A DNA stretch of 63,278 nucleotides, filler included, from Reclinomonas americana ATCC 50394 (Eukaryota), in NCBI GenBank assembly GCA_048213135.1. It is 17 parts of 17 records of this genome, joined end to end, with 100 filler letters (N's around TTAATTAATTAA, not from the genome) between each part and the next. Parts side by side here need not be neighbours in the genome. Positions count along the whole stretch, not along the records: positions 16,899 to 30,140 come from AFZH01023130.1; 16 more parts are not named here. One strand, given 5' to 3'. The position numbers and the translations under genes were made by a program. Positions 1-63,278 of this stretch are shown here, one piece after another. Below the pieces are notes generated by a model, which saw nothing but the letters and a program-made list of their open reading frames with translations, was not told where the DNA came from and ran no database searches. How positions within the stretch are numbered: the first letter of the stretch is position 1; the number at the start of each line of letters is the position of its first letter.

Positions 1-1620
1 CGCCGAGTAGAACATGGTCAACATGTTGGTGACAGCAGCGGTGTTCCATCCGCTAATGTCACCGTTGAACGCCGTCGCCCCCTTGAACATGCTCGCCATG
101 TTGGTGACAGCAGCGGTGTTCCACCCGCTAATGTCACCGTTGAATGCCGTCGCTCCCTGGAACATGGTCGACATATCGGTAACGGCAGCGGTGTTCCATC
201 CAACAATGTTCTGGTTGAAAGCCGTCGCCCCATAGAGCATGCTCGCCATGCTGGTGACAGCAGCGGTGTTCCACCCGCTAATGTTCTGGTTGAACGCCGT
301 TGCGCCACGGAACATGTACGACATATCGGTAACGGCAGCAGTGTTCCATCCGCCAATGTTACCGTTGAATGACGTTGCCCCGTAGAACATGCTCGACATG
401 TTCGTGACGGCAGCGGTGTTCCACCCGCTAATGTTCTGATTGAATGCCGTCGCCCCGTTAAACATGCTTACCAAGCTCGTGACGGCAGCCGTGTTCCATC
501 CGCCAATGTTCTGGTTGAACGCCGCCGCCCCATAGAACATGCTCGACATGGTGGTGACAGCAGCAGTATTCCATCCGCCAATGTTCTGGTTGAACGCCGT
601 CGCCAACTTGAACATGCTCGACATGGTGGTGACGGCAGCAGTATTCCACCCGCTAATGTCACCGTTAAAAGCCGTCGCCCCGTTGAACATGTACGACATG
701 TTGGTGACGGCAGCAGTGTTCCATCCATTACAGTTCTGGTTGAACGCCGTCGCCCCGTTGAACATGTACGACATGTTGGTGACTGCAGCAGTGCTCCACC
801 CGCTAATGTCACCGTTGAAAGCCGTCGCCCCGCTGAACATGAACGACATGTTAGTGACGGCAGCAGTGTTCCATCCACTAATGTTCTGACTGAACGCCGT
901 CGCCCCGTTGAACACGCTCGACATGTTGGTGACAGCAGCAGTGTTCCATCCGCCAATGTTCTGGTTGAACGCCATCGCCCCATTGAACATGCTCGTCATG
1001 CTGGTGACGGCAGCGGTGTTCCATCCGCCAATGTTCTGGTTGAATGCCGTCGCCCCATTGAACATGGTCGACATGGTGGTGACGGCAGCGGTGTTCCATC
1101 CGCCAATGTTCTGGTTGAACGCCGTCGCCCCGCTGAACATGCTCGACATATTGGTGACAGCAGCAGTGTTCCACCCGGTAATGTCGCCGTTGAAAGCCGT
1201 CGCCCCCTGGAACATGGCCGACATGTTGGTGACGGCAGAAGTGTTCCATGCGCCAATGTTCTGGTTGAACGCCGCCGCCCCATTGAACATGTTCGTCATG
1301 GTGGTGACGGCAGCGGTGTTCCATCCGCCAATGTTCTGGTTGAACGCCGCCGCCCCATTAAACATGCTCGCCATGGTGGTGACGGCAGCAGTGCTCCACC
1401 CGCCAATGTTCTGATTGAACGCCGCCGCTCCGTAGAACATGCCCGCCATGGTAGTGACGGCAGCAGTGCTCCACCCGCCAATGTTCTGATTGAACGCCGC
1501 CGCCCCGTAGAACATGCTCGACATGTTGGTGACAGCAGCAGTGTTCCATCCGCCAATGCTCTGGTTGAACGCCGTCATCTGGAACATGCTCGTCATGTTG
1601 GTCACCGTGGAAACGTCCCA
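1..1620 (-). repeat. 75-bp coding tandem repeat (~21 units)
   Basis: Period of 75 nt (gaacatg...gtgacggcagcggtgttccatccgccaatgttctggttgaacgccgtcgcccc), in frame on the minus strand. Two unit types: FNQNIGGW and FNGDISGW. Confidence 0.95.
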
Positions 1621-2575
1621 GTTCCAGTTAGCTCCCGCGCCCGTCAACAAAGTGCAGCCCGAAAACGTGCTAGCTAGACTACTAGCGTTGGCTAGGTAGG
1701 GTATGTCGGTGGCTGTGACTTGTAAATTGGCACAACCGGCGAATGCGCTGCTCAGGTCGGTAAAGGCCACATTGCCCCACTGACTGATTCTGGTCAGCTT
1801 CAGCTGATCACCACCGCTGTTGAACTTGAGACCCGCAAACTTGCCCACAATCGTCACAGTGTACGTGCCACTGGCGGCGTACGTCTTCGTCACCGTACCG
1901 GTGGCCACTTGCGAGCTTCCATCGCCCCAAAACACTCTGAAATTGTTGGTTGCGCCGCCAGCCACTGGCAGCTGCAACTGGTTGCTGGCAGTCCCCGCTT
2001 TGGTGGTGTCGAAAACCAAGACGTGGCCAACGGTGCGCGCAGTTGTTTCGTCAGACGCCACCGTCAGCGTCACCGAGGCCGTGGCCGTGTCGATGCCGTC
2101 AGTAGCACGATAGTCAAAGCTCCGCACGACGCCTGCGGTTGGCGCCGTTACGTCCAGCCGCTTGTCGCTGCGTCGTGTGACAACGCTGCCGTCGGCCAGA
2201 GTTGCCGTGCTGCCTGTGCTTGGCAGATTGAAGACCGTGCCCCCGAATGCCGTATCGATCACCGCCGTGACCGCCAGGCCCACCCCGGTGTCGTTGGCAA
2301 GCACGTTGACCACCATCGGCACACCCGCGATAAGCGTCGCCGCATCCGCCACCGCGAGCACCGCGCGCACAGTGACGGGGCGAGCTCCACTCGCAAAAGA
2401 TGACGACTCTGTGGTGGAGTTCTCTGAGCCAGGAACCACCCCCACATGCTGCAGGAAACAGAGACTCACCCACAGTAGCGGACTGATGTTGTGGTGTGTG
2501 CGGCAGCGCCGACACGGCAGCGCAGGCGGTCAGCAGCACGAGAGAGCTCATCAAGAAGACTTGCACCAGTGCCAT
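1..2575 (-). CDS. Secreted DUF285/BspA-like surface repeat protein: signal peptide, Ig-like domain, PKD-like domain, >=21 25-aa repeats; 3' end runs off the window
   Basis: ATG at 2575 (MALVQVFLMSSLVLLTACAAVSA, hydrophobic signal). GT-AG intron 2469-2409, then an open frame to base 1: VNVLANDTG...SFDYRATDG (Ig-like), WGDGSSQ...TYAASGTYTVTI (PKD-like), ISQWGNVAF, then repeats MFNGATAFNQNIGGWNTAAVTNMSS. Confidence 0.9.
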
Positions 2576-3057
2576 GGTCAACGCGAATGCTGGCGTACGC
2601 GTGTGGCGCCGGTGTTGCCAAGCGGCACAACTACGCAGCCGGTGTGCACTCATGTGTCGTATACGAGCAGCGCTCTGCGATGGAGAACGAGCAAGTGCAC
2701 ATGCGGGCGCGAAAAAATGTGCATGAGATGATGACAAACGAAACACACACATACGTACACGCATGCACGCACCGGCGTCAACGTTGCTTGTCGCAGTTAG
2801 CTGGATTGTCGATGAAGCAACAGCGTTCGTGTGATTCAGGGGGAGAGAATGAACGTCTGTTTCACACCGTTTAGTACTACCAGTGGACTGACGGACACCA
2901 AAACGTCGCGCTCTCTCTCTCTCCTCTCATCTCCCTCCTCTTTCATCGTACTGAGCATACCGGCGTACACCACCGCTCCCTGCCTTCTCATCAAACACCA
3001 ACTCACCTGTGACACCCTGACATCCAATCAATCACATCTCACTCAAACACATACATC

Positions 3058-3766
3058 ATGTCTGGAGCCTCGGCCACTCGCTCCTACTGGGACGACGGCG
3101 AGGTCGAATCACTGGCCACACACACCGCCTCCGCCGCCGCACCATCCTCCTCCTCCTCTCACTCCTCGTACAATGCACTGCGCAAGTCTATTGTGGGCCA
3201 CGCGTGTCGCGTTCCCTCTCCACACGCCGCACTCGGCAACTCGCGTCAGCAACTGTACATGGACTGGACGGCGTCGGGTCGCTCGGTGCATGCGATTGAG
3301 CGCTTCCTCGCGGAGAATGTGTTGCCGACGTATGGAAACACACATACTACGGCCTCCCATTGTGGGTTGCAGGTGAGTGGAAAGGGCAAAGGGAGGGAGG
3401 GAGGGGAGAGAGAGAAGGGAGGGAGAGAGAAGAGAAGGATGAAGATCGACTCATACTCTCCCTCTCTCACACACATCCTGTCCACACCCATCCTGTGCTG
3501 CTCAAGCTCTCTTTCTCGCNNNNNNNNNNNNNNNNNNNNNNNNNNNNNNNNNNNNNNNNNNNNTTAATTAATTAANNNNNNNNNNNNNNNNNNNNNNNNN
3601 NNNNNNNNNNNNNNNNNNNTCTCTTGCTTGAAGGATGGTGACTGAAGGCTTGAGAAGCATGCAGTTTGGGGAGCACAGAGAAGCAAGAAGAGTGGCGGAA
3701 GAAGAGAGTGAGTGAAAGAGGGAAGCAGAGAGAGAGAGAGAGAGAGAGAGAACTCATGCTCTCTCT

Positions 3767-3798
<32 letters not shown>

Positions 3799-6700
3799 AC
3801 GGATCATGACTGAAGGATAAGCATGAGAGGGGAGCTGGAGAAGGATGATGACTGAAGGCCTGAGAATCACGCTGGGGGGTGAAGAGCGAGTGCGTTCGTG
3901 AGAGAGTGAGTACCTCACTCACCCCATCCACTCTCTCTTCTCTTTCCCCCCTCTTCGTCCAGTCCACCTGCTTCCGCGAGGAGGCACGACAGATCATTGG
4001 CCGTGCGATGAACGCACGCATTCAGTACACCGACGCCCACTCGGACTGCGTGCTCTTTGTGGGCACGGGAGCCACGGCGGGCAGCAACCGACTCGTGCAC
4101 ATTCTCGGCCTCCACGCTCCGGTGCCTGCAGAGCAGCAGCGTGCTGTGGTCTTTGTGGGACCGCATGAGCATCACAGCAACGAGTTGCCGTATCGCGATG
4201 CACCCGGCTGCGATGTGGTGCGAGTGCCGGAGGATGTGCACGGCAATGTGGATCGCGCGGCGCTGCAGCGCCTGCTGGAGCAGTACAGTGAGCGGCCGCT
4301 GAAGATTGGTGCCTTCTCCGCGTGCTCCAACATTACGGGTGTGTGTGCCGACGTGGACGCGCTGGCCGTGCAGCTGCACTTGGCCGGAGCGCTGGCCGTT
4401 TTTGACTATGCGTGCGCGGCGCCGCACATGGCGGTGGATGTGAACACGGCGCACATGTCAATGCATCCGTCGCGACACGACTACGGCGAGGCGCTCGGCA
4501 CCGAGCTGGAGGAGCAGGCGGCGGCGAATCCGTCGCTCCTGCGCAAAGATGCCGTGTTTCTTTCGCCACACAAGTTTGTGGGCGGCCCGGGCACTCCCGG
4601 TGTTCTGTTGCGTTTTCCCCCCTCAAATTGCTTGTGCTATACGTGTCTCACCTCTGTGTTGTACTCGCAGTGTCCTCAAGCGCGCTCTTTTGCTCGGCCG
4701 CGATCAGCAACCCTCGGCAGCCACTGGTGGCGGCACCGTGTTCTTTGTCACCGACCACTCGCATCGCTACTTGAAGAACGCAGAGGAGCGTGAAGAGGCC
4801 GGCACACCCGACGTGGTTGGCGCCGCGCGCTGCGGCCTCGTCTTCCAGTTGCTGCAGTCGATGCCCGGTGGGGCGGCGGCCATGGAGGCCCGCGAGGCGG
4901 AAATCCTGCAACGCGTCGACGCCCGCCTGCGCGCTCATCCGCACATTGTGTGTCTCGGTCCGGCCGCCGACTCCAGCAAGACGAGACGTGTACCGGTGGT
5001 GTCGTTCCTCGTGCGCGCCCCGGCACCCAGTCGACGCTTCCTGCACTACCAGTTTGTGTGCTCGCTGCTCAACGACGTGTTCGGCATTCAGTCGCGCGGC
5101 GGCTGCGTGTGTGCCGCTCCCTACGGTCTCTCTCTCCTCGGCATTCCGCCGGCGGTGGCCGACACCATTGAGCGCACGTTGGTGGACGGTCTGGCGGAAC
5201 CGCTGCGGCCGGGCTTCACGCGTGTCAGTTTTCCGTTCTTCATGTCGGACGCCGAGGTCGATTACGCCATTGATGCGATCGTCGCCATTGCGGAGGATGG
5301 CTGGCGTTTGATGCCCGAGTACCGCTCCAATGCACGCACCGGTGCCTTCAAGCACCGCTCGCGTGCCACCCGCTTCCCGGAACGTCTGTGGCTGGCCCAA
5401 TTCGCACTCGACGACTCAGCGTCACCACCAGCACCTCTGGCGGCAGAGGTGGACGACGCCACATACGAGGCGACACTGCGTGAGCAGCTGGCCGATGGCA
5501 CCGCTCTTTTGCAGGCCGGTGCGTCAATGGAGAGTGATCACACGGCGGTGGCTGAGCCGGATGTGTGTGCGCCGTCCATTAGGTGGTGGATGACGCCGGG
5601 CGAGGCCAGACTGCTGTTGAGTGACCGACTGGCGGTGAACAGCGATGAGGAGGAGGCGTGGATGGTCGGTGTCATGTGTCCGCGTGCGTATGTCGCACAG
5701 GCAACTGGAGAAGCAGCATCGTCATCCAGCGCAGGAGGAGCTGCAGCGGCAGCCGCGAGTCCGAACGGTGACAAGGGGTCTGATGGATCGGGCGCGTTCT
5801 GCCCGATGATCACTCCCTCGGCTCGTGCGGCGGCCACGCAGCACCTGGCGACCATGATCGATGACCTGATCGTGTCGACCAAGGCCACCGTGGGCTCCTC
5901 GCTGCGCCGTGTACCGCCGCGCAAGCTGTACAGGATTGTGGTCGAGGCCGTCACCGTCTTCAACATGATCAAGGACGGCGATCGTGTGCTGCTCGGTCTG
6001 TCCGGCGGCAAGGACTCGCTGGCACTACTGCACATTTTACTGGAGATGCAGCGCAAGTCGGCGTTGCGGTTTGAGGTCTGTTGACGCCGAGTGATGAGGA
6101 GGAGAGATGTGTCGCTGTGTGCTCACCATGTGTTGTGTGTTGCGTCGCCGCAGCTCGGTTGCGCCACTGTCGATCCGGGCGATCAGTCGGCCTTCAACCC
6201 GCGACCGCTGTGCCGCTACGTGGAGGCTCTCGGCGTGCCGTACTTTTATCTGGAGCAAGATATTTATGGGGCGGCTGCCGGCGGCTCCATGCGTGGCGAA
6301 TCGATTTGTGCATTCTGTTCGCGGATGAAGCGCGGTTCGTTGTATTCATGTGCGCGACGCCACGGATACACGGTGCTCGCACTGGCGCAACATCTGGACG
6401 ACTTTGCGGAAAGCATGTTCATGTCGGTGTTCCGCAACGGCCTGCTGCGCACGATGAAGGCCAATTATCTCGAGAAGGGCGGCGACGTGCGTGTCATTCG
6501 GCCGCTGTGCTTTGTGCGCGAGCATGCCACCAAGGAGTTTGCGTACTCGTCGGGCTTGCCGGTGATTCCCGACAACTGCCCCGGCTGCTTCGAGGGCCCG
6601 AAGGAGCGTGAGCGCGTCAAGAAGCTCCTGAAGCGCGAAGAGGCGCAACTCGGCGGCGGCCACCTGTTCGGCTCCATTCGTCGGGCCATTCAGCCACTCA

Positions 6701-6909
6701 TGGCACTTGGCGAGCTCGAGTGGCATGACGACATGGGCCAGCTGGGCAACATGGCAGGCGAGGCGGTGTTGCTGACAGTGCGTCATCCGGCGACTGTGGC
6801 GGCGGCGGCGGCGGCGGCGGCGGCAGTGGTGGGAGAGGTGAATGGGCACGTCGCGATCGGTGAAGCATCATCGTCGTCGTCGGTGGCGGTGGAAGGTGGA
6901 GAACGATAG
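3058..6909 (+). CDS. Fusion of a class-V aminotransferase/cysteine desulfurase-like domain with a TtcA-like tRNA 2-thiolation (PP-loop) domain
   Basis: Exons 3058-3372, 3963-4606, 4671-6075, 6154-6909. N-half motifs: YMDWTASGR, YGNTHT, EHHSN, DYACAAP, SPHKFVGGPG (PLP Lys), SRGGCVCAAPY (catalytic Cys region). C-half motifs: GLSGGKDS, CAFCSRMKRG, LAQHLDD, IRPL, CPGC. The desulfurase C-terminal part and the PP-loop lie in the same exon and frame. Confidence 0.92.
3520..3619. other. Assembly gap with artificial six-frame-stop linker (first of 16)
   Basis: N-run + TTAATTAATTAA + N-run. Others begin near 7598, 15186, 16799, 30141, 31412, 34622, 37086, 39575, 43017, 44654, 46340, 49480, 51281, 56449, 60505. 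Confidence 0.97.
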
Positions 6910-7235
6910 GCGAATGAATTAGTATCAGCGGTTTAGAAATGTGGAGGGGGGTGAAGGGAAAGGGTTGCGTGGACAAGGGCGACGAAACAATGTCTTGATG
7001 ACCAAGTTCAACCGTATCATGTGGGCTTCGATATCGTACAACATCGATATCTCTGAAGTCTGAATTCCAAAACGCGGGGAAAGCTCATGAGACCATTACA
7101 CAGCCTCCGCACTGCTATTGGCGCACGAGAACAGCACCGCACGAGCCACGCACAACTTCACCTCAAAATCCACCACCTCACCGACGGATCAACGGAGATC
7201 AGTTTTCCCAGATCATCAGCGCACACAAGTGATTG

Positions 7236-7909
7236 ATGTACGGGCCTCCGCACTGGAGCACGGGCCTCTTCGAGGTGTGCGAGGACAAGGGCACGTGGTA
7301 AGTCTCTCCCTCTCCCACACACTCACACTCTCACACACACACACACACTCTCATGTTAATCAATCACTTGCCCCTCGCAGTGTGCGTGGCGCCTGCTGTC
7401 CATGCGTGCTGGCAGCAGAGAACAAGGCGCGCATGTTGCGTTCCACTCTCATCCTCTCATCCTCTCTCTGCGTAGTCACTCTCTCACAATCTACACACAG
7501 TGACGGACGCAAGACGACGTTTTTCGACTGCTTGTTGCGTCCCTCTCTCTCTCTCTCTCTCTCTCCACACACACACTCCTTGACTCGCACACACACANNN
7601 NNNNNNNNNNNNNNNNNNNNNNNNNNNNNNNNNNNNNNNNNTTAATTAATTAANNNNNNNNNNNNNNNNNNNNNNNNNNNNNNNNNNNNNNNNNNNNGGC
7701 TGGTGGCCTACATGAAGAGGCCACAGGAGGACCCGATGTTGGCCACGCGACTCATCCCCACGGTGCCTCTGACGGCCGCCAATGCCGACGAGGTCGAGGC
7801 CTTTAAGAAGAAGCAAAAGAAGAAGATTCGCAAGGCCATGAGTCCCAGCAGCGGCATGGGAAGTCCCATGGCCAGTAGGCAGGTGGCGTCGCCGTCGTCC
7901 ATGTTGTAA
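7236..7909 (+). CDS. PLAC8-family Cys-rich protein (middle lost in gap)
   Basis: Exons 7236-7297, 7381-7434, 7501-7533 splice to MYGPPHWSTGLFEVCEDKGTCVRGACCPCVLAAENKARIDGRKTTFFDC (WSTGLF and CCPC motifs). Probable last exon ends at TAA 7909 after the gap. Confidence 0.8.
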
Positions 7910-7968
7910 TTAAATGCAGTGAGAGAGGAGTGGTGTTTTACCTCGCTCGGAAGGGAGCGACAGCAGTG

Positions 7969-8022
<54 letters not shown>

Positions 8023-8615
8023 TGGTGTTTAGTCGCTCGCAGGGAATGACAGCCAGCAGTGGCAGGGATGACCAGAAGGCAAGTGGCCTCGAGCTCGCCG
8101 TAATTCAATGAGAGAGAAATGGTGTTTTGTTGCTCAGGGGTACGTATGACAAGCTGGCGATCAGGAGTGGGAGGGATAACCAGAAGGCAAGCTCTTTCTC
8201 ACTGAATTATGGTGAGGCCACTTCTTCTCATGGCACTGCAGGGATTCATTCATCGCCAATCTTGGTCTGTCGTTCCTCTGAGCGAGTGAACATCTCTCAC
8301 TGATTAATTACGGCGAGCGGCGCGACGAATGAGTCCCAGTAGTGATGAGAAGAAGCGTGGCCTCGAGCTCGCCGTAATTCAATGAGAGAGAAAAAATTGT
8401 GGGGAACGACAGCATAGCGATCAGCAGTGGCATGGGAAGAAGTGTGGCCTCTCCGTCATCCACGTTGCAAGTACAGGGGAACAACGTGTTGGCGATCAGT
8501 GAGTCCCAGCAGTGGCACGGGAAGACGTGTGGCCTCTCCGTCGTCATCCACGATGCAACCAAACAAGAGAGAGAAATGGAGTTTACTCGCTCAGGGGAAC
8601 GCCAAGTTGGCAATC
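7840..8615. repeat. Degenerate ~90-120-bp tandem repeats between two convergent stop codons
   Basis: Recurrent cagcagtggca(t)gggaag...gtggcctc...taattcaatgagagagaaatggtgttt...cgctcagggg. Confidence 0.7.
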
Positions 8616-9860
8616 AGCGAGTCGGCAAGGCCTTCGTCTGGCCGCAGGAACTCGTCCATGTCGATGCCCCCTGAACCGTCGTCGTCGAACACTGCGCGCG
8701 AAGGGAAGAGATGACTGGTTACTCATCGATCGCACGCACGCGCATTGGCGCAGAGAGCAGCGCACCAGCCCACACACAGTCGATCACTGAGCGCATGTCC
8801 GCCGCCCGACTCAGGTCTGATCCTACCACACGATAAGTGGCCGCACACACGACAGCGAGGAAGCAAAGGAAGCGTACAACACACCCATATGGAACGTCTT
8901 CAGCAGCGCTCGCACCAACTCCTCCTTCTCCAGCGTCCCCGTGCCATCGTCGTCCCAGTAGTTGAACCACTCGCACCTGCACTCCATCACTCAGCACACA
9001 CACAAGCCTCTCTGCATCCACAGTCACTCGCAACTTGTCGCGTCGCAGATCCGGTGGTTCACCCTTGGCCTGCCGCGGAAACGCGCGCCGCAAGTACACC
9101 AGCAGCCCGTGCTTCGGATCCAACAGCTACACACACGCACGCACGCACGCATCAACATCTACGCGCACGCCATCACCCGCAGCGAGAAGAGGGCGGAAGG
9201 AAAAAAACCTCGTGTGCCTCGATACACCCGTCACCGTTCGGATCCCACGTGGACCACACGGCGCCACTGATCGCCGACTCGGCCGCTCGCCGATCAATGG
9301 GGAACTGAGCCGCCAGCACCGTTAACACTTCGGTGCGGTCCAGTGCCCCACTCCCGTCGACATCGACCAGGCGGAACCACAGTGCAGGGTCGTCCGCCGG
9401 TCGCGGCAACTCCATGGTGTCATCATACGGCGATCTATAATACAAAATGAGGCAACAACTTGTAATTGCTTATGGACTTGTGCGTGTGTGTGGCTTGCAC
9501 CTGCAGAGTGGACACAAACGCGATCCATGCGCGCCTCTCGTAAAGGCGGACACGCAGTCGGTGTGAAACAGGTGGCGACACGCGCGCGCAAAGCCGCCTC
9601 TGCCTTTGTGCGAGATCAGGCACGACAGAGGCCGCTCACACAGCGCATCGTAGCAGATAGGACACTGACAATAGAGAGAGAGAAAAAGGAGAGTGAGACA
9701 ACAATAGATATCAGAGTGTAAGAGGATCTTTCTGACCTCGTCAAAGGAGGCCGCGAGATCAGCAGACACGCGGGAGATTGAGAGTGGAGCAAGCTGCGCG
9801 TCACACATATGAGAGACATGGCGAGGGGAGCAGGGAGGACGGGAGACACGCAACGCTCAT
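8591..9860 (-). CDS. RING-H2 plus four EF-hand protein (putative Ca2+-responsive E3 ligase)
   Basis: Eight exons splice in frame; the first is 6 nt (ATGAGC). RING-H2: CPIC..CRHLFHTDC..CPLC. EF loops: DVDGSGALDRTE, DPNGDGCIEAHE, DDDGTGTLEKEE, DDDGSGGIDMDE. Stop TGA at 8593-8591. Confidence 0.88.
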
Positions 9861-9942
9861 ATGACAACAAGGTGACTGCTTGGTGTTCGCTGCGCGAGTT
9901 CTGTCTCTGTCTGTCCACTCTCTCACTCTCTCGCTCTTTGTC
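9861..9942. promoter_or_regulatory. Putative compact bidirectional promoter
   Basis: Only 82 nt separate the divergent start codons at 9860(-) and 9943(+). Confidence 0.5.
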
Positions 9943-14024
<4,082 letters not shown>

Positions 14025-14447
14025 GCAACTCGCAGGGAGCTGGGAGGGCGGCTCCGTCCGTTTCGTTAGTGTTTTTCTCAATCGTTGAAATCATTCCCCC
14101 GGGTCGACGCGACTGGTCGGGTGGAAGCAAAATGTATCACTCAAGTGTTTTTAAGCCAAGGAAGGGAGGGAGGAAGAGAGAGAAGGGTGGCGACATTCTC
14201 TGTACGCAAAGCTGCACCAAGAAATGCATGAGGCCAGCTGCGAGGAGGAGGGGGCGCCAGAGAGGAGAGCTCGGATTTCTCTCCAGACTACGACTGTTGG
14301 CCTGCAACGTCGACACCGTACTAACTGCGTGGCTGTCGGCTGTCGGCAGTCGGGCTACCATTCTCCAGATCGTCTCACAAGCACCCTCTACCCACCAATG
14401 ATGCGATTGACTCAACAGCCCTTGCCTTGTATCAAGCACCACATTTT

Positions 14448-16386
14448 TCACTTGCGCTTGCGCTCCATCAGCTCCAACACGCGTCGTCGGAAGATCTCTG
14501 GGTGGAAGTAACTGTTGGCGTCAAAGAACTCTGCCGCATCCCACTCGGCCTTCAGCAGCAAGCCACCACCGGCGGCCTCCAGCGGCGACATGCGGTACGT
14601 GTTCCACAGTGAGGTGCTGCTGGGGAATAGCGCAATCTCCACCTCGTACTGATGACCGAAGCGCTCCATGCCAGTGCTCACGCGCACCGTCTCCTGTGTA
14701 CGCACAAGCACATATTGTAGTTGAGCTTCGGGGAAGAAGGGAGGGTGGGACGGAAGCACATGCACGCAACAGCCGGCGACTTGGCCACAAAGATCGAATG
14801 CTTCTCCACAAAGTACTCGGAGACAATGAGGCCGAGGTAGATGGCGAAAAAGGCGCTGGAGCCGAGCACCAGCTTGAGGTAGCCGCCATTGTCGGTGAGG
14901 TTGCCGGCGAAGAAGTAGTTCCAGATGGCCAGTGCCACGGCGCCGAGCATCACAAAGATGCGCACAGTGGAGGTGGTGCGGTCGAGGCGCATGCCGCGGT
15001 CGCGACAAAAGTACTGTAGGGTGAGGGGGGAGAATAAAGGAGAGGGAGGATGAGAAGGAGAAGGTGAAGGAGAAGGTGAAGGAGAAGGAGAAGGAGGAGG
15101 AGAAGGAGGAGGAGATGAGAAGAAGAGACAGTAAGAGTGCAGAGGAGCGAGAGAAAGTGAGGAGGAGAGAGAGAAGGAGAGAGCAANNNNNNNNNNNNNN
15201 NNNNNNNNNNNNNNNNNNNNNNNNNNNNNNTTAATTAATTAANNNNNNNNNNNNNNNNNNNNNNNNNNNNNNNNNNNNNNNNNNNNGGTTATGGGAGAAA
15301 GAGAAGATGAGGTGAGGTGGAGAGGAGGAAGTACGGGGAGGGTGGGGAGGAAGACAGAAGAGAAGCGAGAGAAAAGCAGTGAAGGGAGGGGAGAGACGGG
15401 CGGTGATGATGGAAAGTGGAGATGGAGAGGAAGAAAGAGAGGAATGTGCAGCAGGAGTGAATGAGAAGACAGCGATGAAGGAATGAAGCTGGAGACATTG
15501 GAGAGACGAGAAGAAGGGAGACGGAGAAAGAGCGAGAGGAGGAGGAGAGGAAGACAGAGAGAAGGACGGAGAGAAGGGAGAAAAACAGGAAAGGAATGAG
15601 GCTGGAGGCAGTCGGGAGAGATGCGAAAGAGGAAGAGAAGAAGGGGAGGGCAGGGGGAGTAAGAGACAAGGGAGAAGTAGGAAGATGCAGAGGAAGAGAT
15701 GGAGAGTGCGACAGGGGAGAAGGTGAAGGAAACGCAGAAGGCGGGGAGAGAGAGAATGAAAAGGGAAGAACAGAGGGAGGAAAAAGGTGGAGAGTGAGAG
15801 GAATAGAAGAAGGCAAGGGAGGGAGAGTGAGAGACAACGGAGAAAGTAGATAGATGCAGAGGAAGAGATGGAGGAAGATGGAAACGACAGAGATGTTGAG
15901 AGAAAGGGAAGAAGAGCAGTGGAGGGCGACCAGAGTAGTAGTTACATGATGGAGAGTACGAAGGGCGAAGATGAAGGAAACGCAGAAGGCACAGAGAGAG
16001 AGAGAGAGAGGAGAAGAAGAGATGTGTATGAGAGAGAGAGAAAGAAATGGGAAAGAAAGAGAGGCGGAGAGTGAGGGGAAGAGAACAAGAGATGCACGAA
16101 AGACAGGACCTATGGATGAGGAGACGAGAGAGAACGAGATAACAAGAGAAGCGAGGCAAATTGGAATGCATGCTCAAATCACTTGCCCTTCTCCCCCAGT
16201 CTCTCTCTCCCCCTCTTCTACACACACAAACGACGCAACATCCTCCAACTCCTCGTCCATTACTCGCTTCAGCCCAAACGCATCGTACAAGTGCACACGT
16301 GGCGGCGATGGCAACTGCGCGCCACTGGCCGAGGCCGCGTGCTCTGCCAGAGAGGCAACCGCCGCGGCCTGTCCAGGCGGCGCCAT
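14448..16386 (-). CDS. SPCS2: Signal peptidase complex subunit 2 (SPC25)
   Basis: VHLYDAFGLKRVMDE, two TM helices, EKHSIFVA, VSTGMERFGHQY, AEFFDANSYFH, C-terminal KRK. Three exons across one gap. Confidence 0.82.
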
Positions 16387-16928
16387 CTCTAACAACACAG
16401 CACACATGCAAGAAGAGAGAGTGAGAGAGTGGGGGGAGAGTGGGGGAGAGAGAGACATGTCGCTTTGGTGGTGGTGGCGCATAAGGAGCGAGTGTGCGTG
16501 TGAGTGTGGATGCAGTGTGAGACAAGTCAACCTGCGGCGCTGATGGGATCCGTGACGCTGCTCATCAGCTGGAGACTTGAATAGTGAGGAACGTCGCGAG
16601 TGGGACTGTACAGTGCGACGTCGTATGCATGAGTTTCTTTTGTCTTGTCGGAGGGTGAATGCAGAACGAGTGGGGCGCGAGCCCGGCTACACAACCGCAC
16701 CTCTAGCTAAACTTTTGCCGCAAGCTATTGACGGAATCGCGCAGCAATGAGTGTCATCTGCAGCTGCAGATCCGGAATATATATACTATATCTGTGGCNN
16801 NNNNNNNNNNNNNNNNNNNNNNNNNNNNNNNNNNNNNNNNNNTTAATTAATTAANNNNNNNNNNNNNNNNNNNNNNNNNNNNNNNNNNNNNNNNNNNNCA
16901 CATGTTTTGCACTTGCAAAACACAGTCA

Positions 16929-19900
16929 TCAAGGGCTCACGGCGGCCGCAGCCGACGGTGGCGCCAGCACAATCGTGTGATATCCGTACTCGTCTCCCGA
17001 GTCGAAACGGGTGATGGACGTGCGACAGAGTGGGCACTCGCCGCGTCGCTCGACAACTTGCTGCGCACAGTTGCGGCACATCACCTCGTGGCCGCACGGA
17101 CGCAATCGAGTGTCGCGCACATCGTAACAGAGAACGCAGGCGCGACGGCACGACAACGCAGTGAGATCGCGCATCTCCGTCACCAGTTCGTCGGCACTCG
17201 GGCGGCGGTTAGGTCGATAGTCGACGCAGCTGTTTCTCGAATCATGAGGGACGACCTACACAGTGCGCGTATGCAACGGGGCTGATGCTTACTACTCACC
17301 GCATGGCCAAGCGCACAAGACGGCGACAGACGGATGTGGGCCATTCTCGGCCGACCGCGGTGTCGGCCAGCTGCACAGCGGACTCATCGAGTTTCGCCGC
17401 GTCGTCGTCCTCCACCATCGCCTCGATCCACTTGTGTACCTCGGCAATTGGCTGACCGGAGAACAGCGCAGAATGCCACGCAGTGCCTGCGGATCGGCAT
17501 AGTTGTGGTCGCCTGCAAACTGCACCGAGAGGTGTGTCTGCTTGTCGCCACACCCCCATGATGAGGACATTATCGGTGGGAAGACGAGGGACAGGAAAGG
17601 AGACTCACCCCGCCGGTGCGGAACCAGTGCGCGATTCCCAGGTCCGAGATGCATGCCTGACCCCGCTCGTCAAACAGAATGTTGGCTGGCTTCAGGTCGC
17701 GGTGAATGACTGCGAATCATGGTTATCAAGCGAGGTCAATCACTCACAACCGAGTTCACGGAGACTCACCATTCTGGGTGAAGGCGAGAACAGAATGCAG
17801 TGACAGTGAGAGGGAAGGAGAGTGAGAAACGAAGTCAACAGCAAGCTGCACAACGACACCACAAACCATCCTGTACAACAAGAAGAAAGGATGAGAAACG
17901 ACCACATGCACCTGACTTCTTATTGCAGCAGCTGCCTCACCTGTGCAATGCCGCCACGATCTCCGAACAACGAAGCAAACATGTCATCCGTTCCTCAATG
18001 GCCATGACAGGCAATCCGAGCGCTTGATACTCCAACAACCGGTGCTCGAGGTTGTGCTCACTTGTCAATGATCGAGCGAAGAACAGCACATCAGCAACAA
18101 CGAATCAAAAGAACTGCATGTGACCAACACCAACCTCATGGCCTCCAGCACAATGCACTTTTCTCCACGGTCCGATTCGGCGAAGCCAATCATGCGCACC
18201 ACACCAGGCACCGTCACACTCTTCAGTTTCTCCAACTGCATTCCAGCAAGTTACGATAAACACACAGGGGGATGATCACCTGGTCTCCGCACACACGCAG
18301 TGCTCACCTCATTGGAAAACGACTCAATGCACCACGGCGCATCGCTGTCGAACACCTTGACGGCCACCTGCTGCTCCTTCCATGTGCCAGAAAACACGCT
18401 CCCTTGTCCGCCCGTGCCAAGACGACGAGCAAAGCCATTTGTCATGGCGCCGATTTGCTCCCAGGTGAACGCCGTGAGCGGAACTGTAGTACTGCTGGTC
18501 AGCGAAGAAACGCACAAGCAGTCTTTGCAACACACTCAGTCGTGCTCACCACGATGGTTGAGCTCGTGCTGCGCGGTGGCCAAGTCTGCGGCCAGTCGCT
18601 TTGCGCGGTCGTATTCTTGCTGGCGTTGCTCGTCCATTCGCTCCAAGGAGACGCGAAGAGCCGCACATTCCTCACGCAAGCGCTGGATAGCGGCCTCTTC
18701 CTGCGGTTGCCCATGCGCCCTCTGCTCCTCCAGCTCCTGCTGCAGGCGCGCAACGTTCGCTGCGCTTGCGCGATCGGCCGCTTGTGGAGCCTCCAATTGC
18801 GCGGTCAACTGCTCGACTCGCTGTCGCTGCTCCTCCGCCTCGCGTCGCGATTGCGTAACGGTGGCCTCGTGTCGCTGCACCAGCTGCTGCGCTGCATCCA
18901 CTTGGGCGGCCCGCTCGCGGACCGCCGCCTGTTGCTCTTCCACCTCGCGCGGCGGTTGCGCGATGGTTCCTTCGTGCTGCTGCGTCGTCGCCCGCTGTAG
19001 CGCGAGGACACGCTGCAGCTGGGCAATGGTGGCCTGTGATTGCGACTGCTGGCTGCGAAGCGTGGTCACCTCCTGCGTCTGCCGCTGCACGAGGCGCTGC
19101 TGCTCGGTCAAGTCGTGTTGCAGTTGTGCGTTTGCTGCCTCCGGCTGCTGCTCGCGGGCCGAGTTCACCGGTGGCGGCTGGTTGGTGCACAGAGAGGTCA
19201 GTGTTGGGCAGGCATCGGCACTTGTCGAGATTCTCTCACCGGAAAATGCACTGGTGGTGAAGCCGATGCAAAAAACGCAGAGGAACCTGTAGTGGCGGAT
19301 GAACAACAAGAGTGTTGAGGATGAATTAAAAGAGTGCGTCACAGACGTACCAGATGGGGAAGTTATTGAAAAAACCTTGCGGAGTGTCGCAAGGGCTGCG
19401 AAGGCGCTGATTATACGGTCGGCAGTACGCATGGTGGCTTCGCGGTCCGGTCCCAGCTCGCGACGACGCAGTGGCAACACCTCGAAGACATCCAACGCCT
19501 CCTCCAGATCCAACCCGCCTGCTCTGGCCACCGCCGTTGCCATGATTTGCATGCTCACCAGCCAGTCCAGGTGATCCTTGTCGACCAGCAATTCAACCTT
19601 CCGGCGCAAAATGTCGCGCATAATCCGAATCGACTCCTCGCACTCCTTGTTGTCATCGAGCGCCTGTGCCAAGTGGTGCCACGTATTCAACGCATCCTCG
19701 ACGTCCTCCTTGGCCCCATAGCGCTCCTGCTTCTCCGCCGTGTCACGCAGAAGTGGAATGGCCTCGCGATGCCGCCCGAGCTGCCACAGCGCATTGCCCA
19801 TGCTGGAAGCCACAATCAATGTCTCCTTGTGAGTCGCACCCGACACGCGCTTTTTCCTCTCCAGCACATCCTCGAACACCGGCAATGCGCTCTGCGCATC

Positions 19901-20239
19901 TCCCGAATTCAAGAGTGCATTCGCGTAGTTGTGTGCACACGCAAGAGTCCATGCATCATCGGGGCCGCGCAAGTCCTCAAAGTCTCGCATGCAGCGAGCG
20001 AGGAGAGGTGCCGCGGTGGCATAGTCACCACTGCGGCAGTGCCGTCGGGCCTCATCGTACTGCCGCTTGACCTCCTCGAAAGTCGGCGCATCACGACCTT
20101 CGCTCCGTTCACCGTCGGGGCTGCGCATGTCCTCAAAATCTCGCCAGCAGGTACCATACAGGCGCGCGGCGGCGGCATAGTCACCACTGTGTAAAAGCTG
20201 CAGGGCCTCATCATTGACCTCCGCGAAAGTCCGACGCAT
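16929..20239 (-). pseudogene. TPR-coiled coil-RLK/Pelle-like kinase-RING, copy 1 (frameshifted)
   Basis: Same exon structure as copies 2 and 3 and HRD intact. A 43-nt deletion near 17467 removes PSADVYCLGLILLQ (subdomain IX) and shifts the frame. Confidence 0.82.
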
Positions 20240-21161
20240 GACCTCCGCGCTCCGACGCAAGACGACTCGCCTGTCGGACAACGATGCATTGTGGCGGACA
20301 GCAAACTTCCTGTGGTTGTTGCCCCCTTATTACACACTGTATGCACTGCAATATCCAAACTCTTTACGCAGATCACGCGAGGGGTGTGGAAGAAGTGTTC
20401 ATGCAGTCCAATGCAAGATGATCGACGTCGATCGCGATCGCGAGTCTGCTCACGTCGCTTCGTTGAGACAGCGAGCGACGTCGTTCCCATTCTATGCAAT
20501 GCTTGGATATTATCGAAACAGTTGCCGTCGGTCTTGCCTGCCAACAAATATGTTTGAGATCCTGTTCTTGCCAGATCGCCACAACACCCACTCGCCATCA
20601 TCCTTCGCCGCCACAGAAAATCGCTCTCACGGTCTTGCCTAGTCGCATGCTCATATGTCACCGGCGACCAGTTGCTGTCGCGCGTTCGTCTCCCTCGATC
20701 GCTCACGATCTTGCTGCGCTCTCTGCATGCAAGTCTCTTTCGATCGCTGAGTCGAGAAAGCGAAAACTGTGGAGTATAGCATAGGTCTCTTCATCGATTG
20801 ACAATAATGTCTCGTGCATGTGCACCTTTACCTCGCGTGCATTCAGCCTCCCTCGTTCGCACCTCACGATCGTGTTCCTCTCGCACGCACTGCGATCTTC
20901 ACTCGCCATATCGCAGCCTCTCTCACTCAGACTCTCCAGAGTCTCTGCACCTGTGCACTCCCTATTTTCGATCGCTCTTTGAGGGCCAAAGAGAAAGAGT
21001 GAAAGGGGAGAAATACTGGTCATCTCCATCGATACAGCCCCACAGCTTCTTGCTTGATCGCTCCTCACACTCTCCCTTCTTTATCCCTCTCTCTCCTCTC
21101 GCTCCCTCTTCCCTTCTTGCGCACACAATCACAATCTCCATCGGCCGATCTGACTTGTCAG

Positions 21162-21290
21162 TGCCACTACGCCTGTAACAACAACTACCCGGCCGTGGCC
21201 GCTGGCACTTACCTCGGCAACGGCAACTGCTGCGGCAGCTGCAGCGGTCCCACTTGCAGCCAGTCTCCCTCTGACAGCTGCACGCAGTAG
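21162..21290 (+). other. Orphan Cys-rich terminal exon (42 aa, 7 Cys)
   Basis: ctgacttgtcag acceptor, then CHYACNNNYPAVAAGTYLGNGNCCGSCSGPTCSQSPSDSCTQ*. A frameshifted paralog lies at 25681-25803. No upstream exon was identified. Confidence 0.55.
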
Positions 21291-21358
21291 ACGTGCACGT
21301 GTGATTCTTGCCGAATAAAATCTGTAAATACATGTCTTGCACTTGCAAAACACAGTCA

Positions 21359-24300
21359 TCACGGGCTCACAGCTGCCGCAGCCGACGGTGGCGCCAGCAC
21401 AATCGTGTGATAACCGTACTCGTCTCCCGAGTCGAAACGGGTGATGGACGTGCGACAGAGAGGGCACTCGCCGCGCCGTTCGAGCACTTGCTGTGCACAG
21501 TTGCGGCACAACACCTCGTGGCCGCACGGACGCAGTCGAGTGTCGCGCACATCGTAACAGAGAATGCAAGCGCGACGGCATGACAACGCAGTGAGATCGC
21601 GCATCTCCGTCACCAGTTCGTCGGCACTCGGGCGGCGATTGGGTCGATAATCGACACAGCTGTCTCTCGAATCATGAGCGACGACCTACGCAGTGCAAAC
21701 AAGCACGGGGCTGATGCATTCTCACCGCATGGCCAACCGCACCAGACGGCGACAGACGGATATGGGCCATTCCCGGCCAACTGCGGTGTCGGCCAGTAGC
21801 ACAGCGGCCTCATCGAGTCTCGCCGCGTCGTCGTCCTCCACCATCGCCTCGATCCACTTGTGTACCTCGGCAATCGGCTGACCGGAGAACAGTTGCAGCA
21901 GAATGAGTCCAAGGCAGTACACGTCGGCAGTTGGGTGCAGAATGCCACGCAGTGCCTGTGGATCGGCATAGTTGGGGTCGCCGGCAAACTGCACCGAGAG
22001 GTGTGTCTGCTTGTCGCCACACCCGTGAGGACATTCTCGGTGAGCAGGCGAGGGAAAGAGAGTGCATACTCACCCCGCCGGTGCGGAACCAGTGCGCGAT
22101 TCCCAGGTCCGAGATGCATGCCTGACCACGCTCGTCAAACAGGATGTTGGCCGGCTTCAAGTTTCGGTGAATGACTGCGAATCATGGTGAATAAGCGACG
22201 AGGTGACATCACTCACAACCGAGTTCACGGAGACTCACCATTCTGGGTGAAGGCGAGAGAACAGAATGCAGTGACAGTGAGAGGGAAGGAGAGTGAGAAA
22301 CGAAGTCAACAGCAAGCTGCACAACGACACCACAAACCATCCTGTACAACAAGAAGACACGATGAGAAACGAGCACATGCACCTGACTTCCCACTTCACC
22401 AGCTGCCTCACCTATGCAATGCCGCCACGATCTCCGAGCACCGAAGCAAGCATGTCATCCGTTCCTCAATGGCCATGACGGGCAATCTGAGTGCTTGATA
22501 CTCCAACAACCGGTGCTCGAGGTTGTGCTCGCTTGAGAATGATCGAGAGAAGAACCGCACATCAGCAACAAACGAGCCAGAAGAACTGCATGCAACCGAG
22601 AGAATTCGATATCCACCAACCTCATGGCTTCCAGCACAATGCACTTTTCTCCACGGTCTGACTCGGCGAAGCCGATCATGCGTACCACACCAGGTACAGT
22701 CACACTCTTCAGTTTCTCCAACTGTACCCAGCAAGAAGCGATAAACACACATGCGATGATCACCTGGTCTCCCCACACGCAGCGCTCACCTCATTGGAGA
22801 ACGACTCGATGCACCACGGCGCATCGCTGTCGAACACCTTGACGGCCACCTGCTGCTCCATCCATGTGCCAGAAAACACGCTCCCTTGTCCACCCGTGCC
22901 AAGACGACGCGCAAAGCCATTTGTCATGGCGCCGATTTGCTCCCAGGTAAAGGCCGTGAGCGGAACTGGAAGGTTGCTGGTCAGTAGCGGCTCACAAGCA
23001 ATTATCGCCACACACTCACTTATACTCACCACGATGGTTGAGCTCGTGTTGCGCGGCGGCCAAATCAGCGGCCAGTCGCTGTGCACGGTCGTATTCTTGC
23101 TGCCGCTGCTCGTCCATTCGCTCCAGGGAGACTCGAAGAGCCGCACATTCCTCACGCAGGCGCTGGATAGCGGCCTCTTCCTGCGGTTGCCCATGCGCCC
23201 TCTGCTCCTCCAGCTCCTGCTGCAGGCGCGCAACGTTCGCTGCGCTTGCGCGATCGGCCGCTTGTGGAGCCTCCAATTGCGCGGTCAACTGCCCGACTCG
23301 CTGTCGCTGCTCCTCCGCCTCGCGCCGCAATTGCGCAACGGTGGCCTCGTGTCGCTGCACCAGCTGCTGCGCTGCATCCACTTGGGCGGCCCGCTCGCGG
23401 ACCGCCGCCTGTTGCTCTTCCACCTCGCGCGGCGGTTGCGCGACGGTTCCTTCGTGCTGCTGTGTCGTCGCCCGCTGTAGCGCGAGGACACGCTGCAGCT
23501 GGGCAATGGTGGCCTGTGATTGCGACTGCTGGCTGCGAAGCGTGGTCACCTCCTGCGTCTGCCGCTGCACGAGGCGCTGCTGCTCGGTCAAGTCGTGTTG
23601 TTGTTGTGCGTTTGCTGCCTCCAGCTGCTGCTCGCGGACCGAGTTCACCGGTGGCGGCTGGTTGGTGCACAGAGAGGTCAGTGTTGGGCAGGCATCGGCA
23701 CTTGTCGAGATTCTCTCACCGGAAAATGCACTGGTGGTGAAGCCGATGCAAAAAACGCAGAGGAACCTGCAGTGGCGGATGAACAACGAGTGTGGAGGAT
23801 GAATTAAAAGAGTGCGGCACAGACGTACCAGATGGGGAAGTTATTGAAAAAACCTTGCGGAGTGTCGCAAGGGCTGCGAAGGCGCTGATTATACGGTCGG
23901 CAGTACGCATGGTGGCTTCGCGGTCCGGTCCCAACTCGCGACGACGCAGTGGCAACACCTCGAAGACATCCAACGCCTCCTCCAGATCCAACCCGCCTGC
24001 TCTGGCCACCGCCGTTGCCATGATTTGCATGCTCACCAGCCAGTCCAGGTGATCCTTGTCGACCAGCAATTCAACCTTCCGGCGCAAAATGTCGCGCATA
24101 ATCCGAATCGACTCCTCGCACTCCTTGTTGTCATCGAGCGCCTGTGCCAAGTGGTGCCACGTATTCAACGCATCCTCGACGTCCTCCTTGGCCCCATAGC
24201 GCTCCTGCTTCTCCGCCGTGTCGCGCAGCAACGCAATGGCCTCGCGATGCCGCCCGACCTGCCTCAGCGCATTGCCCATGCTGGAAGCCGCAATCAATGT

Positions 24301-24708
24301 CTCCTTGTGAGTCGCACCCGACACGCGCTTTTTCCTCTCCAGCACATCCTCGAACACCGGCAATGCGCTCTGCGCATCTCCCGAATTCAAGAGTGCATTC
24401 GCGTAGTTGTGCGCACACGCAAGAGTCCATGCATCATCGGGGCCGCGCAAGTCCTCAAAGTCTCGCATGCAACGAGCGAGGAGAGGTGCCGCGGTGGCAT
24501 AGTCACCACTGCGGCAGTGCCGTTTGGCCTCATCGTACTGCTCCTCGAAAGTCGGCGCATCACGACCTTCGCTCCGTTCATCGTCGGGGCCGCGCATGTC
24601 CTCAAAATCTCGCCAGCAGGTACCATACAGGCGCGCGGCGGCGGCATAGTCACCACTGTGTAAAAGCTGCAGGGCCTCATCATTGACCTCCGCGAAAGTC
24701 CGACGCAT
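21359..24708 (-). CDS. TPR-coiled coil-RLK/Pelle-like pseudokinase-RING, copy 2
   Basis: Exons splice in frame. The catalytic loop reads IHRNLKPAN (CAC CGA AAC near 22161-22169). C-terminal CILC..PCGHEVLCRNC..CPLCR. Confidence 0.82.
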
Positions 24709-25865
24709 GACGACTCGACAGTCGGACAACAACATGAAGGACGATGCATTGTGGCGGACAGCAAACTTCCTGTGGTTGTTGCCCCCTTATTACACACTGC
24801 ATGCACTGCAATATCCAGACTCTTTGCGCAAATCACGCGGGATGTGGAAAAAGTGTTTGTGCAGTCCAGTGCATGACGATCGCGATCGTCGACGGCGAGT
24901 ACTACGTCTGCTCATGTTGTGTCGTTGCGACAGCTCTCGGCGAAAGAATCCACCAACTACGCAATGCATGGATATTATCGAAACAGTTGCCGTCGGTCTT
25001 TCCTCCCTCGATGTGCCATACCAAACATGTTTGAGATGCCAGATCTCCGCAGCGCGAACATGTTGCAACCAATCGCCAGCATCCCCACCACAGAAGCTCG
25101 ATCTCACACTCTTTCCTGGTCGCTTGTTCATATCTCACTGGCGATCATTTACTGTCACCCGTAGTCTCCCTCGATCGCTCGCGTGCACCACAATGTCTTG
25201 CGTGTGTTCTCTGCATGCAAGTCTCTTTCGCTGAGTTGAGAGAGTGAAAACTGTGGTGTAGAGCAGAGGGAGTCTCCATCTATCGACCATAAAGTCTCGT
25301 GCATGTGCTCCTTTATCTCTTCCCTTCAGCCTCCCTCGTTCGCACCTAGCTTGACGATACTCTCGCGCGCACTGCAATGTTCACTCGCCATATCGCAGCC
25401 TCTCTCACTCAGTTCCCCTCGCACTGTAACGCAGTCTCTATGCCTGTGCACTCCCTATTTGCCTTTCCTCGATTGCTTTTTTGCACTATGATTGGGTGCC
25501 AGAGAGAAAGAGAGAAAGGGGAGAGAATGAGGCGCGATGAAGAGAGGGAGAGATACTGATCATGTCTCTACAGCCTCACAGCTTCTTGCTTGATCGCTTC
25601 ACTCTCTCCCTTCTTTATCCCTCCCTCTCCCCTTCTTGCGCACACAATCACAGTCTTTATCAGCCGATCTGACTTACCAGTGCCACACTACGCCTGCAAC
25701 AACTGCGCTTCTGTGGCCGCTGACACTCACCTCGGCAACGGCAACTGCTGCGACAGCTACAGTGGTGCCACCTGCAGTCAGTCTCCCTCTGACAGGTTGC
25801 ATAACAGACGTGATTCTTGTCAAGATGAAATCTGTAATTACATGTTCTGCTTGTTAACACAGTCA

Positions 25866-28800
25866 TCACGGGCTCACAGCTGCCGCAGCAGACGGTGGCG
25901 CCAGCACAATCGTGTGATAACCGTACTCGTCTCCCGAGTCGAAACGGGCGACCGCAGTGCGACAGAGAGGGCACTCGCCGCGCCGTTCAAGCACTTGCTG
26001 CGCACAGTTGCGGCACATCACCTCGTGGCCGCACGGACGCAGTCGAGTGTCGCGCACATCGTAACAGAGAACGCAGGCGCGACGGCACGACAATGCAGTC
26101 AGATCGCGCATCTCCGTCACCAGGTCGTCGGCACTCGGGCGGCGATTGGGTCGATGGTCGACGCAGCTGCAGCACCTCGAATCATGAGGGACGACCTACG
26201 CAATGCTGATATGCAACGGGGCTGATGCTTACTACTCACCGCATGGCCAATCGCACAAGACGGCGACAGACGGACGTCGGCCATTCCCGACCGACCGCGG
26301 TGTCGGCCAGTAGCACAGCGGCCTCATCGAGTCTCGCCACGTCGTCGTCCTCCACCATTGCCTCGATCCATTTGTGTACCTCGGCAATTGGCTGACCGGA
26401 GAACAGTTGCAGCAGAATGAGCCCGAGGCAGTACACGTCGGCACTCGGGCGCAGAATGCCACGCAGCGCCTGTGGATCGGCATAGTTGTGGTCGCCGGCA
26501 AACTGCACCGACAGGTGTGTCTGCTTGTCGCCACACACCCGTGAGGACATAATCGGTGGGAATGTGAAGGACGGGAGCGTGCACACTCACCCCGCCGGTG
26601 CGGAACCAGTGCGCGATTCCCAGGTCCGAGATGCATGCCTGGCCGCGTTCATCAAACAGGATGTTGGCGGGCTTCAAGTCGCGATGAATGACTGCGAATC
26701 ATGGTTGACAAGCGAGGTAACAACACTCTCAACCGAGCACACGGAGACTCACCATTCTGGGTGAAGGCGAGAACAGAAAGCAGTGACAGTGAGAGAGATG
26801 GAGAGTGAGTGAGCAATATCATCACCAAGTTGCACAGCAGCAACACAAACCATCCTGCACAACAAGAAGAAACGATGAGAAACGAGCACATGCACCCGAC
26901 GTCCTGTTGCCTCACCTGTGCAACGCTGCCACGATCTCCGAGCATCGAAGCAAGCATGTCATCCGTTCTTCGATGGCCATGACGGGCAATCCGAGTGCTT
27001 GATACTCCAACAACCGGTGCTCGAGGTTGTGCTTGCTTGAGAATGATCGAGAGAAGAACAGCACATCAGCAACAAACGAACCAGAAGAATTGCATGTAAC
27101 CAAGAAAACTCGATCTCCACCAACCTCATGGCCTCCAGCACAATGCACTTTTCTCCGCGGTCTGACTCGGCGAAACCAATCATGCGTACCGCACCAGGCA
27201 CCGTCACACTCTTCAGTTTCTCCAACTGCACCCAGCAAGAAACGATAAACACACAGGGGGATGATCACCTGGTCTCCTCACACGAAGACTCTCACCTCAT
27301 TGGAGAACGACTCGATGCACCAAGGCGCGTCGCTGTCGAACACCTTGACGGCCACCTGCTGCTCCATCCACGTGCCAGAAAACACGCTCCCTTGTCCGCC
27401 CGTGCCAAGACGACGAGCGAAGCCATTTGTCATGGCGCCCACTTGCTCCCAGGTAAAGGCCGTGAGCGGAACTGCAAAACGCTGGTCAGCGGGCCGTGCA
27501 CAAGCAGTCTTTGCCACACACTCACTCTCACTCACCACGGTGGTTGAGCTCGTGCTGCGCGGCGGCCAAATCAGCGGCCAGTCGTTGTGCGCGGTCGTAT
27601 TCTTGCTGGCGCTTCTCGTCCATGCGCTCCAAAGAGACGCGAAGAGCCGCACATTCCTCGCGCAGGCGCTGGATAGCGGCCTCTTGCTGCGGTTGTCCAC
27701 GTGCCCTCTGCTCCTCCAGCTCCTGCTGCAGGAGTGCAACATTCGCTGCGCTTGCGCGACCGGCCTCTTGTGCTGCATCCAACTGAGCGGTCAGTTGCTC
27801 GACTCGCTGTCGTTGCCCCTCCGCCTCGCGCCGCAGTTGCGTGATGGTGGCCTCGTGTTGCTGCACCAGCTGCTGTGTTGCATTCATCTGCGTGGTCCTC
27901 TCGCGGATAGTGGCTTGATGTGTCTCCAGCTCGCGCCGCAGTTGCGCGATGGTGACCTCGTGTTGTCGCGCCTGGTGCTGTGCTGCCTCCACCTGGGCAG
28001 TCTGCTCGCGGATAGTGGCTTGCTGATCGTTCTTCTCGCGTTGCAGTTGCGCAATGGTGGCATCGCGACGCTGCACTTGCTGCTGCGCTGCATCCACTTG
28101 GGCGGCCCGCTCACGGACCGCTTCCTGTTGCTCTTCCACCTCGCGCGGCGGTTGTGCGACGGTTCCTTCGTGCTGCTGCGTCACCGCCAGCTGTTGCGCG
28201 AGGTCACGCTGCAGCTCGGCGATGGTGGCCTGCGACTGAGATTGCTGGTTGCGAAGGGCGGTCAGCTCCTGCGTCTGCCGCTGCACGAGGCGCTGCTGTT
28301 CGGCCACATGGCGTTGCAGTTGTGCGTTTGCTGCCTCCAGCTGCTGCTCGTGGCCCAGCGGCTGGTCGGTGCACAGAGAGGTCAGTGTTGGGTAAGCATT
28401 GGCACTTGTCAGTTTTCTCTCACCGGAGAACGCACTGGCGGAGGAGTGGATGCGGACGCAGAGGAAGCTGCAGTTGCGGATGATCAACGAGTGTGGAGGA
28501 TGAAACAAAAGAGTGCGTCACAGACGTACCGGATGGGGAAGACGTCGAAGAAGCCTTGAGGAGAGCGGCCAGCTTCGCGCGGGTGTTGGTAATGCCGTCG
28601 GCTGTGCTTTTGGTGTGTTCGTGGTTCGGCCCCATCACGCGGCGACGGAGTGTCAACACCTCCTCGAAGATCTCCAACGCCTCCTCCAGGTTGGCCAAGC
28701 CGCCTGCGTTGAACAGCGTCACTCCCATGTTATGCATGCTCGCCAGCGTGTCTGGGTGATCCTCGCCCAACACTTCACGACTCCGGAGCACAAGGTCGCG

Positions 28801-29292
28801 TGAAATCCGGATCGACTCCTCGCACTCCTTGTTGTCATCGAGCGCCTGTGCCAAGTGGTGCCACGTATACAACACATTCTGGACGTCCTCCTTGGCTCCG
28901 TAGCGCTCCTGCTTCTCCGCCGTGTCACGCAGCAATGCAATGGCCTCGCGATGCCGCCCGAGCCGCCTCAGTGCGTCGCCCATGCAGGAAGCCGTTTTCA
29001 ATGTCTCCTTGTGAGTCACACCCAACACGCGCTTCCTCCTCTCCAGCACATCCTCGTACACCGGCAATGCGCTCTGTGCATCTCCTGAATCCATGAGTGC
29101 AAGCGCGTACATGTATGCACACGCCATCGTCGACTCATTGTCGGGGCCGCGCAAGTCCTCAAAGTCTCTCCAGCAGGTTCCGAATAGGCGCGAGGCGGTG
29201 GCATAATCTCCGCCGTTAAAATGCTGCATGGCCTCATCGTACTGCTGCTTGATCTCCTCGAAAGTCCGCGCAAGACCTCCGCTCCGACGCAT
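25866..29292 (-). CDS. TPR-coiled coil-RLK/Pelle-like kinase-RING, copy 3 (HRD intact)
   Basis: 42-aa-type TPRs (LGEDHPDTLASMHNMG) and a Gln-rich coil. Kinase motifs: [81 protein letters not shown]3HC4 RING at the C-terminus. Confidence 0.88.
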
Positions 29293-29993
29293 GATGACTC
29301 GCCTGTCGGACAACAAGAAGGACGATGCATTGTGGCGGACAGCACCAGCTTCCTGTCGGTGTTGCCCCACTGCATGCACTGCAATATTCACTCTTTGCGC
29401 AGATCACGAGAGGGATGTGGAAAAAGTGTTTGCGCAGTCCAATGCAAGACGATCGACGTCGACCGCGAGTCTGCCCATGTTGTGTCGTCGGGACAGCAAG
29501 CGCTCTCGGCGAGAGAATCCACCAAGTACGCAATGCATGCATGTTATCGAAACAGTAGCCGTCGGTCTTTCCTGCCTCGCTGCGATGTGCCATCGCAACT
29601 CATGTACGGCTCTGCAGCCTCGCATGACGATGAAATCGGCATGCGAGAGACCATTCACCTCTTGCCCCTGCCCGGTGGTCACGAACACGTACAACACCCA
29701 CTCGCCATCATCCTTTACCACCACAGAAACTCGCCTTCGCTTTGCAATGTAAGGCACGCAATGAAACACTCTCACACAAAAGAATACCAATCACGAGCGC
29801 AGGGGCGATCCACTGCGCCGTCCACTCATATGCACCGTCTCCCGCCGCAGTACCTCCAACAGCGTGTTCGCCGACTCGACAATCTGCGGCACAGGAAGAG
29901 GGTTGGACGCGTCGAAAGCGAACAGCTCGATTCACAGAGTCTTACTCTCACGATCGATCGTTCAGCAACAGCATCTCGCTCATACAAGACCGC

Positions 29994-30082
<89 letters not shown>

Positions 30083-30344
30083 CTACGTCTCGTACTCGTC
30101 TCTACTCTCTCGTCTCTACTCTCGTCTCTACGTACTACGTNNNNNNNNNNNNNNNNNNNNNNNNNNNNNNNNNNNNNNNNNNNNTTAATTAATTAANNNN
30201 NNNNNNNNNNNNNNNNNNNNNNNNNNNNNNNNNNNNNNNNACGTTACCGTTACCTTCCTTACCGAACGTACGTACTACGTTCCGTTACGACGAACCAACG
30301 ACGACTACTCCGTCGTCCTACTAACTAACGAACCGACCGCACCC

Positions 30345-30383
<39 letters not shown>

Positions 30384-30505
30384 CTCCCTCTTTCCCTCTT
30401 GCATGATCGCTTGCATCTCTCAGGTGATGATCGATACTCGCGTGAACTCTCCCTCAATTGCTCACTCGTTGTCTTCCGCAATAAACCCGTGTCTTGGCGT
30501 CTGTG

Positions 30506-31085
30506 CTCTCTGCATATCTCCCTCGATCGCCAAGTCGAGAAAGAGAAAATGGTTGAGCGAGGAGCGAGAAGGGAGTGGAAGATCAACCGAGTCAGCGCGA
30601 CAGAGAGGAAGGCGAAAAAGTGGAGCGACAGAGCTTGGAGAGACATCTCTCAACGCAGTCTCTTGCGCTCCCTCACTTTCTCTCTTCTTTTCCATACATT
30701 CTATATCCTCACTGCCTGTCTCGATAGTAGCTCGACAAGTTGCTCTCGTGCATACTGCAGTCTAGATCGCTAATTCGCAGCCTCTCTCGAACTCAGTTCG
30801 GGTAACACAGTCTTTTGTGCGTTCACTCTCTGCATGTCTCTCTCGATCGCCAAGTCGAGAAAGAGAAAATGGTTGAGCGAGGAGCGAGAAGGGAGAGTAA
30901 GAGGAGCAATCAACTGAGTCAGCGCGACAGAGAGAAAAGCGACAGTGTTTGGAGAGACATCGCTCAACGCAGTCTCTTGCGCTCCCTCACTTTCTCGCTT
31001 CTTTTCCATACATTCTATATCCTCACTGCCTGTCTCGATAGTAGCTCGACAAGTTGCTCTCGTGCACACTGCAGTCTAGATCGCT
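30506..31085. repeat. ~260-bp direct repeat (30506-30771 and 30826-31085)
   Basis: Near-identical tcgatcgccaagtcgagaaagagaaaatgg...ctgcagtctagatcgct. Related to the array spacer near 20715-20935. Confidence 0.9.
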
Positions 31086-31520
31086 TTCACACAGCCGCTC
31101 AATCACAGCCTATCTCAAGCAAGCTTTGTCTCCCCGATCGAATGTTTGAGTGTTAGGGAGAATGACACAGAGGGAAAGAGAGTGAGGCGCGATCAACCAC
31201 GCGAGACTGAACTTCTCCAAGGCGCTTCTCGCTTGATCGCTCCTCTCTCTTTTTTCTTTTTCTCTCATCTCATGTATGAACGCTGTCACATCTCTGTCTC
31301 TCAGCCCCATCTCTGCCTGATCGCTCCTCTCTCTGCTTTTTGTAACTCACTTCCTCCTCTGTCACAGCCGCAATCGCCTGATCGTTCATCCTTCCCACTT
31401 TCCCCTCTATCNNNNNNNNNNNNNNNNNNNNNNNNNNNNNNNNNNNNNNNNNNNNTTAATTAATTAANNNNNNNNNNNNNNNNNNNNNNNNNNNNNNNNN
31501 NNNNNNNNNNNCTCCTCCTC

Positions 31521-31575
<55 letters not shown>

Positions 31576-31593
31576 TTCCCTCCTCCCTCTCAC

Positions 31594-31983
31594 CTTTCGA
31601 TACGCCGCCTCCGTATCAACAATCGTCTGATCATACGCCCTCACACTCTCATCCTTGCGCTCAAGAGACTCCTGAATGCGTTGCCACTGTATGACCACAC
31701 ACACACAGAGAATGAGTCACAGTGAGCGCACCTCACTCAACGAGACACACACGCACACACACTCACTCGCTCATTCAAGATCGCCAAGTCGTGCTCCACT
31801 GCAAGCCGCTCCTCTTGCTCACGAAGGATCTGCGTGTCACTCAGTGAGTGAGAGTGAGAGTGACACACAGAGTGTGCGCAAGACCTCATGTGCAAGTTCC
31901 TCTCTTCGCTGACGCAGTGACTCTATCGACTCGACAAGCTCATTGTTGATCGCTTGCAAGTTGGCGCCAGACGCGCTGGCCAT
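31594..31983 (-). CDS. SSNA1: SSNA1/NA14/DIP13 microtubule/basal-body coiled-coil protein (last exon not found)
   Basis: Three exons: MASASGANLQAINNELVESIESLRQRREELAHE / ILREQEERLAVEHDLAILNER / WQRIQESLERKDESVRAYDQTIVDTEAAYRK. Followed by a donor site and a gap. Confidence 0.88.
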
Positions 31984-32011
31984 TGCTCTCTCCCCTTGGC
32001 ACAATCAAAGT

Positions 32012-35000
32012 TTATGCGTCCTCCGCCTCGTCCTCCACCAAGAACTCTGCAATGCTGGCGCGAAGTTCCTCGCGGTTGACGCGACGTATGGCTGCTGGCA
32101 TTGTCTCGTCGTCTGAGCTCCCGTTGCGCAGTTCGGAGAGGGTTACGCGGCAGGCGTAGCAGAAGAGTGGCAGCTGCTGGGGAACGTCGTGAAGGTCCGA
32201 GGTGGTGAGTGGGCCCTGGCAGAGCGGGCAGACGAGGTCGGCGGGCGATGGTGGGGTGTGGAGGAGGTCGCAGGCGCGGAGGATTTTGTGGACGGTGGAG
32301 GGGAAGCGGGATTGCAGGTCGCAGACGAAGCCTGAAAGGAGGGGAAGGGGGTGAGAAGGGAGAAGAAGGGGGAAGAGAGAAGGGAGAAGGAACAACAGGC
32401 AAGTGCGACGACAACGCTCATGATTCCATTGGAGAAAAGGATCGTGCTGGAAGAGAGAGAGACAGAAGTGGGGAGTGTGCTGATCCGCAAACAACTCTGC
32501 CAACAAGCAACAACACGGCGCTGAACAGAGATAGCAAGGCAAGAAGTGAGCAACTCAAGAAATGAAGCCCAGGCTCGCGCAACAGACTAAAAACCGCAGA
32601 ACAACTTTGGAAGTTCCTGGTCACAGCGAGACAAAGACAGAGAACAAACGGAACAGATTGAACTGAGGAATAAAAGCGAGGAAGCCCAGATGCGCGCAAG
32701 AGATTGATACTGCAGCACAACCCCGGAAGCAGAGGAGGCACGACGCACAGCCGTCTGTAACATGCGGCGACGAGGCAGAGTGCGACAACAGACGAGGCCA
32801 AGAAGCACGCAAAAAGGAAATCCGCAATCTTCCAACGGGTGACTGAGACAACAAACAACGGGCAAGGTTTCAAGTGAGGGAGGCAAGAGACGAAGCCCGA
32901 AAGCGTGCAGGAGCTGAAACCACGGAACATCCCGTGCTGTCAAGACACAACGCGCAGCTGACTGTTGACTGCAGACACAGAAATGCTACGAGCGAGAGAA
33001 ACAGGAGATGAAGCTTGGAAGTGGAAAAGCCCTGAAAACTGACGCAGCGAAAGAGACAGACGAATAAGAAAGGCTGGGAGTAAGTAAACAGTAGGTGCAG
33101 TCCAGAAGCGCTATTCCCCGAAACAACACACACGGAGACAGAGTCAGACACTAACTTGTCAAGCGCGCAAGCTCTCTCGTCTCCCTCCCTCCCTCTGCCT
33201 CCCTCCCTTCCCCTGCTCTCCCTCATCCCTTCCCCTCTTCCCACCTTCCGTTAATCTATCAATACTTGACGTCAAATCCGTGCCCGTGGTCACCGCCCGC
33301 AGCACCGGAAACTGCAGACGCCCCGCGAATCGCATGTACAGCGCGGTCTCCGCCGCCGTCACCTCGCGCATCGGCCGCACATACGACAATCCCAGTGCCG
33401 GCGTCCCTCCATTGCTGCGCAGCGCCACATCCACCGGCAACGAGGCGCCGCGACCCTTGCCAACCGAGGCCAGCACGCGAATGGCCAGCGACGTGGCATT
33501 GCCGCACAGGAACACCACCTCATGTCCGTGCTCCCGCGCAAAGTCCACAATCAACTGCTGTCGCAGCGCCGCGATGAGGTCCTCGCGCGCCGTCAACGTG
33601 GACGCCGACGACAGCCACTGTCGCAAGCGTTCCTCGCAGTCGGCGTCGGTTTCGGTGACGGAGGCGGCGGAGGGATCACGCATGGCGGCCGCCAGTGGCA
33701 CAATGCTCACTGCGCCGCGAGTGTAGTCGCCCAGCGCGGTGCGCACGGCGTCTTGAAAGGCCGCGCGCTGCACACAATTATGAGGGAGAGGAGGAGTAGG
33801 ATGAGGAGGACAAGGAGGTGGAGGAAAACCTCCTCTTCTGGAGCCGGTGATATGGCGCACTCGTCAATGTGCAGCACGGCCATTTCTATGCGGCGTGGAT
33901 TGCGTGGTTGAATGCGGCCGATAAAGTCGCTCATGATGTGGAAGAGGGCGCTGCGGGGGAAGCGAGAAAGTGAGAAGAAGGAGGGAGAAGAGAAGGAGAA
34001 GAGATGGGGAAGGAGGGAGAAGGAGGGAGAAGGAGGGAGAAGGGAGGGACAAGGAGGAGGAGCGGAAGGAGGGAGAATGGGAGAAGACAAGGGGAACACA
34101 AGGGGAAGACAAGGGGGAACACAAGGGGAATATGAAGGGAAACACAAGGGGAACACAAGGGGGAACACAAGGGGAACACAAGGGGAACACAAGGGGAATA
34201 TGAAGGGAAACACAAGGGGAACACAAGGGGAACACGAGGGGAGCACGAGGGGAACACGAGGGGAAGACAAGGGAAAGACGACGGGAACACAAGGGGAATA
34301 CAAGGGGAACACGAAGGGGAACACAAGGGGGAACACAAGGGGGAACACAAGGGGGAACACAAGGGGGAACACAAGGGGGAACACAAGGGGGAACACAAGG
34401 GGGAACACAAGGGGGAACACAAGGGGAACACAAGGGGAACACAAGGGGAACAACAAGGGGAACACAAGGGGAACACAAGGGGAACACAAGGGGAACACAA
34501 GGGGAACACAAGGGGAACACAAGGGGAACTCAAGGGGAACTCAAGGGGAACTCAAGGGGAACTCAAGGGGAACTCAAGGGGAACTCAAGGGGAACTCAAG
34601 GGGAACTCAAGGGGAACTCAANNNNNNNNNNNNNNNNNNNNNNNNNNNNNNNNNNNNNNNNNNNNTTAATTAATTAANNNNNNNNNNNNNNNNNNNNNNN
34701 NNNNNNNNNNNNNNNNNNNNNGGGAACACAAGGGGAACACGAGGGGAACACGAGGGGGAACACGAGGGGGAACACGAAAAGACAAGGGAGAAGACAAGGG
34801 GAACACAAGGGGAACACAAGGGGAGCACAAGGGGAGCACGAAGGGGAACACGAGGAGAACACAAGGGGAACACAAGGGGAACACAAGGGGGAACACAAGG
34901 GGAACACGAAGGGAACACAAGGGGAACACAAGGAGAACACACAGGGGAACACACAGGGGAACACACTGGGAACACGAGGGGGAACGGGGAAGGTAAGGGG

Positions 35001-35960
35001 AAGACAAGGAGAATGCGAGGGGAACACGACATGAACACAAGGTAAAGGTGGAAGAAGGAAGACGGAAAGGGGACCACGAAGGGGGGAGAGCGCAACAACA
35101 AAGTCTCTTCGTATCTTTCCCATCCCGCCTTGCCCTTCCCCCCGCATCCCCAGTCACCCTCCCTCCCACACACACGCACACTCACCGCGACGACTGCCCT
35201 CCAGAAAACGCCAACAAACACGAAAACGATCGCGGCAACTCACACCGATTCGTAATCGTGTCGTGCACCTTGGACGTAAACAATCGCACAAAGCACTCCC
35301 TTGAAACAACGAAAAAACAAACAAAAAAGAGGGCAAGTCAGTGTGTGAGAGAGTGGGAAGGGGGAAGGGAGGACTTGTCTCAGTCACATTCTGTTGTCCT
35401 CTTTCTATCTCTCTCTCGTCTCTCTGTTTTCTCTTCTTATTTCCTCACTCAGAGGCTCTCTCCTTGCTCTCCCACTGCCTCACTCACTCCTCTCTCTCTC
35501 TCTCTCTCTCTCAATCTCTCACTCACTCACTCACTCGTTGATTTTCTGTCCCTTTTCTGACCCTCACATTCCATTTCTCCCCTTTTTCTCTCTCCCAGTC
35601 TCTCACTGACACCCTCTCATACCCTTCACACTCACTCGCACACACTTTCTCACTCTCTCCCTCACACACACGCACACACACTCTTTCATTAAAATTTCTC
35701 ACTCTCACACTCACTCACTCTCACCTGCACACAGCCTTCTCCCGCCACATCGCCGCCGGCTTCACCGCTGCACACTGCGAGCATCCACCTGCACCACGCG
35801 ACGCACCTCGACGCTGTCACACAAAACAAAGTGAGACAAACAAAAAAAGACATGCCGACGTTCACTGATTTTCCGCTCCCCATCGACTCACCAGTGGCGG
35901 ATCAGGCGCGTCATGGCAATCACCCTCGCCTGCACCGCCTCCGCACGACGAGGATGCCAT
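32012..35960 (-). CDS. CTU2: Cytoplasmic tRNA 2-thiolation protein 2
   Basis: Six exons: MASSSCGGG.., CSQC..VCRECF, LLAFSGGQSS, LHIDE, TAREDL..LRQQL..LAIRVLASVGKGRG..VRPMRE..SIDRLTE, LQSRFPSTV..CPLC..CYAC. Confidence 0.9.
34085..35030. repeat. Intronic 11-12-bp minisatellite (GGGGAACACAA / GGGGAACTCAA)
   Basis: Directly visible tandem array inside a CTU2 intron, spanning a gap. Confidence 0.95.
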
Positions 35961-36310
35961 AAAGTGGGGAAATGAAGCGTGTCCTTTGCGTCCTCGTGTC
36001 CCGAGCAACAACGTTCACGGCGTTCCACTCTGTGGGCGTATGAATGACGGATCAGGCGTGTCATGGCAATCGCCTTCACCTGCACCACCTCCGCACGATG
36101 AGGCTGGCATTGGATGGGGGAATACAGATTGTCCATTGCGTCCTTGTGTCCCGAGAAACAACGTTCACGGCTATCTCCTCCGCCGACTTTTGAAGACGGA
36201 TCGTGCGCATCATGGCAGTCACCCTCGCCTACATCGCCTCCACACGATGAAGAAGCCGTGGAGTGAGGAAATACGGAGTGTCCTTTGTGTCCTTGTGTCC
36301 CATGCGACCT
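35890..36310. repeat. Three ~150-bp copies of the CTU2 start exon plus upstream sequence
   Basis: cggatc..gcg..tcatggca.tc.cc.tc.cct.ca.c.cctcc.cacga..a..gtcctt...gtgtccc recurs at ~35897, ~36048 and ~36197. Confidence 0.85.
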
Positions 36311-36358
36311 TTTTCACTTTTTCCAAGTTCGTGAGAGAGTGAGTGAGAGTGTGATAGG

Positions 36359-38324
36359 ATGGATGTGCCTCCTGCTGCGTTGAAGCCGCTGCTTCCGTTT
36401 CTCAAGTGCAGTGAGGAGTTGGCGGAGAAGCACCCGCTCATTGCTTATTATTGTTGAGTGTTTTGTGGAGGAGGAAGAGGAGGCAGAGAGAGAGAGAGAG
36501 AGAGGGAAGAGAGGAGAACTTTGTCTGTGTGCTACTGTGTGTGAGAGAGTGAGTGAGGATTCTGTGTGCATTGTGATTACTGTGTTCTCCTGTGCATTGT
36601 TGTCCCGTTCTTCACTCTCTCACTGCGAGGGTGAGGACTCTCAGTGAGCAAGACTCTGTTCTTCTTGTCCCTTCTCTCTCTCTTATTCTCACTCTCCCTG
36701 TCCCTTTCTCTTGTTTCTCTTGTCTCCTTTTCTCTCACTCTCCTCTCCCTCTCTTCTCTCCACCTCCTTTCCACCCTGTCTCTGCTTCCCTCTCGTGGTT
36801 GACTGCTGCCCGCACACACGAAGCAAGCTGTGTTCTTCTCTTCTCTTCTCTTCTCTTTCTCTCTTTCTCTCTCTCTCTCTCACACACACCTTTCCTCTCC
36901 TCCTGTCTCTCTTTGTCTTCTCCAACTCTCTCTCCCTTTCCTCCGCTCTTTTCCTGCTTCTTGCGCGGGGCTTCTTCCTGAGACACTGAGCAAGACTCTG
37001 TTCTTCTTGTCCTTCTCTCTCCCTCCTCCCCCCCCTCTCTCTCTCTCTCTCTCTCTCGTCCTCGCACGCACGACGACGGAGTACGNNNNNNNNNNNNNNN
37101 NNNNNNNNNNNNNNNNNNNNNNNNNNNNNTTAATTAATTAANNNNNNNNNNNNNNNNNNNNNNNNNNNNNNNNNNNNNNNNNNNNTCCGTTCCTTTCCCT
37201 TTTCGTTTTCCCGTCCGGGGACCGGTTCGGTTCCGTTCGTACGTACGTACGTACGACGACGACGACTACTTCTTCTTCTTCTCTTCTCTCTCTCCCCCCC
37301 CCCCCCCTCCCCCGTCTCTCTCTCTCTCTCTCCCCCTCAGCTGTCTCTCTTCTTTACTCTTCTCTTTTTTCCTTCTCGTCTCTCTCTCTCTCTTTCTCTC
37401 TCTCCTCTCTACTCTCTCTGTCTCCTTTCCACCCTTTCTCTGCTTCCCTCTCGCGGTTGACTGCCCGTACACACTGAGCAAGACTCTTGTTCACTCGTCC
37501 CTCTCCTCTCTTCTTCTTCCTCTGTGCTCCGTCGAGAATGCAAGTGACTTCCACTCTGCTCAGTGGGCAAGGTACCTTTACCTTCTCGTTCACTCTCTCA
37601 CTTTATGTTATTGGGAGAGAAAGGATTCGAAGGACTTCTCTCTCTCTCTCTCCCTCCCTCCCTGTTTCTTTCTTTCTCTCTTTGTCTCTTGTCTCTCTCT
37701 ACTCCATCCATTCCCTGTCCTTGCCGTGCACTTCTCCTGCTTCATCGATTCTGCCTCTCTGTCTCACACTCACTGCCTCCGTTGTCACTCCCTCTCTCTG
37801 GTTTCTCTCTCTCTCTCCCTATCCCTCCCTCCGTCTCTCTCACTTCTCATCTCCCTTCTCATCTCCCTTCTGATCTCCCTCCCCCTCCCTCTCACCTCCC
37901 TCACCCTTCCCCCTCCCTTCCCCACCCCTTTCCCCCTCCCTGCAGGCGCCCAATACGCCGCCGAACGCGGCCTCGTCATTCGCAACTCCAACCCCGGCGA
38001 CGCCACCATCCTTCCGTACCTGCTTGGCCTGCTGGATCGCCTGGAGGAGGCCAAACGCGAGCTGAAGCCGAACCCGCAGCAGGGACGCGAGGAGATGGAG
38101 GTGTTTGCGCTCAAGCTGTTTGACGCCGCCGATCGAGTGTGGGAGACGCCGCAGGCGTCCAAGGTGACGGTGAAGCAGTTTTACACGTCGGCCACAATTC
38201 TCGAGGCCACTGGGCAGTTTGGCGCGTTGAGTGAGGACATTGCCACGCGCATGAATGTTGCGCACAGTGTGGAGATTGGGGAAGGGTAAAAGAAGTGGGC
38301 GTCGCTGCGATTGTACATCTCTCT

Positions 38325-38371
<47 letters not shown>

Positions 38372-40082
38372 TTCATTTTCTACTTTCTTTTTTTGCTTTC
38401 TTCTCTCTGTGTCTCTCTGTCTTTCTCTCTCTATCTGTCTGTTTCTCTCGGTCTCTCTCTTTCTCTCTCTTTTCGTTTCTTACTCCTCTCTGTCTGTGTC
38501 TTTCTCGCTCGCTTCGTTTCTTTCTTTCTTTCTGCTTGCGCACGTTACGAAGACGGAATTTTTCCTTTCTCTGTCACTGTCATTCGTCTTGTAGTTCCTG
38601 TCTAATCTCTTGGTTTGTTGTCGTCATCGTGGGTTGCCTCGCTCGCCTCGTCGGTCTTGTTGTCCTTGTCATCCAACCGCTGCCCTTTCCTGTTACTCTT
38701 CATTGTTCTCTTCGGCTGTTTCCGCGCCTTGGTGCGCACACGCTGAGCCGACATTGACTTTCGTTTCTGTTGGTTCCATCCTACTCTTCCCCATCTCTTC
38801 CCCCTTCTCTCCCCCCTTCTCCCCTCTTCTCTCCCCCATGTCTTCCCCCATGTCTTCCCCCTTCGTCTTCCCCCTTCGTCTTCCCCTTCGTCTTCCCCCT
38901 TCGTCTTCCCCCTTCGTCTTCCCCCTTTCTTTTCTCCCTCCTCTTCCCCCTTCCGTCTTTCCCCTTCCGTCTTTCCCCTTCCGTCTTTCCCCTTCCGTCT
39001 TCCCCCATGGTCTTCCTCCATGGTCTTCCCCCGTGGTCTTCCCCCCTCTCTTCCCCATCTCTTCCCCCATCTCTTCCCCCATCTCTCCCCAATCTCTTCC
39101 TCCTTCTCTGCCTCCCATCGCTTCCCCCTTTTCTGCCCCTTGTCTTCCCCCTTGTCTTCCCCCTTATCTTCCCCCACTCTTCCCCCACTCTTCCCCACTC
39201 TTCCCCCACTCTTCCCCACTCTTCCCCCACTCTTCCACCACTCTTCCACCTTCTCTTCCCCCTGTCATCCTCTCTTCTCCCTCCCTTCCCCCATCACTCC
39301 CTTCCCTCCCTTCCCTCCCTTCCCTCCCTTCCCTCCCTTCCCTCCCTTCCCTCCCTTCCCTCCCTTCCCTCTCTTCCCCCTCACATCTTCCTTCCCCTCC
39401 CCCTCGCAGGCCGGCAAGATGTTCGCGCAACAACTCGCCGCCCGACTGAAGGCTCAGGGTGGCGGCCAACCCGTCCCCGGCGGCGGCAGTGGCAGCGCAC
39501 CACCACCACCACCACGACCGTCGCCGGCCGCTGCCGCCCAACCACCGCCGCCACCTCCCCCTCCGGCTTCACAANNNNNNNNNNNNNNNNNNNNNNNNNN
39601 NNNNNNNNNNNNNNNNNNTTAATTAATTAANNNNNNNNNNNNNNNNNNNNNNNNNNNNNNNNNNNNNNNNNNNNGGCTTTGTCCCGCGGCCATCGGTGCC
39701 GCAGCAGCCACCCCCGTCGTTCCCGGCGTACGGACCACCACCCGTGTATCCCCCACCTGCGCCCGCCGCGAGTGCGCCCACGTACTCGACGTATGCGGCC
39801 CCTGCACCGGCCGCCGCCACACAACCAGCCGCCGCCTCGAATGGCCCGCCCGTCGGTGGCGCCCCGAGTGGATTCCAACCGTTCTCGGGACCACCGCCGG
39901 CGCACTTGTCGGCCAGCGGACGATCGTCGCACGGCGCAGTGGCCGCATCCACAGCGTCGCTCGACACGGTGTGCGAGGCGCAGAAATTCGCCAAGTTCGC
40001 CGTCTCCGCGTTGCAGTTCAACGACATTAATACGGCCGTGATCAACTTGCAAAAAGCGCTGGATCTGCTGACCAGACAGTGA
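36359..40082 (+). CDS. VTA1: Vps4 cofactor VTA1/LIP5 (ESCRT)
   Basis: Exons 36359-36452, 37946-38256 and 39410-(gap)-40082. LKPLLPFLKCSEEL..PLIAYYCAQYA, FALKLFDAAD, FYTSATILE, Pro-rich linker, VSL motif AQKFAKFAVSALQFNDINTAVINLQKALDLL. Confidence 0.93.
38785..39385. repeat. Intronic pyrimidine minisatellites (TCTTCCCC-type units, CCCTCCCTT)
   Basis: Visible tandem 9-12-mers in VTA1 intron 2. Confidence 0.9.
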
Positions 40083-40139
40083 GTACGGTTGGTGTGTGTG
40101 TGCATGACTGGAGTGTACAGATTTCAGAAGTGTCAAATA

Positions 40140-40575
40140 GAAGAGTGCATTGTGTGGTTGTGGAGTGGTCGCTCTCACTGTGTCGACAGCTTCCGCTGCA
40201 CGCTTTCGGATTGCGAGTGTTCAAAAATAAACTACGAGCACATTGTTTTGTTGTGGAGTGGCGTGGACTCTCACTGCGTCACTGGATTGGACGACAGCTT
40301 CCGCACGGTCTTGGATTGAGTGTGCAAAGCGTGGACTCTCACTCCGACGACAGCTTCCGCCGCACGGTCTCGGATTGAGAGTGTTCAAAAAGAAACTGCG
40401 ATACGTGGTTGTGGAGTGGTCGCTCTCACTGCGTCGACAGCTGCCGTCGCACGTTCTCGGATTGAGAGTGTTCAAAAAGAAACTACGAGTACATTGTGTG
40501 GTTGTGGAGTGGTGTGGACTCTCACTGTGTCACCGGATTGGACGACAGCTTCCGCCGCACGGTCTTGGATTGAGA
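40140..40575. repeat. ~5-6 degenerate 70-100-bp copies of a gene 3' end
   Basis: gttgtggagtgg..ctctcact..gacagcttccgccgcacggtct.ggattgagagtgttcaaaa. The last copy contains the stop codon of the minus-strand gene. Confidence 0.85.
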
Positions 40576-43500
40576 ATGCTGCGGTGCGGCAGGTGGAGAA
40601 ACAAATCCCTGCACGACGCGCTGAAGTGAGATGAAAGGCACAGGAGGGAGAGGAGACGGATGAAAGAACGCACATGGTCGAGGCGCGGAATCAGCGTGCC
40701 GTCGAATTCGAGGTACTTGTCGCGCGGGCTTCGCGGACTGCGCGGATGGAAGGAGAGCGAGAGGCGCTTCTCCTTGTGGACAGGGAGACCGAGTTTGATG
40801 GCCCGCTGGTCGAGCAACACGCCATACGATGATGGCGGTGGTGGCGGCTGCACGAGCAAAACACAGCTGAGTTCAAGTCTTGTGCACCGGCTTTTCCCCA
40901 CACCCGCGCACCTCAAACGCCAGCTGCGGATGCGGATCACCACCTGCCATGGTGCGATAGCGCGGCGACGAGCGCGTCGGTGACAGATTGAAGGGCTCTC
41001 GCGGTGGCGACGCATCAGTGGTGGTCAGCGTGGCCGTGGTGTGGCGCAACTCCATGGCCGACTCGGAACGCGCGGCCGGGCGAGTGAGCTCAAACGGCTC
41101 CAACACGCCGCTGCGGTACATGAAGCTCGATTGCCGTGCCTGGTCCTCCTTCCACGGACGCTCGTCGGAGAGGTGAGTGCGCGCCTGGTCCACCTTCAGG
41201 TCGATGCCCTTGGTCAGCGCGCGACCGGTGATCTGGCGTGCAAAATCGGCCTTTCTGGCCTCCAACAGATCAATGTAGTCCTGCATGGCGAATGAGAATA
41301 TAAAGGGAGCAGAGATGGGGGACAGAGGAAAGTGAACACACCGTGCGCGGCTGGTGTGGTTTCCACTCAGTCCACATGTCCTTTTTCAGTGTCTCCTCTT
41401 TGGCCTGCTTGACCTTGCTCTGCGTGCGGTCGGGCAAGTGGAAGCGAGTGACGAAATCTTGTGACGCATTCGTGTCGGCGGGTGGTGGTGCCGCCGGTGA
41501 CACGGAGCGGCTGCGGCGGCTGGCGGACGACATGGTCGGCAGCACTCGCTTGTCACGGAGGGTGGCTCGGGTGGTTGGCGCCGGTCGTGTGATGCCGTGG
41601 CGCGGGCTCGAGAGTGGTGCGGCGCGTGGGGGGAGGGCGGGGAGGAGGTCGCGTTCTTGAGCGGTGGCGTTGACCTGCGTGGGGGGAGAAGGGGGTGGTG
41701 AGGGGAAGGGCGAGTAGAAGGGAAAGGGAGTGGTGAGGGGAAGGGAAGAGAGAAGAGCGGAAGAGTGGAAGAGAGAAGACGGAAAGAGGGCGAGACAGCG
41801 AGAAGAGAGAGGATATAGTTGAGATGATAGAGACGGACGAGGGGTGATGTTGCAGAGGGAAGAAGGAAGAGCGGAAGAGAGGAAAAGAGGAAATGAAGAA
41901 AAGAGGAAAAGAGGAAGAGGGGAAGGAGGGAAGGGGGAAGGAGAAGGGGGATCTTCTCCTTTCTCGACGCCTCTTACGCAACGTAGTACGCATCCTCCCG
42001 AATGTCAATCGTGTTGGTCAGCGAGGTGCCGACGGTGCGCGATGCCTCGATTTGTGACGAGACAAACTGTGTGCACACATAACCGGTCAGCGACAGACCA
42101 CTTGCAGCACATGCATGCAAGAAATGCATACCTCGGCAAACTGTTTCTTCGCCTTGAACGAAAAATGCGCCGCTGCCGAGCCCGCTCCGGATGGTGAATC
42201 CACGGTACCGGTGGCCCAGTTGCCGACGGTGGATCTCAGCGTCCCCGTCGGTCGCAATGGCGCGGGTTTGTCGTGTGGCTCGTGAGTAGATCGCAGCTGC
42301 GACAACACGTTAGCGCGCACCTAAAGACAGAAGACATGCATTGCTCTTGTCAGCTGCAAACCGTTGTGTTGAGCAGGTCAAGCGGGCTCCTGGGCGGCGT
42401 GCGTCGGCCTTCCATGGGCGCAGTTTTCTTTTGTGGAGGCGGCACCTCCGCAATCAGTGAGCGGGACTCGGCGATACTGTCGAGTGCGGTGGAGGTGGCG
42501 TGGTAGCCGTCGGTGCTCATCATGGATGACATGGGCGACTCGAGGCGGTGCTCCCTGTTTCGCAAGAGAAGAAGATTAGATGACGACAAGCAGAGTGACA
42601 AAAGTAAGAGGAGACTCACCGTGGACTTCTCCTTGGCGACTTGCCAGTGAGAGTGTCGTACATTTGCGAGGAAACAAGCGTTGGCTTGTGCGAGATCGTG
42701 GAGGCACTGCGTGGAGGACAGGGTCAGGCTTCCGTTGCTGATGGCACTCTCCCTCTCTCTTGTTGACGGTCTCTTCCTCTCCTCAATCTTTCTGTTAGTC
42801 TGTCTGTCTTTGTCTTGTTTCTCTTTCTGTTGTCACTCTCTATCTCTCTCTCTCTTTCTGTCAATCTGCTATCTCATCCTCTCTGTCTGTCTTGTTTCTC
42901 TTACTCTTACCACTCTCTACACCTCTCTCTCTTGCTGATGGTCTCTTCCTGTCCATGATTTCAGTGTTGTGTTGCTTCTCTTTCTGTTGTCACTCTCTCT
43001 CTCTCTCTCTCTCTCTNNNNNNNNNNNNNNNNNNNNNNNNNNNNNNNNNNNNNNNNNNNNTTAATTAATTAANNNNNNNNNNNNNNNNNNNNNNNNNNNN
43101 NNNNNNNNNNNNNNNNCCGTCTCTTCCTATCGTAAGCTTTCCATGCTATCTCATCTCAGTGTGTCTGTTTTGTCGCACACAAACCTCTCCTGCTCAAAGG
43201 CCGCGAGGACAGGCTCGGTGCGCAGCTGCGTGCGCGGGCTCTGGACGAGCAGGGCGGTGCCGTCGGGCAGTGCGGCCGACACAATGTTGACCCAGTCGCG
43301 GACGAAGGTCGGGTCGGGGCGGCGGAGGCGGGTGGAGCAGGCGTTTTGCAGTTCCATGCGGGTGATGCCGCGGCGGGATACTTGTGCGCGGGAGAAGAGC
43401 TGCCGAGAAAGAGCGAAGGGATGAGGACGGGGAAGGGGAGCGAAAGGGGAGAATAGGGGGAAGGTGGAAGAGGAATGGAGTAAAGACCGGAGTTGGCATG

Positions 43501-44512
43501 CAATGGCGATGAGAATGTGAACGCTGGGTTAAAGGGAAAGGAGGATGGAGTGGGAGCAGAGAGAGACTCAATGCTCATGCTCACGATCGAGAAGCAACCC
43601 ATGCTCTGCCACTGTGCCTCTTCCCGTCACTGCCACGAACCTCTCGCACTCGGTCCGGCTTCAACTTCAATCGGTACTGATTCCTCTCGCAGAACACCGC
43701 CAGCTCCTCCAGGGTGATCACATCGTCGCCACCGGTATCAATGACGTTGAAAGCACGGTCGATCACGTCGCGTGGTACCTCTTCGTACTTGTTGAACTGT
43801 GAGGAGGAGGGTGAGCATTCAGGACAAGGCAGCACAGCACATCGACACGAATAAAGGGAAGACAAGGAATAGTCTCCAGAGGCAAGAGCCGCAAGGAGAC
43901 TGGAGCAGAGGAGAGAGGGAGTGCGGAGGCAAGAGCAGAACCATCTTCGTCGAAGGGAATGCAAGTTGCTTCGATACGCAGACGGAGGAGAGCAGCAGCA
44001 GGGAATGCAAGGTCGTTGCAGCGAGTCGGGCAAACAACAACCAGCGAGTAGAGGCTGCAGTGGCAAGGACCAGAGATTCTTCGAGACAGAGAAGACCACA
44101 CGAAAGACAAACCATGAGAGCACAAGCACGATCGATGCTGTCGAGGAGGCAAACAAGGAGAATGCAACCTTGCATCGACATACGCGGAGCAATGCAAGAA
44201 GCAGACAATCTCAGACAGACTGCGAGAGAGAAGGAGAAGAGAGAAGGAGAAGAGAAGAGGCTGCAGTGGAAAGCAGGACTCCGTTGTTGATGAGACAGTC
44301 AAATAAAACGCAAAGTTCCGTCGATATAACATGTGACAAGCAAAGCACGATGCAAGAAACAGACAGACGACTGAGAGAGAGAGAAAGTGAGTGGCTGCAG
44401 TGGACTCCTCTGTCAAGAACGAACAAGGAGATTGCAATCGAAAGTGAGAAGCAGACAAGCAGTCAGACAGAGTCTGTGTGAGAGAGGTTTGGGGGGGGGG
44501 GGGGAGGGGAGG

Positions 44513-44548
<36 letters not shown>

Positions 44549-45463
44549 GACGCGACGACGTACGTACGTACGTACGACGACGACGACGACGACGACGTAC
44601 GTACGTACGTACGTACGTACGTAACGTAACGTAAACGAAACGAAACGTAAACGNNNNNNNNNNNNNNNNNNNNNNNNNNNNNNNNNNNNNNNNNNNNTTA
44701 ATTAATTAANNNNNNNNNNNNNNNNNNNNNNNNNNNNNNNNNNNNNNNNNNNNAACAAACGGGTAGAGAAGTAGACGAGAGAGAGAGAGAGAGAGAGAGA
44801 CGAGAAAGGAAGGAGAGAAAGAGTAAAGGACTGCGAGAACGAGACGAGGAGGAGAGAGAGAGGGGGGAGGAGAGAGAGAGGTAGAGAAGAGAGAGGCTGC
44901 AGAGGAACAGCTGTCGAGGAGACAAACAATGAGAATGCAATCGATATGTGAGGAACAAAGCAAGAAACAGACAAGCAGACAGACAGACTGCGAGGAGAGA
45001 GAAGAGAGGCTGCAAAGCAAAAGCAGCACCTCCTCTGCACCACTACAGAACACACTGCAGCTCCTCACAAATGCCAACCACAAATGCAAACCAACAACGA
45101 CTGATACAATGCCACAGACAGAGAAATGCACCTCTCCCTCCCTTCCCGCTCTCTCTCTCACCCTCTCCTTATACCTCTCTCTCTTACACACACAATCACC
45201 TGCACATTGAACAACAATTTCGCCGCCTTGCCCGCCGTCGATCGAAACGTGCCCCCTTCACCACCACCACCGACGTTAATCATCAACCGACGTCGCGCGC
45301 CCTGTGTCACAGGGGACGCAGCAGACGAAGAAGCAGCGTGTGCGAGCGGCGACTTTTTCACTGTCATGTGCATGTAGCGCGGCATGGAGTCCCAGTCGAC
45401 GGTTTGCCGCCCGCCCTCGCGCACGGGAGAGGCGAATGGGTCGGCGACTACCCGCACAGTCAT
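40522..45463 (-). CDS. Hypothetical multi-exon protein with one EF-hand-like loop and a long low-complexity C-terminus
   Basis: Chain of GT-AG-bounded exons, e.g. FNVQ|FNKYEEVPRDVIDRAFNVIDTGGDDVITLEELAVF, LFSRAQVSRR.., DYIDLLEARKADF.., DKYLEFDG. Some internal junctions are uncertain; spans two gaps. Confidence 0.6.
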
Positions 45464-46029
45464 ATCTCGTGCCTCCTCTTCTTCTTTGTGAGAGTGCAAG
45501 GGGCGCGTGCGTTGTCAATGGTGATGAGTCATCAATGCATCAATGGTGCGTTTCGTTCGATATTTGCAATATCGAAGTGTGCTGTGGAGTTCGAGGCATT
45601 GCCTGGTGTGAGCAGGAATGTGGTTGCATGGCGATTGCCGTCTTGAGTGAGAAGCAGCGCAGATATCGAAGAATGCAAGAAATATAGTGATAGTTACTGT
45701 TTAGTATACTGAGGTTTCTGGAAGAGAAGAACGGAGCAGTCACAATCGTAATCCAATTGTATCTGTCCGTTCTTCTCTTGTTTGTATTCACAAAGATTGT
45801 ATACGTAACAAATTGTGTTATGATATCGATCAACGGCCAATGTATACGCTGAACTCATTGAAGCTGGGTGCTGCAGTAGCGACGCGATGGGCCTAGTTGC
45901 CCTGAGGCTGCGGCGCAGCTGCTGCGGGTGGAGGCCAAGGGAGTTGGTTCTGATTTAGAGCCAGCTGCAGCTGTCGCCGGCGTTTCTGCACGAGAAACCG
46001 CTGTTGATCATGTCCTTGCGCCACATCTT

Positions 46030-46265
46030 TCATGGGTTCTCTCGCCGACGGTCGCTTTCGCGGAATAATATTCGACGTCGACGCGTTGTGATCGACGTCA
46101 ATCGTCTTGCATTGGACTGCACAGACACTTCTTCCACATCCCTCGCTTGGTTTGCGCAAAGAGTTTGGATATTGCAGTGCATGCAGTGTGTAATAAGGGG
46201 GCAACAACAGCAGGAAGTTGCTCCTGTCCGCCAAAGCATCGTCCTTTCAGTTGTTGTCCGACAGG
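46030..46265 (+). repeat. Inverted dispersed copy of the 5'-upstream region of the TPR-kinase-RING genes
   Basis: Reverse complement of ~20275-20430, 24720-24890 and 29300-29530 (gcccccttattacacactgcatgcactgcaatatccaaactcttt..cagtccaatgcaaga). Confidence 0.88.
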
Positions 46266-46440
46266 GGGGGTCTGAGGCCAAAGATCGATCTTTTAAAAGA
46301 ATGGATCTCAGAGACCCGGACCGAAAAAGAATGGATCTTNNNNNNNNNNNNNNNNNNNNNNNNNNNNNNNNNNNNNNNNNNNNTTAATTAATTAANNNNN
46401 NNNNNNNNNNNNNNNNNNNNNNNNNNNNNNNNNNNNNNNA

Positions 46441-46471
<31 letters not shown>

Positions 46472-46740
46472 TGCATACTGCATCCCTTCCGTGTCTGGCG
46501 GTCTCTCCTCTCTCTCTCGCTGCACCCCTCTTCTATCTCTTTGTCTTCCTCATGCTCTCTCTCTCTCTCTTGGTGGGCGTGTGCGTCTGTGTGTCTCTCT
46601 GTCTTCGCCTCTCACACAGGTGAATGTCTCACACTCCGCAGCATGCGGTGCACGTCTGTGAGGGTCTGTCTGCATGAGTGAGGCGGTGGGCGAGTGTGGT
46701 GGTGGGGTGCGGGGCACTTTGGTGGTGTGTGAGCGACATG

Positions 46741-49222
46741 CCCTGACAGAACGATTTTTTTTGACCATGGACACTGCATGGACGGTGGTCCGGTCCATGG
46801 ACAGTTTATGGACACAGTCGAGGACCATAAATTTGTTCCGCACACCACTCACGCAATCGACGTGTGTTTTGTGCACCACGCACATGGAACGAGTGAGGGG
46901 AGTGTGCTGAATGTTTTGCACCGCAACAAAGTTGGTTTCCAACACCTCCATTTTTCACCCCAGGTGTCCATCGGTTTGGCATGGACAGTGGCGTGTCCAT
47001 GGTCCGGACCATGGACAGCGGTGGTCCACCGGTGGCCGTGTCCATGCCTCGCCAAGCCAACTCGGTCGATTCAGTCGACTCCAGTCGACCGAAGCGGAAA
47101 ATTACTCCACTCTCTGCGTGTTTGTGAGCGAAGCCCACGCACTCGAGTCGTCTCCCCGCGTGCGCCGCATGTGCCGCAATGGCCACCGTCGCCACCACAG
47201 TCAGCGAGTGCGTGGAGTCAGGCAAGAGAGAGAGAGAGACACACACACACACACACACACTCTCTCTCTGACACCACCACACTGACACGTCTCCACCGCG
47301 CAGCGCCACCACTCTCCCCCAGAGGAGGCGCCTCCACACACGAGAACACACACTGCGTCGTCGCCAGCAGCGGTGAGACGGCTGTGGAGCGAGTTGTCTG
47401 GTGATGATGGCGTGTGTGTGCGTGCGCCATGTCGCAACAAAAGTGCCCCGACGCGACGCGTTTGATCATTTCTTGTGAGTGCGGGTGTCATGGGTGTGTG
47501 TGGGGGTGTGTTTGAGCGAAAGTGTGAGTGTTTGTTGTTGTGTTGAGCACACTGTGCGTGTGGGGGTGTTTGCTTTTCCCACGCGGGTTGCTCGCGCGCG
47601 GGAAAGTACTTAAAGATTTTTCTGACTGCTCCATCCTCGACTGCAGTGCCCTCAGAGACAACCATGCAAGGTATGATGGTGGTGGTGATGGCTACTACCA
47701 TGTACCGTGCCATGTTGGCGCAGCGTTGTTGGATTCTCGGTGGTGCGTCGCCTGATTGATGATGCCTTTGTCTTGCTTCTTTTGCTCCCAATCTCTCTCT
47801 CTATCTCTCTCTCACACACACTTCTCCCCTTGCAGTCGCCGCGTGGTGACTCGATGGCAAGCATGCACAGCCCCTCCACTGTGCTTCAGGTGTGCTGCTG
47901 TTGCGCAGTGTGGCCGCTGATGCACTGTTCTCACACTGAGTTCTTCCGATGACGCGTGTGCTGTTCTCTCCCCTCACGGGGCCGCAGCCGCTGTCGTCCA
48001 CGGCGATGTGACTCAGTTCCGCAGAGCTGCTTGACGATCTGCAGATGCATCGATGCAGGTCTGTTTGTGTGAGTGGCTTTGCACTGCCGATCCCACTTGC
48101 TTTCGCTCATTGTGCATGACGCACACAGGTTGTCACCAGATGCATATCGGTGAGTCAGTTCCCATGTAGCATCACTCTGTCTTGTGCTCATCAGAGTGTG
48201 AAACAGGCGCACAGGGAGTGCGAAGAGCACTGCACCACGGCGTGTGGATCAGGAGGGCAGTCACCTGCTGGACGTGCTGAAGGTTCGTTGCCTTCTCACT
48301 CCACAAGGGCCATTGCACGTAGCGTCTCTCTCTCTCATTCACCATTCTGATAAGAGCCTGCGTTACTGTTGCTCATACATAGCCTTCCTCCTTGTTTCCA
48401 TTCCATGTCGCCTGCATTCTCTCTGCTTTGTGCCGGTGCCACTCTGAATCGTCGTTCATCTCTCCCTGGCATGTGCTGTATCTCTGTTGGCCCGCGCTGC
48501 ACCTGCCTCATGAACTCTGTTCCTTTCTCTGCCACACGTCGTCGTTCCCTCTCCGCACTCCAACATCTTCCACTCTTTGGCTTTCTCACCACGTCAAGTG
48601 CTTGTGTCGCTCACTGCCGTGATCATGCAGGGAAACACCTACTGAGTGGTGTCGATGCCGATGACGAGGATGAGGAGCACGACGAGGAGGAAGGTGAGAT
48701 GGAGGCGAGCAAGCGTGGAAGGTAAGGAGGGAGGCATATTGCTTTCCAGTGTGTCTGCATGTCGTTCAGTGTGGCAGTGTGTGAGCGAGACGTTTGTGTA
48801 TGGTGTATTGGTGTTGGAGAGTACGTGAGTGAAGGCAGACGATTGTTGCTGCTGCAGTGCGGGGGGCGGGGCGGGGCGGGGCGGGGGTGCGGTATAGAGC
48901 ATGGACAGATGATGGACAGTGGATGGACACTGCATGGACAGTCCACTGGGTGTCCATGGATGGTCCGACCAGGACCACTTTTGTGGTCTGTGGAGCGGAC
49001 CGTGGACACGCAGTGTCCATGGACTGTCCGTGCCACTGTCCATCAGTGTCCATGGACAGTCCATGCAGTGTCCATGAAAAAGTCCATGGTCCGGACCAGT
49101 GTCCATGCATCGGACCATCAAGTGCCGCTGACTAAGGTGGTCCGGCTCCATGGACAAAAGTATGGAGACTCCATGCATTGTCCATGAAATGTCCATGGTC
49201 GCCGGGAATCGTTCTGTCAGGG
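46741..49222. mobile_element. Non-autonomous CACTA/EnSpm(CMC)-type DNA transposon, 2482 bp
   Basis: Perfect 16-bp TIR CCCTGACAGAACGATT (46741-46756 / 49207-49222). 3-bp TSD ATG (46738-40 / 49223-25). Dense CATGGAC/GTCCATG subterminal repeats at 46760-47045 and 48895-49200. Confidence 0.88.
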
Positions 49223-49579
49223 ATGGCTGGTATGCACAAGTGAGGGCGGGAAAAAAGTGGCCAAAGTGAAGTGGATGTTGCAGGAAGCCGCAAAACGCCT
49301 AAGTCCTTCACTGACGCCGGGTTTGGCGCAACCCGCAGGCTGTCAGCCGCCGGGTTGTAACCCGGCGAACCGGACACTAGCAGGTCAAGGTTGACCAGAA
49401 ACCGATCTTGGTCCCTGAAAAGAATTGATCTCGCCCAGAAAAAATGGATCTCTCAGCCGAAGCACAGTGCATACAGATGNNNNNNNNNNNNNNNNNNNNN
49501 NNNNNNNNNNNNNNNNNNNNNNNTTAATTAATTAANNNNNNNNNNNNNNNNNNNNNNNNNNNNNNNNNNNNNNNNNNNN

Positions 49580-50610
49580 TGGTGATCGTGAATCCGCAGC
49601 TGCAGCTGGTGATCAACAGTCCGCCGCCAATCACAGAGGTCATTGACTTTGGCCTTCCACTCTCCGACAGTGGCTTGCAGTCCCTCGAGCGCGTTCTCTG
49701 CGAAAGAGGAAGCACAGTTGGTGATGCAGTCTCTGATGTACTCATCGCACACAGTTGTTCATGTCATATACAAACCAACTTTCCCCAGCATTCTGTACAA
49801 CATCATGGTATTGCACGCGTCGCTGGGTACGGGCTCGGCGTCTCGTGATCGAGCACGTGACTGAGCGGTACCAGTGACCGACGCTGGAGAGAACAGGTCA
49901 TCTGCAAAGTCAACCTCCTGGACTTCTGTTACATGCAGATGTGCATGTGTGCGTCGGCAGTCAGCAGCATGTACAAAGAACAGCCTCGGCCGAAAAGTCA
50001 TAGCCACGCATACTCACCATCATCATTAACTGTGGATACAGCTGGCGCATGTGCAGCCGACAGTCGAGCGCTCGAGGTGTCACGACCAGTGTTGGCGACA
50101 GCATTTGGTTTGGACGTGGGTGTATACCAAGAACTCGACCGAGCTTGCGCATGCGGCTGATGAGAAGCCAGCGCAGACTCTGAAGTCTGCGAAACTGGTG
50201 GAAGAAGAGGCGCCACGACTGGACTGACCGCATTCGTCGGGCCGGCCGGCACTGTTTGCGCGGTGGTAATCGTCGTTGGTGCACTCGGTGGCGCCTCCTG
50301 ATGCACGCGCTGCGCAGCTGCAGGGTGGGCGTCGACGCCGTTGCCTGGCGTCACGACAGACGGTCCTTGTTGTGGAGATTCGCCGGGTTGCGATGTGGCG
50401 ACAGGACTGGCGGTCGTGCCGCGCTTGCCACGAGCATTCTGAAGCGACACTAGTCAGCAACAGCAGTGCTTTGCCACGTTCTCACGCTCAGCAACGACAA
50501 CCACACACCAGTGCCGGCGCCTTGCTGCTTCCCACCGGTTGGAGTTGCTCAGATGGATCTCGGGCACCGCTGTCAGAGTCATCGCGAGCGGCGCGACTTT
50601 CGCTGGCCAT
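49580..50610 (-). CDS. Hypothetical Ser/Pro/Ala-rich spliced gene divergent from the transposase; 3' end lost in gap
   Basis: Putative ATG 50610 and GT-AG-bounded open blocks (SLQNARGKRG..VNDD, EVDFADDLFSP..MLGK, CDEYIRDCITNC..). Confidence 0.4.
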
Positions 50611-51450
50611 GGCGTTGATAACACGAGCTGCAGCTGCTGAGTACTAGTGCTGTGAGTTGTCGGCCACGATACACACACGTGGACGCTCTCTCTCTCTCTC
50701 TCTCTCAGTTGCACTCATGATCATTCGGTGTTTTCTAATCTTGCGCTAAAGAAAACACGCGCTCACAGTGCTCCTGCCCACACACACAACAATGCACCCA
50801 CCACACACACACACACACACACCTGCTTCGGAGTCAGCATTCTCTTTTCCACTCTTCCGCGCAGCGCGCCTGCTCATGTTGTCTTCTCGCCACAATGAAT
50901 GTAGACCGCGAGTCAGTACTCATTACCGTGTGCGGCGCTCACTCCCCGCATCTGCAACGAAACGCCGTGCTGCCTTCTAAAAGCACGTGCTACAGTGGAG
51001 ATGACCATGCTGCACGAGTCGAGGGAGTGGAGGAATCGACGTTCGGGTGACACACGGGACACGCAGTTCAACTCAACCGCACTCTTCGTGTGTGAGCGAT
51101 GTTTCAGCGAGAAGCAGCGTCGGTTGCACCGCCGGGGCTCACTTACCGTTGTCGAATGGGGAAGGCACACGCGGTGACTTCTTTCTCGATCGGTGAACGA
51201 CCCGAAGCACCTCCTGTGTGAACACGCAAGGTGAACTTCTACTCTCACCCATGTACCTCACCGATCGCCTCTGTGTGTGTNNNNNNNNNNNNNNNNNNNN
51301 NNNNNNNNNNNNNNNNNNNNNNNNTTAATTAATTAANNNNNNNNNNNNNNNNNNNNNNNNNNNNNNNNNNNNNNNNNNNNGTGTGTGTGTGTGTGTGTGT
51401 GTGTGTGTGCCGCGTGCTCGCATCGATGCTCAAACGCCTCGTCGATGTAG

Positions 51451-54400
51451 ATGAGCGCCAGCGGTTCGCGCACTCCACCTCCAGATGTGCGAGATGTGGT
51501 CATGGGTCCACCCGCACCAACACGGCCACGCTCCGCCAGGCACAGACGCCCAAACTCAGTGTACAACGGTGATATGTGGGTCATGGACGACAGCCATGAC
51601 GATTATCGCGCTGGTGTGTGTGTGTGTGCTGCCCTTCGCTTTCACATCGGTTGCCACTCTTACTGTGCGCTCTCTTGTGCAGGCTCCACTTCGAGATCGA
51701 GTAGTGCTGCGGGTCGTCGTGATCGCGACGCAGAAGAACACGGCGAGTACCGCGCCAGCCCTGCACGCCGACATCATTCTCACGGCAGTTTGGAGTCCGT
51801 AGCATTGCAACGTGCGTTTGTGTGTGCCTGTGTGTGAGAGTGGTGTATGTGTGAGGGAGACGGAGAGAGAGGAGAGAGGGAGACTGAGAGAGAGGGAGTG
51901 GAAGAGAAAGCTCATGACCTGTGATTTTGCGCAGTCCTGCAACGAGCCTCGCACGAACATGCCGAGGAGCGTGCGGAGGCCAGTGCCCGCGTGTCGCTCT
52001 ACATGCGAAGCGACAACAGACCAGCAAGTGCTGCTGGGCCCCGTCAGCGACCGCCCGCTTGGGTGAGGTCGATGTGCATACAACGAACGGGTCTGTTTCC
52101 CCCGGAGTCCAACAAGCGCCAGCGGTCGGACGATGCACACAGCGCGCTTGAGGCGGAGAGGAACGAGCTCAATGCCAGTGCTGCGCGACAGCGAGGGCTT
52201 GTGAGTGCACAAGGTTTGCATTGCATCGCGCTGTCTCCTTACGGCATGCAAGTTCTCATCAAGGCCACCCCACCTACGTTGCCAACTCAGGCGCGAGTGG
52301 CTCCGGCAACGACAACCAAGTTGATGGTGCGCTTTGCTACCCAGCGCCCGTCACGACGCGACTGTTTCAGCGGCAGCGAGTGCGTGTCGCAGTCATCCAG
52401 TGTTCGGTGCCGGGATGCACTGCCATTCTGCGCATCGACGAGACGGGAACGAGCGACGAGATACGGCTACATGAGCTTGAGCACAAGCTCGGCCACCTTA
52501 CGGATGCCGACGTGCGCGCCGCGGTGGGTGGCAACAGGCGATCGAGCGTGTTCAAGCGATGGGCGAATCGCGAGCGTGACGAGTATGTGGGCGGCGTCTG
52601 TCTGGATTCTTTTGACCGGGAACAGGCAGTGCCCGATGAGCCTGCCGCCGTCGACGGTCAGCCAGCCCAGTTGCACCGCGAACAGTTCCACGGACTGCGC
52701 GTGCTACTCCATGCGCGCGAGAGAGGTTGCGTAGTGCCTTGCTCGAGATATCACGTGAGCACTCGCGCACACTCGCCGACTCATCGTGTCTGGACCCGCT
52801 CCCTCCCCTTCCCCTTCCCGTCAATGCAGTTCAGAAACATATCGGCAACATGGTCTTCTACTTACACAAGGCGCTGGAGGCCATAGATGCGGATCCATCG
52901 GCAGCCGATCGGGTTGGCCAGAGCCGCGGATTGCCGCCGATTCTGTCCGCACTCGTCACGTTGAAGCAGATGCACCGAGCTGGGGTTGCAGAAGCGGGAA
53001 TGCGGAGCATCGTTGATGCAGTGCGCCTAATCGTCGGCGGTGTGGAGACGGCGCTGGATTTGCTTCCCTTTTCCCCTTCGGGCTGGTACGGCATGGTGAA
53101 GCACTGTTTCCCGCGGTTCTCGGTGTGGACAGCGTGCCCCGCATGCAACTGTGTTGAGTCGCTGCTGTGTCTCGATGACGGCGCGTGGATGGAACTGGAC
53201 CAAGACCCGCGCGGCTCGTGCATCAAATGCAACAGTCGCCTGTTCGCTCCTGCCAAGTCTGGCCGTACGCGTGGTGTGGCGCCGATTCTGCGGTGGTGGC
53301 AGCTCGACGTGGCCTCCATTTTCCAAGGCTTCCTCATGCAAGACGACATGGCGCCGCTGTTCGTCAATCGACACACGACGCTGCTCAAGGATGACGAGCT
53401 GGCCGACGAGATGGACAGTGTTTTCTGCGGCGAGCGGTATCGAATGCTGCAAGCCGAAGGCTTCTTCCGCGACAATCGGTCTGTTCCACTCGGCCTCTCC
53501 TTTGACGGCGTGAACCCATTCGGCATGAACACACCGCATTCGACGGGGGTCGTCAGCTTGTTTTGGCCTGGCATGCCAAGCGCAATGGCGAAGCTGCCCG
53601 GATTGTGCCAGCCTGTGATCATTGTGCAAGGGAAGCTGCGAGACATGAGCGTGCTGCTCGCTCCACTCATGGATGAGTTGGCCGTTCTCGAAAATGGTAC
53701 GTACGTACGTGTTGTGGGTGACTCTTCGCCACGAGTTGTTTGTTTTTTCATGCTGTCCACAGGCGCGCTATTTGTCGAGCCCACTTCGATCGGCGAACTG
53801 GACAGGCCACCTGTGCTTCGCACCGAACCGGGACTGACGGAGACAGAAATGTCGCTCTTCTCGACCGTCAATCCGGGCTTCCGCGTCGGCCGCTGGTCGC
53901 TGTGCACCCTGTTGGTCACCAGCGATGGCCGGGCAAGGTGAGAGCAGCTGAAGTGGTCATGCCTCTCTTGTCAGCAGCCGACCAAATCCTCGCCTTTTTT
54001 CGCTTGCAGAGCTCAGCTCCTTGGATGGAAGCAGGTGCGCGAAATTCGTTCTGCTGCGCGCTTCTGCTTGCTGTCACCGCCTGAATGACCGTTCTGTTGC
54101 ATGTAGGTCCCTGCCAAGAATGCGTGTTTTTACTGCGGCGTCGAGGGCGTGCATTATGAGGAATCGAGGACAGTTTCATACGGTCTCACCTGTCAGAACT
54201 CGGGTCCACGCACAATGCCAAGTGTGCTCGAATCCATGTACTGGCGGCGGCAACTCGAGAACAAGATGATCACCGCCAGTGAATTCAATGGCTTGCCTCT
54301 GTCGAAGACTTTCATGGCGCAATCCAGCAACCAGTTGCGTGCGCGCCACAACCAGCACTTGTGACATGTCACGCCGCGACAACTCATTGTGTGTGATGAA

Positions 54401-63278: not shown

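Follow-up and report, generated by a model that had tools for sequence, protein, structure and literature searches.

A class-V desulfurase-like domain fused to a TtcA-like domain in the protist Reclinomonas americana: a candidate tRNA 2-thiocytidine enzyme

Introduction

2-Thiocytidine (s2C) has long been regarded as a prokaryotic mark. TtuA, NcsA and Ncs6-CTU1, members of the PP-loop superfamily that insert sulfur in a cluster-dependent manner, act on U54/U34, receive sulfur from ubiquitin-like thiocarboxylate donors and carry zinc-finger modules. The TtcA protein of E. coli (b1344) is also a PP-loop ATPase; it is a stand-alone protein of 311 aa that obtains both its sulfur and its cluster through IscS/IscU. 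Its chemistry is [4Fe-4S]-dependent and ATP-dependent, and C122, C125 and C222 are the essential ligands of the cluster (Bouvier 2014, PMC4081106).

A preprint of September 2026 is the first report of 2-thiocytidine in a eukaryote, at position 32 of Aplysia tRNA-Lys-UUU (10.64898/2026.09.27.754811). According to the same source, the sole TtcA homologue in the Aplysia genome is a CsdA::TtcA-like fusion, which is named as the candidate s2C32 enzyme; in the accessible text the case is one of correlation, with neither knockout nor enzymology (10.64898/2026.09.27.754811). When we searched the literature, preprint supplements excluded, this was the only description of the fusion that we found. The Aplysia californica protein, called 'IscS-TtcA' (LOC101861551), and its mollusc orthologues are described there as having a CsdA/COG0520-type PLP domain, a variable linker and a TtcA-like domain carrying SGGKDS and a pair of CxxC motifs, in that order.

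Here we describe a gene of the same architecture from Reclinomonas americana. The gene itself is no new kind of system; what the analysis adds is that its N-terminal half is of type II by alignment with an identifiable catalytic cysteine, that this half has a counterpart family of ~575 aa in Actinomycetota, and that the C-terminal half falls just outside the curated TtcA equivalog.

Results and Discussion

Gene structure

We analyzed a stretch of 63,278 nt (hereafter the window) from R. americana ATCC 50394 (GCA_048213135.1) and identified a four-exon gene on the + strand, bounded by an ATG at 3058-3060 and a TAG at 6907-6909. The coding sequence of 3120 nt is open and its product of 1039 aa consists of a SufS/CsdA-like class-V PLP domain, a low-complexity linker and a TtcA-like PP-loop domain, in that order. 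All three introns are of the GT-AG type. The features of the gene are:

3058..3372, + strand: exon 1, aa 1-105; ATG and N-terminal part of the class-V PLP domain (..YMDWTASGRS..YGNTHTTAS..)
3373..3962, + strand: intron 1, GTGAGT..CAG, 590 nt as assembled, rich in GA/CT repeats
3963..4606, + strand: exon 2, aa 106-319 plus 2 bases; large PLP-binding domain with EHHSN at aa 174-178 and SPHKF containing K309
4607..4670, + strand: intron 2, GTTGCG..CAG, 64 nt, phase 2
4671..6075, + strand: exon 3, aa 320-788; PLP small domain, extension, linker and start of the TtcA-like domain in one open frame
5632..5886, + strand: low-complexity linker, about aa 641-725, ~85 aa, within exon 3
6076..6153, + strand: intron 3, GTCTGT..CAG, 78 nt, phase 0
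6154..6909, + strand: exon 4, aa 789-1039 plus stop; remainder of the TtcA-like domain with CAFC and CPGC, Ala/Ser-rich tail and TAG

The original prediction of a single intron-containing gene held, since the open frame of exon 3 spans both halves, and the motifs that it named (PLP lysine, catalytic cysteine, SGGKDS, CAFC, CPGC and the Ala/Ser-rich linker) are all present at the coordinates given here and below.

The window consists of contigs chained by spacers, and one of its 16 spacers lies in intron 1 (100 nt at 3520-3619, made of 44 N, TTAATTAATTAA and 44 N). Because of this spacer, exon 1 belongs to one contig of the scaffold and exons 2-4 to another, and the 590 nt do not give the true length of the intron. 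A spacer inside the gene raises the question of whether the fusion is an artefact produced by merging of neighbouring genes, by a chimeric scaffold join or by bacterial contamination, which we consider hardly credible. The junction between the halves lies within an uninterrupted ORF (4444-6084) that covers exon 3 on a single contig, and exon 3 alone runs from the end of the PLP domain through the linker into the PP-loop, so that no splicing is needed to join the halves. Pfam searches with the exon translations detected Aminotran_5 in exon 2 (7.7e-14) and in exon 3 (3.3e-11) and ATP_bind_3 (5.9e-9), both domains occurring on the one exon 3 translation, and exon 3 by itself matched fused homologues with E down to 3.5e-88. 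The presence of spliceosomal GT-AG introns also argues against an artefact, as do homologues with the same domain order, some of them derived from transcripts (TRINITY and EG_transcript entries).

The scaffold join bears on exon 1 alone, which fits the homologues exactly. Searched by itself against Pfam, exon 1 gave no match; it is collinear with the N-termini of 19 fused homologues, and the exon 1/2 junction (..HCGLQ/STCFREEARQ..) is likewise collinear with zero residues missing, which makes the join consistent. The junction at intron 2 (GVL/VLKRALL) corresponds to GVLVVKKRLL in homologues and that at intron 3 (ALRFE/LGCATVDPG) to VRFEVACATVDPQT, all three exon junctions being collinear with the 19 full-length homologues. 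An artefact is thus effectively refuted for the fusion itself, and the gene is confirmed as a real, eukaryotic one in which a desulfurase-like domain is joined to a bacterial-type tRNA thiolation domain.

Neighbouring genes in the window encode a DUF285 repeat protein (1-2529, - strand) and a TPR protein (18536-20326, - strand), which suggest no functional link to the fusion. A search of the window for tRNA genes and Rfam families found none.

Distribution of the fusion

The original prediction had allowed that similar fusions might already be annotated in other eukaryotes, and this proved correct. A domain-architecture search of the 120 top-scoring long homologues found both Pfam domains in at least 113. 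The carriers include oomycetes, labyrinthulids, brown algae, cryptophytes, Euglena, a green alga, a fungus, Cercozoa and many invertebrates, and a full-length collinear alignment was obtained with 19 named or transcript-derived fusion members. The architecture is therefore already known and carried by many eukaryotes, and the window copy is a further member from a distant protist. Short homologue matches were mostly partial or unnamed proteins; several unnamed short matches that cluster with eukaryotes in the tree may be fragments of fused genes.

By the preprint's description, the Aplysia fusion shares with the window protein the conserved PLP lysine and the N-half C-x-C (Cys448/Cys450 in Aplysia). 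Orthology between the two was deduced from other animal members, the Aplysia protein itself being compared through its published description.

The N-terminal half is related to SufS-type desulfurases

The PLP lysine is K309 in SPHKF (bases 4572-4574), and the motif RGGCVCAAPY holds C465 and C467 (bases 5104-5112). Exon 2 matched the SufS subfamily model (1.8e-12) as well as SufS/CsdA structures in the PDB. Through a Euglena homologue, K309 aligned to SGHK of the solved desulfurase 8d8s. C467 aligned to the cysteine of RSGQHCAHP in 6wci, and the corresponding cysteine of the homologue to that of RAGHHCAQP in 8d8s. The stacking histidine of HHSN is conserved and aligned to SufS-type desulfurases. 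Among fused homologues, HK and the C-x-C were each invariant in 34 of 34, and both C465 and C467 were present in all 20 sequences of a set made up of the window and 19 homologues. These alignments uphold the prediction that the N-half is cysteine desulfurase-like, and on their evidence it is of SufS type (type II) rather than IscS-like, and its catalytic cysteine can be identified. In the preprint the catalytic cysteine could not be pinpointed for Aplysia, because the comparison there was with IscS, whereas in our alignment the second cysteine of the C-x-C coincides with the catalytic cysteine of SufS-type enzymes.

The half nevertheless stands well apart from the SufS/CsdA/CsdB proteins (8d8s, 1i29, 5ft4 and 6wci), with which it shares the class-V fold and the aligned xHK lysine, HHxN histidine and RxGxxCAxP cysteine. 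It has an extra cysteine two residues upstream, a C-terminal extension of ~140 aa with an LRWFxxPxE-like end and, unlike SufS/CsdA, no known SufE/CsdE/SufU partner. On the NCBIfam SufS subfamily model (TIGR01979, cut-off 475 bits) the fused homologues scored 100-119 bits and the two window exons 46.9 and 25.6 bits; the N-half likewise fell below the CsdA equivalog cut-offs. Since these scores lie far under the SufS/CsdA cut-offs, the N-half is, as judged by profile, a distinct and divergent class-V family.

The family-specific extension (~140-146 aa; 5194-5631, exon 3) ends in IRWWMTPGEA (aa 623-632). AlphaFold2, run with 46 sequences, gave a mostly helical model of the extension with a mean pLDDT of 75, and a Foldseek comparison of this model with the PDB returned no match at E <= 0.001, the best being 1.9. 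The extension probably needs the remainder of the domain for folding. We also noted a lineage-specific insertion of ~21 aa (about aa 273-293, exon 2) that is missing from the 19 homologues. An unrecognised intron was considered for this insertion and rejected by eye, there being no in-frame GT..AG of suitable length and no pyrimidine tract.

The N-half matched a ~575-aa class-V PLP family in Actinomycetota (e.g. Angustibacter, Cryobacterium, Nocardioides and Dactylosporangium). This family matches the N-half over its full length, extension and terminal LRWFxLP motif included, and in it RGGCSCAGPYG and HK are invariant; its members are stand-alone proteins, whereas the window N-half is fused to the TtcA-like domain. 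We examined the 80 best of 510 confirmed loci by hmmsearch (5480 ORFs) and found a TtcA-like or PP-loop ORF within ~5 kb at none of them. The pairing of desulfurase and TtcA is thus without independent support from gene neighbourhood. Compared with three reference loci, no neighbours were shared beyond genus-level synteny, and other ORFs, leaving aside frames that overlap the family gene itself, occurred at no more than 14 of the 80 loci.

The loci in which this family works without a TtcA partner, together with the low SufS/CsdA scores, the unusual C-x-C and an extension that matches no solved fold, led us to weigh whether the N-half is something other than a desulfurase feeding the C-half. 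It could be a selenocysteine lyase, a desulfinase or another C-S/C-Se lyase, or the linker could be cleaved to yield two enzymes, sulfur then arriving by an NFS1-type route; linker cleavage is raised as a possibility in the preprint (10.64898/2026.09.27.754811). We judge these readings improbable, since the lysine, the stacking histidine and the RxGxxCAxP cysteine are conserved and align to SufS-type desulfurases, and retention of the fusion in nearly all of the best long homologues, from very distant eukaryotes, argues for functional coupling. We accordingly favor a desulfurase domain that would serve the domain to which it is joined.

The C-terminal half belongs with TtcA

The PP-loop motif SGGKDS (aa 764-769, bases 6001-6018) is followed by CAFC (aa 840-843, C840/C843, bases 6307-6318) and CPGC (aa 930-933, C930/C933, bases 6577-6588). 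All 34 fused homologues retained SGGKDS and the four CxxC cysteines; in the 20-sequence set that includes the window, C840, C843 and C933 were present throughout and C930 in 19. By BLASTP the C-half was 33% identical to E. coli TtcA over 159 aa, with CAFC aligned on C122/C125 and CPGC on C219/C222. No zinc-ribbon Pfam domain was found when one was sought in the window gene.

Among NCBIfam models the C-half scored highest on TtcA, which matched residues 417-468 of exon 3 (7.3e-14, 51.7 bits) and exon 4 (1.6e-35, 122.9 bits). The same two pieces scored 19.7 and 37.5 bits on TilS_N and 15.3 and 19.0 bits on TtuA. Three fused homologues gave 200.7-211.4 bits on TtcA as against 55.2-64.0 on TilS_N, 37.8-49.8 on TtuA and 30.2-44.0 on NcsA. 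PDB searches gave weak matches to TtuA PH0300 (7.8e-5) and, for the Euglena homologue, to NcsA 6scy (3.4e-9). In the tree, E. coli TtcA, whose branch is long (2.7), lay among named gammaproteobacterial TtcA proteins and was joined there by the eukaryotic domains, with TilS as a distant outgroup; the tree held no CTU1 or TtuA sequences, and the comparison with TtuA and NcsA/CTU1 was made by profiles and PDB matches. A grouping with TilS, TtuA or NcsA, which would have spoken against the original prediction, was thus not seen by profile or, for TilS, in the tree, and the assignment of the C-half to TtcA rather than to any of these is supported by sequence comparison.

The closest stand-alone relatives are TtcA-family proteins of ~250 aa that come from Gammaproteobacteria (sulfur-oxidising symbionts, Thioalkalispiraceae) and share 51-61% identity with exon 4 over 65-81% of its length. 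They are named TtcA where named, lack a desulfurase domain and score 213.7-220.3 bits on the TtcA model, similar to the fusion. The TtcA equivalog cut-off is 272 bits (NCBIfam NF007972), a value well exceeded by E. coli TtcA at 513.3. With a sum of ~175 bits the window pieces, like the fused homologues and the stand-alone relatives, lie under the cut-off, so that the C-half is TtcA-like rather than a curated equivalog and its substrate specificity is extrapolated.

Given these scores, together with the modest identity to E. coli TtcA and the length of its branch, the same architecture might serve a TtcA paralogue that thiolates another nucleoside, position or RNA, such as a uridine or a non-tRNA substrate. 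That s2C32 of Aplysia was found on tRNA-Lys-UUU, whereas E. coli modifies Arg/Ser tRNAs, points the same way (10.64898/2026.09.27.754811). We nevertheless think a different product unlikely: TtcA leads as a model by a wide margin, with TtuA, NcsA and TilS scoring 4-7 times lower in bits, alignment with E. coli TtcA matches the PP-loop as well as the essential cysteines, and s2C32 occurs in an animal in which the fusion is the sole TtcA homologue (10.64898/2026.09.27.754811). The s2C32 that the original prediction had implied is therefore strengthened by its presence in a eukaryote with an orthologous fusion (10.64898/2026.09.27.754811) but tempered by a C-half that scores below the equivalog cut-off.

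Proposed mechanism

The architecture and the conserved catalytic residues can be read from the gene, and both halves are assigned to families by profile, alignment and, for the C-half, tree. On this basis we consider it likely that the 1039-aa protein is a bifunctional enzyme in which the desulfurase domain supplies the TtcA-like domain to make s2C, most probably s2C32. The N-terminal ~640 aa would be a type-II (SufS/CsdA-like) PLP cysteine desulfurase, with PLP held by K309, and C467, with C465, would accept the sulfur of L-cysteine as a persulfide. The flexible low-complexity linker would tether this domain to the TtcA-like PP-loop ATPase, which is predicted to ligate a [4Fe-4S] cluster with C840, C843 and C933 and to use its SGGKDS loop to adenylate C2 of a tRNA cytidine. 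Persulfide from the desulfurase domain would be handed directly to the [4Fe-4S]/ATP-dependent TtcA-like domain, where cluster-bound sulfide would replace the C2 oxygen to give 2-thiocytidine, most probably at position 32. The enzyme would presumably be located in the cytosol. Of the self-contained enzyme first proposed, the single polypeptide with both domains stands, but the [4Fe-4S] cluster must come from the Fe-S assembly machinery of the cell, so the enzyme would be self-sufficient for sulfur mobilisation only.

If the proposed function is true, the protein would be a tRNA thiolase with a built-in sulfur donor, as opposed to the multi-protein relays for s2U34 and s2T54, and 2-thiocytidine would be encoded across many eukaryotic lineages. 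A broader proposal, which we offer tentatively and at somewhat less than even chances, is that the fusion is ancient and widely retained, that it mobilises sulfur by itself, and that its C-x-C loop loads sulfide directly onto the free iron of the TtcA-type cluster without NFS1, Urm1 or a carrier protein. s2C32 or a related thiocytidine would then be common, and overlooked, in cytoplasmic tRNAs of stramenopiles, euglenids, cryptophytes, early-branching green algae and fungi and most invertebrates.

Linker and C-terminal tail

The two fusions differ in total length and in the length between the domains: by the preprint's description the Aplysia protein has 1177 aa with an inter-domain region of 405 aa, as against 1039 aa and a linker of ~85 aa here. 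Within the window protein the stretch around aa 660-700 is rich in Ala, Ser and Gly. The C-terminal Ala/Ser-rich tail (about aa 986-1039) is species-specific.

Gene structure and assembly context

The original prediction had placed a cysteine desulfurase-like::TtcA fusion at 3058..6909, and the ends of this interval coincided exactly with an ATG and a TAG. From stop-to-stop frames and the raw sequence we derived four exons, listed here with two repeat frames of the same window.

3058-3372, + strand, exon 1 of the fusion gene
3963-4606, + strand, exon 2 of the fusion gene
4671-6075, + strand, exon 3 of the fusion gene
6154-6909, + strand, exon 4 of the fusion gene
1-2529 and past the window start, - strand, DUF285 repeat frame (Pfam DUF285, 875.7 bits, 8 stretches)
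18536-20326, - strand, open frame with TPR_12/TPR_10 repeats (Pfam)

The three introns (590, 64 and 78 nt) were all GT-AG, and the joined coding sequence of 3120 nt had one terminal stop, giving 1039 aa. The window is a pseudo-scaffold of ~1-7 kb contigs linked by 16 identical 100-nt spacers (44 N + TTAATTAATTAA + 44 N, with stop codons in all six frames) at 3520-3619, 7598-7697 and 14 further sites. Intron 1 contains the spacer at 3520-3619, which means that exon 1 and exons 2-4 come from two different contigs and that the 590 nt of this intron is its length as assembled. The junctions HCGLQ/STCFREEARQ, GVL/VLKRALL and ALRFE/LGCATVDPG showed neither gap nor extra residue when aligned with 19 full-length homologues, so the spacer conceals no further exon and the scaffold join agrees with the homologues. 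The predicted fusion was borne out by the unbroken frame 4444-6084, which includes exon 3 and carries the C-terminal portion of the PLP domain, then the linker and then the PP-loop; the fusion is thus independent of splice prediction.

The spacers at 3520-3619 and 7598-7697, the two whose flanks were read, adjoin GA/CT-type simple repeats. (GA)n/(CT)n and GCTT-type microsatellites are abundant in introns and intergenic DNA (3380-3500, 3690-3800, 7250-7600 and 7940-8100), where they yield long SLSLSL/ERERER pseudo-frames. The very long DUF285 frame, divergent from the fusion gene, consists of tandem ~25-aa FNQNIGGWNTAAVT-type repeats. The TPR frame is unrelated to the fusion finding, and no tRNA genes or Rfam families were found within the window.

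The class-V PLP domain and its putative catalytic cysteine

Pfam matched Aminotran_5 to exon 2 (7.7e-14) and exon 3 (3.3e-11), and the nearest solved relatives of the N-half were the type-II desulfurases SufS, CsdA and CsdB, not IscS/NifS. When the Euglena homologue was aligned with a solved desulfurase, SPHK..GGPG..GVL paired with SGHKMLGPTGIGVL, EHHSN with EHHAN and VRGGCMCAGP with VRAGHHCAQP; SRGGCVCAAPY of window exon 3 paired with RSGQHCAHPL of 6wci. C467 therefore corresponds to the catalytic cysteine of SufS-type enzymes, and C465 is an additional cysteine, as invariant as C467. The only invariant cysteines in a 20-sequence alignment were C465, C467, C840, C843 (CAFC motif) and C933 (CPGC motif), with C930 of the latter motif kept in 19/20; across an alignment of 34 fused homologues, the HK, C-x-C and SGGKDS motifs and each of the four CxxC cysteines were invariant. 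All residues predicted to bind PLP, form the persulfide, bind ATP or ligate the cluster are conserved.

The N-half runs ~140 aa beyond the standard class-V domain as a conserved extension with an LRWFxxPxE-type motif at its end (IRWWMTPGEA, aa 623-632, in the window). Because this extension belongs to the N-half, the linker proper is only ~aa 641-725, which is Ala-, Ser- and Gly-rich and not conserved. Fold prediction for the isolated extension was helical (pLDDT 75), and its model found no structural match in the PDB. Within the PLP domain, an insertion of 21 aa (..PSRHDYGEALGTELEEQAAAN.., 4455-4530, aa ~273-293) was missing from 19/19 aligned homologues; there was no sign of an intron, and the insertion probably forms a surface loop specific to the lineage.

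The TtcA-like domain

ATP_bind_3 matched exon 4 (5.9e-9) and, weakly, the exon 3 end. Among NCBIfam models the TtcA equivalog (cut-off 272 bits) ranked first.

NCBIfam scores (bits) of the C-half and reference proteins
Window, exon 3 end: TtcA 51.7; TilS_N 19.7; TtuA 15.3; NcsA no value
Window, exon 4: TtcA 122.9; TilS_N 37.5; TtuA 19.0; NcsA no value
Fused homologues, full-length (n=3): TtcA 200.7-211.4; TilS_N 55.2-64.0; TtuA 37.8-49.8; NcsA 30.2-44.0
E. coli TtcA: TtcA 513.3; TilS_N 65.3; TtuA 50.3; NcsA 57.0

With the TtcA model far ahead, the C-half fits the TtcA type that had been proposed, not TilS or TtuA; since its scores fall under the cut-off, we class it as clearly TtcA-like yet outside the curated equivalog. 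The CTU1/Ncs6 and TtuA alternatives, whose sequences were not in the tree described below, were judged by these profile scores and by weak PDB matches (TtuA, 7.8e-5; NcsA, 3.4e-9 for the Euglena homologue); the PDB copy searched held no TtcA structure. The closest stand-alone relatives are ~250-aa proteins of gammaproteobacterial sulfur oxidisers, called "TtcA" where named, with 51-61% identity to exon 4 and 213.7-220.3 bits on the TtcA model, likewise below 272. BLASTP against E. coli TtcA (NC_000913) gave 33% identity over 159 aa and paired CAFC with Cys122/Cys125 and CPGC with Cys219/Cys222. Of these, Cys122, Cys125 and Cys222 were shown to be essential and are the proposed [4Fe-4S] ligands (Bouvier et al. 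2014, PMC4081106).

A C-half tree (IQ-TREE quick search, LG+G4) was built from 63 rows: 20 eukaryotic fused C-halves including that of the window, 40 stand-alone short proteins (6 named and a random 35, with one overlap, drawn from the 120 matches listed), one short tick protein, E. coli TtcA, and E. coli TilS as outgroup. E. coli TtcA, 6/6 named gammaproteobacterial TtcA and 24 other short proteins formed a clade at SH-aLRT 97. The eukaryotic domains fell outside it, as did ten short proteins without names, some of which are probably pieces of fused genes on short contigs. With a very long branch (8.1) leading to TilS, the tree has an unreliable root. It is taken to show only that the eukaryotic C-halves belong to the TtcA family and are separate from the sampled bacterial clade.

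Distribution and earlier reports of the fusion

The exon 3 query retrieved 282 long proteins (820-2340 aa) at E <= 0.001, and both Pfam domains were present in 113 of the best 120. Carriers included oomycetes (Aphanomyces, Phytophthora, Bremia, Hyaloperonospora, Plasmopara), the labyrinthulid Hondaea, the brown alga Pylaiella, Guillardia, Euglena (transcript), the fungus Hyaloraphidium, a cercozoan and many invertebrates (corals, sea urchin, starfish, sponges, tick, termite, barnacle, mayfly). One entry was labelled PRCOL, which we take to be Prasinoderma. An exhaustive representative search gave 472 cluster representatives at E <= 1e-30. The best matches to the window reached just 45-55% identity in the N-half and 61% in the C-half, so the searched collections contain no close relative of the organism. 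The window gene is a protist orthologue, and a divergent one, of a CsdA-like::TtcA-like fusion found across eukaryotes. One fused homologue (P0076) has an extra thioredoxin domain (PF00085), and four (P0085, P0091, P0107, P0115) have an extra PF00155 match; PF00155 belongs to the same PLP superfamily, and the match may simply overlie the class-V domain.

The desulfurase::TtcA reading was largely right but not new: the fusion is already annotated in databases and has recently been proposed as the eukaryotic s2C32 synthase. The sole report that our literature search found is a preprint (10.64898/2026.09.27.754811), which reports that s2C was detected for the first time in a eukaryote, namely at position 32 of Aplysia tRNA-Lys-UUU; a 2017 review lists s2C32 for bacteria only in the part consulted (PMC5372739). 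According to the same preprint text, the only TtcA homologue of Aplysia is an uncharacterised 1177-aa protein with CsdA and TtcA-like domains, with orthologues in 28 mollusc species and beyond; the study as described there contains no enzymology or genetics, and comparison with IscS did not identify the catalytic cysteine of the desulfurase part. The alignments made here settle that question: the domain is of SufS type, and its counterpart residue is the second cysteine of the conserved C-x-C. The remaining value of the family lies in its biochemistry.

Proposed mechanism

The established chemistry of SufS-type desulfurases and TtcA (PMC4081106, PMC5372739) suggests the following scheme. The N-half would convert cysteine to alanine and carry the sulfur on C467, with C465 perhaps relaying it. 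In the tethered C-half, C840, C843 and C933 would ligate a [4Fe-4S] cluster, and the sulfide would be taken up by its fourth iron; the SGGKDS loop would adenylate C2 of cytidine 32, and sulfide would replace the activated oxygen with release of AMP. As the cluster must be supplied by the host assembly system, the description "self-contained" holds for sulfur mobilisation only. The fusion protein is expected to be dimeric because E. coli TtcA is a dimer (PMC4081106). Its N-terminus is level with the starts of the 19 aligned homologues, and this lack of an extension suggests a cytosolic location.

A stand-alone N-half family in bacteria

The full N-half design, ~575 aa with a terminal LRWFxLP motif, was found stand-alone in Actinomycetota, where the family is widespread and RGGCSCAGPYG is invariant; at least 510 prokaryotic loci were confirmed. 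In the best 80 of these (L005-L084, with the match at ~5001-6700 in each), a PP-loop neighbour occurred at 0/80 loci and no conserved gene neighbour of any kind was found. This class-V PLP family is uncharacterised and may merit its own study.

What the first reader, a model, noticed from the sequence alone, without database searches (positions are those of the whole stretch)
16929..29292. Tandem array of single-chain TPR sensor-coiled coil-RLK/Pelle kinase-RING proteins: candidate protist intracellular immune-receptor locus
Seen: hand-splicing joins the TPRs, Gln-rich coil, kinase and C3HC4 RING into one protein, present in three tandem copies. Known: FTWEQV..TNGF..LGxGG, QTHLS..AG and LAMRC..P..RP match the RLK/Pelle/IRAK clade used in plant and animal innate immunity. 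The 42-aa LGxDHPDTLxSM TPR type is used as a sensor in fungal NLRs, and coil-kinase-E3 recalls plant U-box kinases. Inference: an NLR-like receptor that replaces the NTPase with a Pelle kinase plus ubiquitin ligase and evolves by birth and death.
Basis: partly seen in the sequence, partly recalled or inferred. Interest (0 to 1): 0.85.

Follow-up and report, generated by a model that had tools for sequence, protein, structure and literature searches.

The report
Tandem TPR–coil–kinase–RING gene family
Three neighbouring copies of a gene in an unidentified microbial eukaryote each join a peptide-binding repeat domain, a long helical linker, a plant/animal immune-type protein kinase and a ubiquitin-ligase finger in one protein, a layout closest to plant U-box kinases; an immune role is so far only a guess.

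Summary
One contig (16899-30140) carries three head-to-tail paralogues on the minus strand. Each has 10 exons encoding a KLC-type TPR domain, an S/P linker, a Gln/Glu/Ala/Arg-rich helical region, a protein kinase and a C-terminal C3HC4 RING.

The last exon holds both kinase subdomain XI and the RING. All introns are short (38-169 nt), and 26 of 27 are GT-AG. The kinase is under strong purifying selection (dN/dS 0.03-0.10). So a single-chain coding gene is well supported, but no RNA data could be found.

No copy is pristine:
- Copy 1 has a 43-nt frameshifting deletion.
- Copy 2 has HRN in place of HRD.
- Copy 3 has one GA splice donor.

The kinase groups with an animal IRAK4-like protein and plant RLKs. 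IRAK4 and plant RLCKs are the best solved matches for two of its exons. No other TKL references were available, so RLK/Pelle membership is likely but unproven.

The closest known architecture is the plant PUB-VI/RLCK-IXb family (helical domain, kinase, U-box), not NLRs. There is no NTPase, and the immune-receptor reading is untested. Verdict: a new variant of a known kind, of moderate interest.

The parts
25866..29292 (-). Copy 3 gene, 10 exons, 912 aa. It has the full catalytic motifs (GTGGQG, VAVK, HRD, DLG) and the RING. Exons (high..low): 29292-28530, 28467-28424, 28361-27536, 27471-27296, 27225-27125, 27035-26916, 26756-26731, 26691-26591, 26520-26240, 26166-25866.
   Evidence: model and motifs; dN/dS
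21359..24708 (-). Copy 2 gene, 10 exons, 886 aa open frame, all donors GT. Exons: 24708-23829, 23766-23720, 23657-23030, 22965-22790, 22721-22621, 22531-22412, 22242-22217, 22174-22074, 22006-21726, 21659-21359.
16929..20239 (-). Copy 1, with the same 10 exons but frameshifted, so a probable recent pseudogene. Its 3' end lies 30 nt from the contig edge.
28530..29292 (-). Copy 3 exon 1: KLC-type TPR domain, 254 aa, 11 helices.
   Evidence: Pfam TPR_12 E 3.6e-28 and TPR_10 E 9.4e-28; AF2 pLDDT 94.3; Foldseek 4y6c and KLC1
28424..28467 (-). Copy 3 exon 2: 44-nt Ser/Pro/Ala linker micro-exon (47 nt in copies 1 and 2, an in-frame 3-nt difference).
   Evidence: conserved GTACGT and GTGAGA donors; 62-64 nt flanking introns
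27536..28361 (-). Copy 3 exon 3: helical Gln/Glu/Ala/Arg-rich region of 275 aa (209 aa in copies 1 and 2, because copy 3 has about 66 extra residues of internal repeats).
   Evidence: Q 20-21%, few Pro/Gly; internal repeat; dN/dS 0.24
26240..27471 (-). Copy 3 exons 4-9: protein kinase domain, subdomains I-X.
25866..26166 (-). Copy 3 exon 10: kinase subdomain XI (C..P..RP) and the C3HC4 RING (about 25944-26078) in one exon, then a 30-aa tail and the stop codon.
   Evidence: Pfam zf-C3HC4_3 E 3.5e-10; PDB MEX3C 1.2e-7, cIAP2, XIAP
17465..17469 (-). Site of the 43-nt deletion in copy 1 exon 9. It removes the alpha-F segment and shifts the frame.
22161..22163 (-). AAC (Asn) codon replacing the catalytic Asp of HRD in copy 2.
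26729..26730 (-). GA instead of GT at the donor after the 26-nt exon 7 of copy 3.
24709..25412 (-). Upstream and intergenic region of copy 2, alignable with the regions upstream of copies 1 and 3. Its indels are not multiples of three, so it is non-coding (promoter and 5' UTR).

Best explanation
This is a young, tandemly duplicated family of cytoplasmic multidomain signalling proteins in an unidentified GC-rich eukaryote. Each protein runs: KLC-type TPR domain, S/P linker, long helical region, RLK/Pelle(IRAK)-like Ser/Thr kinase, C-terminal C3HC4 RING.

Shown: the gene structure, the domain identities, purifying selection on the kinase and RING, faster evolution and repeat-number change in the TPR and helical parts, and one decayed copy.

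Inferred: it works as a dual kinase and E3 ligase like plant PUB-VI/RLCK-IXb proteins. The TPR groove would bind a peptide ligand or partner. The helical region would bring two or more chains together. Trans-autophosphorylation would then switch the output between kinase activity and RING-dependent ubiquitination. The HRN copy would act as a catalytically weak partner or modulator. Whether the input is a pathogen molecule, a stress cue or an endogenous partner is unknown.
For: Gene model: of 27 introns, 26 have GT donors and all 27 have AG acceptors. Introns are 38-169 nt, most 62-89 nt. Kinase subdomain XI and the RING lie in one exon.

Coding and selection:
- Kinase dN/dS is 0.08 for copy 2 vs 3 (45 synonymous, 14 non-synonymous changes in 294 codons) and 0.03-0.04 for copy 1 vs 2 or 3.
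- The TPR is at 0.56-0.64.
- One TPR repeat reaches a local ratio of 1.6-2.6.
- Differences concentrate at third codon positions.

Domains: Pfam TPR_12/TPR_10, Pkinase and zf-C3HC4_3. The TPR model has pLDDT 94.3 and matches Podospora and KLC TPRs. The RING's best solved matches are active E3s: MEX3C, cIAP2, XIAP and CBL.

Kinase affinity:
- C-lobe exon: of the 60 solved sequences listed (65 matched at E up to 1), 26 are IRAK4 (E 2e-6), about 23 are plant RLK/RLCK, 10 are non-TKL and 0 belong to another TKL family.
- G-loop exon: best match is SYMRK.
- Full spliced domain: of the 10 proteins with the best matches among those fetched, 9 are from Viridiplantae (7 land plants, 2 Closterium).
- Tree: the kinase groups with an Artemia IRAK4-like protein plus plant RLKs at SH-aLRT 99.

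Architecture parallel: PUB33 has UspA, a helical domain, an RLCK kinase and a U-box. It has dual activity, forms homomers, and autophosphorylation toggles kinase against E3 (passages read). A kinase plus U-box protein (P0030) is the 4th best full-domain match. Grouping with the U-box type is not rejected (AU p 0.45).
Against: - There is no transcript or protein evidence.
- Each copy has a blemish: a frameshift, HRN, or a GA donor. The array could be decaying.
- Two kinase exons have no solved-structure match.
- The catalytic-loop exon is generic; its best matches are MKK7, GRK2 and Chk1.
- The activation segment reads ADPQ instead of APE.
- The kinase sits on a long branch (1.39) and its place relative to IRAK and RLKs is unresolved.
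- The tree has no Raf, MLK, RIPK, LRRK or STKR references.
- Oligomerisation, ligand binding and E3 activity are all inferred.
- Only 3 copies are seen, and the genome could not be searched.
Confidence: 0.55

Rival explanations
1. One reading: an NLR-like intracellular immune receptor in which the TPRs sense a pathogen molecule and the kinase plus RING replace the NTPase as the switch and executor. It would evolve by birth and death under pathogen pressure.
For: - The TPR type is the one found in STAND/NLR proteins: 6 of 19 TPR-coil hits carry NB-ARC, and Foldseek's top hit is a set of Podospora TPR-like repeats.
- The TPR evolves much faster than the kinase, with a local dN/dS above 1.
- The copies are in a tandem array with one pseudogene and mosaic dS.
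- Cereal tandem-kinase and kinase-fusion proteins are accepted non-NLR intracellular receptors (abstracts seen).
- Plant RLCK-IXb proteins are targeted by pathogen effectors.
Against: - There is no NTPase and no known death-fold or TIR domain.
- The TPRs are N-terminal and number only about five.
- Only three copies are seen.
- The local dN/dS above 1 rests on 27 non-synonymous against 3.7 synonymous changes. By my own rough estimate it is not significantly above neutrality, so relaxed constraint explains it equally well. Copy 2's TPR model is weaker there (pLDDT 61-76).
- There are no expression or challenge data.
- The plant relatives characterised so far act as regulators or targets, not as receptors.
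Confidence: 0.2
2. A decaying array. The family was functional until recently, but all three copies here are now non-functional or on the way out.
For: - Copy 1 has a 43-nt frameshift.
- Copy 2 has lost the catalytic Asp.
- Copy 3 has a GA donor, without which exon 7 reads into a stop.
- Copies 1 and 2 have a degenerate last TPR.
Against: - Low dN/dS in the kinase (0.03-0.10) at dS 0.2-0.3 shows long-standing constraint.
- The copy 2 frame is fully open, and an HRN kinase can still act as a scaffold (recalled: ErbB3).
- One non-canonical donor may be tolerated.
- Other copies may exist elsewhere, since a 170-nt copy of the upstream region lies on another contig.
Confidence: 0.15
3. The kinase is not RLK/Pelle. 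It would belong to another TKL lineage, or to a lineage-specific family with bacterial-like catalytic-loop features, and the IRAK/RLK likeness would be convergent or an artefact of sampling.
For: - The catalytic-loop exon matches MKK7, GRK2 and Chk1 best.
- An identical [12 protein letters not shown] stretch and a similar G-loop occur in a bacterial metagenome kinase (L001).
- The kinase sits on a long branch.
- The branch that groups IRAK4-like with RLKs and leaves the query outside has only 82 support.
- There are no other TKL references in the tree.
Against: - The C-lobe exon finds no other TKL family among solved structures, even though, by recall, Raf, MLK, RIPK, LRRK2 and TGF-beta receptor kinases are in the PDB.
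- An unbiased scan of 1.84 billion representatives returned mostly plant RLK-type proteins: 38 of 63 fall in the RLK-like clade.
- The kinase is separated from 22 non-RLK rows at SH-aLRT 99.
- A tree with the query inside the plant RLKs is as likely as the free tree (AU p 0.52).
Confidence: 0.25
4. The TPR-coil and kinase-RING parts are two adjacent genes rather than one.
For: There are no RNA data. In copy 1 the TPR and coil lie in one uninterrupted 596-aa ORF that ends just before the kinase exons.
Against: - Only 64-66 nt separate the coil exon from the first kinase exon. Consensus GTGAG and CAG sites and a phase-1 junction are conserved in all three copies.
- The kinase part has no start codon of its own at a conserved position.
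- The same order of helical domain then kinase occurs in plant RLCK-IXb.
Confidence: 0.05

Closest known systems
Plant PUB-VI/RLCK-IXb U-box kinases (e.g. Arabidopsis PUB33, tomato RLCK-IXb-1)
   Same: The module order is the same: N-terminal domain, long alpha-helical/coiled-coil domain, RLK/Pelle-type kinase, C-terminal RING-fold E3 domain. They are cytoplasmic. Some paralogues lack catalytic residues and modulate the active ones. A kinase plus U-box protein and a PUB-like fragment are among the best matches of this kinase, and sisterhood is not rejected.
   Different: The E3 domain is a zinc-binding C3HC4 RING, not a U-box. The N-terminal domain is a KLC-type TPR, not UspA. Kinase identity is only about 30%, and clade membership is unresolved. 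The organism does not look like a plant by the one neighbouring gene examined.
Arabidopsis KEG (Keep on Going)
   Same: A single polypeptide carries both a RING E3 and a protein kinase domain plus protein-interaction repeats. Its phosphorylation state controls self-ubiquitination (passages read).
   Different: In KEG the RING is N-terminal to the kinase, and the repeats are ankyrin and HERC2-like, not TPR. KEG is a conserved singleton rather than a tandem family.
Animal IRAK4/Pelle with TRAF6 or Pellino (recalled, not tested here)
   Same: An IRAK-type kinase is coupled to a RING-type E3 and to coiled-coil oligomerisation. IRAK4 is the best solved match of the C-lobe exon.
   Different: In animals these are separate proteins assembled through death domains. 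No death domain is found here, and kinase and E3 are fused.
STAND/NLR proteins with TPR_10/TPR_12 sensor arrays (fungal and bacterial NB-ARC-TPR)
   Same: The TPR subtype is the same: 6 of 19 sequence hits carry NB-ARC, and Podospora TPR-like repeats are the top structural match.
   Different: There is no NACHT or NB-ARC NTPase. The TPRs are N-terminal and few. The proposed switch would be a kinase and E3, not nucleotide exchange.
Bacterial Ser/Thr kinases with C-terminal TPR_10/12 arrays
   Same: Kinase and the same TPR subtype occur in one chain: 8 of 19 TPR-coil hits.
   Different: The domain order is reversed and there is no RING. Their kinase domains form the outgroup clade, separate from this kinase.
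Cereal tandem-kinase and kinase-fusion immune receptors (abstracts seen) and plant BSK kinases with TPR (recalled)
   Same: RLK/Pelle-type cytoplasmic kinases are fused to extra domains and act in immunity or signalling without an NTPase.
   Different: Their partner domains differ, none carries a RING, and no relationship was tested here.

Membership tests
RLK/Pelle (IRAK) kinase family | The kinase domain falls inside the monophyletic IRAK plus RLK clade in a phylogeny that also holds the other TKL families. | tested here: inconclusive
   In the tree of 73 domains, the query groups with an Artemia IRAK4-like protein plus Viridiplantae RLKs at SH-aLRT 99 against 22 non-RLK rows. It sits on a long branch, and the node that excludes it has only 82 support. 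A tree with the query inside the plant RLKs is not worse (AU p 0.52). No Raf, MLK, RIPK, LRRK or STKR references could be fetched.
RLK/Pelle (IRAK) kinase family | The nearest characterised kinases by sequence are IRAK or RLK members. | tested here: met
   - C-lobe exon: IRAK4 at E 2e-6, then PBL2, BIK1, Pto, FERONIA, BRI1 and CERK1, with 0 other TKL families among the 60 listed.
- G-loop exon: SYMRK at E 0.002, including the FT.E..TNGF flank.
- Against: the catalytic-loop exon is generic, and two exons have no hit.
RLK/Pelle (IRAK) kinase family | Complete catalytic motifs of an active ePK (G-loop, VAIK Lys, HRD Asp, DFG Asp). | tested here: met
   Copies 1 and 3 have GTGGQG, VAVK, HRD and DLG. 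Copy 2 has HRN. In all copies APE is replaced by ADPQ.
Plant PUB-VI/RLCK-IXb | [quoted passage not shown] | tested here: not met
   Pfam gives zf-C3HC4_3 and zf-RING_2 and no PF04564. All eight Cys/His zinc ligands are present (sequence, alignment).
Plant PUB-VI/RLCK-IXb | [quoted passage not shown] | tested here: met
   Gene model, composition of the helical region, and the plant architecture as described.
Plant PUB-VI/RLCK-IXb | An N-terminal UspA domain. | tested here: not met
   Pfam finds a TPR domain there instead.
Plant PUB-VI/RLCK-IXb | The kinase lies in the RLCK-IXb clade. | tested here: inconclusive
   Holding the query together with P0030 (kinase plus U-box) and P0055 costs 1.9 lnL, AU p 0.45. 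This is not rejected, but it is not shown either.
NLR/STAND receptors | A central NACHT or NB-ARC P-loop NTPase. | tested here: not met
   No such Pfam match appears in any of the 19 ORF pieces of the three copies.
KLC-type TPR (Pfam TPR_10/TPR_12) | 42-residue helical hairpin repeats that match the family profiles and fold. | tested here: met
   Pfam E down to 3.6e-28. The AF2 model has 11 helices at pLDDT 94.3. Foldseek gives KLC1/2 and Podospora repeats at E 2e-8, probability 1.00.
C3HC4 RING E3 ligases | C-x2-C-x(9-39)-C-x(1-3)-H-x(2-3)-C-x2-C-x(4-48)-C-x2-C zinc ligands (pattern recalled). | tested here: met
   All eight ligands are present with spacing x2, x10, x1, x3, x2, x10, x2 in all three copies. 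Pfam zf-C3HC4_3; best PDB matches MEX3C and cIAP2.
C3HC4 RING E3 ligases | E2-dependent ubiquitin transfer. | not testable with these tools
   This needs an in vitro ubiquitination assay.
KEG-type RING-kinase | N-terminal RING, then kinase, ankyrin and HERC2-like repeats. | tested here: not met
   The domain order is reversed and there are no ankyrin or HERC2 matches. KEG architecture as given.

The most novel reading that the evidence does not exclude
The protein would be a self-contained sensor, kinase and E3 immune or stress module in a non-plant, non-animal eukaryote. An IRAK/RLK-lineage kinase is physically fused to a RING ligase and to an NLR-type TPR sensor. On this reading, the kinase-E3 partnership seen as separate proteins in animals (IRAK with TRAF6 or Pellino) and as RLCK-U-box fusions in plants would be an ancient, recurrent design. 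The TPR array would be the variable ligand-recognition part, diversifying by tandem birth and death.
Probability: 0.15. Interest if true: 0.75.

Novelty: new variant of a known kind. Interest (0 to 1): 0.45.

Why it matters
Proteins that are both a kinase and a ubiquitin ligase are rare. They have only recently been dissected in plants, where PUB33 shows autophosphorylation toggling kinase against E3 output.

A family with the same helical-kinase-E3 core, a different E3 finger (RING) and a different input domain (KLC/NLR-type TPR), in an organism that does not look like a plant, would show one of two things. Either this core is older and more widespread than thought, or it has been assembled more than once.

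It would also give a compact system for asking how ligand binding, oligomerisation, phosphorylation and ubiquitination are coupled in one chain. If the immune reading were true, it would add a non-NTPase receptor type outside plants.

No relative above about 35% identity over a whole kinase domain turned up in a library representing 15 billion proteins, so the family seems lineage-specific.

Tried and rejected
- RNA evidence: the look-up of sequencing runs listed no run of any kind for 20200-30140. None was listed.
- Own genome: none is held, so no genome-wide family count was possible. A tblastn of the spliced copy 3 protein against the window found only the three copies.
- Earlier notes of this scan: nothing by place, sequence or words.
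- Rfam: no match in the window.
- Word-index protein searches:
  - The TPR-coil ORF gave only generic TPR proteins, at most 34% identity.
  - The kinase-XI plus RING exon with lengths 'longer' gave nothing.
- Metagenome scans:
  - The C-lobe alignment gave no relative.
  - The G-loop exon gave three loci at 47-52% over at most 49 residues. The two whose ORFs I read (L001, L002) are prokaryote-like contigs carrying an ordinary Ser/Thr kinase; L003 was not examined.
- Complex prediction on two copies of the helical exon: no verdict, score 0.01. This is neither support for nor evidence against self-association.
- A crude Fourier test for heptad periodicity was uninformative.
- ESM Atlas on the DUF285 ORF gave only bacterial DUF285 clusters below 0.9 and no taxonomic lead.
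- Rejected gene-model alternatives:
  - A single 193-198 nt first intron. It would need a GC donor in copy 3, and the middle 44/47-nt segment differs by an in-frame 3 nt.
  - A 125-nt version of exon 7. That stretch has 1- and 2-nt indels between copies.
  - An 8-nt exon 7, which has a weak donor.
  - An upstream coding exon. The candidate acceptor is lost in copy 2.
- Whole-domain searches of PDB or Pfam with the spliced kinase were not done, because joined sequence may not be typed into tools. The whole domain was compared only locally with proteins already fetched.
- Literature: two full-text searches found no paper describing a TPR-kinase-RING protein. One search used 'rlk pelle', irak, kinome, tpr, stramenopiles. 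One search used tkl, ring, tpr, kinome, 'novel domain'. Neither proves absence.


Full report
**Setting.** The window is not one stretch of chromosome. It is 17 contigs (1.2-13.2 kb) joined by spacers of 44 N, TTAATTAATTAA and 44 N. The finding lies entirely in the longest contig, 16899-30140. Neighbouring contigs are therefore not evidence of genomic context. No whole genome is held for the window. No sequencing run was listed, and the scan's earlier notes hold nothing on it.

- Self-comparison shows three head-to-tail units on the minus strand: copy 1 at 16899-20930, copy 2 at 21000-25412 and copy 3 at 25538-30140.
- Copy 1 vs 2 is 90.3% identical over 3.5 kb. Copy 2 vs 3 is 87.4% over 2.5 kb. 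The 5' (TPR) part of copy 3 is 82-83% identical to the others (alignment).
- Pfam on raw stop-to-stop ORFs finds, in each unit, TPR_12/TPR_10 (E 1e-20 to 4e-28), fragments of Pkinase/PK_Tyr_Ser-Thr, and zf-C3HC4_3 (E about 1e-10).

**Gene model.**
- The three-way alignment shows exons as blocks whose indels are absent or multiples of three. Introns carry 1-2 nt indels and GTGAG...CAG ends.
- My first model had nine exons. I then split the first intron in two. Three things favour the split. Two strong donors (GTACGT, GTGAGA) are conserved in all copies. The 44/47-nt middle segment differs between copies by an in-frame 3 nt. The resulting introns (62-64 nt) also match the others.
- The final model has 10 exons. 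Copy 2 gives 886 aa and copy 3 gives 912 aa.
- Of 27 introns in the three copies, 26 have GT donors and all 27 have AG acceptors. Lengths run 38-169 nt.

**Arguments for one transcription unit.**
- The last exon contains both kinase subdomain XI (...RCVD.RPNRRPS...) and the RING.
- Only 64-66 nt separate the helical exon from the first kinase exon, with a conserved phase-1 junction.
- The spliced kinase aligns end to end with plant RLK kinase domains, with only 3-6 residue gaps around the 26-nt exon (32% identity, E 2e-39 to P0040).
- Transcript evidence is still missing.

**Is it coding, and under what selection?**
- Between copies 2 and 3, kinase dN/dS is 0.08 (dS 0.25, 294 codons). The RING and tail give 0.23, the helical region 0.24 and the TPR 0.56.
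- Copy 1 against copies 2 and 3 gives 0.03-0.04 for kinase exons 4-8.
- Intron divergence (JC 0.17) is of the order of dS.
- Sliding windows show the kinase at 0-0.23 throughout. One TPR repeat (alignment columns 180-260) reaches 1.6-2.6, with 27 non-synonymous against 3.7 synonymous changes. By my rough estimate that is not significantly above 1, so it may be positive selection or simply lost constraint.
- Copy 3's TPR folds with pLDDT 94.3 as 11 helices. Copy 2's gets 79.8, with its extra N-terminal hairpin and its last repeats at 61-76.
- Copies 1 and 2 share an extra N-terminal repeat. Copy 3 has about 66 extra residues of internal repeats in the helical region.
- dS between copies 1 and 2 is 0.034 in the TPR but 0.245 in the kinase. 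This mosaic points to gene conversion or unequal crossing-over.

**Lesions.**
- Copy 1 has a 43-nt deletion in exon 9 near 17467. It removes the alpha-F segment and shifts the frame. Its downstream differences are still mostly at third codon positions (4/0/15 in exon 10), so the lesion is recent.
- Copy 2 is open but reads HRN for HRD.
- Copy 3 keeps all catalytic motifs but has GA instead of GT at the donor after the 26-nt exon. Read-through or the next GT gives a stop.
- So there are 2 open frames out of 3, and no copy is without a question mark.

**What kind of kinase?** Joined sequence may not be sent to the remote tools, so I tested single exons remotely and the whole spliced domain locally.

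Against all solved structures:
- The C-lobe exon hits IRAK4 first (26 of the 60 listed sequences, E 2e-6). About 23 plant RLK/RLCK entries follow (PBL2, BIK1, Pto, FERONIA, BRI1, CERK1, SYMRK, LysM kinases). Ten are non-TKL (PKMYT1, ULK4, CDPK), and none belongs to another TKL family.
- The G-loop exon hits SYMRK best (E 0.002), including the FT.E...T..F flank. Raf, BMPR1B, MLK4 and PTK6 follow at 0.05-0.14.
- The catalytic-loop exon is unspecific, with MKK7, GRK2 and Chk1 first.
- Two middle exons find nothing.

Against 1.84 billion representative proteins, the C-lobe exon gave 63 hits at E up to 0.001. The top hit is 33% identical, and no hit exceeds 51% over the matched stretches.
- Of the 28 of these that I looked up by name, 25 are from Viridiplantae (18 land plants, 7 Closterium and Tetrabaena).
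- One is an Artemia protein whose cluster is named IRAK4-like/JAK2-like, one is a metagenome fragment, and one has no name.
- One of the 25 (P0035) I count as a land plant, but its organism was cut off in the output.

The whole spliced domain scores best against plant RLKs: P0040 at 110 bits, then 81-71 bits.

A maximum-likelihood tree of 73 domains places the two open copies on a long branch.
- They are sister to a 49-row clade containing the Artemia IRAK4-like protein and the plant RLKs.
- The joint clade has SH-aLRT 99 against 22 other kinase rows. These include the bacterial TPR-kinases, which served as outgroup.
- The node that excludes the query has only 82 support. A constrained tree with the query among the plant RLKs is not worse (AU p 0.52).

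Conclusion: the nearest relatives are RLK/Pelle/IRAK. Formal membership is untested against Raf, MLK, RIPK, LRRK and STKR, which I could not fetch.

IRAK-like TKLs outside plants and animals are already in print. Five are reported in Phytophthora infestans, all predicted inactive, plus one TKL with TPRs (PMC3019232, passages read). A preprint counts IRAK4 among the kinases inferred for the last eukaryotic common ancestor (LECA) (passage read).

**The other domains.**
- The TPR exon's top structural matches are the Podospora anserina 'nearly identical TPR-like repeats' (4y6c, 4y6w) and the kinesin light chain TPRs, which bind cargo peptides.
- Its sequence hits are bacterial NB-ARC-TPR proteins (6 of 19) and bacterial kinase-TPR proteins (8 of 19), at no more than 34% identity.
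- The RING has all eight zinc ligands. It matches MEX3C (E 1e-7), cIAP2, RNF141, XIAP and CBL.
- The helical region is 20-21% Gln and 12% Glu with few Pro or Gly. Its self-association is inferred only.

**Closest known system.**
- The best single-domain match of the C-lobe exon is P0055, a metagenome fragment with the same ...LG.ILLQL..GQP... stretch.
- P0030, a Colocasia protein with a kinase and a U-box, is the 4th best whole-domain match.
- Holding the query with these two costs 1.9 lnL (AU p 0.45).
- Plant PUB-VI/RLCK-IXb proteins have the order UspA, long alpha-helical domain, RLCK kinase, U-box.
- PUB33 is both an active kinase and an active E3. It forms homomers and also heteromers with the inactive PUB32. 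It is proposed to switch between kinase and E3 output by trans-autophosphorylation through the coiled coil.
- Relatives of PUB33 are targeted by pathogen effectors and can negatively regulate immunity. The group is said to be about 1,500 million years old (preprint 10.64898/2026.02.10.704836, passages read; PMC12803775, passages read).
- KEG is another plant RING-kinase, with a different order and different repeats (PMC5385374, passage read).
- None of the 63 kinase hits carries a TPR or a RING, and 1 carries a U-box. None of the 19 TPR-coil hits carries a RING.
- Two full-text searches found no description of a TPR-kinase-RING protein.
- I therefore file this as a new variant of the kinase-E3 fusion kind: a RING for the U-box, a TPR for UspA, and a different lineage.

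**Mechanism.** The steps below are all inferred; the report shows only the parts list and the selection pattern.
- The TPR groove binds a peptide or partner.
- The helical region holds chains together.
- Kinase domains phosphorylate each other.
- This changes RING output.
- The HRN paralogue could modulate an active one, as PUB32 does for PUB33.

**The immune-receptor reading.** It is allowed but not tested. There is no NTPase. Only three copies are seen. The fast TPR evolution can be explained by decay in copies 1 and 2.

**Organism.** Unknown. A neighbouring contig holds a fused Aminotran_5 plus PP-loop gene. Its best relatives (35-40% identity) come from Thecamonas, a diatom, cnidarians, a sponge and a testate amoeba, with no plant among the named hits. 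It may not even come from the same genome region. GC is 52-60% across the contig.

**Verdict.** The novelty is a new variant of a known kind, and interest is moderate.

Noticed in passing
whole window; spacers e.g. 16799-16898 and 30141-30240: The window is a chain of 17 separate contigs joined by N44-TTAATTAATTAA-N44 spacers. Features on different contigs are therefore not known to be neighbours.
   Followed up: yes
window 1-2529 (-): An 843-aa uninterrupted ORF runs off the contig end. It is made of 8 DUF285 (BspA-like leucine-rich) repeats, Pfam E 4e-269. The Atlas look-alikes are bacterial DUF285 clusters, all scoring below 0.9.
   Followed up: partly
window 3864-6906 (+): A gene fuses a class-V aminotransferase (cysteine desulfurase or selenocysteine lyase type) to a PP-loop ATPase. 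Its best relatives, at 35-40% identity, are equally fused proteins of Thecamonas, a diatom, cnidarians, a sponge and the amoeba Pyxidicula.
   Followed up: partly
window 11144-11695 and 13241-13834 (+): Two ORF pieces match the carboxylesterase family (E 5.5e-28 and 2.5e-13). They are probably exons of one gene.
   Followed up: no
window 52640-53938 (+): A 433-aa ORF has a weak match to Transposase_21 (tnp2/CACTA type, E 4e-6, below Pfam's cut-off).
   Followed up: no
window about 46090-46262 (+), contig 44754-46339: A copy of about 170 nt (89% identical) of the region just upstream of the family's start codon, in reverse orientation. Homology stops about 25 nt before where the ATG would be, and unrelated sequence follows. 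It may be a dispersed promoter or 5' UTR fragment, or a remnant of a fourth locus.
   Followed up: partly
window 29950-30140, and contigs 15287-16798 and 30241-31411: Long (GA)n/(CT)n microsatellites and Ser/Leu-type low-complexity runs lie at contig ends. They probably explain why the assembly breaks there.
   Followed up: no
L001 5992-6897 (+): A prokaryote-like metagenome contig encodes a Ser/Thr kinase with the same [12 protein letters not shown] catalytic loop and a similar RLGTGGQG.VF.GT G-loop. It is otherwise unrelated. It shows that these two motifs are not specific to RLK/Pelle kinases.
   Followed up: partly

What the first reader, a model, noticed from the sequence alone, without database searches (positions are those of the whole stretch)
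17770..17870. Two consecutive 4-nt micro-exons build kinase subdomain VI, conserved in all three copies
Seen on the minus strand: CAC AG| then ..tacag|GATG|gtttgt.. then ..cccag|AATG|gtgagt.. then |TC ATT CAC CGC GAC. Using both gives ALHRMNVIHRDLK; skipping either or both shifts the frame. Positions: 17867-70 and 17770-73; 22338-41 and 22239-42; 26851-54 and 26753-56. The splice flanks are conserved while intron interiors diverge. Inference: a possible splicing switch giving truncated TPR-coil isoforms, and a structure gene predictors would miss.
Basis: seen in the sequence. Interest (0 to 1): 0.72.

Follow-up and report, generated by a model that had tools for sequence, protein, structure and literature searches.

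The report
Two probable 4-base exons in kinase gene
Three tandem copies of a kinase gene from an unidentified eukaryote almost certainly need two tiny 4-base exons, each flanked by short introns, to keep their reading frame, which is a rare but known kind of gene structure that still lacks RNA proof here.

Summary
On the minus strand, all three tandem copies of a TPR + coiled-coil + Ser/Thr kinase + RING gene have ..CAC AG|GTGAGG, then cag|GATG|gtttgt, then cccag|AATG|gtgagt, then cag|TC ATT CAC. All sit at the stated coordinates.

- **Frame:** the exons on both sides are under strong purifying selection, in frames that differ by 2 nt mod 3.
- **Spacing:** the Pfam kinase profile needs exactly four residues, which is 8 nt, between ..LH and IHRD.
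- **Splice signals:** GATG + AATG is the only bridge whose donors all look like this genome's real donors. The three resulting introns (60-95 nt) fit the local range of 59-122 nt.
- **Conservation:** the two micro-exon blocks vary in 2 of 54 columns, against 46 of 161 for intron interior.
- **Rarity:** no other site in the window has such signals.

Limits: I found no RNA data, orthologue or annotation, so use of the exons in mRNA is inferred (about 0.7). Two single 8-nt exons remain possible. The "splicing switch" idea has no evidence beyond the fact that skipping gives early stops. Copy 1, where the finding was anchored, also carries a frameshifting 43-nt deletion, and copy 2 reads HRN instead of HRD.

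Exons of 1-15 nt, including adjacent pairs, are already documented in plants and fungi. This is a new member of a known kind.

The parts
17941..18060 (-). Copy 1, kinase exon A (subdomain V-VIa, ..SEIVAALH + AG), ends in phase 2
17871..17940 (-). Copy 1, intron a (70 nt): GTGAGG..CTCAT branch-like motif 22 nt from the end..pyrimidine tract (0.82)..TACAG
17867..17870 (-). Copy 1, micro-exon 1, GATG (completes Arg, gives Met)
17774..17866 (-). Copy 1, intron b (93 nt): GTTTGT..CTCAC..pyrimidine tract (0.82)..CCCAG
17770..17773 (-). Copy 1, micro-exon 2, AATG (gives Asn, starts Val)
17710..17769 (-). Copy 1, intron c (60 nt): GTGAGT..CGCAG
17609..17709 (-). Copy 1, kinase exon B (TC + [33 protein letters not shown]), catalytic loop and DLG motif; Pfam Pkinase positions 120-149
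17300..17540 (-). Copy 1, exon K5 with a 43-nt deletion (subdomain IX lost, frame shifted): copy 1 is probably a pseudogene or carries an assembly error
22412..22531 (-). Copy 2, exon A
22338..22341 (-). Copy 2, micro-exon 1, GATG (intron a 22342-22411, 70 nt)
22239..22242 (-). Copy 2, micro-exon 2, AATG (intron b 22243-22337, 95 nt; intron c 22175-22238, 64 nt)
22074..22174 (-). Copy 2, exon B; reads IHRNLK (catalytic Asp replaced by Asn)
26916..27035 (-). Copy 3, exon A
26851..26854 (-). Copy 3, micro-exon 1, GATG (intron a 26855-26915, 61 nt)
26753..26756 (-). Copy 3, micro-exon 2, AATG (intron b 26757-26850, 94 nt; intron c 26692-26752, 61 nt)
26591..26691 (-). Copy 3, exon B (IHRDLK); copy 3 is the only copy with no visible defect from kinase exon K1 to the stop after the RING
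25866..27471 (-). Copy 3, kinase + RING part of the gene as modelled: K1 27296-27471, K2 27125-27225, A, m1, m2, B, K5 26240-26523, K6 25866-26166 (zf-C3HC4_3 RING and stop)
58736..58905 (-). Exon of a paralogous kinase on another contig of the window. It reads ..LAHLHRHRIVHRDVK.. with no intron, and fixes the spacing (His at Pkinase profile position 115, HRD at 121-123)

Best explanation
Each copy of this TPR + coiled-coil + kinase + RING gene has three short spliceosomal GT-AG introns packed into 8 coding bases, just before the catalytic loop. These are introns a, b and c, of 61-70, 93-95 and 60-64 nt. Between them lie two constitutive 4-nt exons, GATG and AATG.

In the mRNA, exon A (..CAC AG) + GATG + AATG + exon B (TC ATT..) reads ..ALH-R-M-N-V-IHRDLK... 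This supplies the four residues that link helix E to the HRD catalytic loop.

A 4-nt exon is too small for factors to occupy its acceptor and its donor at once, so the three introns are presumably removed one after another. Each would be recognised on its own (intron definition) by its own donor, branch-like CTCAT/CTCAC motif and acceptor. Introns a and b also carry unusually strong pyrimidine tracts.

Shown: the sequence, the frames, selection on both sides, the spacing requirement, signal quality, conservation and rarity. Inferred: that these exons are in the mRNA, the order of intron removal, and constitutive use.
For: 1. Frame. With both micro-exons, copies 2 and 3 give one open frame from the coiled coil through the kinase and RING to a shared stop.

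2. Selection. Between copies 2 and 3, dN/dS is 0.048 for exons upstream of the junction and 0.123 downstream. The two wrong downstream frames give 2.3 and 2.7. Both sides are therefore translated, in frames offset by 2 nt mod 3.

3. Spacing. Exon B's first full codon (Ile) aligns to Pkinase profile position 120. The intron-less paralogue places the His of LH at position 115. Four residues, which is 8 nt beyond AG..TC, are therefore needed.

4. Donors. Ten introns that I inferred elsewhere (5 in the family, 5 in the paralogue) are 59-122 nt long, all have G at +5, and score 7.7-12.0 bits. The micro-exon donors score 7.6 (ATG|GTTTGT) and 9.9 (ATG|GTGAGT) in all 3 copies. At thresholds of 7.5 and 5 bits, the 4+4 path is the only frame-restoring path in copy 1.

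5. Other intron features. The pyrimidine content of acceptors a and b is 0.71-0.82, against 0.41-0.82 in the training set. A CTSAY motif lies 22 nt (intron a) and 34-36 nt (intron b) from the acceptor in 3 of 3 copies; the motif is present in 8 of 10 training introns.

6. Conservation. 2 of 54 columns vary in the micro-exon blocks, against 46 of 161 in the bridge interior (p = 3e-5). The ordinary splice signals of the five other introns vary in 29 of 115 columns.

7. Chance. A path with exactly 8 nt arose in 8 of 3000 shuffles and any frame-restoring path in 99 of 3000. No other such site exists on either strand of the window, for exon sizes of 1-8 nt.

8. Residues. Among 35 distinct catalytic-loop contexts with the same spacing, taken from 25 of the 71 kinases examined, the residue three before HRD is G 21, K 4, N 3, R 2, L 2, H 1, Q 1, E 1 and never V. 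The 4+4 model gives N; both single-exon rivals give V.

9. Precedent. Exons of 1-15 nt and adjacent pairs have been validated by RNA in plants and a fungus.
Against: - No RNA evidence: no RNA run was listed, and no protein, locus or contig from this or a close organism was found.
- Conservation rests on three close paralogues (exons 6-7% diverged). Patchy gene conversion could mimic constraint.
- The 10 'training' introns were inferred by me from frames and homology, not from RNA.
- My acceptor matrix was uninformative. It gave exon B's own acceptor -1.7 to -2.1 bits, m2's 1.5, and m1's 3.5 to 7.0.
- Exon A's donor (7.4, and 6.2 in copy 2) scores slightly below the training range.
- Intron c has no exact CTSAY motif in 0 of 3 copies.
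- Protein-level scoring barely separates the models. An ad hoc kinase HMM gives 181.1 bits for 4+4, 180.5 and 178.3 for the two single 8-nt exons, and 177.0 for a two-residue deletion.
- Thresholds were chosen at the observed values.
- Copy 1 is frameshifted downstream and copy 2 lacks the catalytic Asp, so part of the family may be decaying.
Confidence: 0.7

Rival explanations
1. A single 8-nt micro-exon bridges the gap. It would be either GATGGTTT (donor GTGGTG / GTGTTG, giving ..LHRMVFIHRD) or AATGGTGA (donor GTCTCC, giving ..LHRMVIIHRD), with two introns instead of three.
For: Both are stop-free, insert exactly 8 nt and exist in all 3 copies. They use the same strong acceptors. The ad hoc kinase HMM scores them within 0.6 and 2.8 bits of the 4+4 model.
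Against: - Their donors score -4.6 to -5.0 and -9.1 bits, against 7.7-12.0 for the 10 training donors, and lack the G at +5 seen in 10 of 10.
- Each needs one intron of 153-169 nt, outside the local 59-122 nt range.
- Each leaves the perfect conservation of the other block, and a consensus ATG|GTGAGT donor, unexplained.
- Both put Val at the position three residues before HRD, where 0 of 35 comparable kinase contexts have it.
Confidence: 0.08
2. The frame is restored in another way: a different or longer internal exon, a non-canonical intron, or recoding. One non-canonical option shifts the boundaries by one base to give ..LHRVIHRD.
For: One search lists 30, 33 and 21 stop-free GT-AG paths in copies 1, 2 and 3. 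One is a 5-nt exon TCTCC present in all copies; another is an 11-nt exon in copies 1 and 2 (donor 2.6 bits). The one-base-shifted join still scores 177.0 bits as a kinase.
Against: - The 11-nt exon has no GT donor in copy 3.
- The 5-nt path did not rank among the eight best in any copy and uses the AG inside GTGAG as acceptor.
- All other paths need donors of 2.6 bits or less.
- The shifted join needs non-GT-AG ends and deletes two residues from a spacing that the paralogue and the profile keep.
- None of these explains the two conserved blocks.
Confidence: 0.07
3. The 224-237 nt stretch is one intron and the junction is simply out of frame. The family would then produce only truncated TPR-coil-half-kinase products or be a set of pseudogenes, and the micro-exon look-alikes are fortuitous.
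For: Copy 1 has a frameshifting 43-nt deletion and copy 2 has HRN for HRD. No expression evidence exists (blank).
Against: - Downstream exons B-K6 show dN/dS of 0.08-0.12 in the kinase/RING frame and above 2 in the other frames. That would not be expected if they were untranslated.
- A single intron of 224-237 nt would be about twice the longest of the 10 local introns.
- Such paired signals arise in 8 of 3000 shuffles, and nowhere else in the window.
Confidence: 0.1
4. One reading: the two micro-exons are alternatively skipped as a regulated switch. This would give truncated TPR + coiled-coil proteins without a catalytic loop or RING, or transcripts degraded by nonsense-mediated decay.
For: Skipping either exon gives a stop after 7 codons and skipping both gives a stop after 13, upstream of two more junctions. 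Tiny exons are prone to skipping or to flanking-intron retention in other organisms (passages of PMC8831610).
Against: There is no isoform evidence at all. Strong, well-conserved signals point to efficient constitutive inclusion. This reading adds to the best explanation rather than excluding it.
Confidence: 0.12

Closest known systems
Ultra-short coding micro-exons (1-15 nt) of land plants and streptophyte algae, including the adjacent 5-nt + 12-nt pair in a Peptidase M1 gene and the 1-nt exons of APC11 and VPS55 (PMC8831610 and PMC11096116, passages read)
   Same: These are canonical GT-AG micro-exons inside a conserved protein domain. Leaving them out breaks the frame or the domain. Splice signals are strong and conserved. 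Two micro-exons can sit next to each other. De novo annotation commonly misses them.
   Different: [quoted passage not shown] Here there is no RNA and only three close paralogues. Both exons here are 4 nt, the organism is unidentified, and the flanking introns are very short (60-95 nt).
Micro-exons of the short-intron fungus Coprinopsis cinerea: 1,165 gene models with an internal exon of 15 nt or less, and 89 with an exon of 3 nt or less (PMC12230235, passages read)
   Same: This is an intron-rich genome with short introns in which very small exons are frequent. Omitting one creates a premature stop in most cases. The donor pattern here, GTNNGT with G at +5, resembles what I recall for basidiomycete fungi; that pattern is recalled, not tested.
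   Different: Nothing shows that this window is fungal. The nearest relatives of its conserved genes are 44% identical or less and come from assorted eukaryotes. The passages I read do not say whether pairs of adjacent 4-nt exons occur in that fungus.
Three consecutive micro-exons (3, 18 and 22 bp) of human RPS24 (abstracts seen in the listing: PMC12207440, PMC11162997)
   Same: Several tiny exons lie in a row between ordinary exons.
   Different: The RPS24 exons are alternatively used and lie at the C-terminal end of the coding region. Here inclusion looks obligatory for a catalytic domain.
Recursive splice sites (an acceptor immediately followed by a donor, giving a zero-length exon) of long animal introns (recalled from general knowledge, not checked in a paper here)
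   Same: An acceptor and a donor are almost juxtaposed, so the two splicing reactions must happen one after the other.
   Different: Recursive sites leave nothing in the mRNA and serve to remove very long introns. Here 4 nt would be kept at each site and the introns are under 100 nt.

Membership tests
Internal coding micro-exon (15 nt or less) spliced by the major spliceosome | Exon bounded by a canonical acceptor (YAG) and a canonical donor (GT..) of local quality | tested here: met
   The sites read cag|GATG|gtttgt and cccag|AATG|gtgagt in 3 of 3 copies. Donors score 7.6 and 9.9 bits against 7.7-12.0 for 10 local donors. Pyrimidine tracts are 0.71-0.82.
Internal coding micro-exon (15 nt or less) spliced by the major spliceosome | Flanking introns long enough to be spliced in this genome | tested here: met
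   Introns a, b and c are 61-70, 93-95 and 60-64 nt. The 10 local introns are 59-122 nt.
Internal coding micro-exon (15 nt or less) spliced by the major spliceosome | Inclusion needed for the reading frame and for the conserved protein domain | tested here: met
   The flanking frames differ by 2 nt mod 3 and both are under purifying selection. The Pkinase profile needs 4 residues, which is 8 nt. Skipping gives stops after 7 or 13 codons.
Internal coding micro-exon (15 nt or less) spliced by the major spliceosome | Exon present in mature mRNA (junction reads or cDNA) | not testable with these tools
   No RNA holder was listed. No matching protein or contig was found in the collections. No whole genome is held.
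Internal coding micro-exon (15 nt or less) spliced by the major spliceosome | Exon and its signals conserved in homologous genes | tested here: inconclusive
   They are conserved in the three tandem paralogues (2 of 54 variable columns), but no orthologue was found. The more distant paralogue at 58736-58905 has no intron at this place.
Protein kinase domain (Pfam PF00069) | Match to the profile above the curated cut-off, with the catalytic-loop HRD..K..N and DFG-type motifs | tested here: met
   Exon B alone scores 32.5 bits against a cut-off of 31.7 (E = 7.6e-8, profile positions 120-149). The spliced model of copy 3 reads [20 protein letters not shown] and DLG. It scores 181 bits against an ad hoc HMM built from 90 kinase segments. 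Copy 2 has HRN.
Regulated alternative micro-exon (splicing switch) | Both inclusion and skipping isoforms observed, with condition or tissue dependence | not testable with these tools
   No RNA data. Only the consequence of skipping could be computed.
Introner / transposon-derived introns | Intron sequences belong to a repeated family with copies in other genes | tested here: not met
   A sensitive blastn of introns a, b and c against the window found only the three paralogous copies plus short CT-rich low-complexity matches. The three introns do not resemble one another. Only 63 kb could be searched.

The most novel reading that the evidence does not exclude
Three introns were gained within 8 coding bases of the catalytic-loop linker; the paralogue has none there. 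The resulting pair of 4-nt exons would then work as a splicing-fidelity gate. Only transcripts that complete three ordered splicing reactions yield an active kinase-RING protein. Any slip would give a truncated TPR + coiled-coil product or a decay substrate, letting the cell tune the output of a tandem gene family at the splicing step. In the papers I read, the closest reported case is an adjacent 5-nt + 12-nt pair; I did not find a report of two adjacent 4-nt exons.
Probability: 0.1. Interest if true: 0.55.

Novelty: new member of a known kind. Interest (0 to 1): 0.35.

Why it matters
If the model is right, any annotation of this genome that misses the two 4-nt exons will truncate or frameshift a whole tandem family of kinase-RING proteins. 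It would then call them pseudogenes or split genes.

The case also shows how far intron packing can go in a short-intron eukaryote: three introns within eight coding bases. It would make a compact test case for ordered, intron-defined splicing.

It does not reveal a new mechanism. Exons of 1-15 nt, including adjacent pairs, are already documented.

Tried and rejected
**Searches that came back blank**
- RNA evidence: the look-up of sequencing runs with 16899-20400, kind rna: no RNA holder listed. Read laying therefore could not be used.
- Whole genome: none is held for this window.
- Annotated or transcript-derived proteins: exon A as query against longer proteins gave 35 word-sharing candidates, none at E of 10 or below.
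- The TPR frame found only 19 distant, mostly bacterial-type TPR proteins (34% identity or less).
- An exhaustive HMMER search with exon K5 of copy 3 found 63 kinases, all 51% identical or less over short stretches, and no family member.
- Related loci: the RING exon in metagenome contigs matched patterns at 166 stretches, none confirmed. An exact 30-nt stretch of exon B had 0 matches there.
- Earlier findings of this scan: nothing for this genome or sequence. One unrelated giant-virus micro-exon note turned up.
- Rfam on the whole window: 0 matches.

**Organism identity, not resolved**
- The ESM Atlas search and a protein search with the aminotransferase frame gave relatives 44% identical or less, from assorted eukaryotes and bacteria.
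- A full-text search for the spacer motif was uninformative: 80 papers hold the term, 20 were listed, and none explained the assembly.

**Analyses that did not help**
- The acceptor weight matrix built from 10 introns was too noisy to use.
- Protein-level discrimination between bridge models was too weak to decide (0.6-4 bits).
- Introner origin of the three introns: no repeat family in the window.
- GC-AG and other non-canonical donors were looked at by eye only; none looked convincing.

- I did not send a probe spanning the spliced junction to the collections, because it would be a joined sequence. The collections also showed no trace of this organism.
Full report
**1. What is there**

The window is a chain of contigs joined by 100-nt spacers. 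It comes from an unidentified eukaryote with 55.5% G+C and short GT-AG introns. No whole genome is held for it.

The contig at 16899-30140 carries three tandem copies of one gene on the minus strand, 87-92% identical at the DNA level. Each copy encodes TPR_10/TPR_12 repeats, a Gln-rich coiled coil, a Ser/Thr kinase and a C-terminal C3HC4 RING finger.

I read the claimed sites directly and they are exactly as described:
- Exon A ends ..GCA TTG CAC AG|GTGAGG at 17941 / 22412 / 26916.
- GATG lies at 17870-67 / 22341-38 / 26854-51, between ..tgttgt[ag]cag and gtttgt.
- AATG lies at 17773-70 / 22242-39 / 26756-53, between ..ccttcacccag and gtgagt.
- Exon B starts TC ATT CA. at 17709 / 22174 / 26691.

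**2. A bridge of 2 nt mod 3 must exist**

I modelled the kinase part from reading frames and kinase motifs. The exons are K1, K2, A, B, K5 and K6, with five ordinary introns of 64-89 nt in copy 3.

Exon A ends with two bases of a codon and exon B begins with the last two bases of a codon. A direct join is therefore out of frame.

Both sides are nevertheless under strong purifying selection in their own frames. Between copies 2 and 3, dN/dS is 0.048 upstream (CC to A) and 0.123 downstream (B to K6). The other two pairs give 0.03-0.09, and the two wrong downstream frames give 2.3 and 2.7.

With both micro-exons, copies 2 and 3 read as one open frame to a shared stop after the RING.

**3. Exactly 8 nt are expected**

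Pfam aligns the first full codon of exon B (Ile) to Pkinase profile position 120. A paralogous kinase on another contig (58736-58905) reads ..LAHLHRHRIVHRDVK.. with no intron, which places the His of LH at position 115 and HRD at 121-123.

Four residues are therefore needed between ..AALH and IHRD. That is 12 nt minus the AG and TC already present, or 8 nt. GATG + AATG gives R-M-N-V.

**4. Alternatives**

I enumerated every GT-AG path with at most two internal exons of 60 nt or less and introns of 35 nt or more. This gave 30, 33 and 21 stop-free frame-restoring paths in copies 1, 2 and 3.

Three of them insert exactly 8 nt in every copy:
- the 4+4 pair;
- a single GATGGTTT;
- a single AATGGTGA.

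They differ sharply in donor quality:
- Ten introns inferred elsewhere (five in the family, five in the paralogue) all have G at +5 and score 7.7-12.0 bits on a matrix built from them.
- The micro-exon donors score 7.6 and 9.9 bits.
- The rival donors score -4.6 to -5.0 bits (GTGGTG / GTGTTG) and -9.1 bits (GTCTCC).

The rivals also need one intron of 153-169 nt, against a local range of 59-122 nt.

An 11-nt exon (donor 2.6 bits) exists only in copies 1 and 2.

At the protein level the models are nearly tied. An ad hoc HMM built from 90 kinase segments gives 181.1 bits (4+4), 180.5, 178.3, and 177.0 for a two-residue deletion.

There is one small point in favour of 4+4. I examined the 63 nearest kinases from an exhaustive search plus 8 TPR-kinases, and found 35 distinct catalytic-loop contexts with the same spacing, from 25 proteins. 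The residue three before HRD is G 21, K 4, N 3, R 2, L 2, H, Q, E and never V. The 4+4 model gives N; both rivals give V.

**5. Signals and conservation**

Introns a, b and c are 61-70, 93-95 and 60-64 nt long.

Introns a and b end in pyrimidine tracts of 0.71-0.82, at the top of the local range of 0.41-0.82. They carry CTCAT 22 nt and CTCAC 34-36 nt before the acceptor in all three copies. The CTSAY motif is present in 8 of 10 training introns. Intron c has no exact copy of it.

In the three-way alignment, the two blocks from -15 to +8 around the micro-exons vary in 2 of 54 columns. The rest of the bridge interior varies in 46 of 161 (p = 3e-5). The ordinary splice signals of the other five introns vary in 29 of 115.

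**6. Chance**

I shuffled the bridge interior while keeping the outer signals. A frame-restoring, stop-free path with all inner donors at 7.5 bits or more arose in 99 of 3000 shuffles. One inserting exactly 8 nt arose in 8 of 3000. At 5 bits the counts were 488 and 48.

Scanning both strands of the whole window for YAG + 1-8 nt + donor of 7.5 bits or more + pyrimidine tract of 0.7 or more returned only the six claimed sites. The thresholds were set at the observed values, so these figures are somewhat flattering.

**7. What is missing**

No RNA run was listed, so no reads could be laid on the region. No protein, locus or contig from this or a close organism turned up. The organism's lineage stays unresolved, since the best relatives of a conserved gene are 44% identical or less.

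Use of the exons in mRNA, the order of intron removal and constitutive inclusion are therefore inferences. The training introns are also my inferences. My acceptor matrix was useless: it scored exon B's own acceptor at -1.7 bits.

The three copies are close paralogues, so the conservation spans little evolutionary time.

**8. State of the copies**

- Copy 1, where the finding was anchored, lacks 43 nt of exon K5. This removes subdomain IX and shifts the frame.
- Copy 2 reads HRN instead of HRD.
- Copy 3 shows no defect in the modelled part.

**9. Mechanism and the switch idea**

A 4-nt exon cannot hold acceptor-bound and donor-bound factors at once. The three short introns are therefore most likely removed stepwise by intron definition. 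This is inference, in line with the discussion in PMC8831610.

Skipping either micro-exon gives a stop after 7 codons, and skipping both gives a stop after 13. A truncated TPR-coil protein or a decay substrate is therefore the predictable outcome of a splicing error. Nothing indicates regulated skipping, and the strong signals suggest the opposite.

**10. Comparison with what is known**

- In plants, 2,398 micro-exons of 15 nt or less were found in ten species. Most were unannotated. They include 1-nt exons and an adjacent 5-nt + 12-nt pair confirmed by RT-PCR (PMC8831610, abstract and passages).
- The same pair is RNA-seq-verified in Zygnema and was overlooked by de novo annotation (PMC11096116, passages).
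- In the short-intron fungus Coprinopsis cinerea, 1,165 gene models have an exon of 15 nt or less and 89 have one of 3 nt or less (PMC12230235, passages).
- Human RPS24 has three consecutive micro-exons (abstracts in the listing).
- Full-text searches for adjacent, tandem or consecutive micro-exons found 8 papers, of which 5 were listed. In the passages I read, none describes two adjacent 4-nt exons. I did not read supplements, which may hold such cases.

**11. Verdict**

The two-micro-exon model is the best explanation (about 0.7) but is unproven without RNA. It is a new member of a known kind, of moderate to low interest, and matters mainly for annotation.

Noticed in passing
16 places, e.g. 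3520-3619, 16799-16898, 30141-30240: The window is a chain of contigs joined by identical 100-nt spacers (44 N, a 12-nt six-frame stop linker, 44 N). Contig ends often lie in CT or GT microsatellites. The order and adjacency of the pieces may therefore be arbitrary.
   Followed up: partly
17300-17540 (copy 1) versus 21726-22009 and 26240-26523: Copy 1 lacks 43 nt of kinase exon K5. This removes subdomain IX (..PTADVYCLGLILLQL..) and shifts the frame. It is either a pseudogene or an assembly error.
   Followed up: partly
22074-22174 (copy 2, exon B): The catalytic-loop Asp is replaced by Asn (IHRNLK), so copy 2 would be a pseudokinase if expressed.
   Followed up: no
58095-59320, minus strand: A paralogous TKL-like kinase on another contig has no intron at the micro-exon site. 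Its other introns sit at different codons and phases than those of the tandem family, which suggests high intron turnover in this genome.
   Followed up: partly
26524-26526 and equivalents (acceptor of exon K5): There is a tandem acceptor AAG|CAG in all three copies. Either choice keeps the frame and differs by one Gln.
   Followed up: no
1-2529, minus strand: An 843-residue open frame runs off the window start. It has 8 DUF285 (PF03382) repeats (E = 4e-269) and is built on 75-nt tandem units.
   Followed up: no
3864-6906, plus strand: A class-V aminotransferase and a PP-loop (ATP_bind_3) domain lie in one gene. Fused relatives occur in assorted eukaryotes at 44% identity or less, so the organism has no close relative in the protein collection.
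   Followed up: partly
52640-53938, plus strand: A 433-residue frame has a weak tnp2-type transposase match (PF02992, 26.6 bits, below the 28.6 cut-off).
   Followed up: no
20281-20433, 24721-24880, 29302-29462 versus 46090-46265: A stretch of about 150 nt in the 5' part (or just upstream) of each tandem copy has an inverted match of 82-89% on another contig.
   Followed up: no
16899-27690 (kinase parts of the three copies): Synonymous divergence between copies (dS 0.22-0.32) is higher than raw intron divergence (0.13-0.15). The introns may be constrained, or conversion tracts and composition may distort the comparison.
   Followed up: no
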